IMG/VR virus record: IMGVR_UViG_3300035698_008779
Coordinates: 1 to 49,426 of that record
Source: a virus
Reading direction: 5' to 3' (one strand)
Length of the DNA: 49,426 bases
Below, piece by piece: positions 1-49,426 of the stretch. The notes beneath the pieces are model-generated. The model did no database searches and was not told the origin of the DNA. It was given only the letters and a program-made list of their open reading frames with translations. Within the stretch, counting starts at the first letter, position 1. The number at the start of each line of letters is the position of its first letter. The translations under genes and the position numbers were made by a program.

Positions 1-25
1 CTCGTGCAGGTCGTTACCAATGGGA
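1..25. repeat. Terminal 25-bp sequence identical to 49402..49426 (contig self-overlap of a circular, permuted or terminally redundant genome)
   Basis: ctcgtgcaggtcgttaccaatggga is present at both window ends. An ORF continues in frame across the junction. Confidence 0.9.
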
Positions 26-327
26 AGAAGTACTTCCAGTGGTTCAAGGACTGCGCCCGGGTAGTCATCGAGACCACTGAGTCCGAGTGGATGGGGTATG
101 AGGTAGATGAAATCCGGTACGCTATTACCACCGGTGAGGAACCCGAGTTGGTGGTCCCTCCGAGTGCGAAACCTCGGAAGAACACGATGTTGTACTTGGT
201 ACCCGATGCGGGTCTATCACCCGCGGCTCTTATGCGGTACCTAAAGAAGGCCAAGTACGGGTGGTTGGTGCAGCTCGAGCCGAAGGTACAGATACTGGAA
301 CCCGTGAGTGTTGGGAATGACCTATGA
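1..327 (+). CDS. 3' part of a junction-spanning ORF (joins 49162..49401; about 188 aa in total); QueE/NrdG-like fold suspected but lacks the Fe-S cysteines
   Basis: Same frame as 49162..49426 once the 25-bp overlap is removed. Stop at 325-327. Motif-like stretches LVQVVTNGK and VVIETTESEW. Confidence 0.6.
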   Translation, partial: LVQVVTNGKKYFQWFKDCARVVIETTESEWMGYEVDEIRYAITTGEEPELVVPPSAKPRKNTMLYLVPDAGLSPAALMRYLKKAKYGWLVQLEPKVQILEPVSVGNDL

Positions 328-590
328 GAGGCGGGACGGTGTTTCTCTGGGGACTCCTGACGGGTTTGAGTGCAATGCTCACAGGAGTAGTGTTGATTCA
401 ACAACTCTTACACGCGAGACGATCGAAGAGGCGATCAGGCATTTCCAAAGACTTTACCAACGTAGTATCTTCGAAGGCACAGGACGCCGCTATAGAGAAG
501 ATATCCGAGACAAATGCGACTTTCTCCGAAGCACCAAAGGAAACGAAGGCGGAGATAGTGAATACCCGACTTGAGAGGTTCAAGGACTAA
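324..590 (+). CDS. Small membrane protein (one N-terminal TM helix)
   Basis: ATGA start/stop overlap with the upstream ORF. Hydrophobic segment FLWGLLTGLSAMLTGVVLIQQLL. Preferred over the competing frame 308..574. Confidence 0.6.
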   Translation: MRGGTVFLWGLLTGLSAMLTGVVLIQQLLHARRSKRRSGISKDFTNVVSSKAQDAAIEKISETNATFSEAPKETKAEIVNTRLERFKD

Positions 591-769
591 TGGATACAGA
601 TGAATTGTATGAAATGATATTGCAGTTAAAAGCTGTACTGCCTTACCTAGATACAGGTCTTGGAATAGAGGACTACCGAAGAACCGTAAGTGCTATCGCT
701 GAGCTTTCGCAGGCGTTTACCCTTCAGCGTATCTTTCAAAAACTCGAAGAAATAAGGTCATGCCTCTAA
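590..769 (+). CDS. Hypothetical protein, 59 aa (below the ORF-track cutoff)
   Basis: TAATG overlap with the upstream stop (588-590). Open frame MDTDELYEMILQLKAV...EEIRSCL ending TAA 767-769. Fills an otherwise empty gap. Confidence 0.5.
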   Translation: MDTDELYEMILQLKAVLPYLDTGLGIEDYRRTVSAIAELSQAFTLQRIFQKLEEIRSCL

Positions 770-969
770 TGGCCGAAGCCGAACGCAACCAAGCAGAACG
801 CACCGAGGACTTCAACGCCATTATGCACTTCCTCGAAAGTGACCCCATTAACGTACCCTTCCGGGTGAAACACGTAATGGCCTTCTACGCCGGGAACCTC
901 GCAGCGAGGATTAAAAAGGCCTCGAAACCCTCGAGTCGTATCATCACCTTAGGAGACATACATGACTGA
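769..969 (+). CDS. Hypothetical protein (66 aa; alternative start at 760)
   Basis: TAATG coupling at 767-771. AAGGT lies 10 nt upstream of 769 but only 1 nt from the 760 ATG. Confidence 0.55.
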   Translation: MAEAERNQAERTEDFNAIMHFLESDPINVPFRVKHVMAFYAGNLAARIKKASKPSSRIITLGDIHD

Positions 970-1231
970 AGATTTAAACTTGAACTTTAACCTTTCCGAG
1001 GAAGACTTCCTCCAAGGTAGCGTGTTGTACTACATAAGCCGTTCGAAGACATGCGAGAAGCACTCTAAGGAGCAACTGCAAGACTTGGAATCTGCATTGC
1101 ACTACATGAAAGAGCTTGTGAACAACAAGCAAACATCACTATGGGAGGTGACAGAAAATGTGGATCACTCGACGGCAAGTAATGATCGTATTGGGCCATC
1201 TCTTGCTTCTGCTCTCGATAACGAGAGCTAA
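962..1231 (+). CDS. Hypothetical protein, 89 aa
   Basis: ORF overlapping the upstream stop by 8 nt. Same strand and operon context. Confidence 0.55.
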   Translation: MTEDLNLNFNLSEEDFLQGSVLYYISRSKTCEKHSKEQLQDLESALHYMKELVNNKQTSLWEVTENVDHSTASNDRIGPSLASALDNES

Positions 1232-1288
1232 CGCAATCGAAGCGGTAGATGAGGGGTACTTGTATACCCCTTCGACCACGAAGCGGTG

Positions 1289-1510
1289 ATGTCTGCACTC
1301 GATACACTCGACCTCTGTGAGGCGAAAGGAAAAGATATGGAAGAGAACTACGAAGCTATGAAGGAACAACGTGATAACGCTGTACGTGACGCGGACGCTA
1401 TGGCGGACACGGTGTTAGAGCAACATAAGCAAATCGGTACGCAACAAACATGGCTTATATTCGAAACCGTCTTTATTGTAACCCTTCTTTTGATTCGTAT
1501 ACTTCAATGA
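1289..1510 (+). CDS. Small protein with a C-terminal TM helix (GTG at 1286 is also possible)
   Basis: C-terminal WLIFETVFIVTLLLIRIL. Its stop overlaps the polymerase ATG (ATGA at 1507-1510). Confidence 0.55.
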   Translation: MSALDTLDLCEAKGKDMEENYEAMKEQRDNAVRDADAMADTVLEQHKQIGTQQTWLIFETVFIVTLLLIRILQ

Positions 1511-4146
1511 GGTATAAACGCACAGCATGTGAATGCACTGGCTGCCCCCTCGGGGGGCAGGTGAAGGTGCATCCCAAGGGAGGCCTCGGTAGCGGTATCG
1601 CCTTCTTCGGTGCCGCCCCGGGTGCGGTAGAGGAAGAGACCCGATTACCCATAGCGAATGACATGAGTACGTATTTCTCATGGGCATGCGGGCATGCGGA
1701 GATTGAGAGATCACAATGTTGGGAGAGCAACGTAGTCTCTTGCCGTCTCCCACGGAACAACTGGTACAACGTAGACTCAAAGGCCGCAAGGCAACATTGC
1801 AAGGAAGGTTTCCATGAAGAACTCGATTGGCTTAAAGAACAAGGAGTCACCGTCGCCGTTGCATTCGGTCCCAATGTGGCTAGAGAATTCGGTATCGTCG
1901 GTGATATCGATGATATCCGAGGGTCAGTGTATGAATATCACGGACTCTGGATCATACCTACGTTTCACCCTTCACGGTTCCAACAACTCTCCTATTACAA
2001 AGAAGACGGAGTTATGCTGGATCGAAAGTACGCATGGATCTGCGACTTCCTCAAGGTTAAACGCATCGCAGCCAACGGATGGGCCCCTCCAGTGGAGGAT
2101 TTCAAACTCTTCCCCAGCGTGGAGGATATCGAAAGTTGGATTGCCGAAGGCCTTACTAACAACGATGTATTCGCGGTGGATATCGAAACATCCGGGTGGT
2201 CTGACAAGGGGGAAATTGTTGTCATCGGTCTTGCGCGTTCTACAACAGATGCCATGGTTGTGCCTCTCAAGCGAAAGCACGGGTTTGATTATTTCAAATC
2301 CCCCAAGGACCAAGTTAAAATAACAGAAGCGCTTAATTTACTTTTCACCACCGGGAGGTTGATGTTTCAAAATGCCCTATTCGACGTGGGATTTCTTCGA
2401 AAGAAAGGGTACACAATTCGTTATGAAGATGTTACTCACGATTCTATGTTGCTCCATCACACTGTGGCTCCTGAGCAGCCCCACCGACTCGGTTACATCG
2501 TATCCATTTATGGAGACACTCCCTACTGGAAAGACGACTTCGCGAATCGAGGGTGTCCTATTTACGAGATGGAAGATGTTGACCTACGAACATATAATGC
2601 CCGGGACTGCGTAGTACTGCATCAAGTCCTGCAACCCATGCTCACGGACCTCAAGAGGTTAGAGGTCGAACATATATACTACGACGAAGCCCTAAAGCTC
2701 CTCGCCCCCATAGGTGAAATGATGGAAACCGGGCTCGTTCTTAACACAAGGAAACTTGATGGAATCCGGAAACAGTACAAAACTAGCCTACTCGATCTTG
2801 AACGAACTCTCCGAAGTACGCCGCTCGGTGGCTTCCCTGAGGCTTTTAACTTCGACTCATCTTCGGACCTGCAGTGGCTCCTTTACCGAAGTGCCCCCGG
2901 GAAGTTCAAGAAGCTTGCCAACCTCGCGGAGTATGATCCGGAGACGTGTAGTAAACACAACAAAGATGGCAAGGCTCGTCCGAGGAAGAAGGGTACGAAA
3001 GCCTATCAAACGTTGGTTGAAATACAATGTTTACAACAAGACACCCCCGTATTCAACCTCCCTACCGGGTTCAAACCCCGACGCACTAAAGAAGGAGCAC
3101 TAAAAACCGATGAACAAGCTTGTCTTGCAGTGGATGTCGCCTTGCTACGCCGCATACGCGATATCGAATCCTTTAAGAATCCTAAGCCCAAGCACGTTGA
3201 AGAGAAAACTCTTATGCAATATCAAAGGTCATGGATTAAGCTTCACCGGGAGTACCGGGAAGTGGGTAAGATCGTGTCTACATACCTTAACTTTCCAAAG
3301 CAAAGTGATGGCAAAGTACACACGAGTTTTCTCATACATGGAACGGCGACAGGGAGACTTTCTTCTCGGGAGCCTAACTTTCAGAACCTCCCTAAAGGAC
3401 GAAAGGAGATACGGTCTATCTTCACTGCTGAGCGTGGGACCATACTCGTTAGCGCAGACTACGCCAACCTCGAGGTCCTTGTGCTCGCGTATGAAACTAA
3501 TGACTTACCGCTTATTAACACTCTTGAGAGCGGTGCGAACATGCACGATATCAATACCCGAGACCTCTTTGGGATCGATGAAGATGACCCTCTATGGGCT
3601 ATGGGGCGTAAAGCCGCTAAGGTATTTATGTTCGGAGGTATATCATATGGTGGAGGAGATAGAGAAATCTACTCGAAGGTCCTCTTAGAGGCTCCGGATT
3701 TGGACCTGCTGCTGAGTGAATATGTAGAAGCCAAGGCTAACTGGATGCTAGCACACCCGGCATATGCAGAGTGGGCCGTAAGGGTAAAAGCCGAAGCGAT
3801 GGAAACGAGGTTCACTACTACCTTCCATGGACGCAAACGCGAACTCATGGGCCGGGAGAATGATATCCTCAAGCAAGCATTGAACTCTCCCATACAAGGT
3901 GGAGCCTCTGGGGTTATCAACCCGGCCACCATACGTCTCTACGCCGCTAAGCCCCCGGAGTGGAAACTCGCGGTGCAGATACATGACCAACTCGTTATGC
4001 AGGTTCCATTGCACGAAATAGACAAATGTGTAGCTTTAATGCGACAGGAAATGGAGAGACCTGTAATAATCGGAGGCCACCTCCGGATATTCCCGGTTGA
4101 TTTCGACATAGGATATAATTTAGCCTTTGAGAAGGAGACGATATGA
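1507..4146 (+). CDS. Family A (Pol I-like) DNA polymerase with N-terminal family-4 UDG-like domain and 3'-5' exonuclease domain
   Basis: UDG-like part: CECTGC, GAAPG, VVSCRLPRNN, FHPS. Exo motifs: AVDIETSG, NALFDVGFL, YNARDCVV. Pol motifs: SADYANLEVLVLA (A), RKAAKVFMFGGISYG (B), VQIHDQLV (C). Start placed at the ATGA overlap, not at 1450. Confidence 0.9.
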   Translation: MRYKRTACECTGCPLGGQVKVHPKGGLGSGIAFFGAAPGAVEEETRLPIANDMSTYFSWACGHAEIERSQCWESNVVSCRLPRNNWYNVDSKAARQHCKEGFHEELDWLKEQGVTVAVAFGPNVAREFGIVGDIDDIRGSVYEYHGLWIIPTFHPSRFQQLSYYKEDGVMLDRKYAWICDFLKVKRIAANGWAPPVEDFKLFPSVEDIESWIAEGLTNNDVFAVDIETSGWSDKGEIVVIGLARSTTDAMVVPLKRKHGFDYFKSPKDQVKITEALNLLFTTGRLMFQNALFDVGFLRKKGYTIRYEDVTHDSMLLHHTVAPEQPHRLGYIVSIYGDTPYWKDDFANRGCPIYEMEDVDLRTYNARDCVVLHQVLQPMLTDLKRLEVEHIYYDEALKLLAPIGEMMETGLVLNTRKLDGIRKQYKTSLLDLERTLRSTPLGGFPEAFNFDSSSDLQWLLYRSAPGKFKKLANLAEYDPETCSKHNKDGKARPRKKGTKAYQTLVEIQCLQQDTPVFNLPTGFKPRRTKEGALKTDEQACLAVDVALLRRIRDIESFKNPKPKHVEEKTLMQYQRSWIKLHREYREVGKIVSTYLNFPKQSDGKVHTSFLIHGTATGRLSSREPNFQNLPKGRKEIRSIFTAERGTILVSADYANLEVLVLAYETNDLPLINTLESGANMHDINTRDLFGIDEDDPLWAMGRKAAKVFMFGGISYGGGDREIYSKVLLEAPDLDLLLSEYVEAKANWMLAHPAYAEWAVRVKAEAMETRFTTTFHGRKRELMGRENDILKQALNSPIQGGASGVINPATIRLYAAKPPEWKLAVQIHDQLVMQVPLHEIDKCVALMRQEMERPVIIGGHLRIFPVDFDIGYNLAFEKETI

Positions 4147-4313
4147 ATACTTGCGAAACCTGCGGCTATTGCAAACGCGCCTACTACGAAACAGAAGAGG
4201 CTTGGTACGACTACTGCAGCTATGCGGTAGACCTCGACTACCGAGGAGTTGATATCCTGCACCACATGGACGACAACGACAACGATGACTGTGAGTATTG
4301 GGAGGAGAAATGA
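4143..4313 (+). CDS. Small Cys-rich acidic protein, 56 aa (below the ORF-track cutoff)
   Basis: ATGA overlaps at both ends (4143-4146 and 4310-4313). MNTCETCGYCKRAYY...DDCEYWEEK with CxxCxxC. Confidence 0.5.
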   Translation: MNTCETCGYCKRAYYETEEAWYDYCSYAVDLDYRGVDILHHMDDNDNDDCEYWEEK

Positions 4314-5815
4314 CGGGTAAACCCAAACCCTTCGAAGAATACCAGCTCGATAAGTTCTGGACCCCAGAACCGTGGGATGACATCATCCCCCAAGGGGGGT
4401 TCATCAATGACTTCGTGCTGAGTACTCGGGGTATTGAAACCCCCACGAAGTTCTGCATATGGAGCTCTCTTTTCATGCTCTCGAGTGCCCTAAAGCGTGA
4501 GAGCTACATCACATGGTACCCGTCACGCATTTACCCGAATATCTTCATCATCCTTGTCGGCCCACCCCGAATTGTCGCGAAGTCTACTGCGGTTAACTAC
4601 GGCGAAGGGCAAGTGCTCTCCAAATTCCATAACGAGTACACCACAAAGACCATGCAGGAGATCAAACGCGCCAATATTCTCCGGAAGTCCACCCCTGAGG
4701 CCCTCTCTATCGCCCTTGCCCCGGATACCATTGAATGGGCTGACTCAAAGACCAAGAGCCTCGTGAAGGTAGAACGCGGCTCGCAAGTGTGCCTCATTAT
4801 CTCCGAGCTCTCTACCTTCCTCGGGAAGCAGAAGTACAACATGGGCCTGATTGATCGCCTCACGGACCTGTATGACTGCAGGGATTCCAATGATGAGCTC
4901 ACGATCTCCCGGGGCCTGCAGACATTCGAGAATATCTATGTCTCCCTTTTCGGTGCTACCACCAAGGACGGCCTTGAGAACTCCGTACCCCCCGAGGCCT
5001 TTGGCTCCGGGTTTATGTCAAGGTTAATTATCGCATACTCTGGCCCAACACGCACTTTCGCCGTGCCTCGCCCTATTACCTTCAAAGACGGCACCCCCAT
5101 TGACTGGGCCCTAGAGCTTCGCCGCCGCCTCGCATGGGTAGCCGAGCGGGCTATGGGGGAATTCATCATGACCCCGGAGACTATTACAAAGTACTCCGAG
5201 TGGTACTACGCTTTCCGGAAGGTCCTGATGAAAAAGTCCGACTCGCAGATATCCCTCATGAAAACCCGCTACGACGTGCACCTTATGAAACTCATGATAC
5301 TCATCCGCGCCCAAGACTACACCTACGCAATGGACGACCCTCTCGCACGTACCATCACCCCTTCCGACTTCGATATGGCGAAGTACATCCTCGACAAGAC
5401 TTACGAGAACAACTTCCTCGCCATCGAAGAAGCCGCGGCTCCTGTGGGTAAAATTGGCAAGTGGCATAAGCGGGTCACCAAGATCCTGAAAGAAGGAAAA
5501 ATCACCGGACGTAAGGCCCTCCTACCGAAGATGTCTTCCTACGGATGCCTCATTGCGGATATGAAAACTATCCTCACCCAGCTTTACCACGAAGGGAAGA
5601 TCAAAATCTACAACGGAGACGGGACTGAACGCACTACCATCGGTACCAAAGGCACCGAAGAATACCATTGGCTTACCAAGGAGGTTACCATCAATGGCTT
5701 ATCCACCAGTAATAGCAACCATCCCTCTCGAGAGAATCCGGAAAACCTACCTCGAGACGCAGAGCACGAAGGAGACAGCGAAGCTCCTCGGGATATCCCG
5801 ACCGACGCTCTCTAA
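4310..5815 (+). CDS. DUF3987-like P-loop protein, putative replicative helicase/loader with a degenerate Walker A
   Basis: GGAGG 4 nt upstream. LVGPPRIVAKSTAV (Walker A-like with one extra residue and A in place of G). LIISELSTF (Walker B-like). Position next to the polymerase. Confidence 0.4.
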   Translation: MTGKPKPFEEYQLDKFWTPEPWDDIIPQGGFINDFVLSTRGIETPTKFCIWSSLFMLSSALKRESYITWYPSRIYPNIFIILVGPPRIVAKSTAVNYGEGQVLSKFHNEYTTKTMQEIKRANILRKSTPEALSIALAPDTIEWADSKTKSLVKVERGSQVCLIISELSTFLGKQKYNMGLIDRLTDLYDCRDSNDELTISRGLQTFENIYVSLFGATTKDGLENSVPPEAFGSGFMSRLIIAYSGPTRTFAVPRPITFKDGTPIDWALELRRRLAWVAERAMGEFIMTPETITKYSEWYYAFRKVLMKKSDSQISLMKTRYDVHLMKLMILIRAQDYTYAMDDPLARTITPSDFDMAKYILDKTYENNFLAIEEAAAPVGKIGKWHKRVTKILKEGKITGRKALLPKMSSYGCLIADMKTILTQLYHEGKIKIYNGDGTERTTIGTKGTEEYHWLTKEVTINGLSTSNSNHPSRENPENLPRDAEHEGDSEAPRDIPTDAL

Positions 5816-6245
5816 GTACCTCAAACTCGCTGGGGTTATCACCACGAAGGGGCGGAAAAAGGGCTCCAAAGCCACCAACCGGGGCATCCACCGTGGATGC
5901 TTCGCTCAATGGCTCCATCTGCACCCGGGTCAACCTATCCCCCGGTCGGTCGAGGAAATTGCAAAGCTTACCTCCTGTACCCATGACGAGGTGAAGAGCT
6001 ATCTCTACCGAAGACGTAATCGCGAGAAGACAAAGTTTTCACATATTGATTTCATCGGGAGTACACAGGTTCTTCATGACATAAGAGGTAACCCGATTCC
6101 TATGCAGGCGGTGAGAGCCATTACCGAGGTAGTAATCGATCCCTTTACCTTCGAAGGGACCGTTACGTTGGCTCTTAACAACGGTCAGCTCAAGACCTTC
6201 ACAGGCTCCTATGAGCGTATGGCTTTGATGGTTACTCCCTACTAA
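5694..6245 (+). CDS. Helix-turn-helix DNA-binding protein, last gene of the plus arm
   Basis: AAGGAGGT 9 nt upstream of the ATG. TKETAKLLGISRPTLSKYLK is a classic HTH. Overlaps the upstream gene by 122 nt in another frame. Confidence 0.65.
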   Translation: MAYPPVIATIPLERIRKTYLETQSTKETAKLLGISRPTLSKYLKLAGVITTKGRKKGSKATNRGIHRGCFAQWLHLHPGQPIPRSVEEIAKLTSCTHDEVKSYLYRRRNREKTKFSHIDFIGSTQVLHDIRGNPIPMQAVRAITEVVIDPFTFEGTVTLALNNGQLKTFTGSYERMALMVTPY

Positions 6246-9200
6246 CAGGGGCGGACATTAAGTGCAGGCCTGCTCTAACGTAGTCGCCTTCCTGCATGGC
6301 TTTCACTCCCTTCGTTATAGCTCTTAGTTCAAATGACCCCGGTGTTAGCATCTTGACAAGTTCACTTTTCGCTAAGTCGAGTTTCATCTTTCCGTCTACT
6401 ACACTGAGCCCTAAGGTCTCCGCTGCGCCTTGGCGGCCTTTGTAGTTCCCCGATAGCATACTCGGGGCAACCATTAAGCTATTCGCTAACTCATAAAATG
6501 GCCCACCTGTGAAGAACATTGGGTTCCACGGGAGGAAGTTCTTGGCATCAACTCCAAGCTCTTTGTATGCTCCATAGATTAACATACTATTAGCTGTCAT
6601 AGTAGCCCCGAAGGCGAGCTTATCGCTCAGGGGAGCATGCTTCAGGGTCCTCCGTATGTTGTCCACATAGTACGTCGGATACTGCCCGAACATACCGAAC
6701 ATCTTACCTACCACGCCCCTAAAGGCCTCTGGGGCCATGCCACTACGGTAGGGGAACATTGCCCTTTCTACGATGTGCGTTGCATACATATCCCGTGCTG
6801 CATTCCAGTTCCCTTTATCCACTAAATCCATAAGAACCGCTTTATTCGATTGCTCCATGAAGTTCACACCCGCAAGGTCCGCGAATTGATCTCGCGAGAC
6901 TCCAAGTCGTTTAAACCTATCCACTGCATCCATGAATCGGCTCTCCGCACTTGCATATGACACCGCTCTGGTGAAGTCATCAGAATTGGTATACCACTGG
7001 AGCCCTTTCTTCGAGAGCTTCTGTAAGAGCCCTGTTTCGTTAAAGAGTCTATCCCCTCCTGCAAGCGGCGGGGCAGTGGTGATAATACCTTTCGCTCGGA
7101 GAGCATCAAATATCACCCCGTCTTTGTCGTTCATAATCCTCTTCAACCCTATTCGTACATTCCGGTTATCTACCAATGGAGCCAACGTGGTAAATATTTG
7201 ATGCATATTTCGTATTGGTAACCACGGGCGTACTGACATTGTGGCGTTATAACCCAACATCATAGCATAGTCCACGAGGTCTTTACTCTCCGATCCTGAG
7301 AACCCCCACTTTTTCCATATGTTATTCGTGGCCTCTAAGAGCCGCTTTTCTCCACCGGTCTTTATCCCCATGACCTCTTCGAGATACGACCCCATACGTA
7401 GCGACTGTACGTAATTCCGCGGGTTACCCGAGTTGACCTTTACAAGTTCCCGCATGGCCTTGTAGGAATCCCCAATGAAGAGATCCCTATTCCCCAATGC
7501 GGCATATTTAATGAGCAACTTCACCGGGTTCTCTTCCAACACGAGGTTCTTTATCTCCCTCGAGCTTCGGGTATTCTTAAAAAACGCATTCAATGCATCC
7601 GGGACTCCGCCTTCCTTATAGAGCTCTTTTAAGAACTTCGGAGCTTCCTCGATTTCTATCCCCGGATTCTCCGCTAGCTTCCGTCGTAACTGCGGTATGT
7701 AGTTATCGATGAAATCATATTGTATATCAAACTGTCGGAAGAGGCCTTCCTTTGCACTCCCTCCCCAGAGTTCTCGGAATTTACTCGCGACCTCTAAGTG
7801 CTTCTCTCCTAACCCCATCTCCTTTGCGAGGGCTTCCCAGCCTTCCCTTGGGGTTTCCATAATCTTCCCAATCCCAACGAGTTCGTTATACGGTAAGAGC
7901 TTTCCGTTCTCCGAGGCAATGGTAGACACCAACTGCCCAACGGTCTGTGTTCGCCCCGTTGCCATACGGCGTCCATTCTCTATCGCCCTGAAGCCGTCTC
8001 GGTACATAACATCCCCACCGTGGTATACCGCGTCTTCAAATACCAACGCGGTAGGCTTTATCATTGCTGTAAGATCCGCCCACGACTCCCGGAGGCCTGT
8101 GAAGTACTTCGGAGTCTTAGCCTTGGTAGCGTCCACTGGCACTGCCCATGAAGGGATATTCGCTGGTTGCAAAATCGCATTAACAGTTGCCCCATCAATC
8201 CCCGTGAGTTCCGGTGCCCACTGAGGGGGTACAATCTTCGCGAGTTCCGCTTTGACTTGCTCGATAGTAGTTGCCCGAATACCTACTCCCTCGTCGGTAT
8301 GGAGATAAAACTCCCCACCGAATACATCAAGTTGGTAACCCTTGTAACTCGCCATGTCGGATATGGTTTTATAATCCCCTTTAGCATTTTTTATAAGCGC
8401 CTTGGCTTCATCAAGGGTATCTACCCTTCCACGATACCCAACATCAGGAATGTGTACTTCAAAGCCAGCAATCCCGGAACCCTTTTGGAACGATGCTGTT
8501 GCCCCGCTCGGGGAGAGTTTAATCTTCTCTTCCACAACGTCTTTGCTAAAGTGCTTTAAGTGGTCAAGAACTGTGTGATATGAACCTACTACGGCTTTTT
8601 CTACATACTGTATCTCTGTCATTCCTGAGGCAACGATACCTACAGTGGGTCCCGTTGATGCAGGTGCATTGGGTATGAACTCCTTGTTCTGAAACAAGAA
8701 CTCTTCAATGCTTCCTTCATTCCAAATAACCCGGTTACCGGAATCTAATACCTCAATAGCATTTCCTTCCCCATGCGCGAGATGCAGCCCCTCTGTCTGC
8801 CCGAGATGCGCTGCAAGGTCATCAAATGTCGTGACCTTTGCCATAACGAAGTCCCCGAGATCGTTGAGATTACTAAAGGATACTGTATCATTAGTACTAT
8901 GCGCCATGACATCTTTATCCGAGATGAACTTATACACCCCGTCTTCTAATGCTATATGCCCACCAAGATGCTCTCGTGATACGTTATCCAACCACCCGGG
9001 GGTGTAGAGCCCCATCTTCCCTGCGGTGTCTGCATAGATCTCTGAAGTAAGAGTCCTTACCCCCTTGAGGTTATTCCTTTCCGCGAACTCATTGATGGAA
9101 TCAATTATCTTCCCTACAGAACCTGCTTCCTCAGCGGCGCTTTGAAACCCTGCACGGACTGTTGCAAGTTCTGTATCGAGTAACTTGAGCTGGAGATACT

Positions 9201-10716
9201 TTCTTCCAGAACGTTCTATCTCCGTGACGTTGATGTTAGAGAGTATCGGACTCCCGGCATCCATGCTCCCGAGATACCCCTTCGCGAAGTCCTTCACTCT
9301 TCGGGCAGAGAAGGCTCCATTCTCCGGAGCAAGGATATTCGTCAACATATCAACGTTGACTTTATTCCCCAAAGAGGCCTGCCTACTCACGACTTTCCGT
9401 ACCTGCATACGGTCGTAGCCTCGCCCCTTTGCGAGGGCATCTACAACTTCTACTGCCGCGGTATCCTCAATAGTCTTGATGTCTTTGATAACGAATTTCT
9501 GCACATCGTCCAGATTCCCAAACGAATGCTTTATGTTGTTTCCGAAATTCCATGTCTCGTATGCGTCATCGACTTTCTTTAATCCATATCCATGGGCGGC
9601 TAACACCATCCCGAGGGATTCGTCTGTCATCTCATCGATGTTAATTGAGCCTACTCTATCCATTACCTTGAGGGCATTTCGGCTAGACACCAGTGTGTCA
9701 AATATTTCTTTCGGTAGGAGCCCCATTTGCGCGGGGTCGATATCTTGCAGGAGGTACACTCTTCGAAGCATATCATCTACCTGCTGCTTCGGGAGGTGTT
9801 CCATAATTATCTTATGATTTCCCCAGCCTTTGAAGTTCTTACCAAAGCCCTTCAGCATTGGCAAAACGATACCGATCCCGACGTTGGCTATGATGTCTCC
9901 TATGAAGTAGTCTCCAAAATAACTCTTTGCATTTGCGGATATGTTCTGCCAAGTGGGCTCTTTCTCGAGACCGTTCATACTATCAAGTATTAGTTCCCTT
10001 GAGGCCCCCATCACACCACCTGCAGCTGCGTGGGCTACATCAACGCCAAGTGCCCCAAGGCGCAGCATCCTTGAACCCTTTGTGGCTTTCATAGCGGCCT
10101 GTGCTGGCCATGAGAACAACTTCCCGAGACCAACCGCACTTGCGGGGGTAAACCCCACTCCTACTGCGTACATCGCAGCGATTTCCCCAAATTGCGCTGC
10201 AAATCCCACTGCTCCCGCCATAGTCCGAGTGCGTCTCGCAACCTTTGCGTCTGTTTGCACCACGCTCTGGAAGTAATCTGCTACCTTCGCTTCTTCAGCT
10301 TTCCCAAGGCGTGTGAAGTCATGTCCAATTCCTACATAGTTCCCTACAGTGTTTAGGCCTTTATCAAATAACGGGGCTATAAGCTGATTGTCTATAAAAT
10401 TTACTAAAATACTCTGCGTATTTGCTGCTCGTCTCACGATGAAGTTTGTTGCTACCTTCATCGCTTCTTCATCGCCTGCTGTAGCCTTTGCCCCTACATC
10501 CGCTACCAGCTTTGACATCTCCGGATTCGCCATCACTGGGGGGGTGAACACCGCATCGTTAAAAACTTTGCTCTTCACCTCAGGCTCTAAGGCTCCCCAT
10601 TCGGGGATACTCGGTAAGTACTGAGCATAATACGCTGAGCGTAGTTCTGTCTGATCCTTATATGAGAGATTTCTAAATCCCGGATCAGCTTCCATTGCTT
10701 GTAGTTGATCTGGCAT
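6232..10716 (-). CDS. Very large internal virion / DNA-ejection protein (1494 aa)
   Basis: AAGGAG 5 nt upstream. Terminal position after two other internal-type proteins, as in podovirus core-protein sets. No enzymatic motif recognised. Confidence 0.55.
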   Translation of the reverse strand: MPDQLQAMEADPGFRNLSYKDQTELRSAYYAQYLPSIPEWGALEPEVKSKVFNDAVFTPPVMANPEMSKLVADVGAKATAGDEEAMKVATNFIVRRAANTQSILVNFIDNQLIAPLFDKGLNTVGNYVGIGHDFTRLGKAEEAKVADYFQSVVQTDAKVARRTRTMAGAVGFAAQFGEIAAMYAVGVGFTPASAVGLGKLFSWPAQAAMKATKGSRMLRLGALGVDVAHAAAGGVMGASRELILDSMNGLEKEPTWQNISANAKSYFGDYFIGDIIANVGIGIVLPMLKGFGKNFKGWGNHKIIMEHLPKQQVDDMLRRVYLLQDIDPAQMGLLPKEIFDTLVSSRNALKVMDRVGSINIDEMTDESLGMVLAAHGYGLKKVDDAYETWNFGNNIKHSFGNLDDVQKFVIKDIKTIEDTAAVEVVDALAKGRGYDRMQVRKVVSRQASLGNKVNVDMLTNILAPENGAFSARRVKDFAKGYLGSMDAGSPILSNINVTEIERSGRKYLQLKLLDTELATVRAGFQSAAEEAGSVGKIIDSINEFAERNNLKGVRTLTSEIYADTAGKMGLYTPGWLDNVSREHLGGHIALEDGVYKFISDKDVMAHSTNDTVSFSNLNDLGDFVMAKVTTFDDLAAHLGQTEGLHLAHGEGNAIEVLDSGNRVIWNEGSIEEFLFQNKEFIPNAPASTGPTVGIVASGMTEIQYVEKAVVGSYHTVLDHLKHFSKDVVEEKIKLSPSGATASFQKGSGIAGFEVHIPDVGYRGRVDTLDEAKALIKNAKGDYKTISDMASYKGYQLDVFGGEFYLHTDEGVGIRATTIEQVKAELAKIVPPQWAPELTGIDGATVNAILQPANIPSWAVPVDATKAKTPKYFTGLRESWADLTAMIKPTALVFEDAVYHGGDVMYRDGFRAIENGRRMATGRTQTVGQLVSTIASENGKLLPYNELVGIGKIMETPREGWEALAKEMGLGEKHLEVASKFRELWGGSAKEGLFRQFDIQYDFIDNYIPQLRRKLAENPGIEIEEAPKFLKELYKEGGVPDALNAFFKNTRSSREIKNLVLEENPVKLLIKYAALGNRDLFIGDSYKAMRELVKVNSGNPRNYVQSLRMGSYLEEVMGIKTGGEKRLLEATNNIWKKWGFSGSESKDLVDYAMMLGYNATMSVRPWLPIRNMHQIFTTLAPLVDNRNVRIGLKRIMNDKDGVIFDALRAKGIITTAPPLAGGDRLFNETGLLQKLSKKGLQWYTNSDDFTRAVSYASAESRFMDAVDRFKRLGVSRDQFADLAGVNFMEQSNKAVLMDLVDKGNWNAARDMYATHIVERAMFPYRSGMAPEAFRGVVGKMFGMFGQYPTYYVDNIRRTLKHAPLSDKLAFGATMTANSMLIYGAYKELGVDAKNFLPWNPMFFTGGPFYELANSLMVAPSMLSGNYKGRQGAAETLGLSVVDGKMKLDLAKSELVKMLTPGSFELRAITKGVKAMQEGDYVRAGLHLMSAPVSRE

Positions 10717-10725
10717 GTTGACTCC

Positions 10726-13164
10726 TTATTGCCCTACATTAGTAAGGTATCGTTCTTGAAAAGCCTTAGCTGCTTCGCTTAGTTGTTCTGCATTCGCGCT
10801 TGCCTGCTCTGCGGTAGCCGTAGCTCCTGCAGACTTCACTCGCAGATCAAACGTCAAGAGATTCGCTGTTTTCCGGAAGGCTTCTATGTTCAAGAACCCA
10901 CCAGTTTTGAACTCTTCTGAAGTCAATGCAAGCTCAGGGACCGCTCTCTGCATAAGAATCATGAGTTCATCATATTTCGCGGTGAAAAGTTTATCAGTCA
11001 AGAGCGCCTTAGCGTCTTTTTCTCCCATGTAAGTTTTCAGGAAATCCCATTTGACCTCAATGATATTCGCCATAGCGCCATTCTCAGAAGCTACCGCTTG
11101 TGCGTAGTTCGCTGTCTCTTGCGCTGCAAGGGTTGCGTTGAATTGCTCGTTCGCGAGATCAATACGTCCCTGCTCCACTCGTTCATCTGAACGCCGTTGT
11201 TTCTCAAGTTCTGTAAGGCCCGCTTCGAAAATCTCCCTCCCGTCAGGGCCATAAAACCCCGCTGCCATAGAAGCAGCGATACCATCTGGAGTGAGTGCTG
11301 CTGCGAGTGCTGGTGCGAGGTTATTCATATACGCCTGCTTACGTTGCTCGTACCCACCGCGGGTAATACCTGCTTCCTTAATGGCTTCCTGCAGGGCCTC
11401 TGTTATATCAGTACGTCCATTACTTTCCTCAGCGATTTCATTTGCTGCTTGGTCAATCATAACATATCCAGTACCAAGACTCTCCCCGGAAGAGGCGTTG
11501 TACTGTTGCATATTTTTCTCAACGGCTCTTACTCCGATAGACTGCCCATGAATCGCACCACGATAAAGGTTCGTCTGTAAGCCGTTTTCCATCGCTTCTA
11601 CTTCTGCCATGTTTTCAGGCAAGATAACCGTCATCCCTCCGGGAGTTCTACGAAGATTAAGTCCTTCACTGTTAAAAGCCTTCGCAGCCGCTTCAATACG
11701 ATTCCCGAGAGCGATGGCTTCTGGGGAGAGTTGGATACTCTCTCCCGAGCCTGTGGTCCACTTTGGATCTATTGACCCATCTTCATTTGTGATAATTCTT
11801 TTAAGGAATTCCTGTACAGAGTCGGTAAAAGTATTCGTATCCCCCGGAGTAACCATTGACCCATATAGAGTTGAATGGGCTCCAGTAGTTTTCTCTATTG
11901 CCGCTTCGGTTTTATCCGCAAGGGGCGCAGAAGGAGGAATTTCTTTCGTCGGTGTGATAGGATTCCGAATTGCTAATACTGGAGGGGTAAAAGGTACTTG
12001 CACTCGGGCGGCGCTTCGTAAGTTGTCTGAGGGTTTAAGGTCTGTAAAGTCTCCTTGTTGTAAAGCGGGAGGAATAGGTTCTTCTGGTGCAGGTTCTGGT
12101 TCAGCTTTGAGGGCTCTATTAAGCTCATTTGCTTGACCTTCAAGGGAATCACTCCCCCAAAGGGGGACTTCTGGAGCCTGTGTACGGTTTGCAAGGAATG
12201 CTCTCGCACTCTGCTTCCACTTATCACCATATGCACCATCTGCGGCTTCAGTAACATACGAAGGGTCTTCATTATAGATCTGACTCCACGGCATTCCATT
12301 CGGCCCAAGGCCGCCATTACCTTGCCCTGCGACAATGGAGTTTACCTCTTCAGAGGTGGCTTCAGTATTCACTACCAATGGAGCTGATGTCGTAGGTTCA
12401 ACTTCTCTTTGTACGATTCCTTCTGCGCTTACTTTATTCGGGTCAGTAGTAGCCACTGGGTCAACTGTTGCTGTTGTCGTTGTTGCTGATGGATTCGCTA
12501 TAGAATCTCCTGTATCCGATACCCCCGCAGCGACTGCAGCTTGATGTTGGCGATTTGCGATAACTAGTTCATCCGGATGAAGTATTGCAAAATTCCTTTG
12601 CATGAACTTCACATTATCTGAAGAGATATTTGCCACAGCAGACTCAAGCATCTCTGGAAACATCTTAGGATCATACCCTCTAAGAGTCCATATTTCCATA
12701 AGCTGCTTAGCCCCAACAGGATCAGCGGCTGCTATTGCAACACTATGGTAAAGTTCTGTCACCAAGGTTGCTCTTGCGCCAATCTTCCTCTCGAGAGCTT
12801 CATCGTCATATATATTCTCATTCAGTACTTGAATCGCAGCATTCGTTTCTGCATTCTGCACATTCGCACCAGCGTTCTTATTATCAATATCCAATTCTCG
12901 ACTACGCTGGCCATAAGTCATTAAGAACTCTGAGTCTCTCCGTGCCATTGAGGAGTTGAATTGATCCTGCTGCTGCGCGAGTTGATCCCGGAACTGGGAT
13001 TCATTCTGCTTCAAAGACTGGGCATTCTGGTACGACTGATTCATTGTTTTAATAGAGTCATTCAATTGGCCCCAACCCGCCATCTGCGCCTGTGCGCTTC
13101 CTTGCATAGCGGCTAAAGCTGTTGCGACATCATTCCCACCGCCGATTACATTAGTTCCTGCCAT
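10726..13164 (-). CDS. Internal virion / ejection protein (812 aa; Q-rich coiled-coil N-terminus, T/P-rich linker)
   Basis: AAGGAG 8 nt upstream. Composition and position between the small G/S/N/Q-rich protein and the 1494-aa protein. Confidence 0.5.
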   Translation of the reverse strand: MAGTNVIGGGNDVATALAAMQGSAQAQMAGWGQLNDSIKTMNQSYQNAQSLKQNESQFRDQLAQQQDQFNSSMARRDSEFLMTYGQRSRELDIDNKNAGANVQNAETNAAIQVLNENIYDDEALERKIGARATLVTELYHSVAIAAADPVGAKQLMEIWTLRGYDPKMFPEMLESAVANISSDNVKFMQRNFAILHPDELVIANRQHQAAVAAGVSDTGDSIANPSATTTTATVDPVATTDPNKVSAEGIVQREVEPTTSAPLVVNTEATSEEVNSIVAGQGNGGLGPNGMPWSQIYNEDPSYVTEAADGAYGDKWKQSARAFLANRTQAPEVPLWGSDSLEGQANELNRALKAEPEPAPEEPIPPALQQGDFTDLKPSDNLRSAARVQVPFTPPVLAIRNPITPTKEIPPSAPLADKTEAAIEKTTGAHSTLYGSMVTPGDTNTFTDSVQEFLKRIITNEDGSIDPKWTTGSGESIQLSPEAIALGNRIEAAAKAFNSEGLNLRRTPGGMTVILPENMAEVEAMENGLQTNLYRGAIHGQSIGVRAVEKNMQQYNASSGESLGTGYVMIDQAANEIAEESNGRTDITEALQEAIKEAGITRGGYEQRKQAYMNNLAPALAAALTPDGIAASMAAGFYGPDGREIFEAGLTELEKQRRSDERVEQGRIDLANEQFNATLAAQETANYAQAVASENGAMANIIEVKWDFLKTYMGEKDAKALLTDKLFTAKYDELMILMQRAVPELALTSEEFKTGGFLNIEAFRKTANLLTFDLRVKSAGATATAEQASANAEQLSEAAKAFQERYLTNVGQ

Positions 13165-13176
13165 TGTTTTATCTCC

Positions 13177-13899
13177 TTATTTTCCACTGGTAAGCGAAGT
13201 TGTAGGGGTTGTTGAAGCTACTGTAGCTGCTGAAGACACCCCTGAAAAAAGAGAAGAAAGCAACCCAGTAATATTTGAGTCGAAGCCACTCGCAGCTCCA
13301 GAATTTATCCCCACCGCATCTGGTAGAGAGATATAATTCGGATTCTCAGTGTATGTTGGGTTGTAGTACTCCTGCTGCCCAAGGCCTGCTATGTTACCAA
13401 GTATCCCGCTCTGGTACCCGAGTTGGTTTTGTTGGAATCCCTGTGCTTGGTTACCAAGTACTCCAGCGTAATTCGTAAAGGAATCATTCATTGCCTGCCC
13501 AACACCTCTTGCAATGTTTTGCTGTGCCCCTCCGGAGTAGAAGGCGTTGTTAGACGAATAAAGCCCTCCAGTGATATCCGCAGCTTCTTCCCCTACTTGC
13601 AGCATGAATTCGGGTAATGGAGTACTCGAATCGAGTAAATCCGCAAATCCCCCTGTTGCAGCATTACTCGCTGCATTCTGTCCACCATCTTGAAAAGCGC
13701 TATTAAGAGTGTTAAACACCGGATCTGTTTGCTGATTTACATTAACTGCGCCTGCTGCGGAACCTACTTCACTATAAGGGTCAACTGTACCTTCTTGGCT
13801 TCTTGTAAGCCATGTTCGAAGCGCTCCAAACAGGTCATCTTGCTTAAATGGGGTATCCCCGCCGAAAAAACTAGAACCGCTATCACTGTTACCGCCCAT
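13177..13899 (-). CDS. G/S/N/Q-rich virion protein (240 aa), possible small internal/ejection protein
   Basis: Start moved to the ATG at 13899, which is preceded by GAGGAGGTG. Overlaps the GNAT stop by 11 nt. Confidence 0.5.
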   Translation of the reverse strand: MGGNSDSGSSFFGGDTPFKQDDLFGALRTWLTRSQEGTVDPYSEVGSAAGAVNVNQQTDPVFNTLNSAFQDGGQNAASNAATGGFADLLDSSTPLPEFMLQVGEEAADITGGLYSSNNAFYSGGAQQNIARGVGQAMNDSFTNYAGVLGNQAQGFQQNQLGYQSGILGNIAGLGQQEYYNPTYTENPNYISLPDAVGINSGAASGFDSNITGLLSSLFSGVSSAATVASTTPTTSLTSGK

Positions 13900-14371
13900 G
13901 AAACACCTCCTCTCGTAATATCGAATACATATCCACATCCCGCCACTGTCCGCGGAGGAATGCTCTCTGCCGGAGGGTCCCCTCATGGGTAAACTCCATC
14001 TTATCAGTAATAAACCTCTTCACCGCCCTCTGGAAGCTGTACAGCATCGTCTCTACCCGCTTTAGGTCGAACTCTATGAAGAGCCATATGAGGGCCGCCT
14101 TAACGTCCTCAGCGTGTGCTGAGAGCTTGTGGTCGGTAAAGGGTAAGTGTACTTCCGCCCTCTCTCCCGGTACAATATGCTTCGCGATCATGTACCCATA
14201 CGGGGTCTCGAGTATAATCGAATCCTCCGCAAAGAAGTCCTCTGTAAACTTCGCGGGGTCTGCGTAGTTATCACTCCCGAGATACCAGCAGAACTCCTTG
14301 AGGTCCTCCCATATACGCCCGAGCTTCTCCCGGTCAAGGGTAAGGAATGTGATCCCTTCAGGTAATTCCAT
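13889..14371 (-). CDS. GNAT-family N-acetyltransferase (RimJ/RimL-like)
   Basis: C-terminal signature LKRVETMLYSFQRAVKRFITDKMEFTHEGTLRQRAFLRGQWRDVDMYSILREE matches the Acetyltransf_3 pattern (GF..EG.lR....G.w.D...y.ll). AAGGAAG upstream of the ATG at 14371. Confidence 0.65.
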   Translation of the reverse strand: MELPEGITFLTLDREKLGRIWEDLKEFCWYLGSDNYADPAKFTEDFFAEDSIILETPYGYMIAKHIVPGERAEVHLPFTDHKLSAHAEDVKAALIWLFIEFDLKRVETMLYSFQRAVKRFITDKMEFTHEGTLRQRAFLRGQWRDVDMYSILREEVFHGR

Positions 14372-14372
14372 G

Positions 14373-16271
14373 CTATCTTCCTTGTACCTCATCACCGAGG
14401 GTCTTGTATGTAAGCCCAAACCCGCCCAATGTGTATGGCTCGTGCTCTTCCCCAGCGGTGGTTACGATTTTAATTCGAATTGCTGCCCCGGTGAGCCGAA
14501 AGTTCACTGCCGCTTCGTCTTGTTCCGCAGCAATGGAAAGAGTCCCGAGGGATTTCCAATTTCGCCCTTTATCTACTGATGCAGTGAGGATCAGATTCAA
14601 AGTCGGTTCACTCGCCCCAAGGGGGGCTTCTAACTCAAGAGAGAACTCTGTCCAGATTTTCCCTGTATCGGGTATATCCATATCCATATCACCGGTTTCT
14701 ACCTCACCCGCTACTCCGGCAACACCACTATCCGCATCTGAGGAACCCGTATCGTCTTTGTAGTAGTACAACTCTGTGGAGTTGCTGAAGAACAATTGCT
14801 GATTCCACGCGGCTTCAACAGTGATGTCTTCCCATGAGTCGAAGTAGGTACTGAATCCTGCCCATGTATCAGGGCTAATGCTATTATCCAGAGTGTCCCA
14901 AGAAATTGACTCCGTAACAGTATCGGTACCTATGAAGTCCGCATCTCGAAACTCATTACTCCACGCCTTCGTTTTCCAATTAAACCTCCAGAGCTCTTCA
15001 ATGGAATTACCAGAAACGGGGATTCCGAATATTGCCGTGGAGGTAGAGTAATCCGTTACCGCCCGCACGGTGGTGGCGCTCTGGGAGATCCTCTTCACCA
15101 ACTGCTTCGTAACCGGGGTGCCTATAGGCTCCACCCCGCGTTGTGAGAGGAAGTACACATCATCTTGGCCTATGAAGAAATGCCCATCGAAAAACGGGGT
15201 CACCGCATGTGGGGTAATCACTCCCATGCCCCCAGTCTCGAACTTCGTAAAGGCATAGGGAACTCCGGGTAGGTTACTCGGTTGCCCGAGCCAAATGGAG
15301 TCTGTGAAATACGCTACAAGAAATTGGCTCATAGGCATGAGACGTCGAATTGCCCCGAAGCCATAAGGGAGGTTCAAATAACTTGCTGCGTCAAAGGTAT
15401 CGAGATTCCCGATACCGAAGTCACTCCATCGTATCTGTTGTCGGTAGCGGTTATTCACAGTGCCGCCTAAAGTCCCCCCTGCATCATTAATATCCGCTAC
15501 CCAGAGGCGGTCTTTGAAATACGTTATCGCATAAGGGCAATAGGTATCTGTATTAAGTAACCCCCATGAGTCCTTGGTGAATACCTGAATAGGCCTCTGG
15601 CCATCCGTGAGGTACAACTGATCATTCACATTCACCGGGGTTGCAATGCTTGTCGCTCCAAGGGAGCGATATATCTTATATGTAGCATTTGTAAGACCAT
15701 TATCCGGAGCAGTCGCGAGTATAAGCTCAGTGTCACTAGAGACGGATTCAATGATATGCGTTCTCACTACTACTTCACTACCGACGGTAGTTACAGTATC
15801 CTCAGTAGTTTCTACAGTTCCCGCAGTATCTCCATCTATCCAAATCCGATCTCCTGCGAGTACCCAATTCGTGAGAGTCTCCCATGCGGGGCTAGAATCT
15901 CCCCCAATAACCGTTGTAGTCCCATTCGTGGTTACATTCCCATCTGCATACGTCCAATCAATCGGAGTGATCTCCCCAATAGAAACTGAATACGCCTTAC
16001 GACGGTCGAATAACAAGGTATAACTCGCACCCGTGACAGCGCGTACTGTGTAGAGCCCTTGTATCGGCCCGTAGTCCACACTCCATGTACCATATTGCGT
16101 CGTTGCTGGCCGTCGCCGAAGCCCATACGGCTGTGGGATAAACCCCGTGATGTTCTTAAAACTCCCCTCTGGCATCTGCATAGAGGATACATCATTCCGG
16201 ATACCAAGATTCAGAGGTCGGATGTACTTCTTCTGCTTCTTCGCTGGAACAAAGCTCTGACTACTCGGCAT
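14373..16271 (-). CDS. Tail structural protein (632 aa), nozzle/tubular-type candidate
   Basis: Large beta-rich protein in the late operon, upstream of the internal proteins. No specific motif recognised. Confidence 0.4.
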   Translation of the reverse strand: MPSSQSFVPAKKQKKYIRPLNLGIRNDVSSMQMPEGSFKNITGFIPQPYGLRRRPATTQYGTWSVDYGPIQGLYTVRAVTGASYTLLFDRRKAYSVSIGEITPIDWTYADGNVTTNGTTTVIGGDSSPAWETLTNWVLAGDRIWIDGDTAGTVETTEDTVTTVGSEVVVRTHIIESVSSDTELILATAPDNGLTNATYKIYRSLGATSIATPVNVNDQLYLTDGQRPIQVFTKDSWGLLNTDTYCPYAITYFKDRLWVADINDAGGTLGGTVNNRYRQQIRWSDFGIGNLDTFDAASYLNLPYGFGAIRRLMPMSQFLVAYFTDSIWLGQPSNLPGVPYAFTKFETGGMGVITPHAVTPFFDGHFFIGQDDVYFLSQRGVEPIGTPVTKQLVKRISQSATTVRAVTDYSTSTAIFGIPVSGNSIEELWRFNWKTKAWSNEFRDADFIGTDTVTESISWDTLDNSISPDTWAGFSTYFDSWEDITVEAAWNQQLFFSNSTELYYYKDDTGSSDADSGVAGVAGEVETGDMDMDIPDTGKIWTEFSLELEAPLGASEPTLNLILTASVDKGRNWKSLGTLSIAAEQDEAAVNFRLTGAAIRIKIVTTAGEEHEPYTLGGFGLTYKTLGDEVQGR

Positions 16272-16500
16272 GTGCGTCTCGATTAAGTTGCACGGCTCGT
16301 TTGCCGATATAAGCAGTAGTCACCGCACCAGAGAGAGCTATGACTTCCCCGAGTGGGAGGCTGATTCTAGAACCCAATGCTGTCATAACTACCTGCGCGA
16401 CAAGCATCACACTCGTAAGAACGAGCCAAAATACCGTCAATCTCCATGTTCTACTTAGTGTTTTATTTTTCCACGTTTCTTTTCTTTTGGTCGTTTCCAT
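16261..16500 (-). CDS. Small membrane protein with two TM helices (holin-like candidate)
   Basis: LTVFWLVLTSVMLVAQVVMTAL and LPLGEVIALSGAVTTAYIG. Overlaps both neighbours. Confidence 0.45.
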   Translation of the reverse strand: METTKRKETWKNKTLSRTWRLTVFWLVLTSVMLVAQVVMTALGSRISLPLGEVIALSGAVTTAYIGKRAVQLNRDAHAE

Positions 16501-17222
16501 GTTTCCCCCTTATAGGAGAGTCTGTCGTTAATAATAGGTACACGATCCAACGTGAAGGCCCCATCATCATTAAACCACGCTACCCCAAAGCCGTATTGCC
16601 AACCGGAAGGCGCACCGCGGAGATATTCTGGTTGTGCGTCAGAGAGGCAACCGAGTCCCCAGCCGGAGACCTCACGGTTTGTTGCCCAGTGGACCTCGCT
16701 CCAGTACGAGCGTCTATGGGTGTGGCCGAATACCACATTCGCACTAAGCTGCTTCACATGCTTCCGTGCGGGGTACAACCCCGCCCACCAGCCATGGCAG
16801 AGATACAGGTCACCAAGCTTCACTGGTTGGGCCTTTAATGGATACCACTCGATCTCTCGGGCCTTTAGTACCTTCAAATTCTCTATCTCTATAAGGCCCT
16901 CTACCATCGGTGCGGCCTCTACATACCTCTCTACCCTCTCATCATGATTACCTTCCAGTATCATTACCCGAGTTGCGTGGTCCGCATACCACGTGAGCTC
17001 TTGCTCTATAACCTCAAGGTCCCCCTTGATCCGGAGCCCTTCGTTTAACTTCGGTTTCAATTTGTTAAACGAAGAGATGTAGGAGAAATCCCCTACATCC
17101 CCTAAGTGGACTATCATATCCGGCTGGAAGTCTTTTATGAACTCTTTCGCCAAGTCATACGCCCAGTGAAAAGGTTGTCCGTGTACAAAGTGCGTATCAG
17201 ATATGATAACACACGAACGCAT
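16455..17222 (-). CDS. Calcineurin-like metallophosphoesterase
   Basis: Full motif set: ISDTH (DxH), HLGDVGD (GDxxD), LEGNHDE (GNHD/E), LCHGW, FGHTH (GHxH). Confidence 0.85.
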   Translation of the reverse strand: MRSCVIISDTHFVHGQPFHWAYDLAKEFIKDFQPDMIVHLGDVGDFSYISSFNKLKPKLNEGLRIKGDLEVIEQELTWYADHATRVMILEGNHDERVERYVEAAPMVEGLIEIENLKVLKAREIEWYPLKAQPVKLGDLYLCHGWWAGLYPARKHVKQLSANVVFGHTHRRSYWSEVHWATNREVSGWGLGCLSDAQPEYLRGAPSGWQYGFGVAWFNDDGAFTLDRVPIINDRLSYKGETWKRPKEKKRGKIKH

Positions 17223-17597
17223 TTAGGAATCCTGCAGTATGCCGAGCGCCTCAAAGGATGTCATATCATTAGCTGTCCAGCCAATGGTTTCAGAGTGGAG
17301 GATCTCGTCTTCGGAAAACTGGAATTCGGGTAACTCCGCATTAGCTTCTACCTCGCCTGCTTCGTTGTAACGTTCCCAGAACCCGCTCCAACCCGCATCC
17401 CCTTGCTGGAGATTATCCTTCTCGGGGGCTTTAAACTCTGCTACGAGATCCTGTCGGATAGCCTCAAAGACTTCATTCGCTTCTTTCGCGGCTTTGCAGT
17501 ACTTCTTTGCATTTATAGCCTTTTTCATCTTTTTCCAACTAAGCCCCGAGAGCTTCACCAACGTCGTCTGTGCAGTGTCTAATTCAATACAAGTCAT
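17223..17597 (-). CDS. Hypothetical protein, 124 aa
   Basis: AGGAG 8 nt upstream. Its stop abuts the next start (TAAATG). Confidence 0.6.
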   Translation of the reverse strand: MTCIELDTAQTTLVKLSGLSWKKMKKAINAKKYCKAAKEANEVFEAIRQDLVAEFKAPEKDNLQQGDAGWSGFWERYNEAGEVEANAELPEFQFSEDEILHSETIGWTANDMTSFEALGILQDS

Positions 17598-17623
17598 TTA
17601 AGAACTCCTATAATTTTGTTTTT

Positions 17624-17815
17624 CTAACTGTCCCATCTGCAATTTGCCGCCCCTTGATGGCGTTCTGAGTCACCATGCCATCCTTGGTTCTTTGTGCGAA
17701 TCGTACCCCCTACATGTTTCCAAGATTTCCCAACTTGAACCGCTGAAATAGCCTCCTTGCTAACTCTAAATTGTTTAGCAAGCTCTTCTATACTTAAAAC
17801 ACTCAAGAAAAGCAA
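17624..17815 (-). CDS. Small HTH-like ORF (63 aa, TTG start); possibly a remnant of a homing-endonuclease-type DNA-binding module
   Basis: LSIEELAKQFRVSKEAISAVQVGKSWKHVGG resembles the HTH tails of phage HNH/NUMOD proteins. AT-rich relative to its flanks. No good SD. Confidence 0.3.
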   Translation of the reverse strand: MLFLSVLSIEELAKQFRVSKEAISAVQVGKSWKHVGGTIRTKNQGWHGDSERHQGAANCRWDS

Positions 17816-17824
17816 CTCTATGGT

Positions 17825-18328
17825 TTAAAGTCCTTTGCCTGCCTGCATATGCATTCCATCAGGCGGTAACCAATCCCCACCCCATATAAAACCACGTTTT
17901 TTAAAAGCATTGGCGATTTCTATAGGCATATGAGACTCCATTCTATAAGGCCCTAAATGTGGGTTAATATCTACAGCGGCTGCAAAAGCATGGGCAGATA
18001 TTCTTCCCGAATCCCCTCTCTGCGGGCGGAAGTTGAAACAACCACCCCATTGATTCATATCGTTCTCCATAATATACTCTCTTCCGAGTTCTTGTTCAAC
18101 CTCCTCAAGGGCGTCAATGACGGAGGGCCCGATTACCTTATGCATATAGAGATATGTGATTTCCCGGTCAAGGTCCCATGAGAGCACCATCGGAAAGGGT
18201 GAGGGGAAGAACTCGAGATTCTTTATCGTCCAGTCAACACTTGCGCCATCCGACATGAGATCTCTCGGGTCGCCATATATTTTGAACCAATCGTCCTTAT
18301 GGTATGGGGTTTTGCCTAGCTTTATCAT
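17825..18328 (-). CDS. Endolysin, peptidase M15 (VanY / D-Ala-D-Ala carboxypeptidase-like zinc peptidase)
   Basis: SAHAFAAAVD (Hx6D) plus FIWGGDW...DGMHMQ. Start set to the ATG at 18328, which forms an ATGA overlap with the upstream gene. Confidence 0.8.
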   Translation of the reverse strand: MIKLGKTPYHKDDWFKIYGDPRDLMSDGASVDWTIKNLEFFPSPFPMVLSWDLDREITYLYMHKVIGPSVIDALEEVEQELGREYIMENDMNQWGGCFNFRPQRGDSGRISAHAFAAAVDINPHLGPYRMESHMPIEIANAFKKRGFIWGGDWLPPDGMHMQAGKGL

Positions 18329-18672
18329 CCTATTACCTCTGCTGCGTTGGTGATTATGTTTAATAAAATATCTTTCGGAATGAAGTTCACTGCGAGGATA
18401 AGAAGCACCAATGCCACGATCCATCGTGCAATAGGGACTCCGACTTTGAACAATACCTTCACCCAAGGGCTCTCACCTTTTAGCATTTCTACAAACCGGG
18501 TGTCCAACACAGACATCCATTTAGTGATGTCTTTAATTTTATCCCGGAGACCGTTGGTGATGATCGCGTGGTCCTCGGCTTGGACCTTACGCATCGATAC
18601 AAGTTCTTTATGGAGCCGTTCGAACTCTGGCTTACAGACACTATCATACATCGCTTTCTCCTCTTTGGTCAT
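18325..18672 (-). CDS. Membrane protein with a C-terminal TM helix (holin or lysis-accessory candidate)
   Basis: GAGGAG 7 nt upstream of the ATG at 18672. IARWIVALVLLILAVNFIP. Translationally coupled to the endolysin. Confidence 0.5.
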   Translation of the reverse strand: MTKEEKAMYDSVCKPEFERLHKELVSMRKVQAEDHAIITNGLRDKIKDITKWMSVLDTRFVEMLKGESPWVKVLFKVGVPIARWIVALVLLILAVNFIPKDILLNIITNAAEVIG

Positions 18673-18713
18673 TGGTGTACTCCTCTGTGATGTGGTTACC
18701 AATTATGTAATTC

Positions 18714-19097
18714 TCAAACGTCAACACTTTTGCCCCATGCAGGTTGCATCTTGAGCAACACATAAAGCCGGTTTAATATGGTATCTGCTGGCTCAAGTGT
18801 TTTCTCAATCTCCACCGGGTCACCATCGACCTCACGTTCCAGCGGAGCGCTTTCTTTACCGTCAATGGTTTCGGTATAGGTTTCTGTTTCAGTTGGAACA
18901 ACTACCAATTGCACATATGTGGTGAGGTTACCTGCCCGAACTGGCGGACTGCCTTTTTCCCGGTCTGCAGCGTCTACATATGCGTATGTAGTAATGTGCA
19001 CGCCGTTGCCTTCAGCGCTCCACGAGTAATTACCTATCCTGTGATATGCCACTGTGAATCTCTCATTGTCAATTGTCTTCGTTAATAGTAATGCCAT
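18714..19097 (-). CDS. Hypothetical protein, 127 aa (tail-fibre-associated position)
   Basis: AAGGAG 6 nt upstream of the ATG at 19097. The longer 19175 start would overlap the fibre gene. Confidence 0.55.
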   Translation of the reverse strand: MALLLTKTIDNERFTVAYHRIGNYSWSAEGNGVHITTYAYVDAADREKGSPPVRAGNLTTYVQLVVVPTETETYTETIDGKESAPLEREVDGDPVEIEKTLEPADTILNRLYVLLKMQPAWGKSVDV

Positions 19098-19108
19098 GTG
19101 GTTCTCCT

Positions 19109-21658
19109 TTAGTTCTTGTATTCCATATAGCCCTGATATAGGCTTATCGTATTCGTCGCCGCCTCGCTCGCCCATTCTGCCGTGAGTGTTACGTCCATGT
19201 CGGCGGTCGTGTCTATTGCGGCGACCGCTATGATTGCTTGCGTTGCCTCGTGTATCTCTATATCGATATGAACCGCCCTTGAACCACCGGCCCCTATAGT
19301 CCGCTGCGTAGCGTTTGCGTCAATGTGCCAATGCGAACCGACTGGAATCTTTTTCAATGCGGGGGTGAGTGTGGTGACCGTACTACCACCGACCTTGATT
19401 CGTAACGTCACCTGATCTCCGGCTGATGATGAATCACCATTCGAAATGATACCATCAGCATGAAACTTAAAAAGATTCCCGGCTACTAAACTATTTGCAT
19501 TCATCACCGCTGTCCACATCGTAGTCTCATCTGTGGTATCCGCAACGGTTACCGTCGCTACGGCTACGTCAGACGTTCTGTCTATAGCCCTTCGGTGTAG
19601 GACGTTCGTGATATAAAAGCGCCCATCGTTGAACTCAACGCTACCAACCTCGGGTGTTGTAAGTGCGGTTCCGGCTGTGAGTTTCAGTGGTGGGTTAGTT
19701 GTTGTCCCGGCTGCAAGATGAGCAAGGGCTGTTGGGTTAGCAGTCCCTATCCCTACGTTGCCGCCTTTCAATATCGTCATTCGTTCTGTGTTGTTTGTCC
19801 AAAAGGACATATCGATGTTTTCAATTGCTCGTAGGTAGACTTCGCTTGCGTCAATACCAAGCCATGCACCGTCAGCTATAGTTGCCCCGTAGGAAGTGTT
19901 GGTAAGCTGGATACGACCGTCTGAAGCCGCCCCGTGAACTACAAGTATGTTTGCAGGATCATCACTACTCCCGATGTTCACTGAGCTGTAGAACTTACCT
20001 ACCCCCGCAACATCCAGCGTCCCAGCAACATCCACCCCAGCAGCCCCCGCAACAAGCCCATTAGCAAGAGCATCGGAGGTTACCTTGAATTGGACATCAT
20101 CAGTCGCAAGGGTGGTTGATACTACAAAATCCGCAGCAACTGTCACTGATCCAATCGTTAAGGAACCATATCCTATTAAACCGGCTTGGGTATTACTTCC
20201 CATTCCATAATCACCAATTCGAAAGTCCCAAGAATTCTGGTTATCTGCTGACGCTCCAGCAAGTGTCCGTTCTAAGCGCATTGGTTGATTGCCCGGAACA
20301 GTTCCATATGCTTGAACATGTAGTGCGTTATATGGAGCGTCTGGGCGGTTTCCTAAGGCTACTTTACCAGTTGACGATAGCAAAAATACACTAACATTAC
20401 TTCCATTCGTAAACCCAAGCATACCACTTGGATTTGCGAAATACCCTAGTTGCCACTGCTTAACGTCATTCTCTTGAAACTCAAGTAACGAATTCCATCC
20501 AGTTTTCCCATTCATGACCATTATTGCATTGCCATCTGGATTTTTGATTTCTAACATCTCTGTCGGTGAAGTTTCACCTACTCCAAGGGTCCCAGCAACA
20601 ACCGTATTCCCTGTAGCAGCAGCGACTGTGAATTTGTCGGTGTTGACGGAGAAGTCATCGACCACATTCAACGCACCCGTGAGGCTAACCGAGGTCCCTA
20701 CAAGCGCCAACGTCCCTGCACTTGTGATATCCAAGGCCCCACTAGTCAGGGTCTCTATTGACAGCGCAGCACCGGTTACCGAGACATTCGATGCTAGTAC
20801 GCCATCGATAGAGAACGACCCCGAGTCCATTGTAATTGGCTTTGTAGCCGTCGCAGAAAGATATATCCCACCTGCATCAGCAATTACCCTTATTGCGTTA
20901 TCTGCTGTACCCGTTGTCGCTCGTAATGTAGCTTGTGTGGCACTCGAAATAATGATTGGGCCTGAATCTGAAGTCAAGTTTACAGCGGAAAACCCCCCAT
21001 TCGCAGAAATACCAACAGCCGTGGCTGATGAGATAACAACATCTCCACTAGTAAGAGTTGAAAGAGTTAAATCAGCTCCTGTTACAGATACATTTGAATT
21101 CCCAATACTATCGATGGAAAATGACCCAGAATCCACTGTAAGCAAGGTGCCATTGATATTTGTGGCCCCTGTGGAGGGGGTAACTATGAATTTATCCGTG
21201 TCAACTGTGAGAGTTCCAGTAACCCCTAGGGTACTTGATAACGTCATAGCCTCTGCACCGATAGTACCAGTTAACGTGGGGCTCGCGCTCATTACCACAT
21301 CACCTGTGCCTGTCATGGTGTTGCTAACGAGGGTCTTTGTTGCATTGGTAAACACCGGTAAGGACGCCGTGAGGGAGGAAATGATCGGAGCCACCGTGAG
21401 GGTAACAACTCCTGTAAAGGTAGAAGTCCCCGTGATAGTGAGGTTACCCCCCACTGCGAGATCCGTTGCTATCGCAAGGTCCCAAGGGGAGATAAGGGTA
21501 AGCGTTGGCGCAGCATTGCTCTGCGCGTCATCGAAGTTCCATGCATCAAAGGGGTGGTAGTATGGGGACTGTGAGAGGAGATCAATAGAACTCGCACGGA
21601 TATCGGGGGTAACCGAGTCTCCTACTACATCTCGTTCACCGAATTTGAGATCTGGCAT
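19109..21658 (-). CDS. Tail fibre protein 2 (849 aa)
   Basis: G/T/S/A/V-rich beta repeats. Duplicated DSGSFSID...NVSVTGA module. N-proximal module shared with fibre 1. Confidence 0.75.
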   Translation of the reverse strand: MPDLKFGERDVVGDSVTPDIRASSIDLLSQSPYYHPFDAWNFDDAQSNAAPTLTLISPWDLAIATDLAVGGNLTITGTSTFTGVVTLTVAPIISSLTASLPVFTNATKTLVSNTMTGTGDVVMSASPTLTGTIGAEAMTLSSTLGVTGTLTVDTDKFIVTPSTGATNINGTLLTVDSGSFSIDSIGNSNVSVTGADLTLSTLTSGDVVISSATAVGISANGGFSAVNLTSDSGPIIISSATQATLRATTGTADNAIRVIADAGGIYLSATATKPITMDSGSFSIDGVLASNVSVTGAALSIETLTSGALDITSAGTLALVGTSVSLTGALNVVDDFSVNTDKFTVAAATGNTVVAGTLGVGETSPTEMLEIKNPDGNAIMVMNGKTGWNSLLEFQENDVKQWQLGYFANPSGMLGFTNGSNVSVFLLSSTGKVALGNRPDAPYNALHVQAYGTVPGNQPMRLERTLAGASADNQNSWDFRIGDYGMGSNTQAGLIGYGSLTIGSVTVAADFVVSTTLATDDVQFKVTSDALANGLVAGAAGVDVAGTLDVAGVGKFYSSVNIGSSDDPANILVVHGAASDGRIQLTNTSYGATIADGAWLGIDASEVYLRAIENIDMSFWTNNTERMTILKGGNVGIGTANPTALAHLAAGTTTNPPLKLTAGTALTTPEVGSVEFNDGRFYITNVLHRRAIDRTSDVAVATVTVADTTDETTMWTAVMNANSLVAGNLFKFHADGIISNGDSSSAGDQVTLRIKVGGSTVTTLTPALKKIPVGSHWHIDANATQRTIGAGGSRAVHIDIEIHEATQAIIAVAAIDTTADMDVTLTAEWASEAATNTISLYQGYMEYKN
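21209..21415 (-). repeat. Module shared between the two fibre genes (fibre 2 copy)
   Basis: VTLTVAPIISSLTASLPVFTNATKTLVSNTMTGTGDVVMSASPTLTGTIGAEAMTLSSTLGVTGT. Confidence 0.8.
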
Positions 21659-21662
21659 GAGG

Positions 21663-24600
21663 TTATACCTCGTACCAGATGGTTATCCAGCCGCGGTTGT
21701 ACGATGTTGAATCGAAAGCAGTTGTGTTAAAAGCACCAGATCCTGCTAAGCGAATATTTGTGGAATCAATATCAACAATACTTAAATCGTCACTGCGCGG
21801 AGCAGGATAACGATCAGTATCGGTATCATTTCTAATGATAAAAGTCGCTGTTCGAATATCTGTCCATGTTAATCCATGCGCTACTGATACAGTTGTAACT
21901 GAATCTATAGGCCAATCACCGATATCTATAACCTTACAAGCAAGCTTCGTAGTACCTGCATCGAAAGAAAGCGAAGTCGCGTTAAAAACTTGTGCGGTAC
22001 TCCATGTAAGAGCACCATCAACAGTCACAGCCCCTAGGGTACCGCCATTAATATCAAAAGCAGAACCCTCGATTTCTACCGCACCGGCTTCGAGTTTCTT
22101 CCCGAGTGTGATCTTCTCATCAGCATTTGTAGTTACAAAAGTGAGGTAGGAATTTGCAGCCTCCTTAACGGTAAACGCAGCCGCAATGTTGTCGTCCAAC
22201 GCGATGTTAATAGTATCCCCATCGGCAGATAGCGAATCAAGTGAGATATCTCCTACTTGCGTGATATCAGTATCTCCGAAGTTCACTCCTCCATTGAATT
22301 CAGCAGCACCTGTTACCGTAAGTGCGTCGGAAAGGGTTATTGATACCCCACCGATGGTGCCGGTCAATGTGGGCCCATCTGCACGTACAACATTACCTGT
22401 ACCAGTTGTAGCAACCGAGACAAGTCCATTAGTGGCATCAGTAAAGACTGCCCGAGACGCTGTTAACGACGAAAGCACCGGTTGTGCCGTGAGTGTAACA
22501 ATCCCCGTTAATACAGAAGTACCATCCACCGTGAGAGTCCCATTTGTTTGAATGTTACCTGTGGTCGCAATAGTTGCACCTGTGTCGCCATACCCACCGC
22601 CTACTTCGACAGACGTAACACCTGAAATAGTACCACCAGTGATATCAAAATTGGACCCTTCAATTTCCACCGCACCTGCTGTAAGTTTTTTTCCGAGAGT
22701 AATAGTCTCCCCTGCATCAGTAGTAACGAAGGTAAGATACGCATTAGCCCCTTCCCCAATAGCGAGAGCTGCCGCAATGTTATCAGTGAGTTCAATAACA
22801 ACACCTGTAGCCCCATCAGCAGAAATCGAGTCAAGTGCGATATCTCCGACATTGGTGATATCGCCCTCAGTAACAGAGAGGCTCGTTAATGTTCCAGCTC
22901 CAGCCCCCAGAGAAGTAAACAAACCAGCAGCGGCTTCTCCGTCACCAATAGGCCCCGGAGTGGACATCTTTGCGACAAGATGCGAAGGAAGCACCACAAG
23001 AGGTCCAACAGTTCCGGAATCAGCAGCACCTGTGACACTCTCTGTTTCTGTCGCGAGTTCCACAATACCAACAGCGATGGCGGATGCATTATTTACCCCA
23101 CCAACCACAAGAGCAGCGATTTCGACATCAACATACCCTTGCGTAACAAGTTTATCATTATCTGACGCACCGCTTGGGGTTATAGAAGCTACCGAAGTGG
23201 TAGCACTATTAATTGTAATATCAAGATGGTTTGCAGTGCCCCAGTCAAGGGTATTATTTGTTGTCCCAATGGTACTTGTGGTTGTAATCGCACCAGTAGC
23301 TAATGTAGCAACACCCGTTATACCTCCAGCGGTTACAGAAAATGTCCCGTCAGTTATAGTACCACCACTAATCGTCCCAGTAGTTGTTATCGCACTCGCT
23401 CCGTTGTTAATTGTCCCAAATCCAGATGTTATTGAACCTGAATCAAGTGCGCTAACTGTTACAAGCCCAGCAAGGGTAGTCACCGCAGGATGGGTAACTG
23501 TAGAGAGTGTACCAGTCAACGTTGTACCACTTACCGTGCCGGTGGTAGTTATATCACTTGAGCCATTGTCGATAGCTCCAAAACCACTAGTTATAGAACC
23601 ACTATCTAATGCCCCAACAGTTACTACATTCGCAACAGTAGTTATACTTGCTTGAGTCGCACTCGTAACTGTTAATGCGGTTCCAGAAGCGTTTCCCGTC
23701 ACATTACCTGTAAGAGGCCCATCAAACCCTGTAGCAGAAAGAATTCCTGTAGTGGCCGCATAAGTTAATCCAGCATTAGTCTTAATAGCTAAATCCCCAG
23801 TCGCGCTATTAAACATCGCGATAGAAGAAGTTGCATCAGTAGAAGCTGCAACAGTGATAGTCGCAGCAAGAGTTGCTGTATCCGCATTACCAGTAACTGC
23901 CCCAATAAACGTAGTGGAGGAAATTGAAACTCCTCCTGTGTATGTTCCAGCAGTGCCGCTGAAGGTTCCATCTGATAGCGTACCACCTGTAATAGTGCCT
24001 AGAGTCGTTATCGCACTAGAGCCGTTGTCTATTGATCCAAAGCCAGAGGTGATTGATCCTGAGTTTAAAGCCCCGACAGTAACGACATTAGCTACTGTGG
24101 TGATACTTGCTTGGGTGGCCCCAGTAACAGTTGCTGCAGAACCAGAAACATTCCCAGTTACATTACCTGTTAACGCACCATCAAACGCAGTAGATGATAT
24201 TGAAGTCGCCCCCGTCACAACCCCTGCATCAATACTTATCGTCTCATCAAGGACAATAGCACTCCCGGTTGTAGGAGTTATAACAAGCGCCCCAGAGGTT
24301 GTATAAAGGGTATTTAAATGCAACCGGATATTAGTGGCAATCAAGGTCCCTGCACTCACAACACCATCAAAGTTCGTAGTAGCTGAGAACGTCTTTGCCC
24401 CGGTAATGGTCTGTGTGCCCGCAATGGTGACGAACCCCGTAGGCCCAATAGCTTCTTCCCAGCCAGCAGACCCGGAAGTCCCGTTATGAATGTACAAAGT
24501 ACTCTCGTCGGTTGCCCAAAAAAGTCTCCCTGCGTCTTGTGCAGAGAGCGTCGTGGTAGTGCCTCGTGCGCGATAGGCAGGAAGGTTCGCTACCTCATCA

Positions 24601-24803
24601 TACCATATAATCGCAGACCCTTCCCTATGCCACCAGTCGGCAGCTTGGGCACCAGAGGACTCAGTAGTATCACTCCATATAATATGCTCATGCTGAATCC
24701 GTGCCTCAACGTCTGCACGGGTTTCACGAATGCGGTTATCCCCTTCCGTTGGGGAATCCGTCCCGAGAGGCTTTTTTTTAAAATCTGTGTCCCATGTAGC
24801 CAT
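21663..24803 (-). CDS. Tail fibre protein 1 (1046 aa)
   Basis: Fibre-type N-terminus (GTQTITGAKTFS), three copies of one module and two of another, G/T/S/A-rich composition. Confidence 0.8.
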   Translation of the reverse strand: MATWDTDFKKKPLGTDSPTEGDNRIRETRADVEARIQHEHIIWSDTTESSGAQAADWWHREGSAIIWYDEVANLPAYRARGTTTTLSAQDAGRLFWATDESTLYIHNGTSGSAGWEEAIGPTGFVTIAGTQTITGAKTFSATTNFDGVVSAGTLIATNIRLHLNTLYTTSGALVITPTTGSAIVLDETISIDAGVVTGATSISSTAFDGALTGNVTGNVSGSAATVTGATQASITTVANVVTVGALNSGSITSGFGSIDNGSSAITTLGTITGGTLSDGTFSGTAGTYTGGVSISSTTFIGAVTGNADTATLAATITVAASTDATSSIAMFNSATGDLAIKTNAGLTYAATTGILSATGFDGPLTGNVTGNASGTALTVTSATQASITTVANVVTVGALDSGSITSGFGAIDNGSSDITTTGTVSGTTLTGTLSTVTHPAVTTLAGLVTVSALDSGSITSGFGTINNGASAITTTGTISGGTITDGTFSVTAGGITGVATLATGAITTTSTIGTTNNTLDWGTANHLDITINSATTSVASITPSGASDNDKLVTQGYVDVEIAALVVGGVNNASAIAVGIVELATETESVTGAADSGTVGPLVVLPSHLVAKMSTPGPIGDGEAAAGLFTSLGAGAGTLTSLSVTEGDITNVGDIALDSISADGATGVVIELTDNIAAALAIGEGANAYLTFVTTDAGETITLGKKLTAGAVEIEGSNFDITGGTISGVTSVEVGGGYGDTGATIATTGNIQTNGTLTVDGTSVLTGIVTLTAQPVLSSLTASRAVFTDATNGLVSVATTGTGNVVRADGPTLTGTIGGVSITLSDALTVTGAAEFNGGVNFGDTDITQVGDISLDSLSADGDTINIALDDNIAAAFTVKEAANSYLTFVTTNADEKITLGKKLEAGAVEIEGSAFDINGGTLGAVTVDGALTWSTAQVFNATSLSFDAGTTKLACKVIDIGDWPIDSVTTVSVAHGLTWTDIRTATFIIRNDTDTDRYPAPRSDDLSIVDIDSTNIRLAGSGAFNTTAFDSTSYNRGWITIWYEV
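22038..22268 (-). repeat. Intragenic repeat family B of fibre 1, copy 2
   Basis: GDISLDSLSADG...DNIAAAFTVKEAANSYLTFVTTNADEKITLGKKLEAGAVEIEGSAFDINGGT. Confidence 0.85.
22308..22508 (-). repeat. Module shared between the two fibre genes (fibre 1 copy)
   Basis: VTLTAQPVLSSLTASRAVFTDATNGLVSVATTGTGNVVRADGPTLTGTIGGVSITLSDALTVTGA. Confidence 0.8.
22629..22862 (-). repeat. Intragenic repeat family B of fibre 1, copy 1
   Basis: GDIALDSISADG...DNIAAALAIGEGANAYLTFVTTDAGETITLGKKLTAGAVEIEGSNFDITGGT. Confidence 0.85.
23370..24185 (-). repeat. Intragenic repeat family A of fibre 1: three copies (24000..24185, 23538..23726, partial 23370..23486)
   Basis: Protein module LTGNVTGN.SG.A.TVT.ATQASITTVANVVTVGAL.SGSITSGFG.I.NG.S.ITT is repeated. 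The DNA copies differ at many synonymous sites. Confidence 0.85.
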
Positions 24804-24809
24804 TGTGCG

Positions 24810-25697
24810 TTATCTCCTTATCTTCCCGTAGGTATTTATGCGGTCATTAGAAAACATATATGTCCCTACAAGCTGCCGCATGGTGTCTATGAAATCGTGC
24901 TTAGCCGCGTATGCATCCTGTAAGCCCTGTGCCCGCATGTAACCCCACCAACGACCCCAGAGGGCAATCGCATAGTGGTACATCTCAGGAAGCTCGGGTA
25001 TGTCCGTACCGGAACTCAATTCCGCGGGCATTCGGACGTATTCCATCCGATACCAACGGGAGTCCTCAGAGGTGTAGTTAAAGCGGATTTTATCATCTTG
25101 GAAGAGGTACTCAGTAGGGTTACCAAAGGTAGTGAGAAGGGTAATGAAGTTCTCTGTTCTAGAGGATCTCTCCACTTCGAGTGATTCCTCCATATCATAC
25201 AACATCTGGGGGACAACGAATCCAGTAGGTTTCACCATGTTGTAAGTAGTACTCGTCTCGAGATCTATGAAGTCCTTGGAGAGCTCATAGGCCTCAGTAG
25301 TGGGGGCTGTGCCGAGGGCCTCGTTGAGGGTGCAAGTCAAAGTAGAAGCAGTGTAATCCATAATACGTCGTGTGGTACCACCGACCTTTATGGTCCAGTC
25401 ATTAAAATCATCATCGGAAGTACCGATAAAGTCTGCTGCCGGGAGGACCACTGTAAGCGTTGTCCCTGTATCGTCGAGCGTCCCTGAAGTGTAGTACGTC
25501 TGAAACAACGTGGTATCCGTTTGTTTCGGGTACCGGAGGCCAATGCCGGTTGACGGGTCACGCCATGTGGCAACAGTGCGTAGCCCATTGTTCACAGCCC
25601 GCGTGAGCTCTGCGTCATACCCATCCGTAACGTTGTACAGGTCACTCTGCTCCCCAGTAAGGGTCCATATGTCTAGTTGGATCTCATCTAAGGTCAT
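24810..25697 (-). CDS. Structural protein (295 aa), possible head-tail adaptor or tail protein
   Basis: AGGGGG 5 nt upstream. Sits immediately upstream of the fibre genes. No motif recognised. Confidence 0.4.
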   Translation of the reverse strand: MTLDEIQLDIWTLTGEQSDLYNVTDGYDAELTRAVNNGLRTVATWRDPSTGIGLRYPKQTDTTLFQTYYTSGTLDDTGTTLTVVLPAADFIGTSDDDFNDWTIKVGGTTRRIMDYTASTLTCTLNEALGTAPTTEAYELSKDFIDLETSTTYNMVKPTGFVVPQMLYDMEESLEVERSSRTENFITLLTTFGNPTEYLFQDDKIRFNYTSEDSRWYRMEYVRMPAELSSGTDIPELPEMYHYAIALWGRWWGYMRAQGLQDAYAAKHDFIDTMRQLVGTYMFSNDRINTYGKIRR

Positions 25698-25706
25698 CTA
25701 GACCCC

Positions 25707-25979
25707 CTATTCGAACATATAATAGACTTGCCCGTTATCAATGGTATCAGACTCAAGTCCTATCAACCACCGATTCCCAAAGGGCCATTCGATATCTCGA
25801 GCGAGGTTTGTACCTGCTTTAAGGGCAAGTACCGTGGCCCCTGTACCATCTTTGATAATGAGGTCATCCGTAGCCCCAGTTGCTCCATCCCAGTAAAGAT
25901 GTCGAATAAGCACAGTCTCCGGTATGTTATCTCCATTCGTTGCATGGAGTACTCCAAATTTCGTTGCAGCAGTAGCCAT
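25707..25979 (-). CDS. Hypothetical small beta-rich protein, 90 aa
   Basis: GGAGG upstream, compact spacing within the late operon. Confidence 0.6.
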   Translation of the reverse strand: MATAATKFGVLHATNGDNIPETVLIRHLYWDGATGATDDLIIKDGTGATVLALKAGTNLARDIEWPFGNRWLIGLESDTIDNGQVYYMFE

Positions 25980-25981
25980 TA

Positions 25982-26257
25982 TCAGCCTCCTTCCTTAATA
26001 CCACCAGTCCCGGGTGGGTCTAGGTAGTGTTTGAATCGAATACAATATGGGCCACCGTTGACGTAGACGATTTGGTCTTTCGGGTAAGTGAACCCGCATA
26101 TCAAGCAGTTGTCCCATTCCTTCCATGCGAAGTTCTTATCGTTGGCGAACTCCGCTTCATACATTATAACCGTTTCCTCATTACTTGTCTTGGACTTCTG
26201 TGTGAGGTGTTGGGGGATTTCGCGTTCTTCGTTGTACTTGAGGTCTTCTCTAGCCAT
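25982..26257 (-). CDS. Hypothetical protein, 91 aa, with CxxC...C
   Basis: AGGAG 9 nt upstream. Overlaps the glycosyltransferase stop by 8 nt. Confidence 0.55.
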   Translation of the reverse strand: MAREDLKYNEEREIPQHLTQKSKTSNEETVIMYEAEFANDKNFAWKEWDNCLICGFTYPKDQIVYVNGGPYCIRFKHYLDPPGTGGIKEGG

Positions 26258-26894
26258 CGGGTTTGTCTCCTATCCGGAACTCCCAGAATTTCTGATGGCC
26301 CAGTTTGATACTCGGGTCACACCAGATGTCAAAACCCTTCTCACGGACATCTTGGGAGAACACAACATCCTCACCCATGAAAGTCTTAGAGATTACATGC
26401 GTTGCAGTGTGGAACCACGGCCAGTCAAGGGCCTCTATGACCCCTTGTTTAAGGAGAATAAACCCACCACCAACGAAGTCAACCTTGAAAGGTTCGTCAA
26501 ACATCTCATCATATTGCCAGTTATACCAACGAATACCCTGTGCATCGTCACTAATCATGCCGACAGAGCAGTAACCATCAAGGCCGAGAACATAAGGCCC
26601 GACTACTACATCACGATCTAAGCGAATTGCTTTTGCGATGTCTTCTGCTCTCCAGACCATATCACTATCAAGCATGAGGATGTAGTCGTATGGTTTCCCT
26701 GCAAGGGGTCGTGGTGGCATGGCTTCCGCTTCTGCAGCAAGTGCGGCAGTACGTGCAGTGTAGATATTCGCAGATCCATTCCCGCTGAACATAACCTCAA
26801 TACCGTGCTGAGCACAGTAATTAATCGTATCTACCATCGATTCCACATATCCTTGTGAGAACTGCCTTCCGGGGGTGACCAATGCTAAAGTCAT
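26250..26894 (-). CDS. GT-A fold glycosyltransferase (family 2-like)
   Basis: YDYILMLDSDMVW (DxD motif), GGGFILLK, FMGEDVVFSQDVREKGFDIWCDPSIKLGH. Confidence 0.55.
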   Translation of the reverse strand: MTLALVTPGRQFSQGYVESMVDTINYCAQHGIEVMFSGNGSANIYTARTAALAAEAEAMPPRPLAGKPYDYILMLDSDMVWRAEDIAKAIRLDRDVVVGPYVLGLDGYCSVGMISDDAQGIRWYNWQYDEMFDEPFKVDFVGGGFILLKQGVIEALDWPWFHTATHVISKTFMGEDVVFSQDVREKGFDIWCDPSIKLGHQKFWEFRIGDKPDG

Positions 26895-26910
26895 AATGTT
26901 TTCCTGTAAG

Positions 26911-26935
26911 TAAATAAAGGGGCCGTGAGGCCCCT
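26911..26935 (-). terminator. Rho-independent terminator after the capsid / beta-helix genes
   Basis: On the minus strand: AGGGGCC-tcac-GGCCCCT followed by TTATTTA. Lies in the 51-nt gap between 26946 and 26894. Confidence 0.75.
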
Positions 26936-26945
26936 ATAAGATGAT

Positions 26946-27875
26946 CTATGCGTTGCCGTCAACAGCCGGGAGTAACAGCCCAGAAGCGTCAGTCACGCCA
27001 AGTGCGTAGTTCTCAAAGCACATTGCACCAGTGATATCAATCGGCACTGCCGCAGCGATATCAAGATGCCCAATGAGATTTCGAGCCACAATACCGGAGT
27101 TATCTGCTTCAAGAGTCCCGATAAATACAGACCCCGAAGCGTTACCACGGCTAATGTAATTATCTGTAATAAGACAATTAGTAAGAGACTTACCCGTAGC
27201 TTCAATCACCGGTTCTGTACTGCTTATACCAAGGGTAAGGTAATTACCCTGAAGAATAAACCCATCGATATCCCCAGCGGTGGAATTAAGAAAACCATCC
27301 TCAGAGGTGTCCTTACCAAGTGCTCGGCAGTTTGTAATTTTCAACCCATCAGCTAAATTATCAGCAGGGCCAACAATGTAGTCAATAAAGTTTAAATCTG
27401 TATCAGACTGCGTGAATTTACACCCATCAAGCCAGAGATCTTTTGCGGCGAGATCAATACATTCAACAATATCAGCAAAGCCAGCGACGAAATTAATATT
27501 CCGGATTGTTACATTCGCCGCGGTGACATCAACATCTGCAGTCGCTGCGGTTGTAAGAGTTACCGTAGGTATCAAAGAACCGGTTCCAATTCCAACCACT
27601 GTAATGCCTATAACATCAAACACAAGCCCGGCAGCAGCGGCGACAACCTCTGCATGCCCCGGCATGACAACAATTACATCAGCTTTGCTCGCGGTACAGA
27701 GTCCTACCGCAGAATCAATAGTAGCTTTAGGGAAATCTGGGCTCGTGCCATCATAGGCAGAGCTACCAGTAACGGAAGACACATAGAAGTAGCTCCCGGT
27801 CGTAGTCGGAATTCCTGCCCCCATTACTGGGACTCCAAAAGAGGAGACCCCCTTAGGAAAATTAGTTAAACTCAT
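26946..27875 (-). CDS. Right-handed parallel beta-helix (pectate-lyase-fold) protein; capsid-associated fibre/decoration or polysaccharide-binding candidate
   Basis: Periodic ladders VTIRNINFVAG, LKITNCRALG, FILQGNYLTLG, CLITDNYISRG, IVARNLIGH. AGGAGGT 6 nt upstream. Directly follows the major capsid gene. Confidence 0.5.
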   Translation of the reverse strand: MSLTNFPKGVSSFGVPVMGAGIPTTTGSYFYVSSVTGSSAYDGTSPDFPKATIDSAVGLCTASKADVIVVMPGHAEVVAAAAGLVFDVIGITVVGIGTGSLIPTVTLTTAATADVDVTAANVTIRNINFVAGFADIVECIDLAAKDLWLDGCKFTQSDTDLNFIDYIVGPADNLADGLKITNCRALGKDTSEDGFLNSTAGDIDGFILQGNYLTLGISSTEPVIEATGKSLTNCLITDNYISRGNASGSVFIGTLEADNSGIVARNLIGHLDIAAAVPIDITGAMCFENYALGVTDASGLLLPAVDGNA

Positions 27876-27885
27876 AAATTACCTC

Positions 27886-28803
27886 CTAGGCTCCTGCGCT
27901 ACCGTACAACCCTTTCCAGTTCATTACAAACACTGCAAATCGCATAGTAACTTTGAAGAGCGCATTGCCGGTATAAAAGTCATCAGCAGATTCCATATTT
28001 GCCTGTTCTTTCCAGTAAAGCCGTGCATCGTGATCGGGGCTTATGAGAAACCAAGCATCTTCATCAGTGAGGTAACGGGAAGTCATAATCGACCAGTCAA
28101 CCACGTTATTGTCAGGAGAGACAACATTGATGTCGTTATTAGCTGCACCAACCACAAGGCCGGTTTGTCGGAGTTTCTCCGCGGTCCACTGTTCATTCGG
28201 GTGGATAAGGAGGTTACCTGCTGGCATCGTAATAGGCATACCCGTTTCATCTTCAAGGGCCCAGAAGTGTTCAAAAGCCGCACGGAGAGTGGTTTCAGAG
28301 AGATCAGCATCCGTAGTAGGAGTATTTGCAAGAGTTGCATCACCTGTGTAGAGCTGATCATGGGTAGTGTCGAATACGTAATCGCCATCCCAACAAGTCG
28401 TGGTGTCGAAGCCGTTATTAAACACAGTGTCAAAGAATATGACATCAGGTTTTATAGCCGCACTCTTTGCGAGCTTTTTCGGCATTTTTTCAAAGTTCCT
28501 AAAAAGGTCATCTTTGTGCATCTCTTGAGTGATCTGAAAACCCTTCGCATAAGCGGTGTAGTAGATCGTCTTACTATGTCCTTCAGACGGGAGATCAAAG
28601 ATAATAGAATCGCCCTCGTCCTTCGTTACAAGGTGCCCTAGTCCAGAAATCTCACTTTCCTGATAGTGGTTACCCGGAGGTGCATTTTTGATTTTCGCTA
28701 CCTTCGTGTAATCTCGTCCATAGTCTTCGTAATCGTCGAAGAAAATTTTATTCATATCACCGTCGAGGTGATTACTAAAAGCACCAGTATTAGCAATAGC
28801 CAT
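27886..28803 (-). CDS. Major capsid protein (HK97-fold type assumed)
   Basis: 305 aa. Position after portal, scaffold and decoration genes, strong SD, a terminator shortly downstream. No search was possible to confirm the fold. Confidence 0.7.
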   Translation of the reverse strand: MAIANTGAFSNHLDGDMNKIFFDDYEDYGRDYTKVAKIKNAPPGNHYQESEISGLGHLVTKDEGDSIIFDLPSEGHSKTIYYTAYAKGFQITQEMHKDDLFRNFEKMPKKLAKSAAIKPDVIFFDTVFNNGFDTTTCWDGDYVFDTTHDQLYTGDATLANTPTTDADLSETTLRAAFEHFWALEDETGMPITMPAGNLLIHPNEQWTAEKLRQTGLVVGAANNDINVVSPDNNVVDWSIMTSRYLTDEDAWFLISPDHDARLYWKEQANMESADDFYTGNALFKVTMRFAVFVMNWKGLYGSAGA

Positions 28804-28822
28804 GTGTTGTTACCCCCTAACC

Positions 28823-29305
28823 TTACTGCGCGTCTTCGAGACCAGTATAGCTGGATCTCGGGAAAGTCACATAAAGCCTCGTATGGGTGCCCCATGCGTC
28901 ATTTGGGTTCTTCTGAAGAATTTGGCAAACTGCCTCAGTTGTGCCGCTAGAGAGGATTTCCATAGCACCAGTACCGCCGGTAAAATCAACTGCAGTGTAG
29001 AGCAGAGCTTCGGTAACTGCGCCATCGCTCGAAGCAGTTTGTGCCTCAAAAACCGAACCTGCGAGTGCCGGGTACATTTTAATCGTACTAGATGCGCCAG
29101 CAGTAGTCGTCTTTGCCTCGGCTGCTACACCAAGCACAGAGCCAGAATCAGTTGCAGAGACAATTGCCTCACCACTAGTATGAAAGAGCAGATCCCCCTT
29201 TGCGATAGTCTGAGAAGTAGCAAGGGTTACAGTTTTCAACACCTCACCACCACCATTTAGATTCATAATAAACTTAAACCCTTTCGGGCCGTCTTGATTA
29301 GCCAT
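28823..29305 (-). CDS. Head decoration-like protein (160 aa)
   Basis: Small G/A/T/S-rich beta protein immediately upstream of the capsid gene, as with lambda gpD or DUF2190-type proteins. AGGAGG upstream. Confidence 0.4.
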   Translation of the reverse strand: MANQDGPKGFKFIMNLNGGGEVLKTVTLATSQTIAKGDLLFHTSGEAIVSATDSGSVLGVAAEAKTTTAGASSTIKMYPALAGSVFEAQTASSDGAVTEALLYTAVDFTGGTGAMEILSSGTTEAVCQILQKNPNDAWGTHTRLYVTFPRSSYTGLEDAQ

Positions 29306-29324
29306 TCTATAGGCCTCCTAAATG

Positions 29325-30092
29325 TTAACGTTTAATGGTTTGACCCTTAGAGTCAGTCTGCGGCGTAAACTGCGCCCGTTGACTCTTCACGGGGTCATAG
29401 ACTCCATCCGGATTAATAGAGGAAATATCACTCTCTACTTGGGCTCCAATGCCGCTAGAACGCTTGAGACCACGCTCTCGCTTAGCTACCTGTCGCGTTG
29501 CATAGACTACTTTCGGTATAGCCATGAGAATAGATTCATCCTCACCGCCAGCCGTAAGCTTCTTCAGCCCGCTGGGTGTGGAGTCCGCAGTGCGAATCCC
29601 ACCGTCTTTAACCACTTCATAACCTTCACGGGAATGCTGGTGGATTTTATCAGTCCGGCTCCAGCGATATTCCATATCAGGCCGCTTCCCTTCGACTTCG
29701 GTTCTCGAAGAGGCTTTGGCGTAACGTCCTGTGATTTGGATTTCACTCAAATCAGGCATTTCGTCCTCGCCGATTCGGTATTCCCAGTCGCCCTTAGCGA
29801 GGGAGTATCGATCACGATTCGACTTAGAGAGCTCCCGGAGGGAAGCTTGATCTAAGCGGAGGAAAGTGTTGACGCCATCGTCGAACTGCAGCTTTCGCCC
29901 ATCGTTGTCGTAGGATAGCACATCGGCGAGTGGAGTGTCAATGGTGATGGTAACGAAGGGGAGGTCAAGGGGTGGGGTAGGTGGGGTAGGGGTAGGGGTA
30001 GGGGCAACCGAAGGCTCTACAGGAATTTCGAGCTTAGCAACCGGAGCCGGTACTACCTCTTCGTCTGTCCATGTCGTGTCGTTGTTACTCAT
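29325..30092 (-). CDS. Head-module protein of unknown function with a PT-rich linker (255 aa)
   Basis: ATGA overlap with the scaffold gene. APTPTPTPPTPP linker. No protease motif recognised. Confidence 0.55.
   Translation of the reverse strand: MSNNDTTWTDEEVVPAPVAKLEIPVEPSVAPTPTPTPPTPPLDLPFVTITIDTPLADVLSYDNDGRKLQFDDGVNTFLRLDQASLRELSKSNRDRYSLAKGDWEYRIGEDEMPDLSEIQITGRYAKASSRTEVEGKRPDMEYRWSRTDKIHQHSREGYEVVKDGGIRTADSTPSGLKKLTAGGEDESILMAIPKVVYATRQVAKRERGLKRSSGIGAQVESDISSINPDGVYDPVKSQRAQFTPQTDSKGQTIKR
29958..30004 (+). repeat. G-run cluster (seven GGGG runs, including GGGGTA x3) on the plus strand, encoding the PT linker on the minus strand
   Basis: ggggaggtcaaggggtggggtaggtggggtaggggtaggggtagggg read directly from the sequence. 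Confidence 0.9.
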
Positions 30093-30982
30093 ATCAGTCC
30101 TTGTCTCCTTGCTTTGTTAATACCTGCTTGCTTCTCAGAGAGCCCGATAGCAAATGCCTTTTGTTTCTCTTCCGGAGAGAGCTCCACGGTGACTTTCTTC
30201 TTCACCCCGGGATTCGGGGCTGCATTGATCCCCGTCTCAGCGAAGGTAGCGGTGTTTGCGGGTAAGGGGGCTGCGAGCTTCCCATTGGCTTTATCAATCG
30301 CGATAGCGACCTTCTCAGCTACGATGTCGTCGATGTTCTTGACCATAACGCGCTGGTAGGCCTTCTGGTACACCTCGGGGTCATAAAGGCGTTCTTGGGG
30401 CGGCATAGCGGCGACCTCACGGTCAATATCCGCTTTGTACTTCGCGTACACGGGGCCTTTTTCTACATCCTGCTCGAGGAACTTCTGGGACATATAGGTG
30501 TTATTCGCCGAGAGACGTTGTACTTCCGGAGCAAGTTTCCGCGCCATGAGTTCATCCATGGCCTTCTCAGGGTCGTCATAGAATGTGGATTTGATGCGTT
30601 CTTTGAAGTCTACATCGTTTTCCTGCGGTTGCTGAGGGCGGTTCTGGAGGGTACCAATAGCCTGCATCTGCTCCGCGGTGATACCCCCCGTCATGGATTG
30701 CTTGAGGTTCGCGACCTCGGCTTGCAGCTCCTCCGTGGTGGGGCCAGCGGCTACCGTCCCGGCAGCGAGTTGGTCCTTCATAGTCTGCATATCAGCTATG
30801 AGATCCTCCCGGGACTTGGTGGCGAAATCGCCCTCAGCGGCAACCCTCGCTGCCTCTGCTGTTTGTGGATCGACTATTTCCACCTCTAGATCTTCAAATG
30901 TGATCTCCGGGGGCACAATAGGTGCTGGATCGGAAAACCACTGCAGGTGAATGTTATCAAACCTGCGCTTTACGTTGTTCAT
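30089..30982 (-). CDS. Scaffolding protein (297 aa)
   Basis: Helical, charged, Q/A/E/K-rich. Lies between the portal and capsid genes. AAGGAG 8 nt upstream. Confidence 0.6.
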   Translation of the reverse strand: MNNVKRRFDNIHLQWFSDPAPIVPPEITFEDLEVEIVDPQTAEAARVAAEGDFATKSREDLIADMQTMKDQLAAGTVAAGPTTEELQAEVANLKQSMTGGITAEQMQAIGTLQNRPQQPQENDVDFKERIKSTFYDDPEKAMDELMARKLAPEVQRLSANNTYMSQKFLEQDVEKGPVYAKYKADIDREVAAMPPQERLYDPEVYQKAYQRVMVKNIDDIVAEKVAIAIDKANGKLAAPLPANTATFAETGINAAPNPGVKKKVTVELSPEEKQKAFAIGLSEKQAGINKARRQGLI

Positions 30983-31034
30983 CTCGAATGCTCCTTTTAA
31001 TGGTTTCTATATGGGTGTCTATTAGGTCTAGCAT
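30957..31034 (-). CDS. Possible mini-ORF (25 aa) in the portal-scaffold gap; part of a longer 91-aa frame overlapping the portal 3' end
   Basis: AAGGAG 8 nt upstream of the ATG at 31034. MLDLIDTHIETIKRSIRDEQRKAQV. Confidence 0.25.
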   Translation of the reverse strand: MLDLIDTHIETIKRSIRDEQRKAQV

Positions 31035-31062
31035 GATAAGAGCTCCTTGGGCTCTGTATACC

Positions 31063-33090
31063 TCATGCACCGGCATCGCTTGCGTTAAGTTCCTGTACTC
31101 GCTCTGCCTGAGAGGGAGGAGTATCCGCTCCTTGAGGTCCCGCCATGCCCTGCTGCTGAGCATTTCCATCAGCCCCGCTAGTTGCGGTTGGCTTAAGGGT
31201 TCCTGAGGGTTGTTGCTGTCGAATGCTTCCAAGTTGTTGCTCCTTCATGAGGTCCATCTGGGCCATCATTAATTCCATGTCTTTATAGAAAGGTAAGTAA
31301 GAATCTGCATTGCGTTCTTCGAAGTGGTCGAAGATGGCTTCCATGAGTTTAGTTCCACCGACATAAAACTCCGCGGCGAGTTCTTTCATTTTCGGGGTAG
31401 CCTCAGGAGATTCCATCATCTGCGCGAGCATGAACATCTTTTCACCATACATAGAATACAGGTTAAAAAGCATCATCTTTTGCTCAATTTTGGCGTCATT
31501 GGTATCTGAGGCATCGGTGGTTTCAACCCGGAAAGAAAACACCGTCGGAATGTCTTCGACATTAAGGGCGAGGATTTCCTCAAAGATCTTTTGGTCACCT
31601 TCCGAGAGCATAGGGAGAATAGAAGCACGGGACTTGTCGGCATTTTTTACGAGCTGGAAAGCTGCGAGCTGGCCGATTTCTGCATAGGCTTCTTCGATGT
31701 TCTCAATGAGTGCCGAGGAGACCTTTTCATTCTGAGAGGCGAGGAAGAGCGTGCCCTTAGCGGTAGCACGAGTGCCGATAGCTTTGTTCTCGAAGCCCAT
31801 CTGGGCATCAGGGAGTTGATTTGCCCGGTCGTTGTACTCCTTCGCCATCATCTCGGCTTGGATGGACTCGTAGCCGACTCCGGGGAAACGGATCGGTTGG
31901 AAGTCCTTCACGTCGTCCACGTCGATTTGTTTAAGAGGCCGGAATTCTTCCTCAACTCCATTAAGAGAGTTTGGGCCTCGTCGTCGGACGTACATTTGAA
32001 GCGATGCGATGTGGGTCGCATCCACTCGCATATTGTGTATTGCGTCAATTTCATCCTGCATTGGCTCTGAGATCCAGCCGGTCCCGAGTGCGTACAGTTG
32101 GTAGGGCAAAGAAATAAAGGGGATTCTAACGATAGGTCGTATGGATAGGTCATTGTATTCGATCCGTAAGAGTGATTGAGATTCAGGATGAAGCCAGAGA
32201 ACGAGATCTTCGGGAATACCATCGCCGTCGATATCCCAGTACACATAACATTCCACAATTTCGTACATCTTAGTATCAGAGGAGATATCAATTCCTTGCC
32301 GAGAGAGATCCGCGGTGTGGTTTTCGTCCAGCACAGCTTGGTTACCGGCGAGAACGGTTTCTACTGCTTCCTCTGCGTAGATGCCCTGTTGCATACGCTG
32401 AAGGAGCTCGTGTTCCATGAGGTAAATACGATGGCCGATCCAAGGTGCGCGTTGGATATCGTACCAGTAGGGTCGTGTGAGGAAGTCTTCCATGCGAATG
32501 GGGATAACAGCAGGGGAGTTATGTCGTACACGAGAGACGACTTCAGTAGCTCCTGTGGCATTACGGCGCTTAAAGGTCACGGCATCTGTGAGCCACGGGA
32601 TTTTCACAAACTGCGTCCCCATACGGGCGACATCATAGAATATCGTATTATTCACCTGCCGGAGGTTTAAGTGATCCTTAGACTCGGCCATGATGTTGAG
32701 GACTTTGGTAAGGACGCGAGCGTGGTCCTCGTTGCCCTTAACGTCTGTGATTTTCCAAAAGTCATTCCGGTTGCCGAAGATGTTCTTCAACATGGCAAAG
32801 ATACCATGGGTAGAGGTCATAGTAATAGGGACTGTTACATTACTCGCTCCGTCCCATGGGTAGGTTTTGCGCTCTTGCTCGGGGCGGCCTTCGGAAATAC
32901 GACGCCACTTGGCCCATTTCTTCTCCATAGTACCGCGTTCTTCTCCGGAGGTAACGGAGTTGATTTCAGTAGTAAGGTACTCGGTGAGAAGCTTCTGATC
33001 CTCCTCCGAGGCGAACATCCCGTCCTGTACGGGTTCAATGCCGAGATTGATATTCGCGTCGAGATTAAATTCCTGCGTGTCGTTTGCCAT
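31063..33090 (-). CDS. Portal protein (675 aa)
   Basis: Size and position immediately downstream of the large terminase. AAGGAG 6 nt upstream. Disordered Q/G-rich C-terminal tail. Confidence 0.75.
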   Translation of the reverse strand: MANDTQEFNLDANINLGIEPVQDGMFASEEDQKLLTEYLTTEINSVTSGEERGTMEKKWAKWRRISEGRPEQERKTYPWDGASNVTVPITMTSTHGIFAMLKNIFGNRNDFWKITDVKGNEDHARVLTKVLNIMAESKDHLNLRQVNNTIFYDVARMGTQFVKIPWLTDAVTFKRRNATGATEVVSRVRHNSPAVIPIRMEDFLTRPYWYDIQRAPWIGHRIYLMEHELLQRMQQGIYAEEAVETVLAGNQAVLDENHTADLSRQGIDISSDTKMYEIVECYVYWDIDGDGIPEDLVLWLHPESQSLLRIEYNDLSIRPIVRIPFISLPYQLYALGTGWISEPMQDEIDAIHNMRVDATHIASLQMYVRRRGPNSLNGVEEEFRPLKQIDVDDVKDFQPIRFPGVGYESIQAEMMAKEYNDRANQLPDAQMGFENKAIGTRATAKGTLFLASQNEKVSSALIENIEEAYAEIGQLAAFQLVKNADKSRASILPMLSEGDQKIFEEILALNVEDIPTVFSFRVETTDASDTNDAKIEQKMMLFNLYSMYGEKMFMLAQMMESPEATPKMKELAAEFYVGGTKLMEAIFDHFEERNADSYLPFYKDMELMMAQMDLMKEQQLGSIRQQQPSGTLKPTATSGADGNAQQQGMAGPQGADTPPSQAERVQELNASDAGA

Positions 33091-33101
33091 GAGTGCTCCT
33101 T

Positions 33102-34853
33102 TTAGTAACCCGTTAGGTTACTTGTTCGGTTTTTCCATCGTTGGGTCTGAAGGGCTCGGACTTCGAGCTCCTCCGGGGAAATGGGTTTAATAGAGTTCTT
33201 AACCCCACTAGAGATTGCATCGAGTATGTCCTTTTTAGAACTGCTAGGGAACCCACGAGACTCCTCGAGGACGGCATTCATATACACCTCATTGATATAG
33301 AGGTTCTTACGTTGAAGGATAGGGCCGAGCTCATTGCGTATGCGAGCGTCTTTATCACCAATGGCAGCAAAGGGCCGGAGGTGGAGGTAGATCTGCTTGT
33401 CGTGCTCAAGGCGGTTGAGAATGGGGCTTAGTACCTTGAAACCCGCATTGGACTCGAGATACGTGGAGCGAAGGTATCGACCATAGGTGACGGCGAAGTC
33501 AAACATCCACTCGAACATCGTGTTGGGGTCAACGTAATCGGCCTTCATGTCAAACACGACATGGCGACCGGACCAATGCGTCCCGAGCATCACCACCGCG
33601 GACTTCGAAGTCTTCGCGGAGATGTATCTCTCCGTGCCTGCAGGGTCAACTGCCATAAGGACATCGAACTCGGAGAGAGGCCGCTCAGCGTCGTAACCGT
33701 GCCCTTCTGGGTCGAATTCCCTCCATGTGACCCAGTATTCGTTATTATGGGTAGTAAGCCCCGAGGTCTGGAGGGGGAAGTCGATAAATTCGGCTAACCC
33801 ACTGCTTTGTGGGTTATTCTCATACTGTGTCGCCCATGTCCACCAGTCGTCCTCGGCGATCTGTTGGAAGTCCTCTAGGGAGAATCTTTCAGGAAAAATT
33901 GGCTGATTATCTTCAATAGCCTGACGGTAGTAAATACTCCATTGGCCTTTTTCCTTTGCCTCGAACCCCGGCATAGGATATCCAAGCACTCGATAGGCAC
34001 GGTCAATAATATCAGCATACAGATCATCAACAGCATAACGAGTCCCAACGACAAACGACCAAGAGCTTTGAGGAGATATAAAAAGACTCGGGAGGTTTGT
34101 CCAAAACCAATTTTTAATGTTCTCCATCTCGGTACCCGAGGCTCGCATTGCATTGAGGACCTTTTCGCCGAATGGGTCGTCGAGGACGTGACCAGAGTGG
34201 TGCATGCCCTCCGCAGATCCCCCAGCGCCCCCGGGCAATACGGTTGGTTCTCGAAAGGTCTTAGTTCTATCGGGGCGAACGATCTCTTTGTCGTTCCAAC
34301 GTTTAGCATTAGGTTCGGGAACCCCCTCAGGGTAGAGGGCAGCGAAGAATATGTTAGAATCGTGGATGGATTTGATGGTGTGCATGAAGTTGTGGGCTCG
34401 GTCACTTGTTGCTCCAGATATTCGTATTCGTTCATTCGGGTCGCGGTTGATGAGCCACGCGGTGCCGCCTTCGGTAGTGCATGTGCTCTTAAAGTGGCTC
34501 CTCGGGATGTACATAGCAGCGCGTTTCCCGGGTAGGGTGTTCTCCTGCCAGAAGTTGCACATATCCATATGCAAATGGGGAGTTAGACTCTCGAAGGGCC
34601 CGGAGTAAGCTGCAATGACTTTTAAAAAGAACCAGAGGTTCACGAATCCGGCCTGCCGCAGGACTTCGCGAAACGTCGTGGTATTTGGATAGTTGCCGGT
34701 TTGCACTTCTGCGAGGACTTGTTTGAGTACTAACTCCCCATCGGGGGCGGAGAACAGCGGAGCCTTAGGGTGTGGGGTGATTACGGGGGAAATCGGGACA
34801 GGGGGTAGCAGGTCCTCCGGGGCTTTGGGGGTGATGAGGAGTTTCTTGGCCAT
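33102..34853 (-). CDS. terL: Terminase large subunit
   Basis: 583 aa. YIPRSHFKSTCTT (ATPase P-loop-like), VLDDPFGE (Walker B-like), MAVDPAGT (nuclease-domain Asp). TAATG coupling to the upstream gene. Confidence 0.85.
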   Translation of the reverse strand: MAKKLLITPKAPEDLLPPVPISPVITPHPKAPLFSAPDGELVLKQVLAEVQTGNYPNTTTFREVLRQAGFVNLWFFLKVIAAYSGPFESLTPHLHMDMCNFWQENTLPGKRAAMYIPRSHFKSTCTTEGGTAWLINRDPNERIRISGATSDRAHNFMHTIKSIHDSNIFFAALYPEGVPEPNAKRWNDKEIVRPDRTKTFREPTVLPGGAGGSAEGMHHSGHVLDDPFGEKVLNAMRASGTEMENIKNWFWTNLPSLFISPQSSWSFVVGTRYAVDDLYADIIDRAYRVLGYPMPGFEAKEKGQWSIYYRQAIEDNQPIFPERFSLEDFQQIAEDDWWTWATQYENNPQSSGLAEFIDFPLQTSGLTTHNNEYWVTWREFDPEGHGYDAERPLSEFDVLMAVDPAGTERYISAKTSKSAVVMLGTHWSGRHVVFDMKADYVDPNTMFEWMFDFAVTYGRYLRSTYLESNAGFKVLSPILNRLEHDKQIYLHLRPFAAIGDKDARIRNELGPILQRKNLYINEVYMNAVLEESRGFPSSSKKDILDAISSGVKNSIKPISPEELEVRALQTQRWKNRTSNLTGY

Positions 34854-35305
34854 TACTCACCAGCCTCCCACGTAGGAATTGCTTCCCGGGGGGTAATTCG
34901 GGGTACGGGAGGAACGAGGGTGGGGGTAAGGAAGGATTTTTCATCATTTGCTCCTATAAGGGCTCCAAGGCCCTCTTTTGCGGACTCTAGCATCTTCATA
35001 TCGAAGTTAATAGCAATACCCGGGGTGGAGGAAGCGGCATTAAGTTTAGGATTAAGGCCGATTATGTCCATTACCCGGTCGGCTGCATGGCGAGCATTGG
35101 TGGGGTCAGTGGTCACCTTCGCCATAAGGGCAAGGTACACCTCAATGGCCTTGTCACCGAGAATATTTTTTACATACGCCTTGACTTCATCCGGGGGGAG
35201 GCCCCCGAGTATGGAGGCTTCCGGGTTTTCCGGGTTGCTACTACCTTGTTCCATTACTCGGAGGGTATCATGCCTTGGGCTTCCTTTGCTACCCTTGGGG
35301 GTCAC
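34853..35305 (-). CDS. Putative terminase small subunit (start uncertain: GTG at 35305 or ATG at 35254)
   Basis: First gene of the late arm. Its stop overlaps the terL start. About 150 aa. No motif recognised. Confidence 0.4.
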   Translation of the reverse strand: MTPKGSKGSPRHDTLRVMEQGSSNPENPEASILGGLPPDEVKAYVKNILGDKAIEVYLALMAKVTTDPTNARHAADRVMDIIGLNPKLNAASSTPGIAINFDMKMLESAKEGLGALIGANDEKSFLTPTLVPPVPRITPREAIPTWEAGE

Positions 35306-35478
35306 GCGAAATGTAAACCTACCTTGTTTTTGGGCCCCATAATGCCTTGACCATTAGCCCGCCCGCGCGTAGGGTTTTCCGAATTCATATAGAGAAAGTC
35401 GCATATAAGGGTTTCCATATGTAATTGATCAAAGGAATGATTGAATGAAGGGAGTGGAGAGGATGGAGGGAATGGAGA

Positions 35479-35580
35479 GTGTACAATAAAGGATACACCC
35501 GAGAGGTAAAATCACCACAAGTGGGTCAGAATGACACAGTGGGTCAAAGTGACCCAGAGGTGTGCACAAAAGGATACACC
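35479..35580. repeat. Two 21-bp boxes (35479..35499, 35560..35580) flanking two tandem 15-bp GTGGGTCA-type repeats (35521..35535, 35539..35553)
   Basis: GTGTACAATAAAGGATACACC vs GTGTGCACAAAAGGATACACC (18/21 identical). GTGGGTCAGAATGAC vs GTGGGTCAAAGTGAC. Palindrome GGGTCA-AAG-TGACCC at 35541..35555. Confidence 0.85.
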
Positions 35581-35809
35581 TCATGTACGTGAAAGCGTAC
35601 CCCGCACTATGGGAAATATGCGGAAATAGACGACTATGGGAACTATACCCGCTTCCGTCTCTTGGAGAGATTAAGCTTGAAAAAGGTCCAGTCTCTCCAA
35701 CACCTCCAGTCTCTCTCATTCAAGGTTAATCTCTCCTCTAATACTAATAAATATATAGAGTATATATAGTATATAAGCATAGTAAGTGAAGGGCACACGG
35801 GAAAGCGTA

Positions 35810-35847
35810 ATGTGTGAGATATGTGGGGAATGTGGGGTATGTGAGAT
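35810..35847. repeat. Four tandem 9-11 bp ATGTG repeats
   Basis: ATGTGTGAGAT ATGTGGGGA ATGTGGGGT ATGTGAGAT. Confidence 0.85.
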
Positions 35848-36183
35848 ACCTCCAGAATATCCAATCCCCAAGGGTAGCAATATCCATGCCAAGAATACCT
35901 GAGTAAAATACACAAAGTACACCTCCCAAGCTGGGAAGATCCACCAAGGGAAAAACACCACAATACTATAGAGGAAAGGCATAGAATCCCGTGAGTGGGC
36001 TGTGAAGGGGTCGCCAAGGCGTCAAGGGGAGAAAGTGGACAAAGTATCCAACTATGCCCCACATCGTCGCGTGGTGGGCACATGGGGACGTATGCGCCAA
36101 TATGCCACCAAATATGTCTAATAAAGATGAAGGTGTGCCAATATGACCCGATTCACCCCCAAATACCTCCAGAGGAGGGCATA

Positions 36184-36510
36184 ATGGGCCAATTTGAATC
36201 CCTATATAGCAAAACCCGCATAGTTAAATCGTTACCCTGTAAGGAGTTACGTACTTGGCACACTCTATGCAATATATTAGACGTTCCCCATTGGGGGCTG
36301 GCCGAAAGGCATCTAAAAGGAGAAATACTTCTCATGACCGAAATAGAAAAGGCAACTCAACTTCTTGAACCACTTTATAAAGAAGTGGAGCAGATCACCG
36401 GGAAACGTCGGGAAGTCTGCATGCATGAACTGGAAAGACTGCTTGATGCGATGCAGATATCAAACGATGACCTTGGGGCCGAATTGTACTATCAAGACCT
36501 TTATACCTAA
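36184..36510 (+). CDS. First early-arm protein (108 aa; alternative internal start at 36334)
   Basis: GAGGAGGG 5 nt upstream of the ATG at 36184. The 36334 ATG has AAGGAG, but at 11 nt. Confidence 0.45.
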   Translation: MGQFESLYSKTRIVKSLPCKELRTWHTLCNILDVPHWGLAERHLKGEILLMTEIEKATQLLEPLYKEVEQITGKRREVCMHELERLLDAMQISNDDLGAELYYQDLYT

Positions 36511-36565
36511 CTGCCTGACGAGCCGGTGAAATCCCGGCGAAACGCTACGGCGTCGCAGTAGTTCT

Positions 36566-36594
36566 TTGACATATGTTTCCTTGCATCGTAGACC
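36566..36594 (+). promoter_or_regulatory. Candidate sigma70-type promoter TTGACA-N17-TAGACC
   Basis: Intergenic, about 95 nt upstream of the 36688 start. A similar motif occurs at 41790 and, more weakly, at 36255. Confidence 0.35.
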
Positions 36595-36687
36595 GTCGGT
36601 GATAGGGAATTGCTATACGTAGTAGCGCCGGTAGGTAGTCTCATACCTAACGGGCAAAAATCGTTCTAACACATAGGAGTTTTAAAG

Positions 36688-37020
36688 ATGAACAGCGAAA
36701 CCTTGACAGCGTTAGTAGTAGAAGCGGAGAAAACAACCATTGACATAATGAGTGGTCCTTTCAAGGGGTCAACCATTGTATACGATGCGACTAACGGCGA
36801 ACAACTGCTCCCGAAAGGCGAGACTCGAGACTACTTGTACCGCATCACCGATGGCGTAGGACGCTCAACGTACAGCGACAAGGCGCGATGGGACGGGGAC
36901 AAGGTACTCGATTTGGTCGTGTACCAGTATCCCGATGCAGAAGAGCTTAAGAAACGCAAAGCCTTAGAAGCAATGGCGAAAGCGAAAGCTACAATGCGTG
37001 AATTGGGAATAGAATTCTAA
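36688..37020 (+). CDS. Hypothetical early protein, 110 aa
   Basis: AGGAG 9 nt upstream. Clean ORF. Confidence 0.65.
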   Translation: MNSETLTALVVEAEKTTIDIMSGPFKGSTIVYDATNGEQLLPKGETRDYLYRITDGVGRSTYSDKARWDGDKVLDLVVYQYPDAEELKKRKALEAMAKAKATMRELGIEF

Positions 37021-37259
37021 TGCAACGCCCTAACGTAGTAACGCACGACGGCTACAAAATTGCGCTCTCCCGGGTTATCCGTAAAGGTGGCGAATACGCA
37101 CCTACAGCGCAGAAACTACTTACTCGCCATAATGTATTGAGTAACCAAGTTGAGCGTTCCGCGTACAATATCGACGCGGATACGTACCTTGAGAAGCTCG
37201 CGAGATTCGAGGCGAAAATGGACACAGTAGTCCCCGCGTTAGAAGTACTTAGCGCATAA
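37020..37259 (+). CDS. Hypothetical early protein, 79 aa
   Basis: TAATG coupling. Followed by a strong terminator. Confidence 0.6.
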   Translation: MQRPNVVTHDGYKIALSRVIRKGGEYAPTAQKLLTRHNVLSNQVERSAYNIDADTYLEKLARFEAKMDTVVPALEVLSA

Positions 37260-37266
37260 GACGCAA

Positions 37267-37304
37267 GGGTAAGGAGGGTAAAACCTCCTTACCCTGTTCT
37301 TTTC
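37267..37304 (+). terminator. Rho-independent terminator
   Basis: Perfect 11-bp stem GGGTAAGGAGG / CCTCCTTACCC, 6-nt loop, then TGTTCTTTT. Confidence 0.8.
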
Positions 37305-37331
37305 AAAGCATAGAAAACCCGAGACTTTCCC

Positions 37332-37407
37332 CATACTCAGCCGCGCTTGCGTGGCTTTTAATATATATCCCGTCCCGTGACCCAGAATCTCGCATACTCA
37401 GCCGCGC
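37332..37407 (+). repeat. Two 15-bp direct repeats CATACTCAGCCGCGC (37332..37346, 37393..37407) in an intergenic region
   Basis: Exact duplicates 61 bp apart. The first overlaps a second hairpin (37339..37356) that is followed by TTTT. Confidence 0.85.
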
Positions 37408-37492
37408 AATGGGGACGGGGTGGTGGGTGACCACACCCGCCGTAGGGCACGGATAGGTGGGTGAGGTGGGCAAGGCACAAGGAGCTAATAGC

Positions 37493-37840
37493 ATGAAAGT
37501 AGTAATCAACACCTGTTGGGGTGGATTTAGTCTATCAGAAGCTGCGATGAAAGAAGTCGCAAAGCGGAAAGGCATCGTATTGCATGAGGTAATAGAGAAG
37601 GAGTCCTACGGGGAAGTCTCGCACTTCGAAACCCCCGAGGGGGAGTACTACTCGGAGTATGCCTTAGAGGGGTCACGCAATGACCCGGATCTCGTAGCAG
37701 TTGTGGAGGAAATGGGGCAGGCCGCGAATGGAGGCAACTCGAAGCTGAATGTAGTAGAAGTCCCGGATGACGTCAAGTGGTATATACATGACTACGACGG
37801 GATGGAAGACGTGCAAGAAGAACATAGGTCATGGGGATGA
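37493..37840 (+). CDS. Conserved-looking phage protein (115 aa) with N-terminal MKVVINTCWGGFSLS motif
   Basis: AAGGAG 7 nt upstream of the ATG at 37493. I recall seeing the INxC(Y/W)GGFxLS motif in other phage ORFs, but did not verify this. Confidence 0.6.
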   Translation: MKVVINTCWGGFSLSEAAMKEVAKRKGIVLHEVIEKESYGEVSHFETPEGEYYSEYALEGSRNDPDLVAVVEEMGQAANGGNSKLNVVEVPDDVKWYIHDYDGMEDVQEEHRSWG

Positions 37841-37853
37841 AGGAGGCAATGGG

Positions 37854-38066
37854 ATGAAAATCTACGAACTAACGAGGTTTGAAACTGTGGAAACAGTATA
37901 CACCCAGACAGTAGTCATCTCCGCGGAGAGCCCGAAAGATGCGATTGCCAAAGCAATGAAAGGCAAAGGAGACGTGACATACGCGGATCTCGCGTATACC
38001 GATAGCAGCATGGAAGACTGTACCTTCGAAGTAGACCCCGATTCGGTAGAGGAGGTCACCGGATGA
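37854..38066 (+). CDS. Hypothetical protein, 70 aa
   Basis: AAGGAGG 7 nt upstream of the ATG at 37854. Confidence 0.6.
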   Translation: MKIYELTRFETVETVYTQTVVISAESPKDAIAKAMKGKGDVTYADLAYTDSSMEDCTFEVDPDSVEEVTG

Positions 38067-38164
38067 GTAGGTTAAAAATAACCCCCCGTGATGTCCTTAA
38101 AGCCCTCGCCATGGGGGTGATTGGGTTCGCAGTACTGATGATTGTATGGTGGGGGGCAGCGTAA
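38063..38164 (+). CDS. Mini membrane protein, 33 aa (below the ORF-track cutoff)
   Basis: ATGA overlap, GGAGG 7 nt upstream, TM segment ALAMGVIGFAVLMIVWWGAA. Confidence 0.45.
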   Translation: MSRLKITPRDVLKALAMGVIGFAVLMIVWWGAA

Positions 38165-38199
38165 GGGATGAGGAGATTAAATACCACAAGGAGCAATGT

Positions 38200-38400
38200 A
38201 TGATCGCAACAACCGGCTATACCACCAAAGCCGCACTCAAAGCCGCCATTGGTACTATGCTGCACTTCGCAGAGACATCGATATTCGGCCCGGAGTACCA
38301 GAGTACTGGGCATTTCAACGTTGTGGGGCCTGATGCGCATAACCGGAAGTGGTATGCAACAGTCACCATGCAAGATGATATTATTACAGGAGTAGAGTAA
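38200..38400 (+). CDS. Hypothetical protein, 66 aa
   Basis: AAGGAG 6 nt upstream of the ATG at 38200. Confidence 0.6.
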   Translation: MIATTGYTTKAALKAAIGTMLHFAETSIFGPEYQSTGHFNVVGPDAHNRKWYATVTMQDDIITGVE

Positions 38401-38925
38401 ATGGAAAATGTAAAAGAACTGCTTAAAGAAGAAATTTACTACGAGACAAAATCCTATTACATCGAAATTAGCACCATACATAATGATTTTTTCAACCTAT
38501 ACCGTATTCCTCCCGGAGCAGAGGGCGGAATTTTAATCAATGCTCTCACCCATTGGCCCTTTTCACACATAAACCTCCCGAGGTTTCCTCGTAAGCAACC
38601 ATTAAGAGCGCATCTCGCGAAGTACTTAAAGGACATGAATGGCGATTATTGCCTTGGTCGAATTTGGATAGCAGACAATCTCCTTGACGGTGAGAAGTTC
38701 TTCCTAAACGGGATACCAGAAAAGGAAAACCCCCTGTTCACCAAATACCGTAAAGTACGAAGTGCAAAGGAGTGGTACGAGAAGGTAACAATTGCCGCAG
38801 AGAACACCTACGAAGCGAGTAACATTTTACACAACGGAGGGGGGACTGTAATAGAGGCCTCAATGAGCACTTATCCAGTAACATTTACCGAAACCACTAA
38901 AGTAGCCTTCGAAGGGAAGATGTAA
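38401..38925 (+). CDS. Hypothetical protein, 174 aa
   Basis: Start is adjacent to the upstream stop. Clean ORF. Confidence 0.6.
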   Translation: MENVKELLKEEIYYETKSYYIEISTIHNDFFNLYRIPPGAEGGILINALTHWPFSHINLPRFPRKQPLRAHLAKYLKDMNGDYCLGRIWIADNLLDGEKFFLNGIPEKENPLFTKYRKVRSAKEWYEKVTIAAENTYEASNILHNGGGTVIEASMSTYPVTFTETTKVAFEGKM

Positions 38926-39296
38926 TGGTGTACCTTGATAAGGTACTAGAACGCATCAAAGCAGAGCCGGGTGGTACACTCAACACCGAGAGCTTCTATG
39001 ACCACAGCAGAAAAACCGGCTACTTCGTAGCACTGAGAGAATACACCTTCACGGTGCCTAAGTGGACCCTGTACCAGAAGCCCATGCCCATGATTGTAAA
39101 AAATATAATCTGGGCGATTGTATTACAAAAAGTAGCCAATACCTACTTCGGTTGGTGGTGGCAAGGAAATGCTGACACTGTAGAGTTAAATCTCACCAAA
39201 TGGATAAAGGACGAACCCATGGCGAGAGAATACGCTACGCAGAGCGAACAGATCAGCATCTGGGACATACAAGGTAACAAGGAGTTAATAGTATGA
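38925..39296 (+). CDS. Hypothetical protein, 123 aa
   Basis: TAATG coupling. Confidence 0.6.
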   Translation: MVYLDKVLERIKAEPGGTLNTESFYDHSRKTGYFVALREYTFTVPKWTLYQKPMPMIVKNIIWAIVLQKVANTYFGWWWQGNADTVELNLTKWIKDEPMAREYATQSEQISIWDIQGNKELIV

Positions 39297-39526
39297 AGTT
39301 TCGAGTAGTAGAAGTCACCTATGCGAGTGGGACTGTGTGTTGGCAGATACAGAAAAAGCCTCGTTTCATCCCAATTTGGGTTAATCTCGTAGACGATTAT
39401 GATAATTTGCTAATATACGAAACCAAAGCCCGCGCATGTAAGCGGGTTAAGAACGAAGAGTATCGAAAAGCCTGCGTGAAAAGGGTCTCATCCAGAATTG
39501 TATCATGTGAAGAGGAGAAAATATGA
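39293..39526 (+). CDS. Hypothetical protein, 77 aa
   Basis: ATGA coupling. Confidence 0.6.
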   Translation: MKFRVVEVTYASGTVCWQIQKKPRFIPIWVNLVDDYDNLLIYETKARACKRVKNEEYRKACVKRVSSRIVSCEEEKI

Positions 39527-39705
39527 AGTACACAGTAAAGGTCACCTACGAAAAAGGCGCAACAAAGGGCGAGTGGTCACGGGAGTTCGATAACGAACAC
39601 CAAGCAAAGGACTACGCCGAGATGATCCGCGAGGTCTCCACCATGGCACAAGGTGCGGATGTAATAGAGTGCGAGATAACAAGCGACGACACAGAGGAGT
39701 GGTAG
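39523..39705 (+). CDS. Hypothetical protein, 60 aa
   Basis: ATGA coupling. Confidence 0.55.
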   Translation: MKYTVKVTYEKGATKGEWSREFDNEHQAKDYAEMIREVSTMAQGADVIECEITSDDTEEW

Positions 39706-39709
39706 AGGT

Positions 39710-40240
39710 ATGAAGCAGCAGAGGTATGAAGAGGCATTGCAGGACATCATGAGTATTGCGAAGAGGTATGCAGAGGGCTTCAATGTGTGCTATGAGCCGG
39801 AGATTGGATACAAGTTGATTATAAACCATATCGAAGATTTAAAGATTAGTGAGTGCCCCGAAGCACCGGTTCCCCCACCCTCCGTAATGGGCTTCAAGCT
39901 GTTCCGGAGGGAGAGGGGTACCAATAACCTCCTCTCCCTTGGCCTCGCGAACCCGAATATTGTGACCTACAACCAACTTTCACCTACGGAGTTCCCGAGT
40001 GACACCCCCGCGACGTTCTTTACCTCAAAGGAGAATGGACTCGAGTTGTTGAATACCTGTATCTATGCAGGAAGCAACCGAGAAGTCTTCGTTATGCACC
40101 GCATTAAAGCAACCGGGGTAGTACCGGAGTGGAATGGCAAACCGAAAGGCTTCCCGTTTGCGAAGGGCACGAAGTTCGCCACCAGCATCAGCATTGAGAA
40201 AGAAATCCCCCTACAGGTGACCTACAGTGTCAGTAAATAA
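39710..40240 (+). CDS. Hypothetical protein, 176 aa
   Basis: Clean ORF, 4 nt after the upstream stop. Confidence 0.6.
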   Translation: MKQQRYEEALQDIMSIAKRYAEGFNVCYEPEIGYKLIINHIEDLKISECPEAPVPPPSVMGFKLFRRERGTNNLLSLGLANPNIVTYNQLSPTEFPSDTPATFFTSKENGLELLNTCIYAGSNREVFVMHRIKATGVVPEWNGKPKGFPFAKGTKFATSISIEKEIPLQVTYSVSK

Positions 40241-40532
40241 TGATCTCCAAAACGGATTCCTCGAGAACCTTCGAGAGGCCCTCGGGGTCTCCGGGAGTTT
40301 GGTGGATGCAATAGACTGGAAGCGGCTCCAATCCCCAGCCATGGGGCTCATTAGGGCATTGTATTACAAAGTAGATATCCTTGAACACATGGACCTCGTA
40401 TTGGCAGAGAGCGGTGCAGAGGTGCTGCAGGGGCAAGTGAATGAGGCAGAGGAGGAGATCACACGCCTCAAGGACAAAGTGCAATACCTAGCCGAGGCAC
40501 TCGCATGGGAACGAAGTAAGGAGGAAGACTGA
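40227..40532 (+). CDS. Hypothetical coiled-coil protein, 101 aa (GTG start)
   Basis: Only in-frame start. Overlaps the upstream gene by 14 nt. Confidence 0.5.
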   Translation: MSVNNDLQNGFLENLREALGVSGSLVDAIDWKRLQSPAMGLIRALYYKVDILEHMDLVLAESGAEVLQGQVNEAEEEITRLKDKVQYLAEALAWERSKEED

Positions 40533-40928
40533 ATGGTTGATGTGAAAGACGAATTACACAAAGCAATAGAGAGCGCCGAGAAGCTACTTGATGTAGTGAA
40601 CATTCTCGAAGCCGTAGGGATTGATCGAGAGAGGCTTAGGAGCTCCGCCGTTGGGGGGTATTTATATATCTCCCTCCCAGACATCACGGAACTCGAACCG
40701 CTCCGGGAGAGACTACGAAGCTTGGATGAAGGCTGGAGGGATACCTTAGCCTCAATATGGCATGGAGGGGGGAATACCATGTGCGCCACATGGGAGAACC
40801 CAGACTTCCCGTGGGTTCACATATGGCTCACGTTCAACAGCGAAGCCCCACCAGAAGGGCTTCTTAAACCCGGATGTAGGATAGAAACCACAATTAGCGA
40901 GGGCAAAACCGTGGTGTGTGGCACATGA
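40533..40928 (+). CDS. Hypothetical protein, 131 aa
   Basis: ATG directly follows the upstream TGA. Confidence 0.6.
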   Translation: MVDVKDELHKAIESAEKLLDVVNILEAVGIDRERLRSSAVGGYLYISLPDITELEPLRERLRSLDEGWRDTLASIWHGGGNTMCATWENPDFPWVHIWLTFNSEAPPEGLLKPGCRIETTISEGKTVVCGT

Positions 40929-41089
40929 CAAAGGAAGAATTGAAAAACCTCAAGCAAGACGTAGATACCGTTGAAATCCGGATGTATTCACCGTTGGTGA
41001 TTAAGGAGCTGCTTGGCCATATAAAAACCCAAGAAGATGATATAAAGGATTTAAAAGATCTTCTCCTTAGGGCACAAGGCACCATATGA
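40925..41089 (+). CDS. Hypothetical protein, 54 aa (below the ORF-track cutoff)
   Basis: ATGA overlaps at both ends. MTKEELKNLKQDVDT...LLRAQGTI. Confidence 0.5.
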   Translation: MTKEELKNLKQDVDTVEIRMYSPLVIKELLGHIKTQEDDIKDLKDLLLRAQGTI

Positions 41090-41310
41090 TCCAACCTCTT
41101 ATGCACACATATGCAACCCTCGGGGGTGTACCTGTCATAATCCAATGGCCGAGGGTAAGTGAAGCTGATGAAATTGATGACATAAGGGTCTCTATTGATG
41201 AAAACGCCGTAGCTAATATGATGGTAGGCCCGGACATCACCGCTTTTAACATCAACGAGCACACAACGGAGATATATGCCGCGGCAATGGCAGAGCATCG
41301 TAGGGGCTAA
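41086..41310 (+). CDS. Hypothetical protein, 74 aa
   Basis: ATGA coupling. Confidence 0.55.
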   Translation: MIQPLMHTYATLGGVPVIIQWPRVSEADEIDDIRVSIDENAVANMMVGPDITAFNINEHTTEIYAAAMAEHRRG

Positions 41311-41500
41311 GGAGGACACGAGGTACCAATGGAGGTTAAGGTGTAGGGTATGTGGCTTCTCATGGGTCACCCCAGAAGGTGTGACCCTAAGTGCGCTTAC
41401 TACTACCCTTGAAACACAGTCCTTCGCCCCATGCGGGTGCATGGGGAAGGGCGGATTGAGATACATATTAGACATACAGGAGATAATAGAGTGTACATAA
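41276..41500 (+). CDS. Small zinc-ribbon-like protein, 74 aa
   Basis: CRVCG...CGC cysteine pairs. Overlaps the upstream gene by 35 nt. Confidence 0.45.
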   Translation: MPRQWQSIVGAKEDTRYQWRLRCRVCGFSWVTPEGVTLSALTTTLETQSFAPCGCMGKGGLRYILDIQEIIECT

Positions 41501-41775
41501 ACGTGGATGTAGACGAAATGGACATAGAGGACTTATATAACGAAATGCGCGAAGACGATATAAGGGAGTTCCTAGCGAGAGCGAAAGCCGATGGGATTAG
41601 GGTGCCTAGTACGGCGGACTCAGATATACGCATCATAACGGAGTCCTTACAGGATATCCCTATGTTCGCTGTAACGAGCCTTGTGGGGATATGTAAGAAA
41701 ATGGAGAAAACAGAGGTAGGATACCTCCAAACCATGATGGATGTCATGAAGGTCATGGTAGGTGTTGCCCCATAA
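41491..41775 (+). CDS. Hypothetical acidic protein (GTG at 41491; ATG at 41518 also possible)
   Basis: Frame stays open from 41431. The chosen start minimises overlap with the upstream stop at 41500. Confidence 0.45.
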   Translation: MYINVDVDEMDIEDLYNEMREDDIREFLARAKADGIRVPSTADSDIRIITESLQDIPMFAVTSLVGICKKMEKTEVGYLQTMMDVMKVMVGVAP

Positions 41776-41789
41776 CCTTTCCATTTCGC

Positions 41790-41817
41790 TTGACACGGAA
41801 GAGATGTATGATATACC
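41790..41817 (+). promoter_or_regulatory. Candidate promoter TTGACA-N16-TATACC
   Basis: Lies in the 55-nt intergenic gap upstream of the 41831 gene. Confidence 0.35.
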
Positions 41818-41830
41818 CTAGGAGAACAAT

Positions 41831-42202
41831 ATGAATAACGACGACATGACCCTGAAACAAATGCACAAGTTGGCGGTGAGGAAGTGGAAGTTTATGGTAA
41901 AGCATGCGGGGGAATTTGGAAGCCCCGTCGATGCTATTACGGCATTATGTTTAGCCCATCCGGAGTACAGAGAACTGGTGGGTTGGGGCTCTTGTAGCTA
42001 CTGCTTTAGGTACGGCAATGTGTGTAATAATTGCCCCTTAGAGGAATATGATGAGTCTTGTACAAACTCCGACTCATTATATGGCAACTGGGCAGACGCC
42101 CTAACCACCCACACCGACTTCCCGTATGCGAAGTACATGCTAGCCCTCACGAAGGTCATCAAGGCCGAATACAAGTACCACGAGGCGACGAATGGGGAAT
42201 GA
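41831..42202 (+). CDS. Cys-rich protein, 123 aa
   Basis: GGAGAA SD. GWGSCSYCFRYGNVCNNCPLEEYDESC. Confidence 0.6.
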   Translation: MNNDDMTLKQMHKLAVRKWKFMVKHAGEFGSPVDAITALCLAHPEYRELVGWGSCSYCFRYGNVCNNCPLEEYDESCTNSDSLYGNWADALTTHTDFPYAKYMLALTKVIKAEYKYHEATNGE

Positions 42203-43154
42203 ACCGAAGAGAGAATCGTCGGCAGGTGGGCACTACTACGGCACGTACCGGGAGTGCCCGAGAAAGTGGTTCTTGCGGTATGTACTTGGGTATCAGCCGA
42301 CAAAGACCGCCAAGGCCCTGATATTCGGTGGCGTGATGCATGATGCGCTTGAGTTTTACTACATAGAATGCAACCGGGATGTGAAAAGTACTATAGAATT
42401 TTTCCTTAGAGCTATGAATGCTCGGCAAGAGGACTACTTCAAACCCGAGGACTACGAAGGGGATTTAGTTAAAGGTGTGAACCTCTTGAAGGTATGGCAC
42501 AACGTATGGTATGAATACGACCTCAAGCACTATGACCTCGTGAGCGTGGAGGAGCCCATGGAGTTGCGTCTCGGCCCGAATGAGGACTTTGTGTTCACAG
42601 TACGCACTGACCGTATCATGCGAGACCGCACGACGAAGGCGTATGTGATATTCGACACGAAGACCACCGGGTGGTCTATTGACGGAACGTATAAATCCGT
42701 TGATTGCCAAGACCAGATGACCTCGTATATATGGGCAGTGCAAAAGATCCACCCTGAGTGGAACGTGACGGTAGCCATTCCGGATATCATCTATAACCGA
42801 GGTAAGGTCCTGAAAGCTGAGCGCCCCGGGGAGATATACCGTGACCGGTATGCTATTGGGCAATTTGAGGCAGGTATGTATGGCACGATACTGGAAGGTA
42901 GCAGCAAAGTACAAGCATTGCTACAAGCAGGGGCTTCTACAGATCCCTCCATCCCCCAGTGGCCTGCCGAGGTGGTCTTCCCCCGAAACGGAGCCCAATG
43001 TGCCAAATTTGGATGCGACTACATCGACATATGCCGTACAAAGCAATGCGCGGAGAGGGTCCCGGTTGGGTTCCAGCGAGACGAATGGGTACGAGAAGGC
43101 CTCGAGGGGCTAAAGGGTATTAAATCATTGGAGGATTTGTATGGGAGTAATTAG
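42192..43154 (+). CDS. PD-(D/E)XK nuclease, Cas4/RecB-like exonuclease with Fe-S cysteines
   Basis: N-terminal YRECPRKWF cysteine, VIFDTKTT (D..K), QMTSYIW (QxxxY), C-terminal CAKFGCDYIDIC. Confidence 0.75.
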   Translation: MGNEPKRESSAGGHYYGTYRECPRKWFLRYVLGYQPTKTAKALIFGGVMHDALEFYYIECNRDVKSTIEFFLRAMNARQEDYFKPEDYEGDLVKGVNLLKVWHNVWYEYDLKHYDLVSVEEPMELRLGPNEDFVFTVRTDRIMRDRTTKAYVIFDTKTTGWSIDGTYKSVDCQDQMTSYIWAVQKIHPEWNVTVAIPDIIYNRGKVLKAERPGEIYRDRYAIGQFEAGMYGTILEGSSKVQALLQAGASTDPSIPQWPAEVVFPRNGAQCAKFGCDYIDICRTKQCAERVPVGFQRDEWVREGLEGLKGIKSLEDLYGSN

Positions 43155-43515
43155 CAGATTATATAAGAGAGTGTCTATCTTAGAAGAATGGAGGAATTAC
43201 TGTTATAAAGTACTTCCTGAACTACAAGCAGCAGGGAGCATGCTCAAAGCACAACGTGCTGGTGAATTACAAGGTAACGCAATACTTGCAATCCGATTGA
43301 AGGATTTGAGTAAACGCCTTGATAAGTACGAAGAAACCACAGCATGGCAAGACATGGTAGACTCCGAGCTTACTAGCCGAATATGGGGTGCAGACTGGAG
43401 GATTATACAAGTACAAACATGTTCAAAGCAGATTAAAATAGTACACGCAGGGGATAGTTGTCCGAAATGGATTAACTTCTCCGACCGACCGTGGAAAACA
43501 CAGGAGACAACATGA
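43141..43515 (+). CDS. Hypothetical protein, 124 aa (AT-richer block)
   Basis: GGAGGA 5 nt upstream. Confidence 0.6.
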   Translation: MGVISRLYKRVSILEEWRNYCYKVLPELQAAGSMLKAQRAGELQGNAILAIRLKDLSKRLDKYEETTAWQDMVDSELTSRIWGADWRIIQVQTCSKQIKIVHAGDSCPKWINFSDRPWKTQETT

Positions 43516-43748
43516 GTGCGAAAGTAGAAATAAAAAGAGTACCGCCAGAAGACGTTACAATCTTTGAAGACGGTTGTTTCTATAAAGGAACGGGGGGCCC
43601 AAATAGTTGTGTAGCAGTGTTCACTAGAGGCCACATGACATATCTCGCCGATGGATCGTTTTATTCTTCTGACGAAGAAGCCCATCGGTATGACACTTGG
43701 GAAAAACTCACAGCAGGTACAGTAATCACCCTTACGGTAGGGGAGTAG
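43512..43748 (+). CDS. Hypothetical protein, 78 aa
   Basis: ATGA coupling at 43512. Confidence 0.55.
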   Translation: MSAKVEIKRVPPEDVTIFEDGCFYKGTGGPNSCVAVFTRGHMTYLADGSFYSSDEEAHRYDTWEKLTAGTVITLTVGE

Positions 43749-43750
43749 TT

Positions 43751-44020
43751 ATGGCGAAAATGTCATACACAGAAGGCCGACCTGAATGTGTAGTGAAATT
43801 TCACCCCGGAAGCCTGTACCTACACCTAAATAAAGACCAAGTAGTTATGTGTTATAAACGGAGGTGTCTGGAAGGGAGCAACATTGTAAGAGAACAAGGG
43901 GTCTTCTTAGTCGATGTTGTAGACGGTACTGAGTACAACACACGGTCTCCGGAATCATGGATAGAGATGCCGATAGGAAGTGAAGTACTTCTTATTCAGA
44001 ACAGGGTTAACTCATGGTAA
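43751..44020 (+). CDS. Hypothetical protein, 89 aa
   Basis: GGGGAG upstream of the ATG at 43751. Confidence 0.55.
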   Translation: MAKMSYTEGRPECVVKFHPGSLYLHLNKDQVVMCYKRRCLEGSNIVREQGVFLVDVVDGTEYNTRSPESWIEMPIGSEVLLIQNRVNSW

Positions 44021-44754
44021 AAGCAAAAAATTGGGCGGAAAATATTCACATCTACGACTCTAGTGATACAACAGCACTACCGATTCGGCTGTTGCTCTAC
44101 GGCGAGAGTGGTGCGGGCAAAACCCGCTTTGCCCTCACCGCACCCGATCCATTTTTCATCAACACCGACAAGGGGCTCAGTACCGCGAGGGCTATGGGGG
44201 TGAACCCCCGGTACATCGACATCTCCGAGGAGGACCAAGTATACCGCACCGTGAAGGCGATACTGATAGAAGCCCGGGATTCGAGTGGGTACTTCGCAGA
44301 AAATCCGGCAGGTACAATAGTAATCGACTCTCTCACTGCGTTAACGGAAGCGTTGCTGAATGAAACCATGCTGAGGCCTGATAACCCCAAGATGTCCCGC
44401 AAGGACCCGACGAGCGAGAAGCCCGAGTTCGACCACTACGCCGCGTTAGGAAATCGCCTCAAGACCCTCCTTAACATCACAAAGGACTCACCGATTCATA
44501 TCATAGCCACAGCAGGTATCAAGGTAGACACCAGCGAGCTCACGGGTGAACGTCTTGCACGACCCAACCTCGTTGGGGCCCTCCGAGAGACCGTCGCCCA
44601 CTACTTCGATGAGTTCTACTACATGGAGCCCAAAGGCAACGGTGAGAAGGTCAAGTACTTTACCTACACCGCGAAGAAAATGCAATTCGGTGCGAAGTCA
44701 CGTAATGACCGGCCCGCGGTGTTGGAGAACGCGACCTTTAAGGACCTGATATGA
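44014..44754 (+). CDS. AAA_24 / Sak4-like RecA-fold ATPase (recombination/annealing protein)
   Basis: Walker A LLYGESGAGKT, Walker B IVIDSLT, about 245 aa. Followed by a DUF669-like gene. Confidence 0.7.
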   Translation: MVKAKNWAENIHIYDSSDTTALPIRLLLYGESGAGKTRFALTAPDPFFINTDKGLSTARAMGVNPRYIDISEEDQVYRTVKAILIEARDSSGYFAENPAGTIVIDSLTALTEALLNETMLRPDNPKMSRKDPTSEKPEFDHYAALGNRLKTLLNITKDSPIHIIATAGIKVDTSELTGERLARPNLVGALRETVAHYFDEFYYMEPKGNGEKVKYFTYTAKKMQFGAKSRNDRPAVLENATFKDLI

Positions 44755-44939
44755 CCCCATCTCCCTCCGACCAAGATATCCTCATGCTATGGATAACTAA
44801 CCTTAACGACGAAGCCCAAGTCACAGCAGATTCAATAACAATCGGTGATAGGCGGCTAGTATTCGACACGGTTGGGGCCCTCGCACGAGTGGAGCATCTT
44901 AACCCAACTGGGCAAGTAATAGGTAAGGTACTTGCGTAA
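44751..44939 (+). CDS. Hypothetical protein, 62 aa
   Basis: ATGA coupling. Confidence 0.5.
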   Translation: MTPSPSDQDILMLWITNLNDEAQVTADSITIGDRRLVFDTVGALARVEHLNPTGQVIGKVLA

Positions 44940-45003
44940 TGAGAAACCCTACCACCAAGGCACACAGTGCCGTAACACTACTAGTCACAGGAGACTAACA
45001 CAC

Positions 45004-45480
45004 ATGCCAGAAATTAATGTAGCAGGACTCGAGAAAGCAAAAGCCACCGGACGAGAATCCCTTCCTACCGGCCCGTATGAAATCACCATCACCTCCGATA
45101 CCAAGATCCACGACCGAGACAACGATGGGGTGAAGCTGAGCCTTCAGCTTTCCGGTATGGTAATCGACGGCCCCGTGATTGTTGACCAAGACACCGGAGA
45201 GGAAACCCCCACCGAAGGTCGGAAGACCACGGACTTCTTCCAACTCACAGGGCTCAATGAACACAAAGACGGTGGGGACTACGCGAAGAGCCGCCTGAAG
45301 TCCATCTGTCTCGCGGTAGGCTATGACGCCACCGATTCCTTCAACACCGATGACTTCATTGAAGCCGCAGTAGGTGAGACCATCATTGCAACCAATAAAC
45401 TCCAGAAGGATAAACGCCAGAGCGAGCTAATGGGCGAGATGATAATGCGAGAGAATTGGGTTAGCTACAGAGCCGAATAG
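45004..45480 (+). CDS. DUF669-like putative ssDNA-binding protein (158 aa)
   Basis: AGGAG upstream of the ATG at 45004. LPTGPYEITI...GVKLSLQL pattern, and the usual pairing with Sak4-type ATPases. Confidence 0.45.
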   Translation: MPEINVAGLEKAKATGRESLPTGPYEITITSDTKIHDRDNDGVKLSLQLSGMVIDGPVIVDQDTGEETPTEGRKTTDFFQLTGLNEHKDGGDYAKSRLKSICLAVGYDATDSFNTDDFIEAAVGETIIATNKLQKDKRQSELMGEMIMRENWVSYRAE

Positions 45481-45489
45481 ATAGGATTC

Positions 45490-45511
45490 GGGGGGAGGGG
45501 CAACTCCCCCC
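45490..45511 (+). terminator. GC-rich hairpin, possible terminator or RNA-stabilising element
   Basis: GGGGGGAG-gggcaa-CTCCCCCC (8-bp stem). The downstream tract is only weakly T-rich. Confidence 0.4.
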
Positions 45512-45532
45512 GTTGCTCTAGGAGGAAATAAT

Positions 45533-45745
45533 TTGCAGCTAACTGACATGGAAACCCGGACAAGGGACTACTTACCCTATGCAGGACTCACACCCATGGT
45601 GTACTCTTGGTGGTTCTGTTGTAGGCCGTGCCCGAGGTGTGGCACAGCGTCTCGTATGATGACAGATGGGACATTGGTGAATTTCTACCACCCAGCGTGT
45701 GGGTATACTGAGGGCAAAGCCCCGGATAGGAGATATTACGCATGA
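45533..45745 (+). CDS. Zinc-ribbon protein, 70 aa (TTG start)
   Basis: AGGAGG 7 nt upstream of the TTG. CCRPCPRCG...HPAC. Confidence 0.5.
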   Translation: MQLTDMETRTRDYLPYAGLTPMVYSWWFCCRPCPRCGTASRMMTDGTLVNFYHPACGYTEGKAPDRRYYA

Positions 45746-45885
45746 AGAAATATTGGATTGGATATGCTACAGCGAGTATCATGTGTACGGTAATATTATT
45801 ATTGCCTTTTAAATGGTGGGCTCTTTTAATCGTAATTGGTATCAGTGTTGGCGGTACAAAAATAGCTATGAGGGTTAAATCATGA
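45742..45885 (+). CDS. Mini membrane protein, 47 aa, two TM segments (below the ORF-track cutoff)
   Basis: ATGA overlaps at both ends. MKKYWIGYATASIMCTVILLLPFKWWALLIVIGISVGG. AT-rich. Confidence 0.5.
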   Translation: MKKYWIGYATASIMCTVILLLPFKWWALLIVIGISVGGTKIAMRVKS

Positions 45886-46145
45886 AATGGGAAACAGTAA
45901 CCGAATGGGAACGTAAGAACGATAAAGAGTACCCCTATTGGGCGTCTGTATGGTCATATGATGCATACGGTGAGTGCTGGGAAGGGGTATTGTGGAGAGA
46001 GCGGGTGAGTTTTTATAAAGAAGAACGAGAACGGTCAAAAGGCCGGGCAGCTTGGGATTTTCGCTACGAACCTATGGTGTGCTTGCCTTCTGATACACAT
46101 CCAAAATGGGGAGACGGGACGATGCTTGTAAGGAACCCTGTATGA
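45882..46145 (+). CDS. Trp-rich hypothetical protein, 87 aa
   Basis: ATGA coupling. Confidence 0.55.
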   Translation: MKWETVTEWERKNDKEYPYWASVWSYDAYGECWEGVLWRERVSFYKEERERSKGRAAWDFRYEPMVCLPSDTHPKWGDGTMLVRNPV

Positions 46146-46846
46146 CCCCTTCATGGACCGAGTACGACCCGAACAACCCGCCAACTGATACGAGTAAGCA
46201 TGTGTTGTGGGAGGTAGAACATGCAAACGGTGAGACTGGAGCGATATCGTGGGCTAAGGATTCTGGCCACAGGGTTCCACTTGCAATAGCGAAGCGTTGG
46301 CTCTACATCGAACCCTACGTCAAACCCGAACCCGAACTTGCCCGGTGTGGGTGTGGAGGTGAGGCCGACAGACTCAATGTCGGTGGCGTGCGTTGCTTGG
46401 CCGATGGTTGTTTCCGATTTGTTCGTGGCAACTCGCGAGCCGAATCCGACCACATATGGAACGCTGCGCAACGTAACGATAAGTTGGCCGCCGAGGGATA
46501 CACCGACTCGCAAGCTCAAACAATTACCAACGCCTGCAAGCAAACCGGCACAATCGACCGTGGCAGTTTTGCCGACCCCACGCCGCACGATATACCTGAC
46601 GAGATTGGCGCATGGACAGTCAGTACTCTGGGCGCAAGCGGGAAATGGATACGTAATGACCGCAGCCCAATGTATGCGGCCCACTACCGCAAGGTCAAGA
46701 AGTGCAAATGGACAGAGGACGAGGACGGAATTTGGGAAACGAAATGCAACAACCTCCACGAGTTTCTGGCGGACGGGCCAGTAGATAATTGCTTTGAATA
46801 CTGCCCCTACTGCGGTGGCGAGATCGCCGAGCGAGGTGAGGGATGA
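46142..46846 (+). CDS. Protein with a central Lar-like (restriction-alleviation type) zinc-ribbon segment, 234 aa
   Basis: ATGA coupling at 46142. CGCGGEADRL..VRCLADGC....AESDHIWNAAQR resembles the Lar-family pattern CPFCGGEA...C..C...eAi.aWN.R. Second ribbon: CPYCGGEI. Confidence 0.35.
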   Translation: MTPSWTEYDPNNPPTDTSKHVLWEVEHANGETGAISWAKDSGHRVPLAIAKRWLYIEPYVKPEPELARCGCGGEADRLNVGGVRCLADGCFRFVRGNSRAESDHIWNAAQRNDKLAAEGYTDSQAQTITNACKQTGTIDRGSFADPTPHDIPDEIGAWTVSTLGASGKWIRNDRSPMYAAHYRKVKKCKWTEDEDGIWETKCNNLHEFLADGPVDNCFEYCPYCGGEIAERGEG

Positions 46847-47079
46847 AAGGTAAAATAAACAAGGCAGGCTGTTTGTGTATTGAACGTGGAGGAAAGATGA
46901 CAAAGCAAGGTTGCCCGTATGGTGAAGACCCATGCTATTGCGGCGATTGGTGTCCGTTATTCGGTGAGCCGAAGGTAATGGGACCGGGGGCACAACACGT
47001 GGCATATTTACAAATCCATTGTGGCGGAGTAAGGCATTTTCAATTTGATTCATTCACCGACGAGCGAGGTAACGAATGA
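46843..47079 (+). CDS. Cys-rich hypothetical protein, 78 aa
   Basis: ATGA coupling. Confidence 0.55.
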   Translation: MKGKINKAGCLCIERGGKMTKQGCPYGEDPCYCGDWCPLFGEPKVMGPGAQHVAYLQIHCGGVRHFQFDSFTDERGNE

Positions 47080-47372
47080 CACCAGAACAGATAGACAAAC
47101 TTATAGAGTTTCGCAATAGAGAGCCGGACTTGTATTTCAGCCCCGGAAGTCATGTATACAGTATGACATGGTGCGATTGGATGAAATCGGGGGTAGACGA
47201 CCTACTCGCCGAGGTAGAGAGGCAAGCCGAAACCATCGCCGTCATGAAGGGCGAATATGCTATGCAATCGGGACGAGATACCAAATACATCTACGACACT
47301 GTTGTACTTGGTGATGCTTACGCCGTTGCGTTGAATAAAACCCATGCCGCCCTACAGGAGACCCTCTCATGA
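47076..47372 (+). CDS. Hypothetical protein, 98 aa
   Basis: ATGA coupling. Confidence 0.6.
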   Translation: MTPEQIDKLIEFRNREPDLYFSPGSHVYSMTWCDWMKSGVDDLLAEVERQAETIAVMKGEYAMQSGRDTKYIYDTVVLGDAYAVALNKTHAALQETLS

Positions 47373-47716
47373 AACCCCTACAGAATTTGCTCCTCTACCT
47401 CCTCCTCATTACTGGCGGCTTTATCATTGGCCTTACCCTTGGTAACATCAATGTTACAAAGTTACAAGCAAAGCATACTCTCGCTCTTGAAGTCGCCTAT
47501 GCAGAGAGATCGTACACCGTGGAGCTCGGTCAACGTGATGCGAAGCGGCTTGCAGCAGAAATTGAGATGCGTGAGTACTACCGGAGTAACCTCCTTGAAG
47601 CCTCAAGACGCATTAGCGAATACGCCCAATGGATCTCGGACCTGCTCATTGCTGGCCGTGAAACCCTGAATCAATTAGAGGAGATTTATGGAATTTCGCA
47701 AGTACCAGCACGTTGA
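47369..47716 (+). CDS. Membrane-anchored coiled-coil protein, 115 aa
   Basis: ATGA coupling. N-terminal TM segment LLLYLLLITGGFIIGLTLG. Confidence 0.6.
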   Translation: MKPLQNLLLYLLLITGGFIIGLTLGNINVTKLQAKHTLALEVAYAERSYTVELGQRDAKRLAAEIEMREYYRSNLLEASRRISEYAQWISDLLIAGRETLNQLEEIYGISQVPAR

Positions 47717-48593
47717 ACGGTGGGGGAATCGGGAAGTAGAAGGAATTGAAGATGGAGTATGCCATGTGTTTCCGAAAATCGACGGTACCAACGCCTCGGT
47801 ATGGTGTGAAGATGCCTCCATCTGCACAGGAAGTAGAAACCGTGAACTTGAGGAAGGAAGTGATAATGCTGGCTTCCGAGCATGGGCAATCGATAGCGTC
47901 GAACTCAGCACGTACTTCGCAAAGAACCCGAGTCACCGGCTCTTCGGTGAGTGGCTCGTACCCCATTCTCTCAAGACCTACAAGCCGGAAGCGTGGCGGA
48001 AGTTCTACGTCTTCGATGTCGTGGTGGAGAATGGCACCGAGGATTTCATGTACATGCCATACGAGATATACAAGCCCCTATTGGAAGACGCAGGACTGCT
48101 GTATACCCCCTTAATGGCGTATGTGAAAAGCGGTACCTACGACCAATTCATCGATCAGCTTAAGAAGAATACCTTCCTCATCGAGGACGGGAAGGGCATT
48201 GGTGAAGGAATCGTGATTAAGAACTACGGCTTTTGCAATCGCCATGGGCGTACCACATGGGCGAAAATCGTAAGCAACGAGTTCATGGAAGATCATAAGG
48301 GCACAATGGGGGCGCCGGTGGTGAAAGGGGCTACCGCGATGGAGATGAAAATCGCAAATGAATTCGTCACCAAGATGCTGGTGGAGAAAGAGTATGCGAA
48401 GATAACCAATGTAGAAGACGGGTGGGATAGTAAGTTCATCCCCCAGCTCCTACATACCTGCTTCTATGTGCTCATCACGGAAGAAATCTGGCAGGTGTTG
48501 AAGCGGTTCAAAAACCCCACCATCGACTTCAAAGCAATGCACAATGCCGTCACATATATGGTGAAAACCCACATGCCGGAGGTGTTTACATAG
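47688..48593 (+). CDS. RNA-ligase-family nucleotidyltransferase (ATP-dependent RNA/DNA ligase superfamily)
   Basis: Motif I FPKIDGTN (KxDG), LFGEWL (motif III-like), FYVFDV (motif IIIa/IV-like), GEGIVIK (motif IV/V-like). GAGGAGA SD. Confidence 0.7.
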   Translation: MEFRKYQHVERWGNREVEGIEDGVCHVFPKIDGTNASVWCEDASICTGSRNRELEEGSDNAGFRAWAIDSVELSTYFAKNPSHRLFGEWLVPHSLKTYKPEAWRKFYVFDVVVENGTEDFMYMPYEIYKPLLEDAGLLYTPLMAYVKSGTYDQFIDQLKKNTFLIEDGKGIGEGIVIKNYGFCNRHGRTTWAKIVSNEFMEDHKGTMGAPVVKGATAMEMKIANEFVTKMLVEKEYAKITNVEDGWDSKFIPQLLHTCFYVLITEEIWQVLKRFKNPTIDFKAMHNAVTYMVKTHMPEVFT

Positions 48594-48829
48594 AGAATTC
48601 CTTTTCCTTGGGGGGTGTTGGAAGTGTACCTATCACATTAGTAAACAAGTCCCGACAACGGAGTAGGAAGGAAATAGAATGGCCCGGGACTGATAATCCG
48701 GATACCATGAATACCTTCCCTTGGAGGTGCAAATCCTCCTCCCCCATAGAGACAGTGGATTGGTCGTTGACCTGCCCCGCTGTCCAAAATTGTTACCTGC
48801 TTGAACAGGACGTAGGTAAAAGAGCAAGG

Positions 48830-48862
48830 AAGGGGGGATAACCTCTCCCCCCTTTTCTTGTT
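48830..48862 (+). terminator. Rho-independent terminator
   Basis: GGGGGGA-taacctc-TCCCCCC followed by TTTTCTTGTT. Confidence 0.75.
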
Positions 48863-48881
48863 CGACTTAATAGGAGAATGA

Positions 48882-49160
48882 ATGGAAATAAATAGATACC
48901 TCCCACAAGGGGACCGATTGCTCCTCCGCCCGCTTCGTGATGCCCCACGGCAAAGGGGTATCATCATACCCGAGACGGCCCGGAAGAATCGCTACAGCGC
49001 ATTAGTGCTCGAAGTCGGGCCCGATGTGAAGTCCAAAGCCCTCACTCGCTACACCACTGTTATGTACGACAACCATGCAGGGGTACTAGTTGACCGAGAG
49101 CGTAATTACCTCATCGTCGTGGAAGACGACATTATTGCAATCATCGAGGAGGATGAATAA
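48882..49160 (+). CDS. groES: GroES-like co-chaperonin (Cpn10)
   Basis: LRPLRD....GIIIPETARKNRYSALVLEVGPDV...DIIAIIEE parallels GroES (L.PL.DRV....GI.LP..A.EK...G.VVAVG.G...DILA). 92 aa. AGGAG SD. Confidence 0.7.
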   Translation: MEINRYLPQGDRLLLRPLRDAPRQRGIIIPETARKNRYSALVLEVGPDVKSKALTRYTTVMYDNHAGVLVDRERNYLIVVEDDIIAIIEEDE

Positions 49161-49161
49161 T

Positions 49162-49426
49162 ATGTTTGTAAACGAAATTACATTCGGGATATCCATAGGA
49201 GGGCTCACGAGTGGCTCCGTGGGGTTCATGATAGAGCTCACAGGGGAAGAAGCCACGAGTGACGAGTTGGGAGATCTCCTTATCGCCATACGCCGCCATG
49301 ATAAGGGGCCGTATAAATCCGTGCAACTCCGGGGGGAATTCACCGCACTCAATAACATCGACGTTATGACCCTCGTGAAGTCCCTCGCTGATGTCGGGTA
49401 CCTCGTGCAGGTCGTTACCAATGGGA
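49162..49426 (+). CDS. 5' part of the junction-spanning ORF (continues at 26..327)
   Basis: GAGGAGGA 7 nt upstream. No stop before the window end. In frame with 4..327 after removing the 25-bp overlap. Confidence 0.6.
   Translation, partial: MFVNEITFGISIGGLTSGSVGFMIELTGEEATSDELGDLLIAIRRHDKGPYKSVQLRGEFTALNNIDVMTLVKSLADVGYLVQVVTNG
49402..49426. repeat. Terminal 25-bp sequence identical to 1..25
   Basis: Exact match read directly from the sequence. Confidence 0.9.

Follow-up and report, generated by a model that had tools for sequence, protein, structure and literature searches.

The window, a 49,426-nucleotide circular assembly of a phage genome (IMG/VR record IMGVR_UViG_3300035698_008779) closed by a 25-bp overlap at an arbitrary place, is organized into two opposed arms. 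The early arm, which includes the replication functions, extends from position 36184 past the map end to 6245, and the late arm extends from 35254 back to 6232, beginning with the genes for the small terminase (terS), the large terminase, and the portal. Replication genes encode PolA with a UDG-like domain, a DUF3987 primase-helicase, an exonuclease, and Sak4, and an HTH protein is encoded at 5694-6245. The primase-helicase gene (4298-5815) matches Pfam DUF3987 marginally (28.5 bits, where the cut-off is 27) and also matches PHROG primases, with no match in the PDB. The arms diverge at only one point on the circular map, and there they are separated by a gene-free control region that is conserved within the phage family.

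No other gene-free gap of the genome comes near this junction in size, the next largest gap between arm-strand ORFs being ~250 bp. An earlier, sequence-only reading had placed the gap at 35306-36183; the gap itself is real, but its left edge depends on the start of terS, which is most likely ATG 35254 rather than GTG 35305 (the ENA gene call is 133 amino acids [aa], and the N-terminal extension to GTG 35305 has a negative codon score), such that the gap more likely spans 35255-36183, or ~929 bp. That the region contains no credible ORF, as the same reading held, is borne out by the size of the gap, by codon-usage scores (negative for all ORFs in the gap and positive for real small genes), and by the six-frame peptides of the gap, which gave no significant match among ~100 related loci.

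Similarity searches recovered little at either the nucleotide or the protein level. The region has no blastn match in 50,697 phage records and 72,556 plasmids, the whole window has no match in Rfam 15 at gathering score (at a relaxed E value, the only match was NEAT1_2, at an E value of 0.1, which is noise), and ARAGORN detected no tRNA or tmRNA. Look-ups of identical proteins returned no record for the large terminase or for early genes 1 and 2, and that for terS returned one 2-kb ENA contig only, which is identical to the window and ends at 35505.

The gap is dense in short repeats. Every repeat family listed in the sequence-only reading was recovered, either exactly in place or displaced by no more than 1 to 2 nt: AGGGTTTTCC at 35371 and AAGGGTTTCC at 35407; paired copies of ACTATGGGAA (35606 and 35633), GAAAGCGTA (35591 and 35801), and TCCAGTCTCTC (35687 and 35705); a 21-bp box (M2) at 35479 and 35560; the ATGTG(GGGA) 9-mers at 35821-35847; and the CCAATATG box, found at 36093 and 36134 and in variant form at 36185. 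Direct-repeat coverage for k-mers of 8 to 11 nt ranks at the top of 235 equal-sized segments of the genome and exceeds that of 300 of 300 dinucleotide shuffles, 7 of the 27 TRF rows for the genome fall within the region, and the repeats show a recurrent period of 9 or 18 bp. The three TGGAG repeats, which belong to an array with a 9-bp period and 3.9 copies (array A), and the two copies of TCCAGTCTCTC form a single iteron family in opposite orientations, a relationship that the sequence-only reading had missed.

Inverted-repeat coverage by exact k-mers is not exceptional in the region, and the inverted repeats that stand out are long-range or imperfect ones. A perfect 15-nt pair, its arms 565 nt apart, encloses M1, arrays A and B, M2, and the TA tract; a further pair, 18 nt long and complementary at 17 of those positions, forms a significant DNA hairpin; and the nested inverted repeats share a center at ~35583. 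The two TGGGTCA palindromes start at 35522 and 35540, 18 bp apart, and are found nowhere else in the genome. The genome-wide A+T maxima, whether computed over 30, 40, or 60 nt, all lie within 35726-35790, and the TA tract there shows no single-strand structure (z = -0.7). Skew was a poor guide to the junction: cumulative GC skew bottoms out at 29.8 kb, ~6 kb away, and AT skew alone switches at the junction, although AT skew also follows the direction of transcription.

Table 1. Features of the divergent junction, in map order (strand: +, plus; -, minus;., none assigned)
Feature	Coordinates	Strand	Remarks
Gene-free junction, whole	35255..36183	.	Between terS ATG 35254 (minus) and first early gene ATG 36184 (plus)
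Weak late-promoter-like site, TAGCAA-18-TACCCT	35262..35291	-	7 nt before ATG 35254; putative promoter
Perfect 15-nt long-range inverted repeat, left arm, TTGCTACCCTTGGGG	35286..35300	.	Reached in 0/40 shuffles
Box M1	35353..35380	-	Late direction: GGAAAACCCTAC-N10(GC-rich)-GCTAAT
Array A, four 9-bp units of CTCTCCANN iteron family (M3)	35443..35479	-	TGGAG x3 of the sequence-only reading
Box M2, copy a, GTGTACAATAAAGGATACACC	35479..35499	+	Family copies in relatives
Two neighboring operator-like palindromes, TGGGTCA-N3-TGACACA and TGGGTCA-N3-TGACCCA	35522..35556	.	z = -3.5
Box M2, copy b, GTGTGCACAAAAGGATACACC	35560..35580	+	Second copy of the 21-bp box
Hairpin/palindrome, GTACGTGAAAGCGTAC	35585..35600	.	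z = -7.1; GAAA loop
18-nt inverted repeat (17/18) around array B	35664..35736	.	dG -15.2 kcal/mol; z = -5.1; adjoins TA tract
Array B, four 9-bp M3 units	35684..35719	+	Inside 18-nt inverted repeat
CTCTC-(TA)n tract	35737..35790	.	Genome-wide A+T maximum; candidate DNA unwinding element
23-nt direct repeat x2 with tandem 9-mers, ATGTGGGGA / ATGTGGGGT / ATGTGAGAT	35799..35848	.	Opposite strand: TTCCCCACA-type 9-mers
Perfect 15-nt long-range inverted repeat, right arm, CCCCAAGGGTAGCAA	35866..35880	.	Reached in 0/40 shuffles
TGYGCCAATATG boxes (36093 and 36134) and variant TGGGCCAATTTG	36093..36196	+	Candidate early operator sites

Several of these elements have counterparts elsewhere. The core of the GAAA-loop hairpin is GAAAGCGTA, which occurs a second time at 35801, and relative L014 has a similar word, ACGTGAAAGTGTA, after its TA tract. 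The tandem 9-mers read on the other strand as TTCCCCACA-type words that are 2 mismatches from a DnaA box. The variant TGGGCCAATTTG overlaps the start codon of the first early gene. At the opposite end of the junction, the weak late-promoter-like site occupies the position at which relatives with a leaderless or short-leader terS have strong sigma70 promoters.

A search with the large terminase gathered relatives of as little as ~33% identity, and these have the layout of the window: a gene-poor junction of 0.45 to 1.1 kb with a central (TA)n tract (often with CTCTC just before it), CTCTCCA arrays with a 9-bp periodicity, and a ~19-bp TGTRYACAAAAGKAKACAC box. Of 33 relatives, 18 have a strong (TA)n tract in the 3.5 kb preceding the large terminase gene, and none has one in an equal length downstream; about 45% of the relatives with enough flanking sequence have no strong TA tract. 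The tract lies inside a gene-poor divergent junction in L003, L014, L015, L035, L049, L057, L062, L068, L082, L087, and L091. Because an alignment of five relatives' junctions with MAFFT was uninformative except at the M1 box, junctions were compared motif by motif. The exact 12-mer CCATTCTCTCCA is present in five independent relatives, as against ~0.1 expected by chance, and it resides there inside the 9-bp arrays that adjoin the TA tract. Copies of the M2 family occur in L009, L014/L015, L068, L074, and L075, counting top matches alone, as the matrix scan was noisy (31 matches versus 13 in shuffled loci). M1, a two-block GC-rich box, is found upstream of terS in the closer subclade (L003, L035, L027, and L022, with variants in L014-L016), and its exact pattern in IMG/VR is confined to the contig of L003 and five chance matches in coding DNA; it is a candidate regulator site or packaging signal. 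In the window and in L015, L062, and L068, the TA tract lies between the arms of significant long-range inverted repeats. These results uphold the proposal, made from the window's sequence, of a noncoding, cis-acting hub at the sole divergent junction.

DnaA boxes are unevenly distributed across the family. Perfect boxes number 20 over all loci, versus 5.5 expected, and at the junction L045 has 8 of them inside 250 bp, L059 has 5, and L015/L016 have a perfect inverted pair, but the window's region contains no DnaA box (TTATCCACA), even when one mismatch is allowed. Strong sigma70 promoters lie directly at the terS start codon in L015, L035, and L003, but the window's gap contains no sigma70 site with at least 9 of 12 matches: its best sites reach 8 of 12, the single match of the scan lies inside terS, and no sigma70 promoter was detectable in any of the genome's gaps.

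The sole annotated relative, Caudoviricetes sp. vir526 (BK063670), is 34% identical to the window in the large terminase and 38% identical in PolA. Its genes follow the same order in two arms, and its junction, 1.08 kb long and unannotated, has a CTCTCTG-(TA)n tract flanked by iterons, but the iteron word is TGCAWTTTT, in both orientations around the tract, and groS and two further genes separate terS from the junction. No M1 box was seen by eye in its junction (the record was outside the motif scan), and we found no literature on vir526, whose junction is undescribed. Two phages of the Zobellviridae, CW02 and CRP-5, were also considered as comparators; their terminases are distant, and their upstream layout differs and was uninformative. 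The family is widespread and uncultivated, with members in metagenomes from marine, saline-lake, sediment, and enrichment-culture sources. The DnaA boxes and sigma70 promoters of relatives, together with the intrinsic terminators of the window, argue for bacterial hosts, such that an archaeal host, as the label of vir526 would have it, was rejected and that label is put in question.

The sequence-only reading had offered a menu of roles for the region (replication origin, genome ends or packaging site, early/late transcription switch, and structured leader or noncoding RNA [ncRNA]), and these fared unevenly. On balance, we lean toward a replication origin embedded in an early/late promoter-operator region. 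This part of the menu gained comparative support, in that relatives keep the TA tract together with iterons and inverted repeats, some of them with DnaA-box clusters. The window combines an AT-rich candidate unwinding element, unstructured as a single strand and kept in relatives, with repeated candidate initiator sites beside it (arrays A and B, both copies of M2, and the 9-mers), the same words recurring in relatives. The core, at ~35440-35880, would most likely work as the origin, with the CTCTC-(TA)n tract as its easily melted unwinding element and with the opposed 9-bp CTCTCCA arrays, the two M2 boxes, and the tandem TGTGGGG 9-mers around the tract as candidate protein-binding repeats, the whole core being enclosed by the perfect 15-nt inverted repeat. 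An initiator, for which the phage's DUF3987 primase-helicase is the candidate, could assemble on these repeats, possibly helped in some relatives by a host factor such as DnaA, and would melt the TA tract to admit the phage PolA replisome. On the terS flank, M1, the two operator-like palindromes, and a weak, probably activator-dependent late promoter just before a leaderless terS would serve the late arm, and on the other flank the repeated TGYGCCAATATG boxes run into the first early gene. The promoter part of this model is weak for this genome, because the region has no canonical sigma70 promoter. Several things count against an origin, among them the lack of DnaA boxes in the window's region, the distant GC-skew minimum, and the share of relatives with no strong TA tract. 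The (TA)n tract might just as well function as a promoter or UP element, and packaging, not replication, might be what the repeats are for.

A packaging role is at the heart of a reading that is possible but that we regard as doubtful, namely that this is where a phage with a probable T7-type terminase has its physical ends and packaging signals, a short direct terminal repeat with flanking repeat arrays having been collapsed to one copy in the circular assembly. M1 and the repeats beside terS would then be sites of terminase recognition or processing, which would be compatible with an origin at the same place. Genome ends here are plausible because the large terminase appears to be of the T7 type: the best PDB matches of its profile are the T7 gp19 structures 4BIJ and 8DGC (E = 6e-7), although its match to NCBIfam termin_lrg_T7 (E = 9e-14) reaches 51 bits against a curated cut-off of 150. 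The portal is of the SU10 type, and closure of the assembly at an arbitrary place is as expected given a collapsed terminal repeat. M1 is the best-conserved noncoding element, always just upstream of a terS-like gene and, in relatives, ~100 nt past the terS promoter; the inverted repeats are nested on one center; and the contigs of four relatives stop exactly at the TA tract. In T7, the ends have short-repeat arrays beside the terminal repeat, and N4, with the same two-arm layout, has its ends at the equivalent junction. However, at least 10 assemblies cross the region without a break, and sequencing or assembly commonly yields artifactual contig ends at (TA)n tracts; the contig breakpoints of full-length relatives are arbitrary, and the contig of L051 ends in coding sequence outside the junction. 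Moreover, terminase genes of T7 lie at the map end and are transcribed toward it, whereas here terS and the large terminase gene head the late arm and are read away from the region, and packaging would leave the DnaA-box clusters of relatives unexplained.

We consider it unlikely that the region is a purely transcriptional switch, with divergent promoters and operators, the TA tract serving as a promoter or UP element and replication starting at another place. The early/late switch of the sequence-only reading did gain indirect support from the strong sigma70 promoters that abut the terS start in three relatives, and a switch would suit a divergent junction whose operator-like palindromes and boxes are absent from the rest of the genome. 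Candidate regulators exist as well, in the HTH protein and in the first early protein (36184-36510), which weakly matches the N-terminal region of NCBIfam PRK08558, a possible DNA-binding domain, and in L082 and L091 the TA tract is only ~50-100 nt from the first late-side gene. In the window, however, the tract is ~390-480 nt from either flanking gene, the region has no detectable sigma70-type promoter, and two promoters need far less than 0.9 kb. The relatives' DnaA-box clusters, and their iterons beside an AT-rich tract, typify origins and not promoters. Another attempt to assign promoter function, to M1 as an ECF-sigma or T7-type promoter, failed, as the spacing is wrong and the genome has no further copies.

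A different architecture for the origin itself is less likely again. The CTCTCCA arrays, M2, and the lineage-specific inverted repeats might together form a palindromic, self-contained origin that seats two SF3-type primase-helicases head-to-head around the (TA)n tract, more like the origins of SV40 and archaea than like a classical phage iteron origin; the nested dyad could also be a concatemer junction that regenerates a terminal repeat. The SF3 assignment of the primase-helicase rests on the marginal Pfam DUF3987 and PHROG primase matches.

It is improbable that the region is transcribed as a long structured ncRNA or leader of ~270-600 nt in which array A would pair with array B, and one 15-nt arm with the other, to close the structure; this role, from the menu of the sequence-only reading, gained no positive support. 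Folding z-scores are negative (-2.7 for the plus strand and -4.05 for the minus strand, with 20 shuffles each), the inverted repeats are nested on a common center, the GAAA-loop hairpin is strongly negative, and long-range complementarity occurs in four lineages with differing sequences. DNA palindromes and inverted iteron arrays account for the negative scores, and the complementary blocks are kept across divergent relatives as DNA words of fixed orientation, which gives them the look of protein-binding sites. No Rfam family reaches gathering score, no promoter or terminator defines a transcript, and the nearest relative, only 60% identical in the large terminase and unalignable at the junction, is too distant for covariation.

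Very improbable, in our estimation, is that the small hairpins with 3-nt loops are N4-type early promoters for an unrecognized virion RNA polymerase, the candidate for which would be an orphan late protein of 1494 aa. The two-arm layout recalls N4, as does the giant protein encoded at the distal end of the late arm, and the gaps of the genome lack detectable sigma70 promoters. DNA-hairpin early promoters have been described for N4 (PMC4496689). Of the operator-like palindromes, the second (pal2) fits such a promoter, its 7-bp stem being closed by the 3-nt purine loop AAG, and the first (pal1) fits partly, but there are only these two copies, and they are lineage specific and not kept in relatives, which clearly use sigma70 promoters. 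The search for a hidden polymerase was empty: the 1494-aa protein and its three-sequence profile match no polymerase in Pfam, PHROG, or PDB (phmmer), and no polymerase signal was present in the 1494-, 1046-, 849-, 812-, and 632-aa late proteins.

Least credible of all is that the gap conceals one or more small, fast-evolving protein genes, since, even though it has ORFs of 55-146 aa and missing homology is weak evidence because the flanking early genes likewise lack detectable homologues, its ORFs, besides their negative codon-usage scores, have no Shine-Dalgarno sequence, overlap the repeat arrays, and are not kept in relatives whose junctions retain the DNA motifs, and the ENA gene caller placed no gene upstream of terS in the 251 nt that it covered (35255-35505).

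The region is not a novel sort of element, its layout being common to relatives, and it provides a concrete map of cis-elements for an uncultivated phage family. The TA tract, the CTCTCCA arrays, and M2 are signatures by which the junction, and probably the origin, can be located in new metagenomic contigs. If the origin reading is true, the region would be a natural entry point to replication initiation in phages with DUF3987 primase-helicases.

Among known systems, N4 (Schitoviridae) resembles the window in that its early and late arms converge, its terminase genes open the late arm at the divergent junction, the late arm has a giant protein at its distal end, and small hairpins have 3-nt loops, but the window is 49 kb rather than 70 kb, its virion RNA polymerase and RNAPII are undetected, and relatives' terS genes are on sigma70 promoters. 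The concatemer junction and left end of T7, which Dunn and Studier are said to have described in 1983, reportedly combines a terminal repeat, arrays of short repeats, an AT-rich secondary origin, and strong early promoters. The window shares with T7 the probable type of its large terminase, a repeat-dense noncoding region before the early genes, an AT-rich tract, and a replisome of PolA and primase-helicase, but has no phage RNA polymerase and has two opposed arms, with terminase genes that read away from the region. Palindromic origins served by SF3 helicases occur in SV40 and papillomavirus, and archaeal oriC has inverted ORB elements around an unwinding element; similarly, inverted sites enclose an AT-rich center in the window, L015, L062, and L068, and DUF3987 helicases belong to the SF3/D5-like group, although this is a tailed bacterial phage with no homology to those systems.

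Iteron-type theta origins (oriLambda, P1 oriR, and P4 ori/crr) consist of an AT-rich unwinding tract and arrays of short direct or inverted repeats. The window differs from these in having no sequence similarity to a known origin or plasmid, no DnaA boxes, no identified initiator gene in or beside the region, and putative 9-bp head-to-tail iterons in place of spaced units of ~19-22 bp. Like all three, it has an AT-rich tract flanked by short repeat arrays; like P1 oriR, some of its relatives, though not the window, have DnaA-box clusters; and like P4, the phage encodes a primase-helicase of the P4-alpha-like type (DUF3987) that is a possible initiator.

The viral genome was assembled as a circle and, because bases 1 to 25 exactly copy bases 49402 to 49426 (a 25-bp terminal overlap), can be regarded as complete at 49,401 bp. 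The breakpoint of the circle falls at an arbitrary place within the early arm. The ORF map consists of two arms. Genes of the plus-strand arm specify a DNA polymerase of family A that has a UDG-like domain at its N terminus, along with a primase-helicase (DUF3987), an HTH protein, an exonuclease of the PD-(D/E)XK type, an annealing protein resembling Sak4, and an RNA ligase. The minus-strand arm runs from a small-terminase-like gene (terS) through the large terminase, an SU10-type portal, and head proteins to several very large orphan proteins. The stretch at 35306-36183 that the sequence-only reading had flagged is thus the only place on the map where the arms diverge. Elsewhere, gaps between ORFs on the arm strands reach at most ~250 bp.

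The initial claim that this gap holds no credible ORF is borne out. Codon-usage log-odds of all its ORFs, including one of 146 amino acids, range from -0.04 to -0.30 bits per codon, and those of the real small genes of the genome range from +0.02 to +0.45. None of 32 stop-to-stop peptides from the gap had a significant tblastn match among ~100 related loci, in a search that recovered the small terminase at 1e-8 to 1e-10 but is a weak test for fast-evolving genes: it likewise returned no match for the two early genes that flank the gap. The gap probably extends over 35255-36183, with terS starting at ATG 35254 rather than GTG 35305, since the ENA gene call for the identical contig begins the small terminase at an internal ATG (133 aa) and the 17-codon N-terminal extension has a negative codon score.

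All of the short repeats listed in the sequence-only reading were found, in place or within a base or two. Repeated 8- to 11-mers cover the gap more densely than any other of 235 equal-sized genome windows and than all 300 dinucleotide-preserving shuffles, and this density is not due to chance. The gap, 1.8% of the sequence, contains 7 of the 27 tandem-repeat rows in the genome, with a recurrent 9/18-bp period, and its main boxes are unique to the region within this genome. Whether A+T content is measured over 30, 40, or 60 nt, its genome-wide maximum falls at 35726-35790. Two repeats listed as separate families, TGGAG (three copies) and TCCAGTCTCTC (two copies), are both real but form one iteron family in opposite orientations, corresponding to the 9-bp arrays A and B. 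Exact-k-mer inverted-repeat coverage is unremarkable. Two individual inverted repeats are highly significant: one pairs at 17 of 18 positions (DNA hairpin of -15.2 kcal/mol, z = -5.1), and a perfect 15-nt inverted pair, reached by no shuffle, shares a center at ~35583 with the array A/B pair.

Coordinates of the arms, junction elements, and neighboring features (window positions unless a related locus is named)
Feature	Position	Strand	Remark
Early arm	ATG 36184 through map end to 6245	plus	ORF map
Late arm	~35300 down to 6232	minus	ORF map
terS promoter/start region, window	35254-35305		
terS promoter/start region, L015	2672-2709		
terS promoter/start region, L035	1986-2035		
terS promoter/start region, L003	8756-8792		
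15-nt inverted pair	35286-35300 / 35866-35880		perfect
Box M1	35353-35380		two blocks
Array A	35443-35479		inverted orientation
Inverted repeat	35664-35681 / 35719-35736		
Array B	35684-35719		
CTCTC-(TA)n tract	35737-35790		unstructured (z = -0.7)
Tandem TGTGGGG 9-mers	35821-35847		opposite strand reads TTCCCCACA
First early gene	36184-36510	plus	108 aa
Second, smaller control region	37260-37456		early arm
Terminator-like hairpin, then T run	37265-37295		strong, intrinsic type
15-nt direct repeat CATACTCAGCCGCGC	37332 and 37393		beyond the hairpin
DNA polymerase A gene	1450-4146	plus	
Primase-helicase gene	4298-5815	plus	
HTH ORF	5694-6245	plus	
1494-aa protein gene	6232-10716	minus	far end of late arm
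G-rich tandem tract	29968-30004		within late gene; AGGGGT / GGTGGGGTA units, ~6.8 copies

Searches of the region with blastn against phage and plasmid records found no similarity, and no tRNA was found in the gap. For comparison, ~100 related loci were fetched via the large terminase (IMG/VR, JGI metagenomes), and vir526 (Caudoviricetes sp., BK063670), the sole annotated relative, was added (large terminase 34% identical, PolA 38% identical over 97% of the protein). The gene order of vir526 is the same two-arm one, with an unannotated junction of 1.08 kb. A long gene-poor gap upstream of terS is common to L003 (1064 bp), L015 (1096 bp), L014 (695 bp), and L035 (781 bp), and divergent-junction gaps of 0.45-1.1 kb occur in L049, L057, L062, L068, L082, L087, and L091. 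These junctions do not align globally; instead, several motif classes recur across the relatives.

One is the TA tract. Of the 33 relatives with sufficient flanking sequence, 18 have a strong (TA)n tract in the 3.5 kb upstream of their large terminase gene, and none has one in an equal length of late genes downstream, a pattern true of genomes from 29% to ~52% G+C. CTCTC often precedes the tract on its late side (window, L003, vir526, L045, and L062). Arrays of CTCTCCANN with 9-bp periodicity also recur: the exact 12-mer CCATTCTCTCCA is present in L003, L009, L045 (twice), L059, and L075 (chance expectation, ~0.1), always in one orientation relative to the terminase gene and within arrays of up to ~11 units adjoining the TA tract, and the same word forms arrays A and B. 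The 21-bp box of the sequence-only reading corresponds to a ~19-bp box, TGTRYACAAAAGKAKACAC, with two copies in the window and others in the junctions of L009 (three copies), L014/L015, L068, L074, and L075 (two copies). Lineage-specific iterons surround the tract in vir526 (TGCAWTTTT), L062 (ATAATTATGCATAA), and L015 (TAAGGTTAC at a 17-bp period), and significant long-range inverted repeats, different in sequence in each lineage, bracket it in the window, L015, L062 (arms of ~100 nt), and L068. DnaA boxes cluster in L045 (eight within 250 bp) and L059 (five), and a perfect inverted pair adjoins the tract in L015/L016; over all loci, 20 perfect boxes occur in 720 kb versus 5.5 expected. The gap of the window has none, even with one mismatch allowed; it offers only the tandem TGTGGGG 9-mers, whose opposite strand reads TTCCCCACA.

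Candidate transcription signals lie in the flanks. Sigma70 promoters close to consensus, matching at 10-11 of 12 positions and in two cases with an extended -10, are present in L015, L035, and L003, each ending 6-20 nt ahead of the start codon of terS; they imply a bacterial host and a message that is leaderless or has a very short leader. The corresponding position in the window has only TAGCAA-18-TACCCT, 7 nt before ATG 35254, and a sigma70 scan of the gap identified no site with at least 9/12 matches, an early promoter included; the late promoter of the window is therefore weak and perhaps activator dependent. The two TGGGTCA palindromes and the TGYGCCAATATG boxes, which extend into the first early gene, look like operator sites. 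The gene for the first early protein has a strong Shine-Dalgarno sequence, and its codon usage is borderline (+0.02 bits per codon). The protein weakly matches (E = 8e-4) the N-terminal portion of NCBIfam PRK08558, possibly a DNA-binding domain, and may be a small DNA-binding regulator of the adjacent CCAATATG boxes. The vir526 record gives Methanomicrobiales as host, a label made doubtful by the DnaA-box clusters and sigma70 promoters of the wider group, the intrinsic terminators in the window, and groS in vir526; the hosts look bacterial.

Other features were noted outside the gap. At its N terminus, the DNA polymerase has a domain of the uracil-DNA-glycosylase superfamily (Pfam UDG, E = 4e-8). 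The HTH ORF and the 3' end of the primase-helicase gene share ~120 nt, and most of the Pfam HTH match (residues 19-46) falls in this overlap, leaving the ORF start and perhaps the HTH call provisional; the vir526 equivalents overlap by only 4 nt. Over the portal and large terminase genes (31000-35000), plus-strand GC skew is positive despite minus-strand coding, opposite to the rest of the late arm, which places the cumulative GC-skew minimum at ~29.8 kb and not at the junction.

The gap is very probably a noncoding, cis-acting hub conserved across the family, and we lean toward its core being a replication origin. The gap is most simply explained as a composite control region with the origin at its core, in which the CTCTC-(TA)n tract would serve as an easily melted unwinding element bracketed by inverted and tandem putative protein-binding sites, some relatives would additionally recruit host DnaA, and the flanks would hold the late and early promoter/operator sets. 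By analogy with P4 alpha and other SF3-type helicases, the phage DUF3987 primase-helicase, which has no PDB match, is the likely initiator. The sequence-only interpretation is partly supported. Among the roles first proposed, the origin is favored by the TA tract, iterons, and inverted repeats that recur in relatives and by the DnaA-box clusters in some, and the early/late switch, indirectly, by the single divergent junction and the sigma70 promoters at terS in relatives.

The main rival, compatible with an origin, is that the gap could contain a terminal repeat and packaging signals. The large terminase is probably of the T7 type: among solved structures it best matches T7 gp19, and it hits NCBIfam termin_lrg_T7 (E = 9e-14) with a score under the curated cutoff. 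The prior expectation is therefore that the genome is packaged from concatemers and has short direct repeats at its ends. The two-arm layout resembles that of N4, whose genome ends lie at the equivalent junction. The best candidate packaging signal is box M1, which reads, in the late direction, GGAAAACCCTWC, 10 GC-rich bases, and KCTAAY. It lies upstream of terS in the closer subclade, with identical spacing in the window, L003, L035, and L027; L022 has the first block only, L014-L016 have variants, and the exact pattern otherwise has only chance matches in IMG/VR. Against this rival, assemblies run through the region. Four independent metagenomic contigs of relatives (L006, L009, L026, and L074) terminate precisely at the (TA)n tract, which may reflect poor assembly or coverage there or hint at a physical end. 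A structured leader or noncoding RNA, also among the roles first proposed, finds no support: folding gave negative z-scores, but these stem from iteron arrays and palindromes kept as oriented DNA words, and Rfam yielded no family at the gathering score and noise alone at a relaxed threshold. Hairpin promoters of the N4 type are unlikely, since no virion RNA polymerase is detectable.

A composite region with an origin at its core is a known kind of element and offers nothing surprising to the specialist; the useful outcome is the set of family-wide sequence signatures. For the 1494-aa late protein, only two homologues were found (44% and 22% identity). The protein lies where N4 has its giant virion RNA polymerase, but it showed no polymerase signal and no Pfam, PHROG, or PDB match.

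Follow-up and report, generated by a model that had tools for sequence, protein, structure and literature searches.

To our knowledge, phage T4 repairs host tRNAs with no tRNA-like RNA encoded beside its ligase gene. Y RNAs (YrlA) are non-coding RNAs of ~100-150 nt with a tRNA-like module and a long closing stem, and are sometimes found near RNA-repair ligase genes. An earlier note on the DNA described here, made from the letters alone, drew attention to a segment directly behind a phage RNA-ligase-family gene; it described the segment as untranslated and structured, with tRNA-like acceptor and T-arm features, and regarded its position as suggestive in view of the T4 system (Rnl1/Pnkp versus PrrC). 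Here, we follow up that note in the whole stretch of DNA from which it was made (hereafter the window), IMG/VR virus record IMGVR_UViG_3300035698_008779, a complete record of 49,426 bp (positions 1 to 49,426). On balance, the segment is probably the untranslated 3′ tail of a transcript that ends with the ligase gene, closed by a strong Rho-independent terminator. An untranslated region of this sort at the end of an operon is an already known kind of element, not a new one.

Genomic setting of the ligase gene

The record carries a terminal overlap of 25 bp and is therefore taken as a circular assembly. The phage is uncultivated and podovirus-like; its genome encodes a family A DNA polymerase, a primase/helicase-like protein, terminase, portal, capsid, an exonuclease and a Sak4-like annealing protein, and contains no match to the tyrosine or serine recombinase (integrase) families PF00589 and PF00239. 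The plus-strand gene arm runs from ~35.6 kb across the record’s junction to 6.2 kb. Genes from 46106 to 48593 overlap or abut, and the ligase gene, whose stop codon ends at 48593, is the last in this run (Table 1). Beyond the terminator lie the GroES-like gene, small genes and the DNA polymerase gene. The GroES-like gene is highly divergent, with one homolog only (40% identity) among 5.8 billion clusters and none found by a pattern search of IMG/VR. Its SD is followed by two overlapping ATGs (ATGAATG, 48878-48884), the first opening a 5-codon mini-frame and the second the 92-aa gene. The spacer between the ligase stop and the terminator, presumed to be the ligase transcript’s 3′ tail, resembles the neighbouring sequence in composition, and no repeats or promoter motif shared with other gaps of the genome were found in it.

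Table 1 Features of the ligase–GroES-like locus and tRNA genes beside related ligases
Feature	Coordinates	Strand	Evidence or remarks
RNA-ligase-family gene, 301 aa	47688..48593	+	Pfam PF09414 E 8.5e-17; phrog_548 ‘RNA ligase’ E 3.8e-44
Ligase-to-GroES-like gap, 288 nt	48594..48881	+	Between two genes
Spacer, almost certainly untranslated, four local hairpin domains	48594..48821	+	No coding support; fold z -2.26
77-aa open frame, judged non-gene	48608..48841	+	TTG start, no SD; sole ORF in gap
138-nt domain closed by a predicted 7-bp UGGGGGG/UCCCCCA helix (‘acceptor’)	48609..48746	+	Helix in MFE, P 0.79; domain z -1.93
Nested hairpin GGAAGG/CCUUCC around AUGG/CCAU and CCGGG/UCCGG	48666..48719	+	MFE; inner stem P 0.95
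T-arm-like hairpin GGAGG-UGCAAAU-CCUCC	48723..48739	+	RF00005 match at chance level (E 1.98); pair probability 0.16
Two more local hairpins, 48751-58/48777-84 and 48793-800/48812-19	48751..48819	+	MFE; stable in every co-transcriptional snapshot
Intrinsic terminator, 17-bp stem, G6/C6 core, 7-nt loop, U-rich run	48822..48863	+	Terminator scan, MFE
GroES-like SD AGGAGA	48872..48877	+	Predicted pairing with UUUUCCU 48602-48608
GroES/Cpn10-like gene, first after terminator	48882..49160	+	Pfam PF00166 E 9.3e-10; phrog_3188 E 5e-7
tRNA genes by related ligases	L071:1151-1469 and 3363-3446; L084:3097-3290; L088:1383-1471; L107:1407-1480		

Coding potential of the gap

The only open reading frame in the gap, a 77-aa frame with a TTG start and no SD, is present as the earlier note described it, beginning 15 nt past the ligase stop and ending within the terminator loop. 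Its codon score (per-codon codon-usage log-odds, trained on the phage’s long genes) is -0.012, compared to a mean of 0.21 and a minimum of -0.08 for 31 presumed small genes of the phage, and lies below that of 28 of them. No Pfam or PHROG family matches the frame, and an exhaustive phmmer search of 1.84 billion representative proteins returned no true homolog, only a single spurious match. Frames on the opposite strand across the gap have no Pfam or PHROG support, and no protein homolog was found for any frame of the gap. Given the TTG start, the missing SD, the low codon score and the lack of a real homolog, the segment is almost certainly untranslated, in agreement with the earlier reading.

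The one protein matched by the 77-aa frame (P0121) is 442 aa long and is built of some eight repeats of 52 residues each, apparently the translation of a tandem DNA repeat. Its score is the sum over six copies of a weak 29-residue match, and HMMER scores are inflated by such repeat summing. The frame itself is stop-free for 135 codons from 48434, reaching 160 nt into the ligase gene, and has no start before 48608. The genome has many long spurious open frames, for example a 300-aa antisense frame at 46151..47053. We also considered a frameshift fusion of the ligase with the 77-aa frame, which is open from 48434, and rejected it since the shift would delete invariant C-terminal residues of the ligase.

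We consider it very improbable that a small protein is made here, from the 77-aa frame or from its 44-aa ATG sub-frame starting at 48707, by reinitiation after the ligase stop. Such a product would be compatible with an open frame whose start is so close behind the ligase stop and whose end falls inside the terminator loop, and three presumed small genes of the phage score equally low on codon usage. However, the start codon and missing SD, a codon score under nearly all of the small genes, the lack of a PHROG or Pfam family and a database record whose only entry is a translated tandem repeat all speak against translation.

Predicted structure of the segment

The sequence elements that gave the segment its tRNA-like look are all in place. 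GGAGG-TGCAAAT-CCTCC (48723..48739) is directly abutted by TCCCCCA (48740..48746), which can pair over 7 bp with TGGGGGG (48609..48615), and the hairpin formed by 48666..48671 with 48714..48719 encloses the CCGG/CCGG stem noted earlier, here extended to CCGGG/TCCGG (48684-88 / 48697-701). Thermodynamic prediction, in contrast, gives these elements unequal weight. The 7-bp helix and the inner stem of the nested hairpin are predicted with high probability (Table 1), whereas the T-arm hairpin takes up only a minor share of the ensemble (P 0.16), since GGAGGUGCA pairs preferentially with 48625-31 in a competing predicted helix (48625-31/48725-31, P 0.84). The cloverleaf-like fold of the earlier reader lies 1.4 kcal/mol above the MFE and is thus possible, not favoured.

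The fold z of the whole gap is -4.57, which is owed mostly to the 17-bp terminator. When that hairpin is left out, z becomes -2.26 (48594-48818) or -1.93 (48600-48755), and -1.71 on the complementary strand. Of 99 other 225-nt windows taken at even spacing along the genome, the majority of them coding, 7 reach a z of -2.26. With a z of about -2 outside the terminator, which does not exceed the background of this genome, the folding models support the earlier description of the segment as structured only weakly.

Resemblance to tRNA

ARAGORN reported 0 tRNA genes in the whole 49,426-nt window in its standard mode and 0 genes in its intron, mitochondrial and tmRNA modes, with no tmRNA even at a relaxed threshold. 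Rfam 15 likewise gave 0 matches in the whole window at gathering scores, and at E<=10 only chance matches (mir-483, ar14 and snoRNA-type, E>1) with no tmRNA among them. Both of these scans had been proposed as checks by the earlier note, which also named a lack of hits as an outcome that would tell against its proposal; no tRNA, tmRNA or Rfam match was found. A ‘tRNA-Arg(CCG)’ called by ARAGORN at 48667-48746 with the -ps70 setting was rejected as noise, being 1 of 166 such calls in 49 kb.

The sole match of the tRNA model RF00005 in the genome is the T-arm-like hairpin, which aligns to model positions 46-63 with 9.9 bits (E 1.98), compared to a gathering threshold of 29 bits. The spacing from the acceptor 5′ strand to the T arm is 107 nt vs. 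about 41 in tRNA, and manual reading finds three of the four D-stem pairs and no anticodon stem. The earlier note was thus right not to call the segment a tRNA, on the grounds that it is too long and that D and anticodon arms could not be built.

We then asked how often the combination of features arises by chance, using a pattern made up of a 5-bp stem, a 7-nt loop with <=1 mismatch to TTCRANY and, directly next to the stem, a 7-mer with a pairing partner 40-200 nt upstream. The pattern occurs twice in the real genome, and at least once in 15% of 300 dinucleotide shuffles of it. For the pre-chosen 288-nt gap it is rare, at roughly 5e-4 (scaled) before allowing for freedom in the choice of pattern; this speaks mildly against chance alone, with a discount for a pattern that was picked after looking. 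The second copy (AATCC-TTCAATC-GGATT then GCAAGTA, ~43283-43306, minus strand) lies antisense in the gene at 43141..43515 and is clearly a chance occurrence. The exact 24-mer formed by the T arm and the acceptor strand is not present in viral, species-genome or metagenome collections, and an attP site carrying a tRNA fragment was rejected because the genome has no integrase match and the 24-mer is in no species genome.

With no ARAGORN or Rfam match, a model score of 9.9 bits and a pattern found in 15% of shuffles, the acceptor and T-arm features do not stand as more than chance, and we conclude that the tRNA-like look is no better than chance. The resemblance would then be a coincidence of the G-runs, C-runs and GGAGG/CCUCC tracts in this stretch.

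Terminator and probable end of the transcription unit

The terminator placed by the earlier note at 48830 was found at about that position, with a full stem of 48822-38 / 48846-63 followed by UUUUCUUGUU. A GC-rich hairpin stands directly before a U-run on the transcribed strand, as is characteristic of Rho-independent termination. The terminator lies 229 nt past the ligase stop and 24 nt ahead of the next start codon, and is one of only two strong plus-strand terminators in the early/middle arm (37266-37295 and 48822-48863). In related loci, a terminator-like hairpin with a T-run follows the ligase stop by at most 300 nt in 25 of 77 distinct cases, 14 of them within 150 nt, at a median distance of 135 nt from the stop. 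Ligase genes of this family thus often close their transcription unit. Very strong terminators lie within 30-100 nt of related ligases (53-55% identity) at L002:1578-1701, L008:3904-4028 and L004:3904-4059.

Downstream of the other strong terminator of the arm, at 37266-37295, the 15-mer CATACTCAGCCGCGC is present in two exact copies (37332 and 37393, a spacing of 61 nt; region 37260-37456), and a further hairpin with a T-run overlaps the first copy. When up to 3 mismatches are allowed, CATACTCAGCCGCGC occurs 5 times in the genome vs. 0.85 expected, and the exact pair may be a phage promoter/operator pair for middle genes.

The ligase family and its relatives

The ligase has 4923 homologs, the best of which is only 59% identical. 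Its family matches assign it to the PF09414/phrog_548 (Rnl2-like) type rather than to that of T4 Rnl1 (PF09511); PF09511 has no match in the genome, a search in which the control genomes were also silent. No Pnkp-like kinase was found at the family threshold, AAA_33 matching only the Sak4-like ATPase with 12 bits, below the cut-off. With a ligase of this type and no kinase at the family threshold, the parallel to T4 Rnl1/Pnkp versus PrrC that made the position seem suggestive is not borne out. A Y-RNA/Rsr particle was rejected as well: Rsr/TROVE (PF05731) is absent from the genome, and the YrlA model RF02553 has no match in the segment, its best match lying elsewhere in the genome (9.1 bits, E 3.9).

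Genes downstream of the ligase vary among loci (8, then 80 more IMG/VR ligase loci). An nhmmer search with the segment found nothing related in these 88 loci, and a covariance model of 48605-48750 (R1), limited in reach because it was built from a single sequence, matched only itself among the 88 loci and nothing in 51 whole phage records. These results lend no support to the tie between segment and ligase that the earlier note had suggested. Rfam gave no match on the 20 loci with the longest post-ligase gaps, blastn against 50,697 phage records found no copy or close relative, and PF11443 (DUF2828) had no match in 50 ligase-bearing phage records, with control genomes also silent. Descent of the gap, by decay, from the genes found downstream of the ligase in relatives was rejected, since tblastn of those genes against it gave noise only. 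One related locus has a 354-nt ORF-free, AT-rich gap after the ligase (L047:2419-2772) with a long predicted closing structure and no Rfam match. Four of 80 related loci have genuine tRNA genes, including one four-gene array, directly next to the ligase gene and no more than 1.5 kb away from it (Table 1).

Close relatives of the phage were sought via the ligase (best 59%), the GroES-like gene (40%), the polymerase, Sak4 and blastn, and none were found. The nearest complete relative by terminase, at 45%, has neither the ligase nor the GroES-like gene, and the sequence ahead of its polymerase gene is unrelated. All comparisons are thus with distant relatives (records very near the window may be left out), and they show a lack of detectable copies, not a lack of conservation.

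Discussion

If the segment is an ordinary untranslated tail, as we favour, the terminator would form the boundary between a recombination/ligase block and a block comprising the GroES-like gene, small genes and the DNA polymerase gene. It is in any case useful for transcription-unit annotation, where it separates the ligase block from the GroES-like/polymerase block. The ~230 nt ahead of it would have no tRNA-related function and may represent a spacer left by module shuffling or gene loss, contributing at most hairpins that stabilise the 3′ end, and the downstream genes would be expressed via partial read-through of the terminator. A promoter would not fit between the terminator and the GroES-like start, so the downstream genes need read-through, which could be regulated; this counts against an ordinary tail. 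So do the otherwise tight packing of the genome, which makes a functionless stretch of 229 nt somewhat unexpected, the rarity of the T-arm-plus-acceptor pattern when the gap alone is considered, and the predicted pairing of the next gene’s SD, which is weaker in 149 of 150 upstream shuffles. It is possible that the segment acts in cis regulation or as a small RNA.

The main rival to the ordinary tail, which we nevertheless regard as unlikely, is a cis-acting gate in which tail and terminator set the flow of transcription and translation from the ligase block into the GroES-like/polymerase block. The pyrimidine tract 48599-48608 would pair with the next SD (48872-78) and, during transcription, with the lower part of the terminator’s 5′ arm; a ribosome that terminates at the end of the ligase gene would free these partners, resulting in long-range translational coupling or attenuation. 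Consistent with this mechanism, the predicted SD helix (48602-08/48872-78) has P 0.89-0.99 in three sequence contexts, a pairing level that only 1 of 150 upstream shuffles matches; in the predicted co-transcriptional snapshots, 48599-48609 is paired with 48826-48836 for as long as the terminator lacks its 3′ arm; and the ligase stop lies 6-9 nt ahead of the tract, with no promoter fitting between the terminator and the start codon. But the SD pairing of the GroES-like gene ranks 25th of 60 phage genes (24 higher) and so is not unusual, a 6-7-bp SD complement is, by our estimate, expected about half the time in 280 nt of pyrimidine-rich sequence, and comparative support is absent. A true antiterminator was rejected, as the G6/C6 core hairpin and the U-run form in every snapshot. 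A shade less probable than the gate is that a gene has been lost here, either for a small protein or for a tRNA, and that the gap preserves what decay has left of it between the ligase and its original terminator; the T-arm and the acceptor 3′ strand would be its best-preserved pieces. The tRNA genes beside related ligases (L071, L084, L088 and L107), the shorter terminator distances usual in related loci, the 78-codon frame still open across the gap and the fact that the T-arm-like hairpin is the genome’s only tRNA-model match all fit this history. That match is at chance level, however, the D and anticodon arms are not buildable, the loop has G where U55 belongs, no frame has a protein homolog, and tblastn with the neighbours’ genes against the gap returned noise.

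A further reading, which takes up the idea of the earlier note and which we find improbable, is a small RNA that acts in trans or binds protein. It might mimic the shape of a tRNA and be a substrate, decoy or partner for the ligase next to it, and it would be transcribed from a promoter of its own (CCGACA-17-TAGAAT, 48652-48680) or processed out of the 3′ tail. A four-way cloverleaf-like fold with the T-arm abutting the acceptor strand lies close to the MFE, the terminator would give a defined 3′ end, and the loop UGCAA fits what we take to be the general T-loop pattern U-N-N-R-A. On the other hand, no RNA family matches, the T hairpin is the lesser conformer, no related element occurs by the 88 ligase genes or in the 51 phage records, and partners of the Rsr, Rnl1 or Pnkp kind have no match (with the Rnl1 search controls silent). 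The promoter matches 9 of 12 positions, and such matches are not enriched (1 vs. 2.1 expected; 12 vs. 17.4). More doubtful still is the specific proposal that 48609-48746 is an orphan enlarged cloverleaf RNA released from the ligase 3′ tail, acting as ligase substrate, decoy or guide, or as a gate on the GroES-like/polymerase genes; in such an RNA the T-loop hairpin would stack on the 7-bp acceptor-like helix, and the D-like and anticodon-like arms would be oversized. If true, this would constitute a new class of tRNA mimic without sampled relatives, and a tRNA-like reading in general would provide an RNA partner and a testable function for a widespread phage ligase family.

Comparison with known systems

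The locus shares with T4 Rnl1-Pnkp versus PrrC a phage-encoded ligase of the nucleotidyl-transferase superfamily, but T4 combines Rnl1 with Pnkp, whereas the ligase here belongs to the PF09414/phrog_548 type. Unlike bacterial and phage Y RNAs (YrlA) with Rsr/Ro60, the segment is found in a genome without a TROVE/Rsr gene and is negative for the YrlA model. It resembles tRNA (RF00005) in a 5-bp stem with the equivalent of G53-C61, a 7-nt loop (U-G-C-A-A-A-U) and a 7-nt strand directly after the T arm that pairs with an upstream 7-mer; it differs from tRNA in having no D arm, anticodon arm or CCA, in the G in place of U55, in a model score far under the gathering threshold and in a negative ARAGORN result. 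A T arm and acceptor 3′ strand without the rest of a tRNA also recall a phage attP core, the copy of a host tRNA 3′ end, but here there is no tyrosine or serine recombinase and the 24-mer is missing from 185,579 species genomes. The likeness is greatest to an operon-end Rho-independent terminator with a long 3′ UTR, in which a hairpin and U-run follow the last gene of a co-directional block. Compared to the operon-end terminators of its ligase relatives, the one described here stands farther from the stop (229 nt vs. a median of 135 nt), and it lies only 24 nt from the next start, so that the downstream genes depend on read-through.
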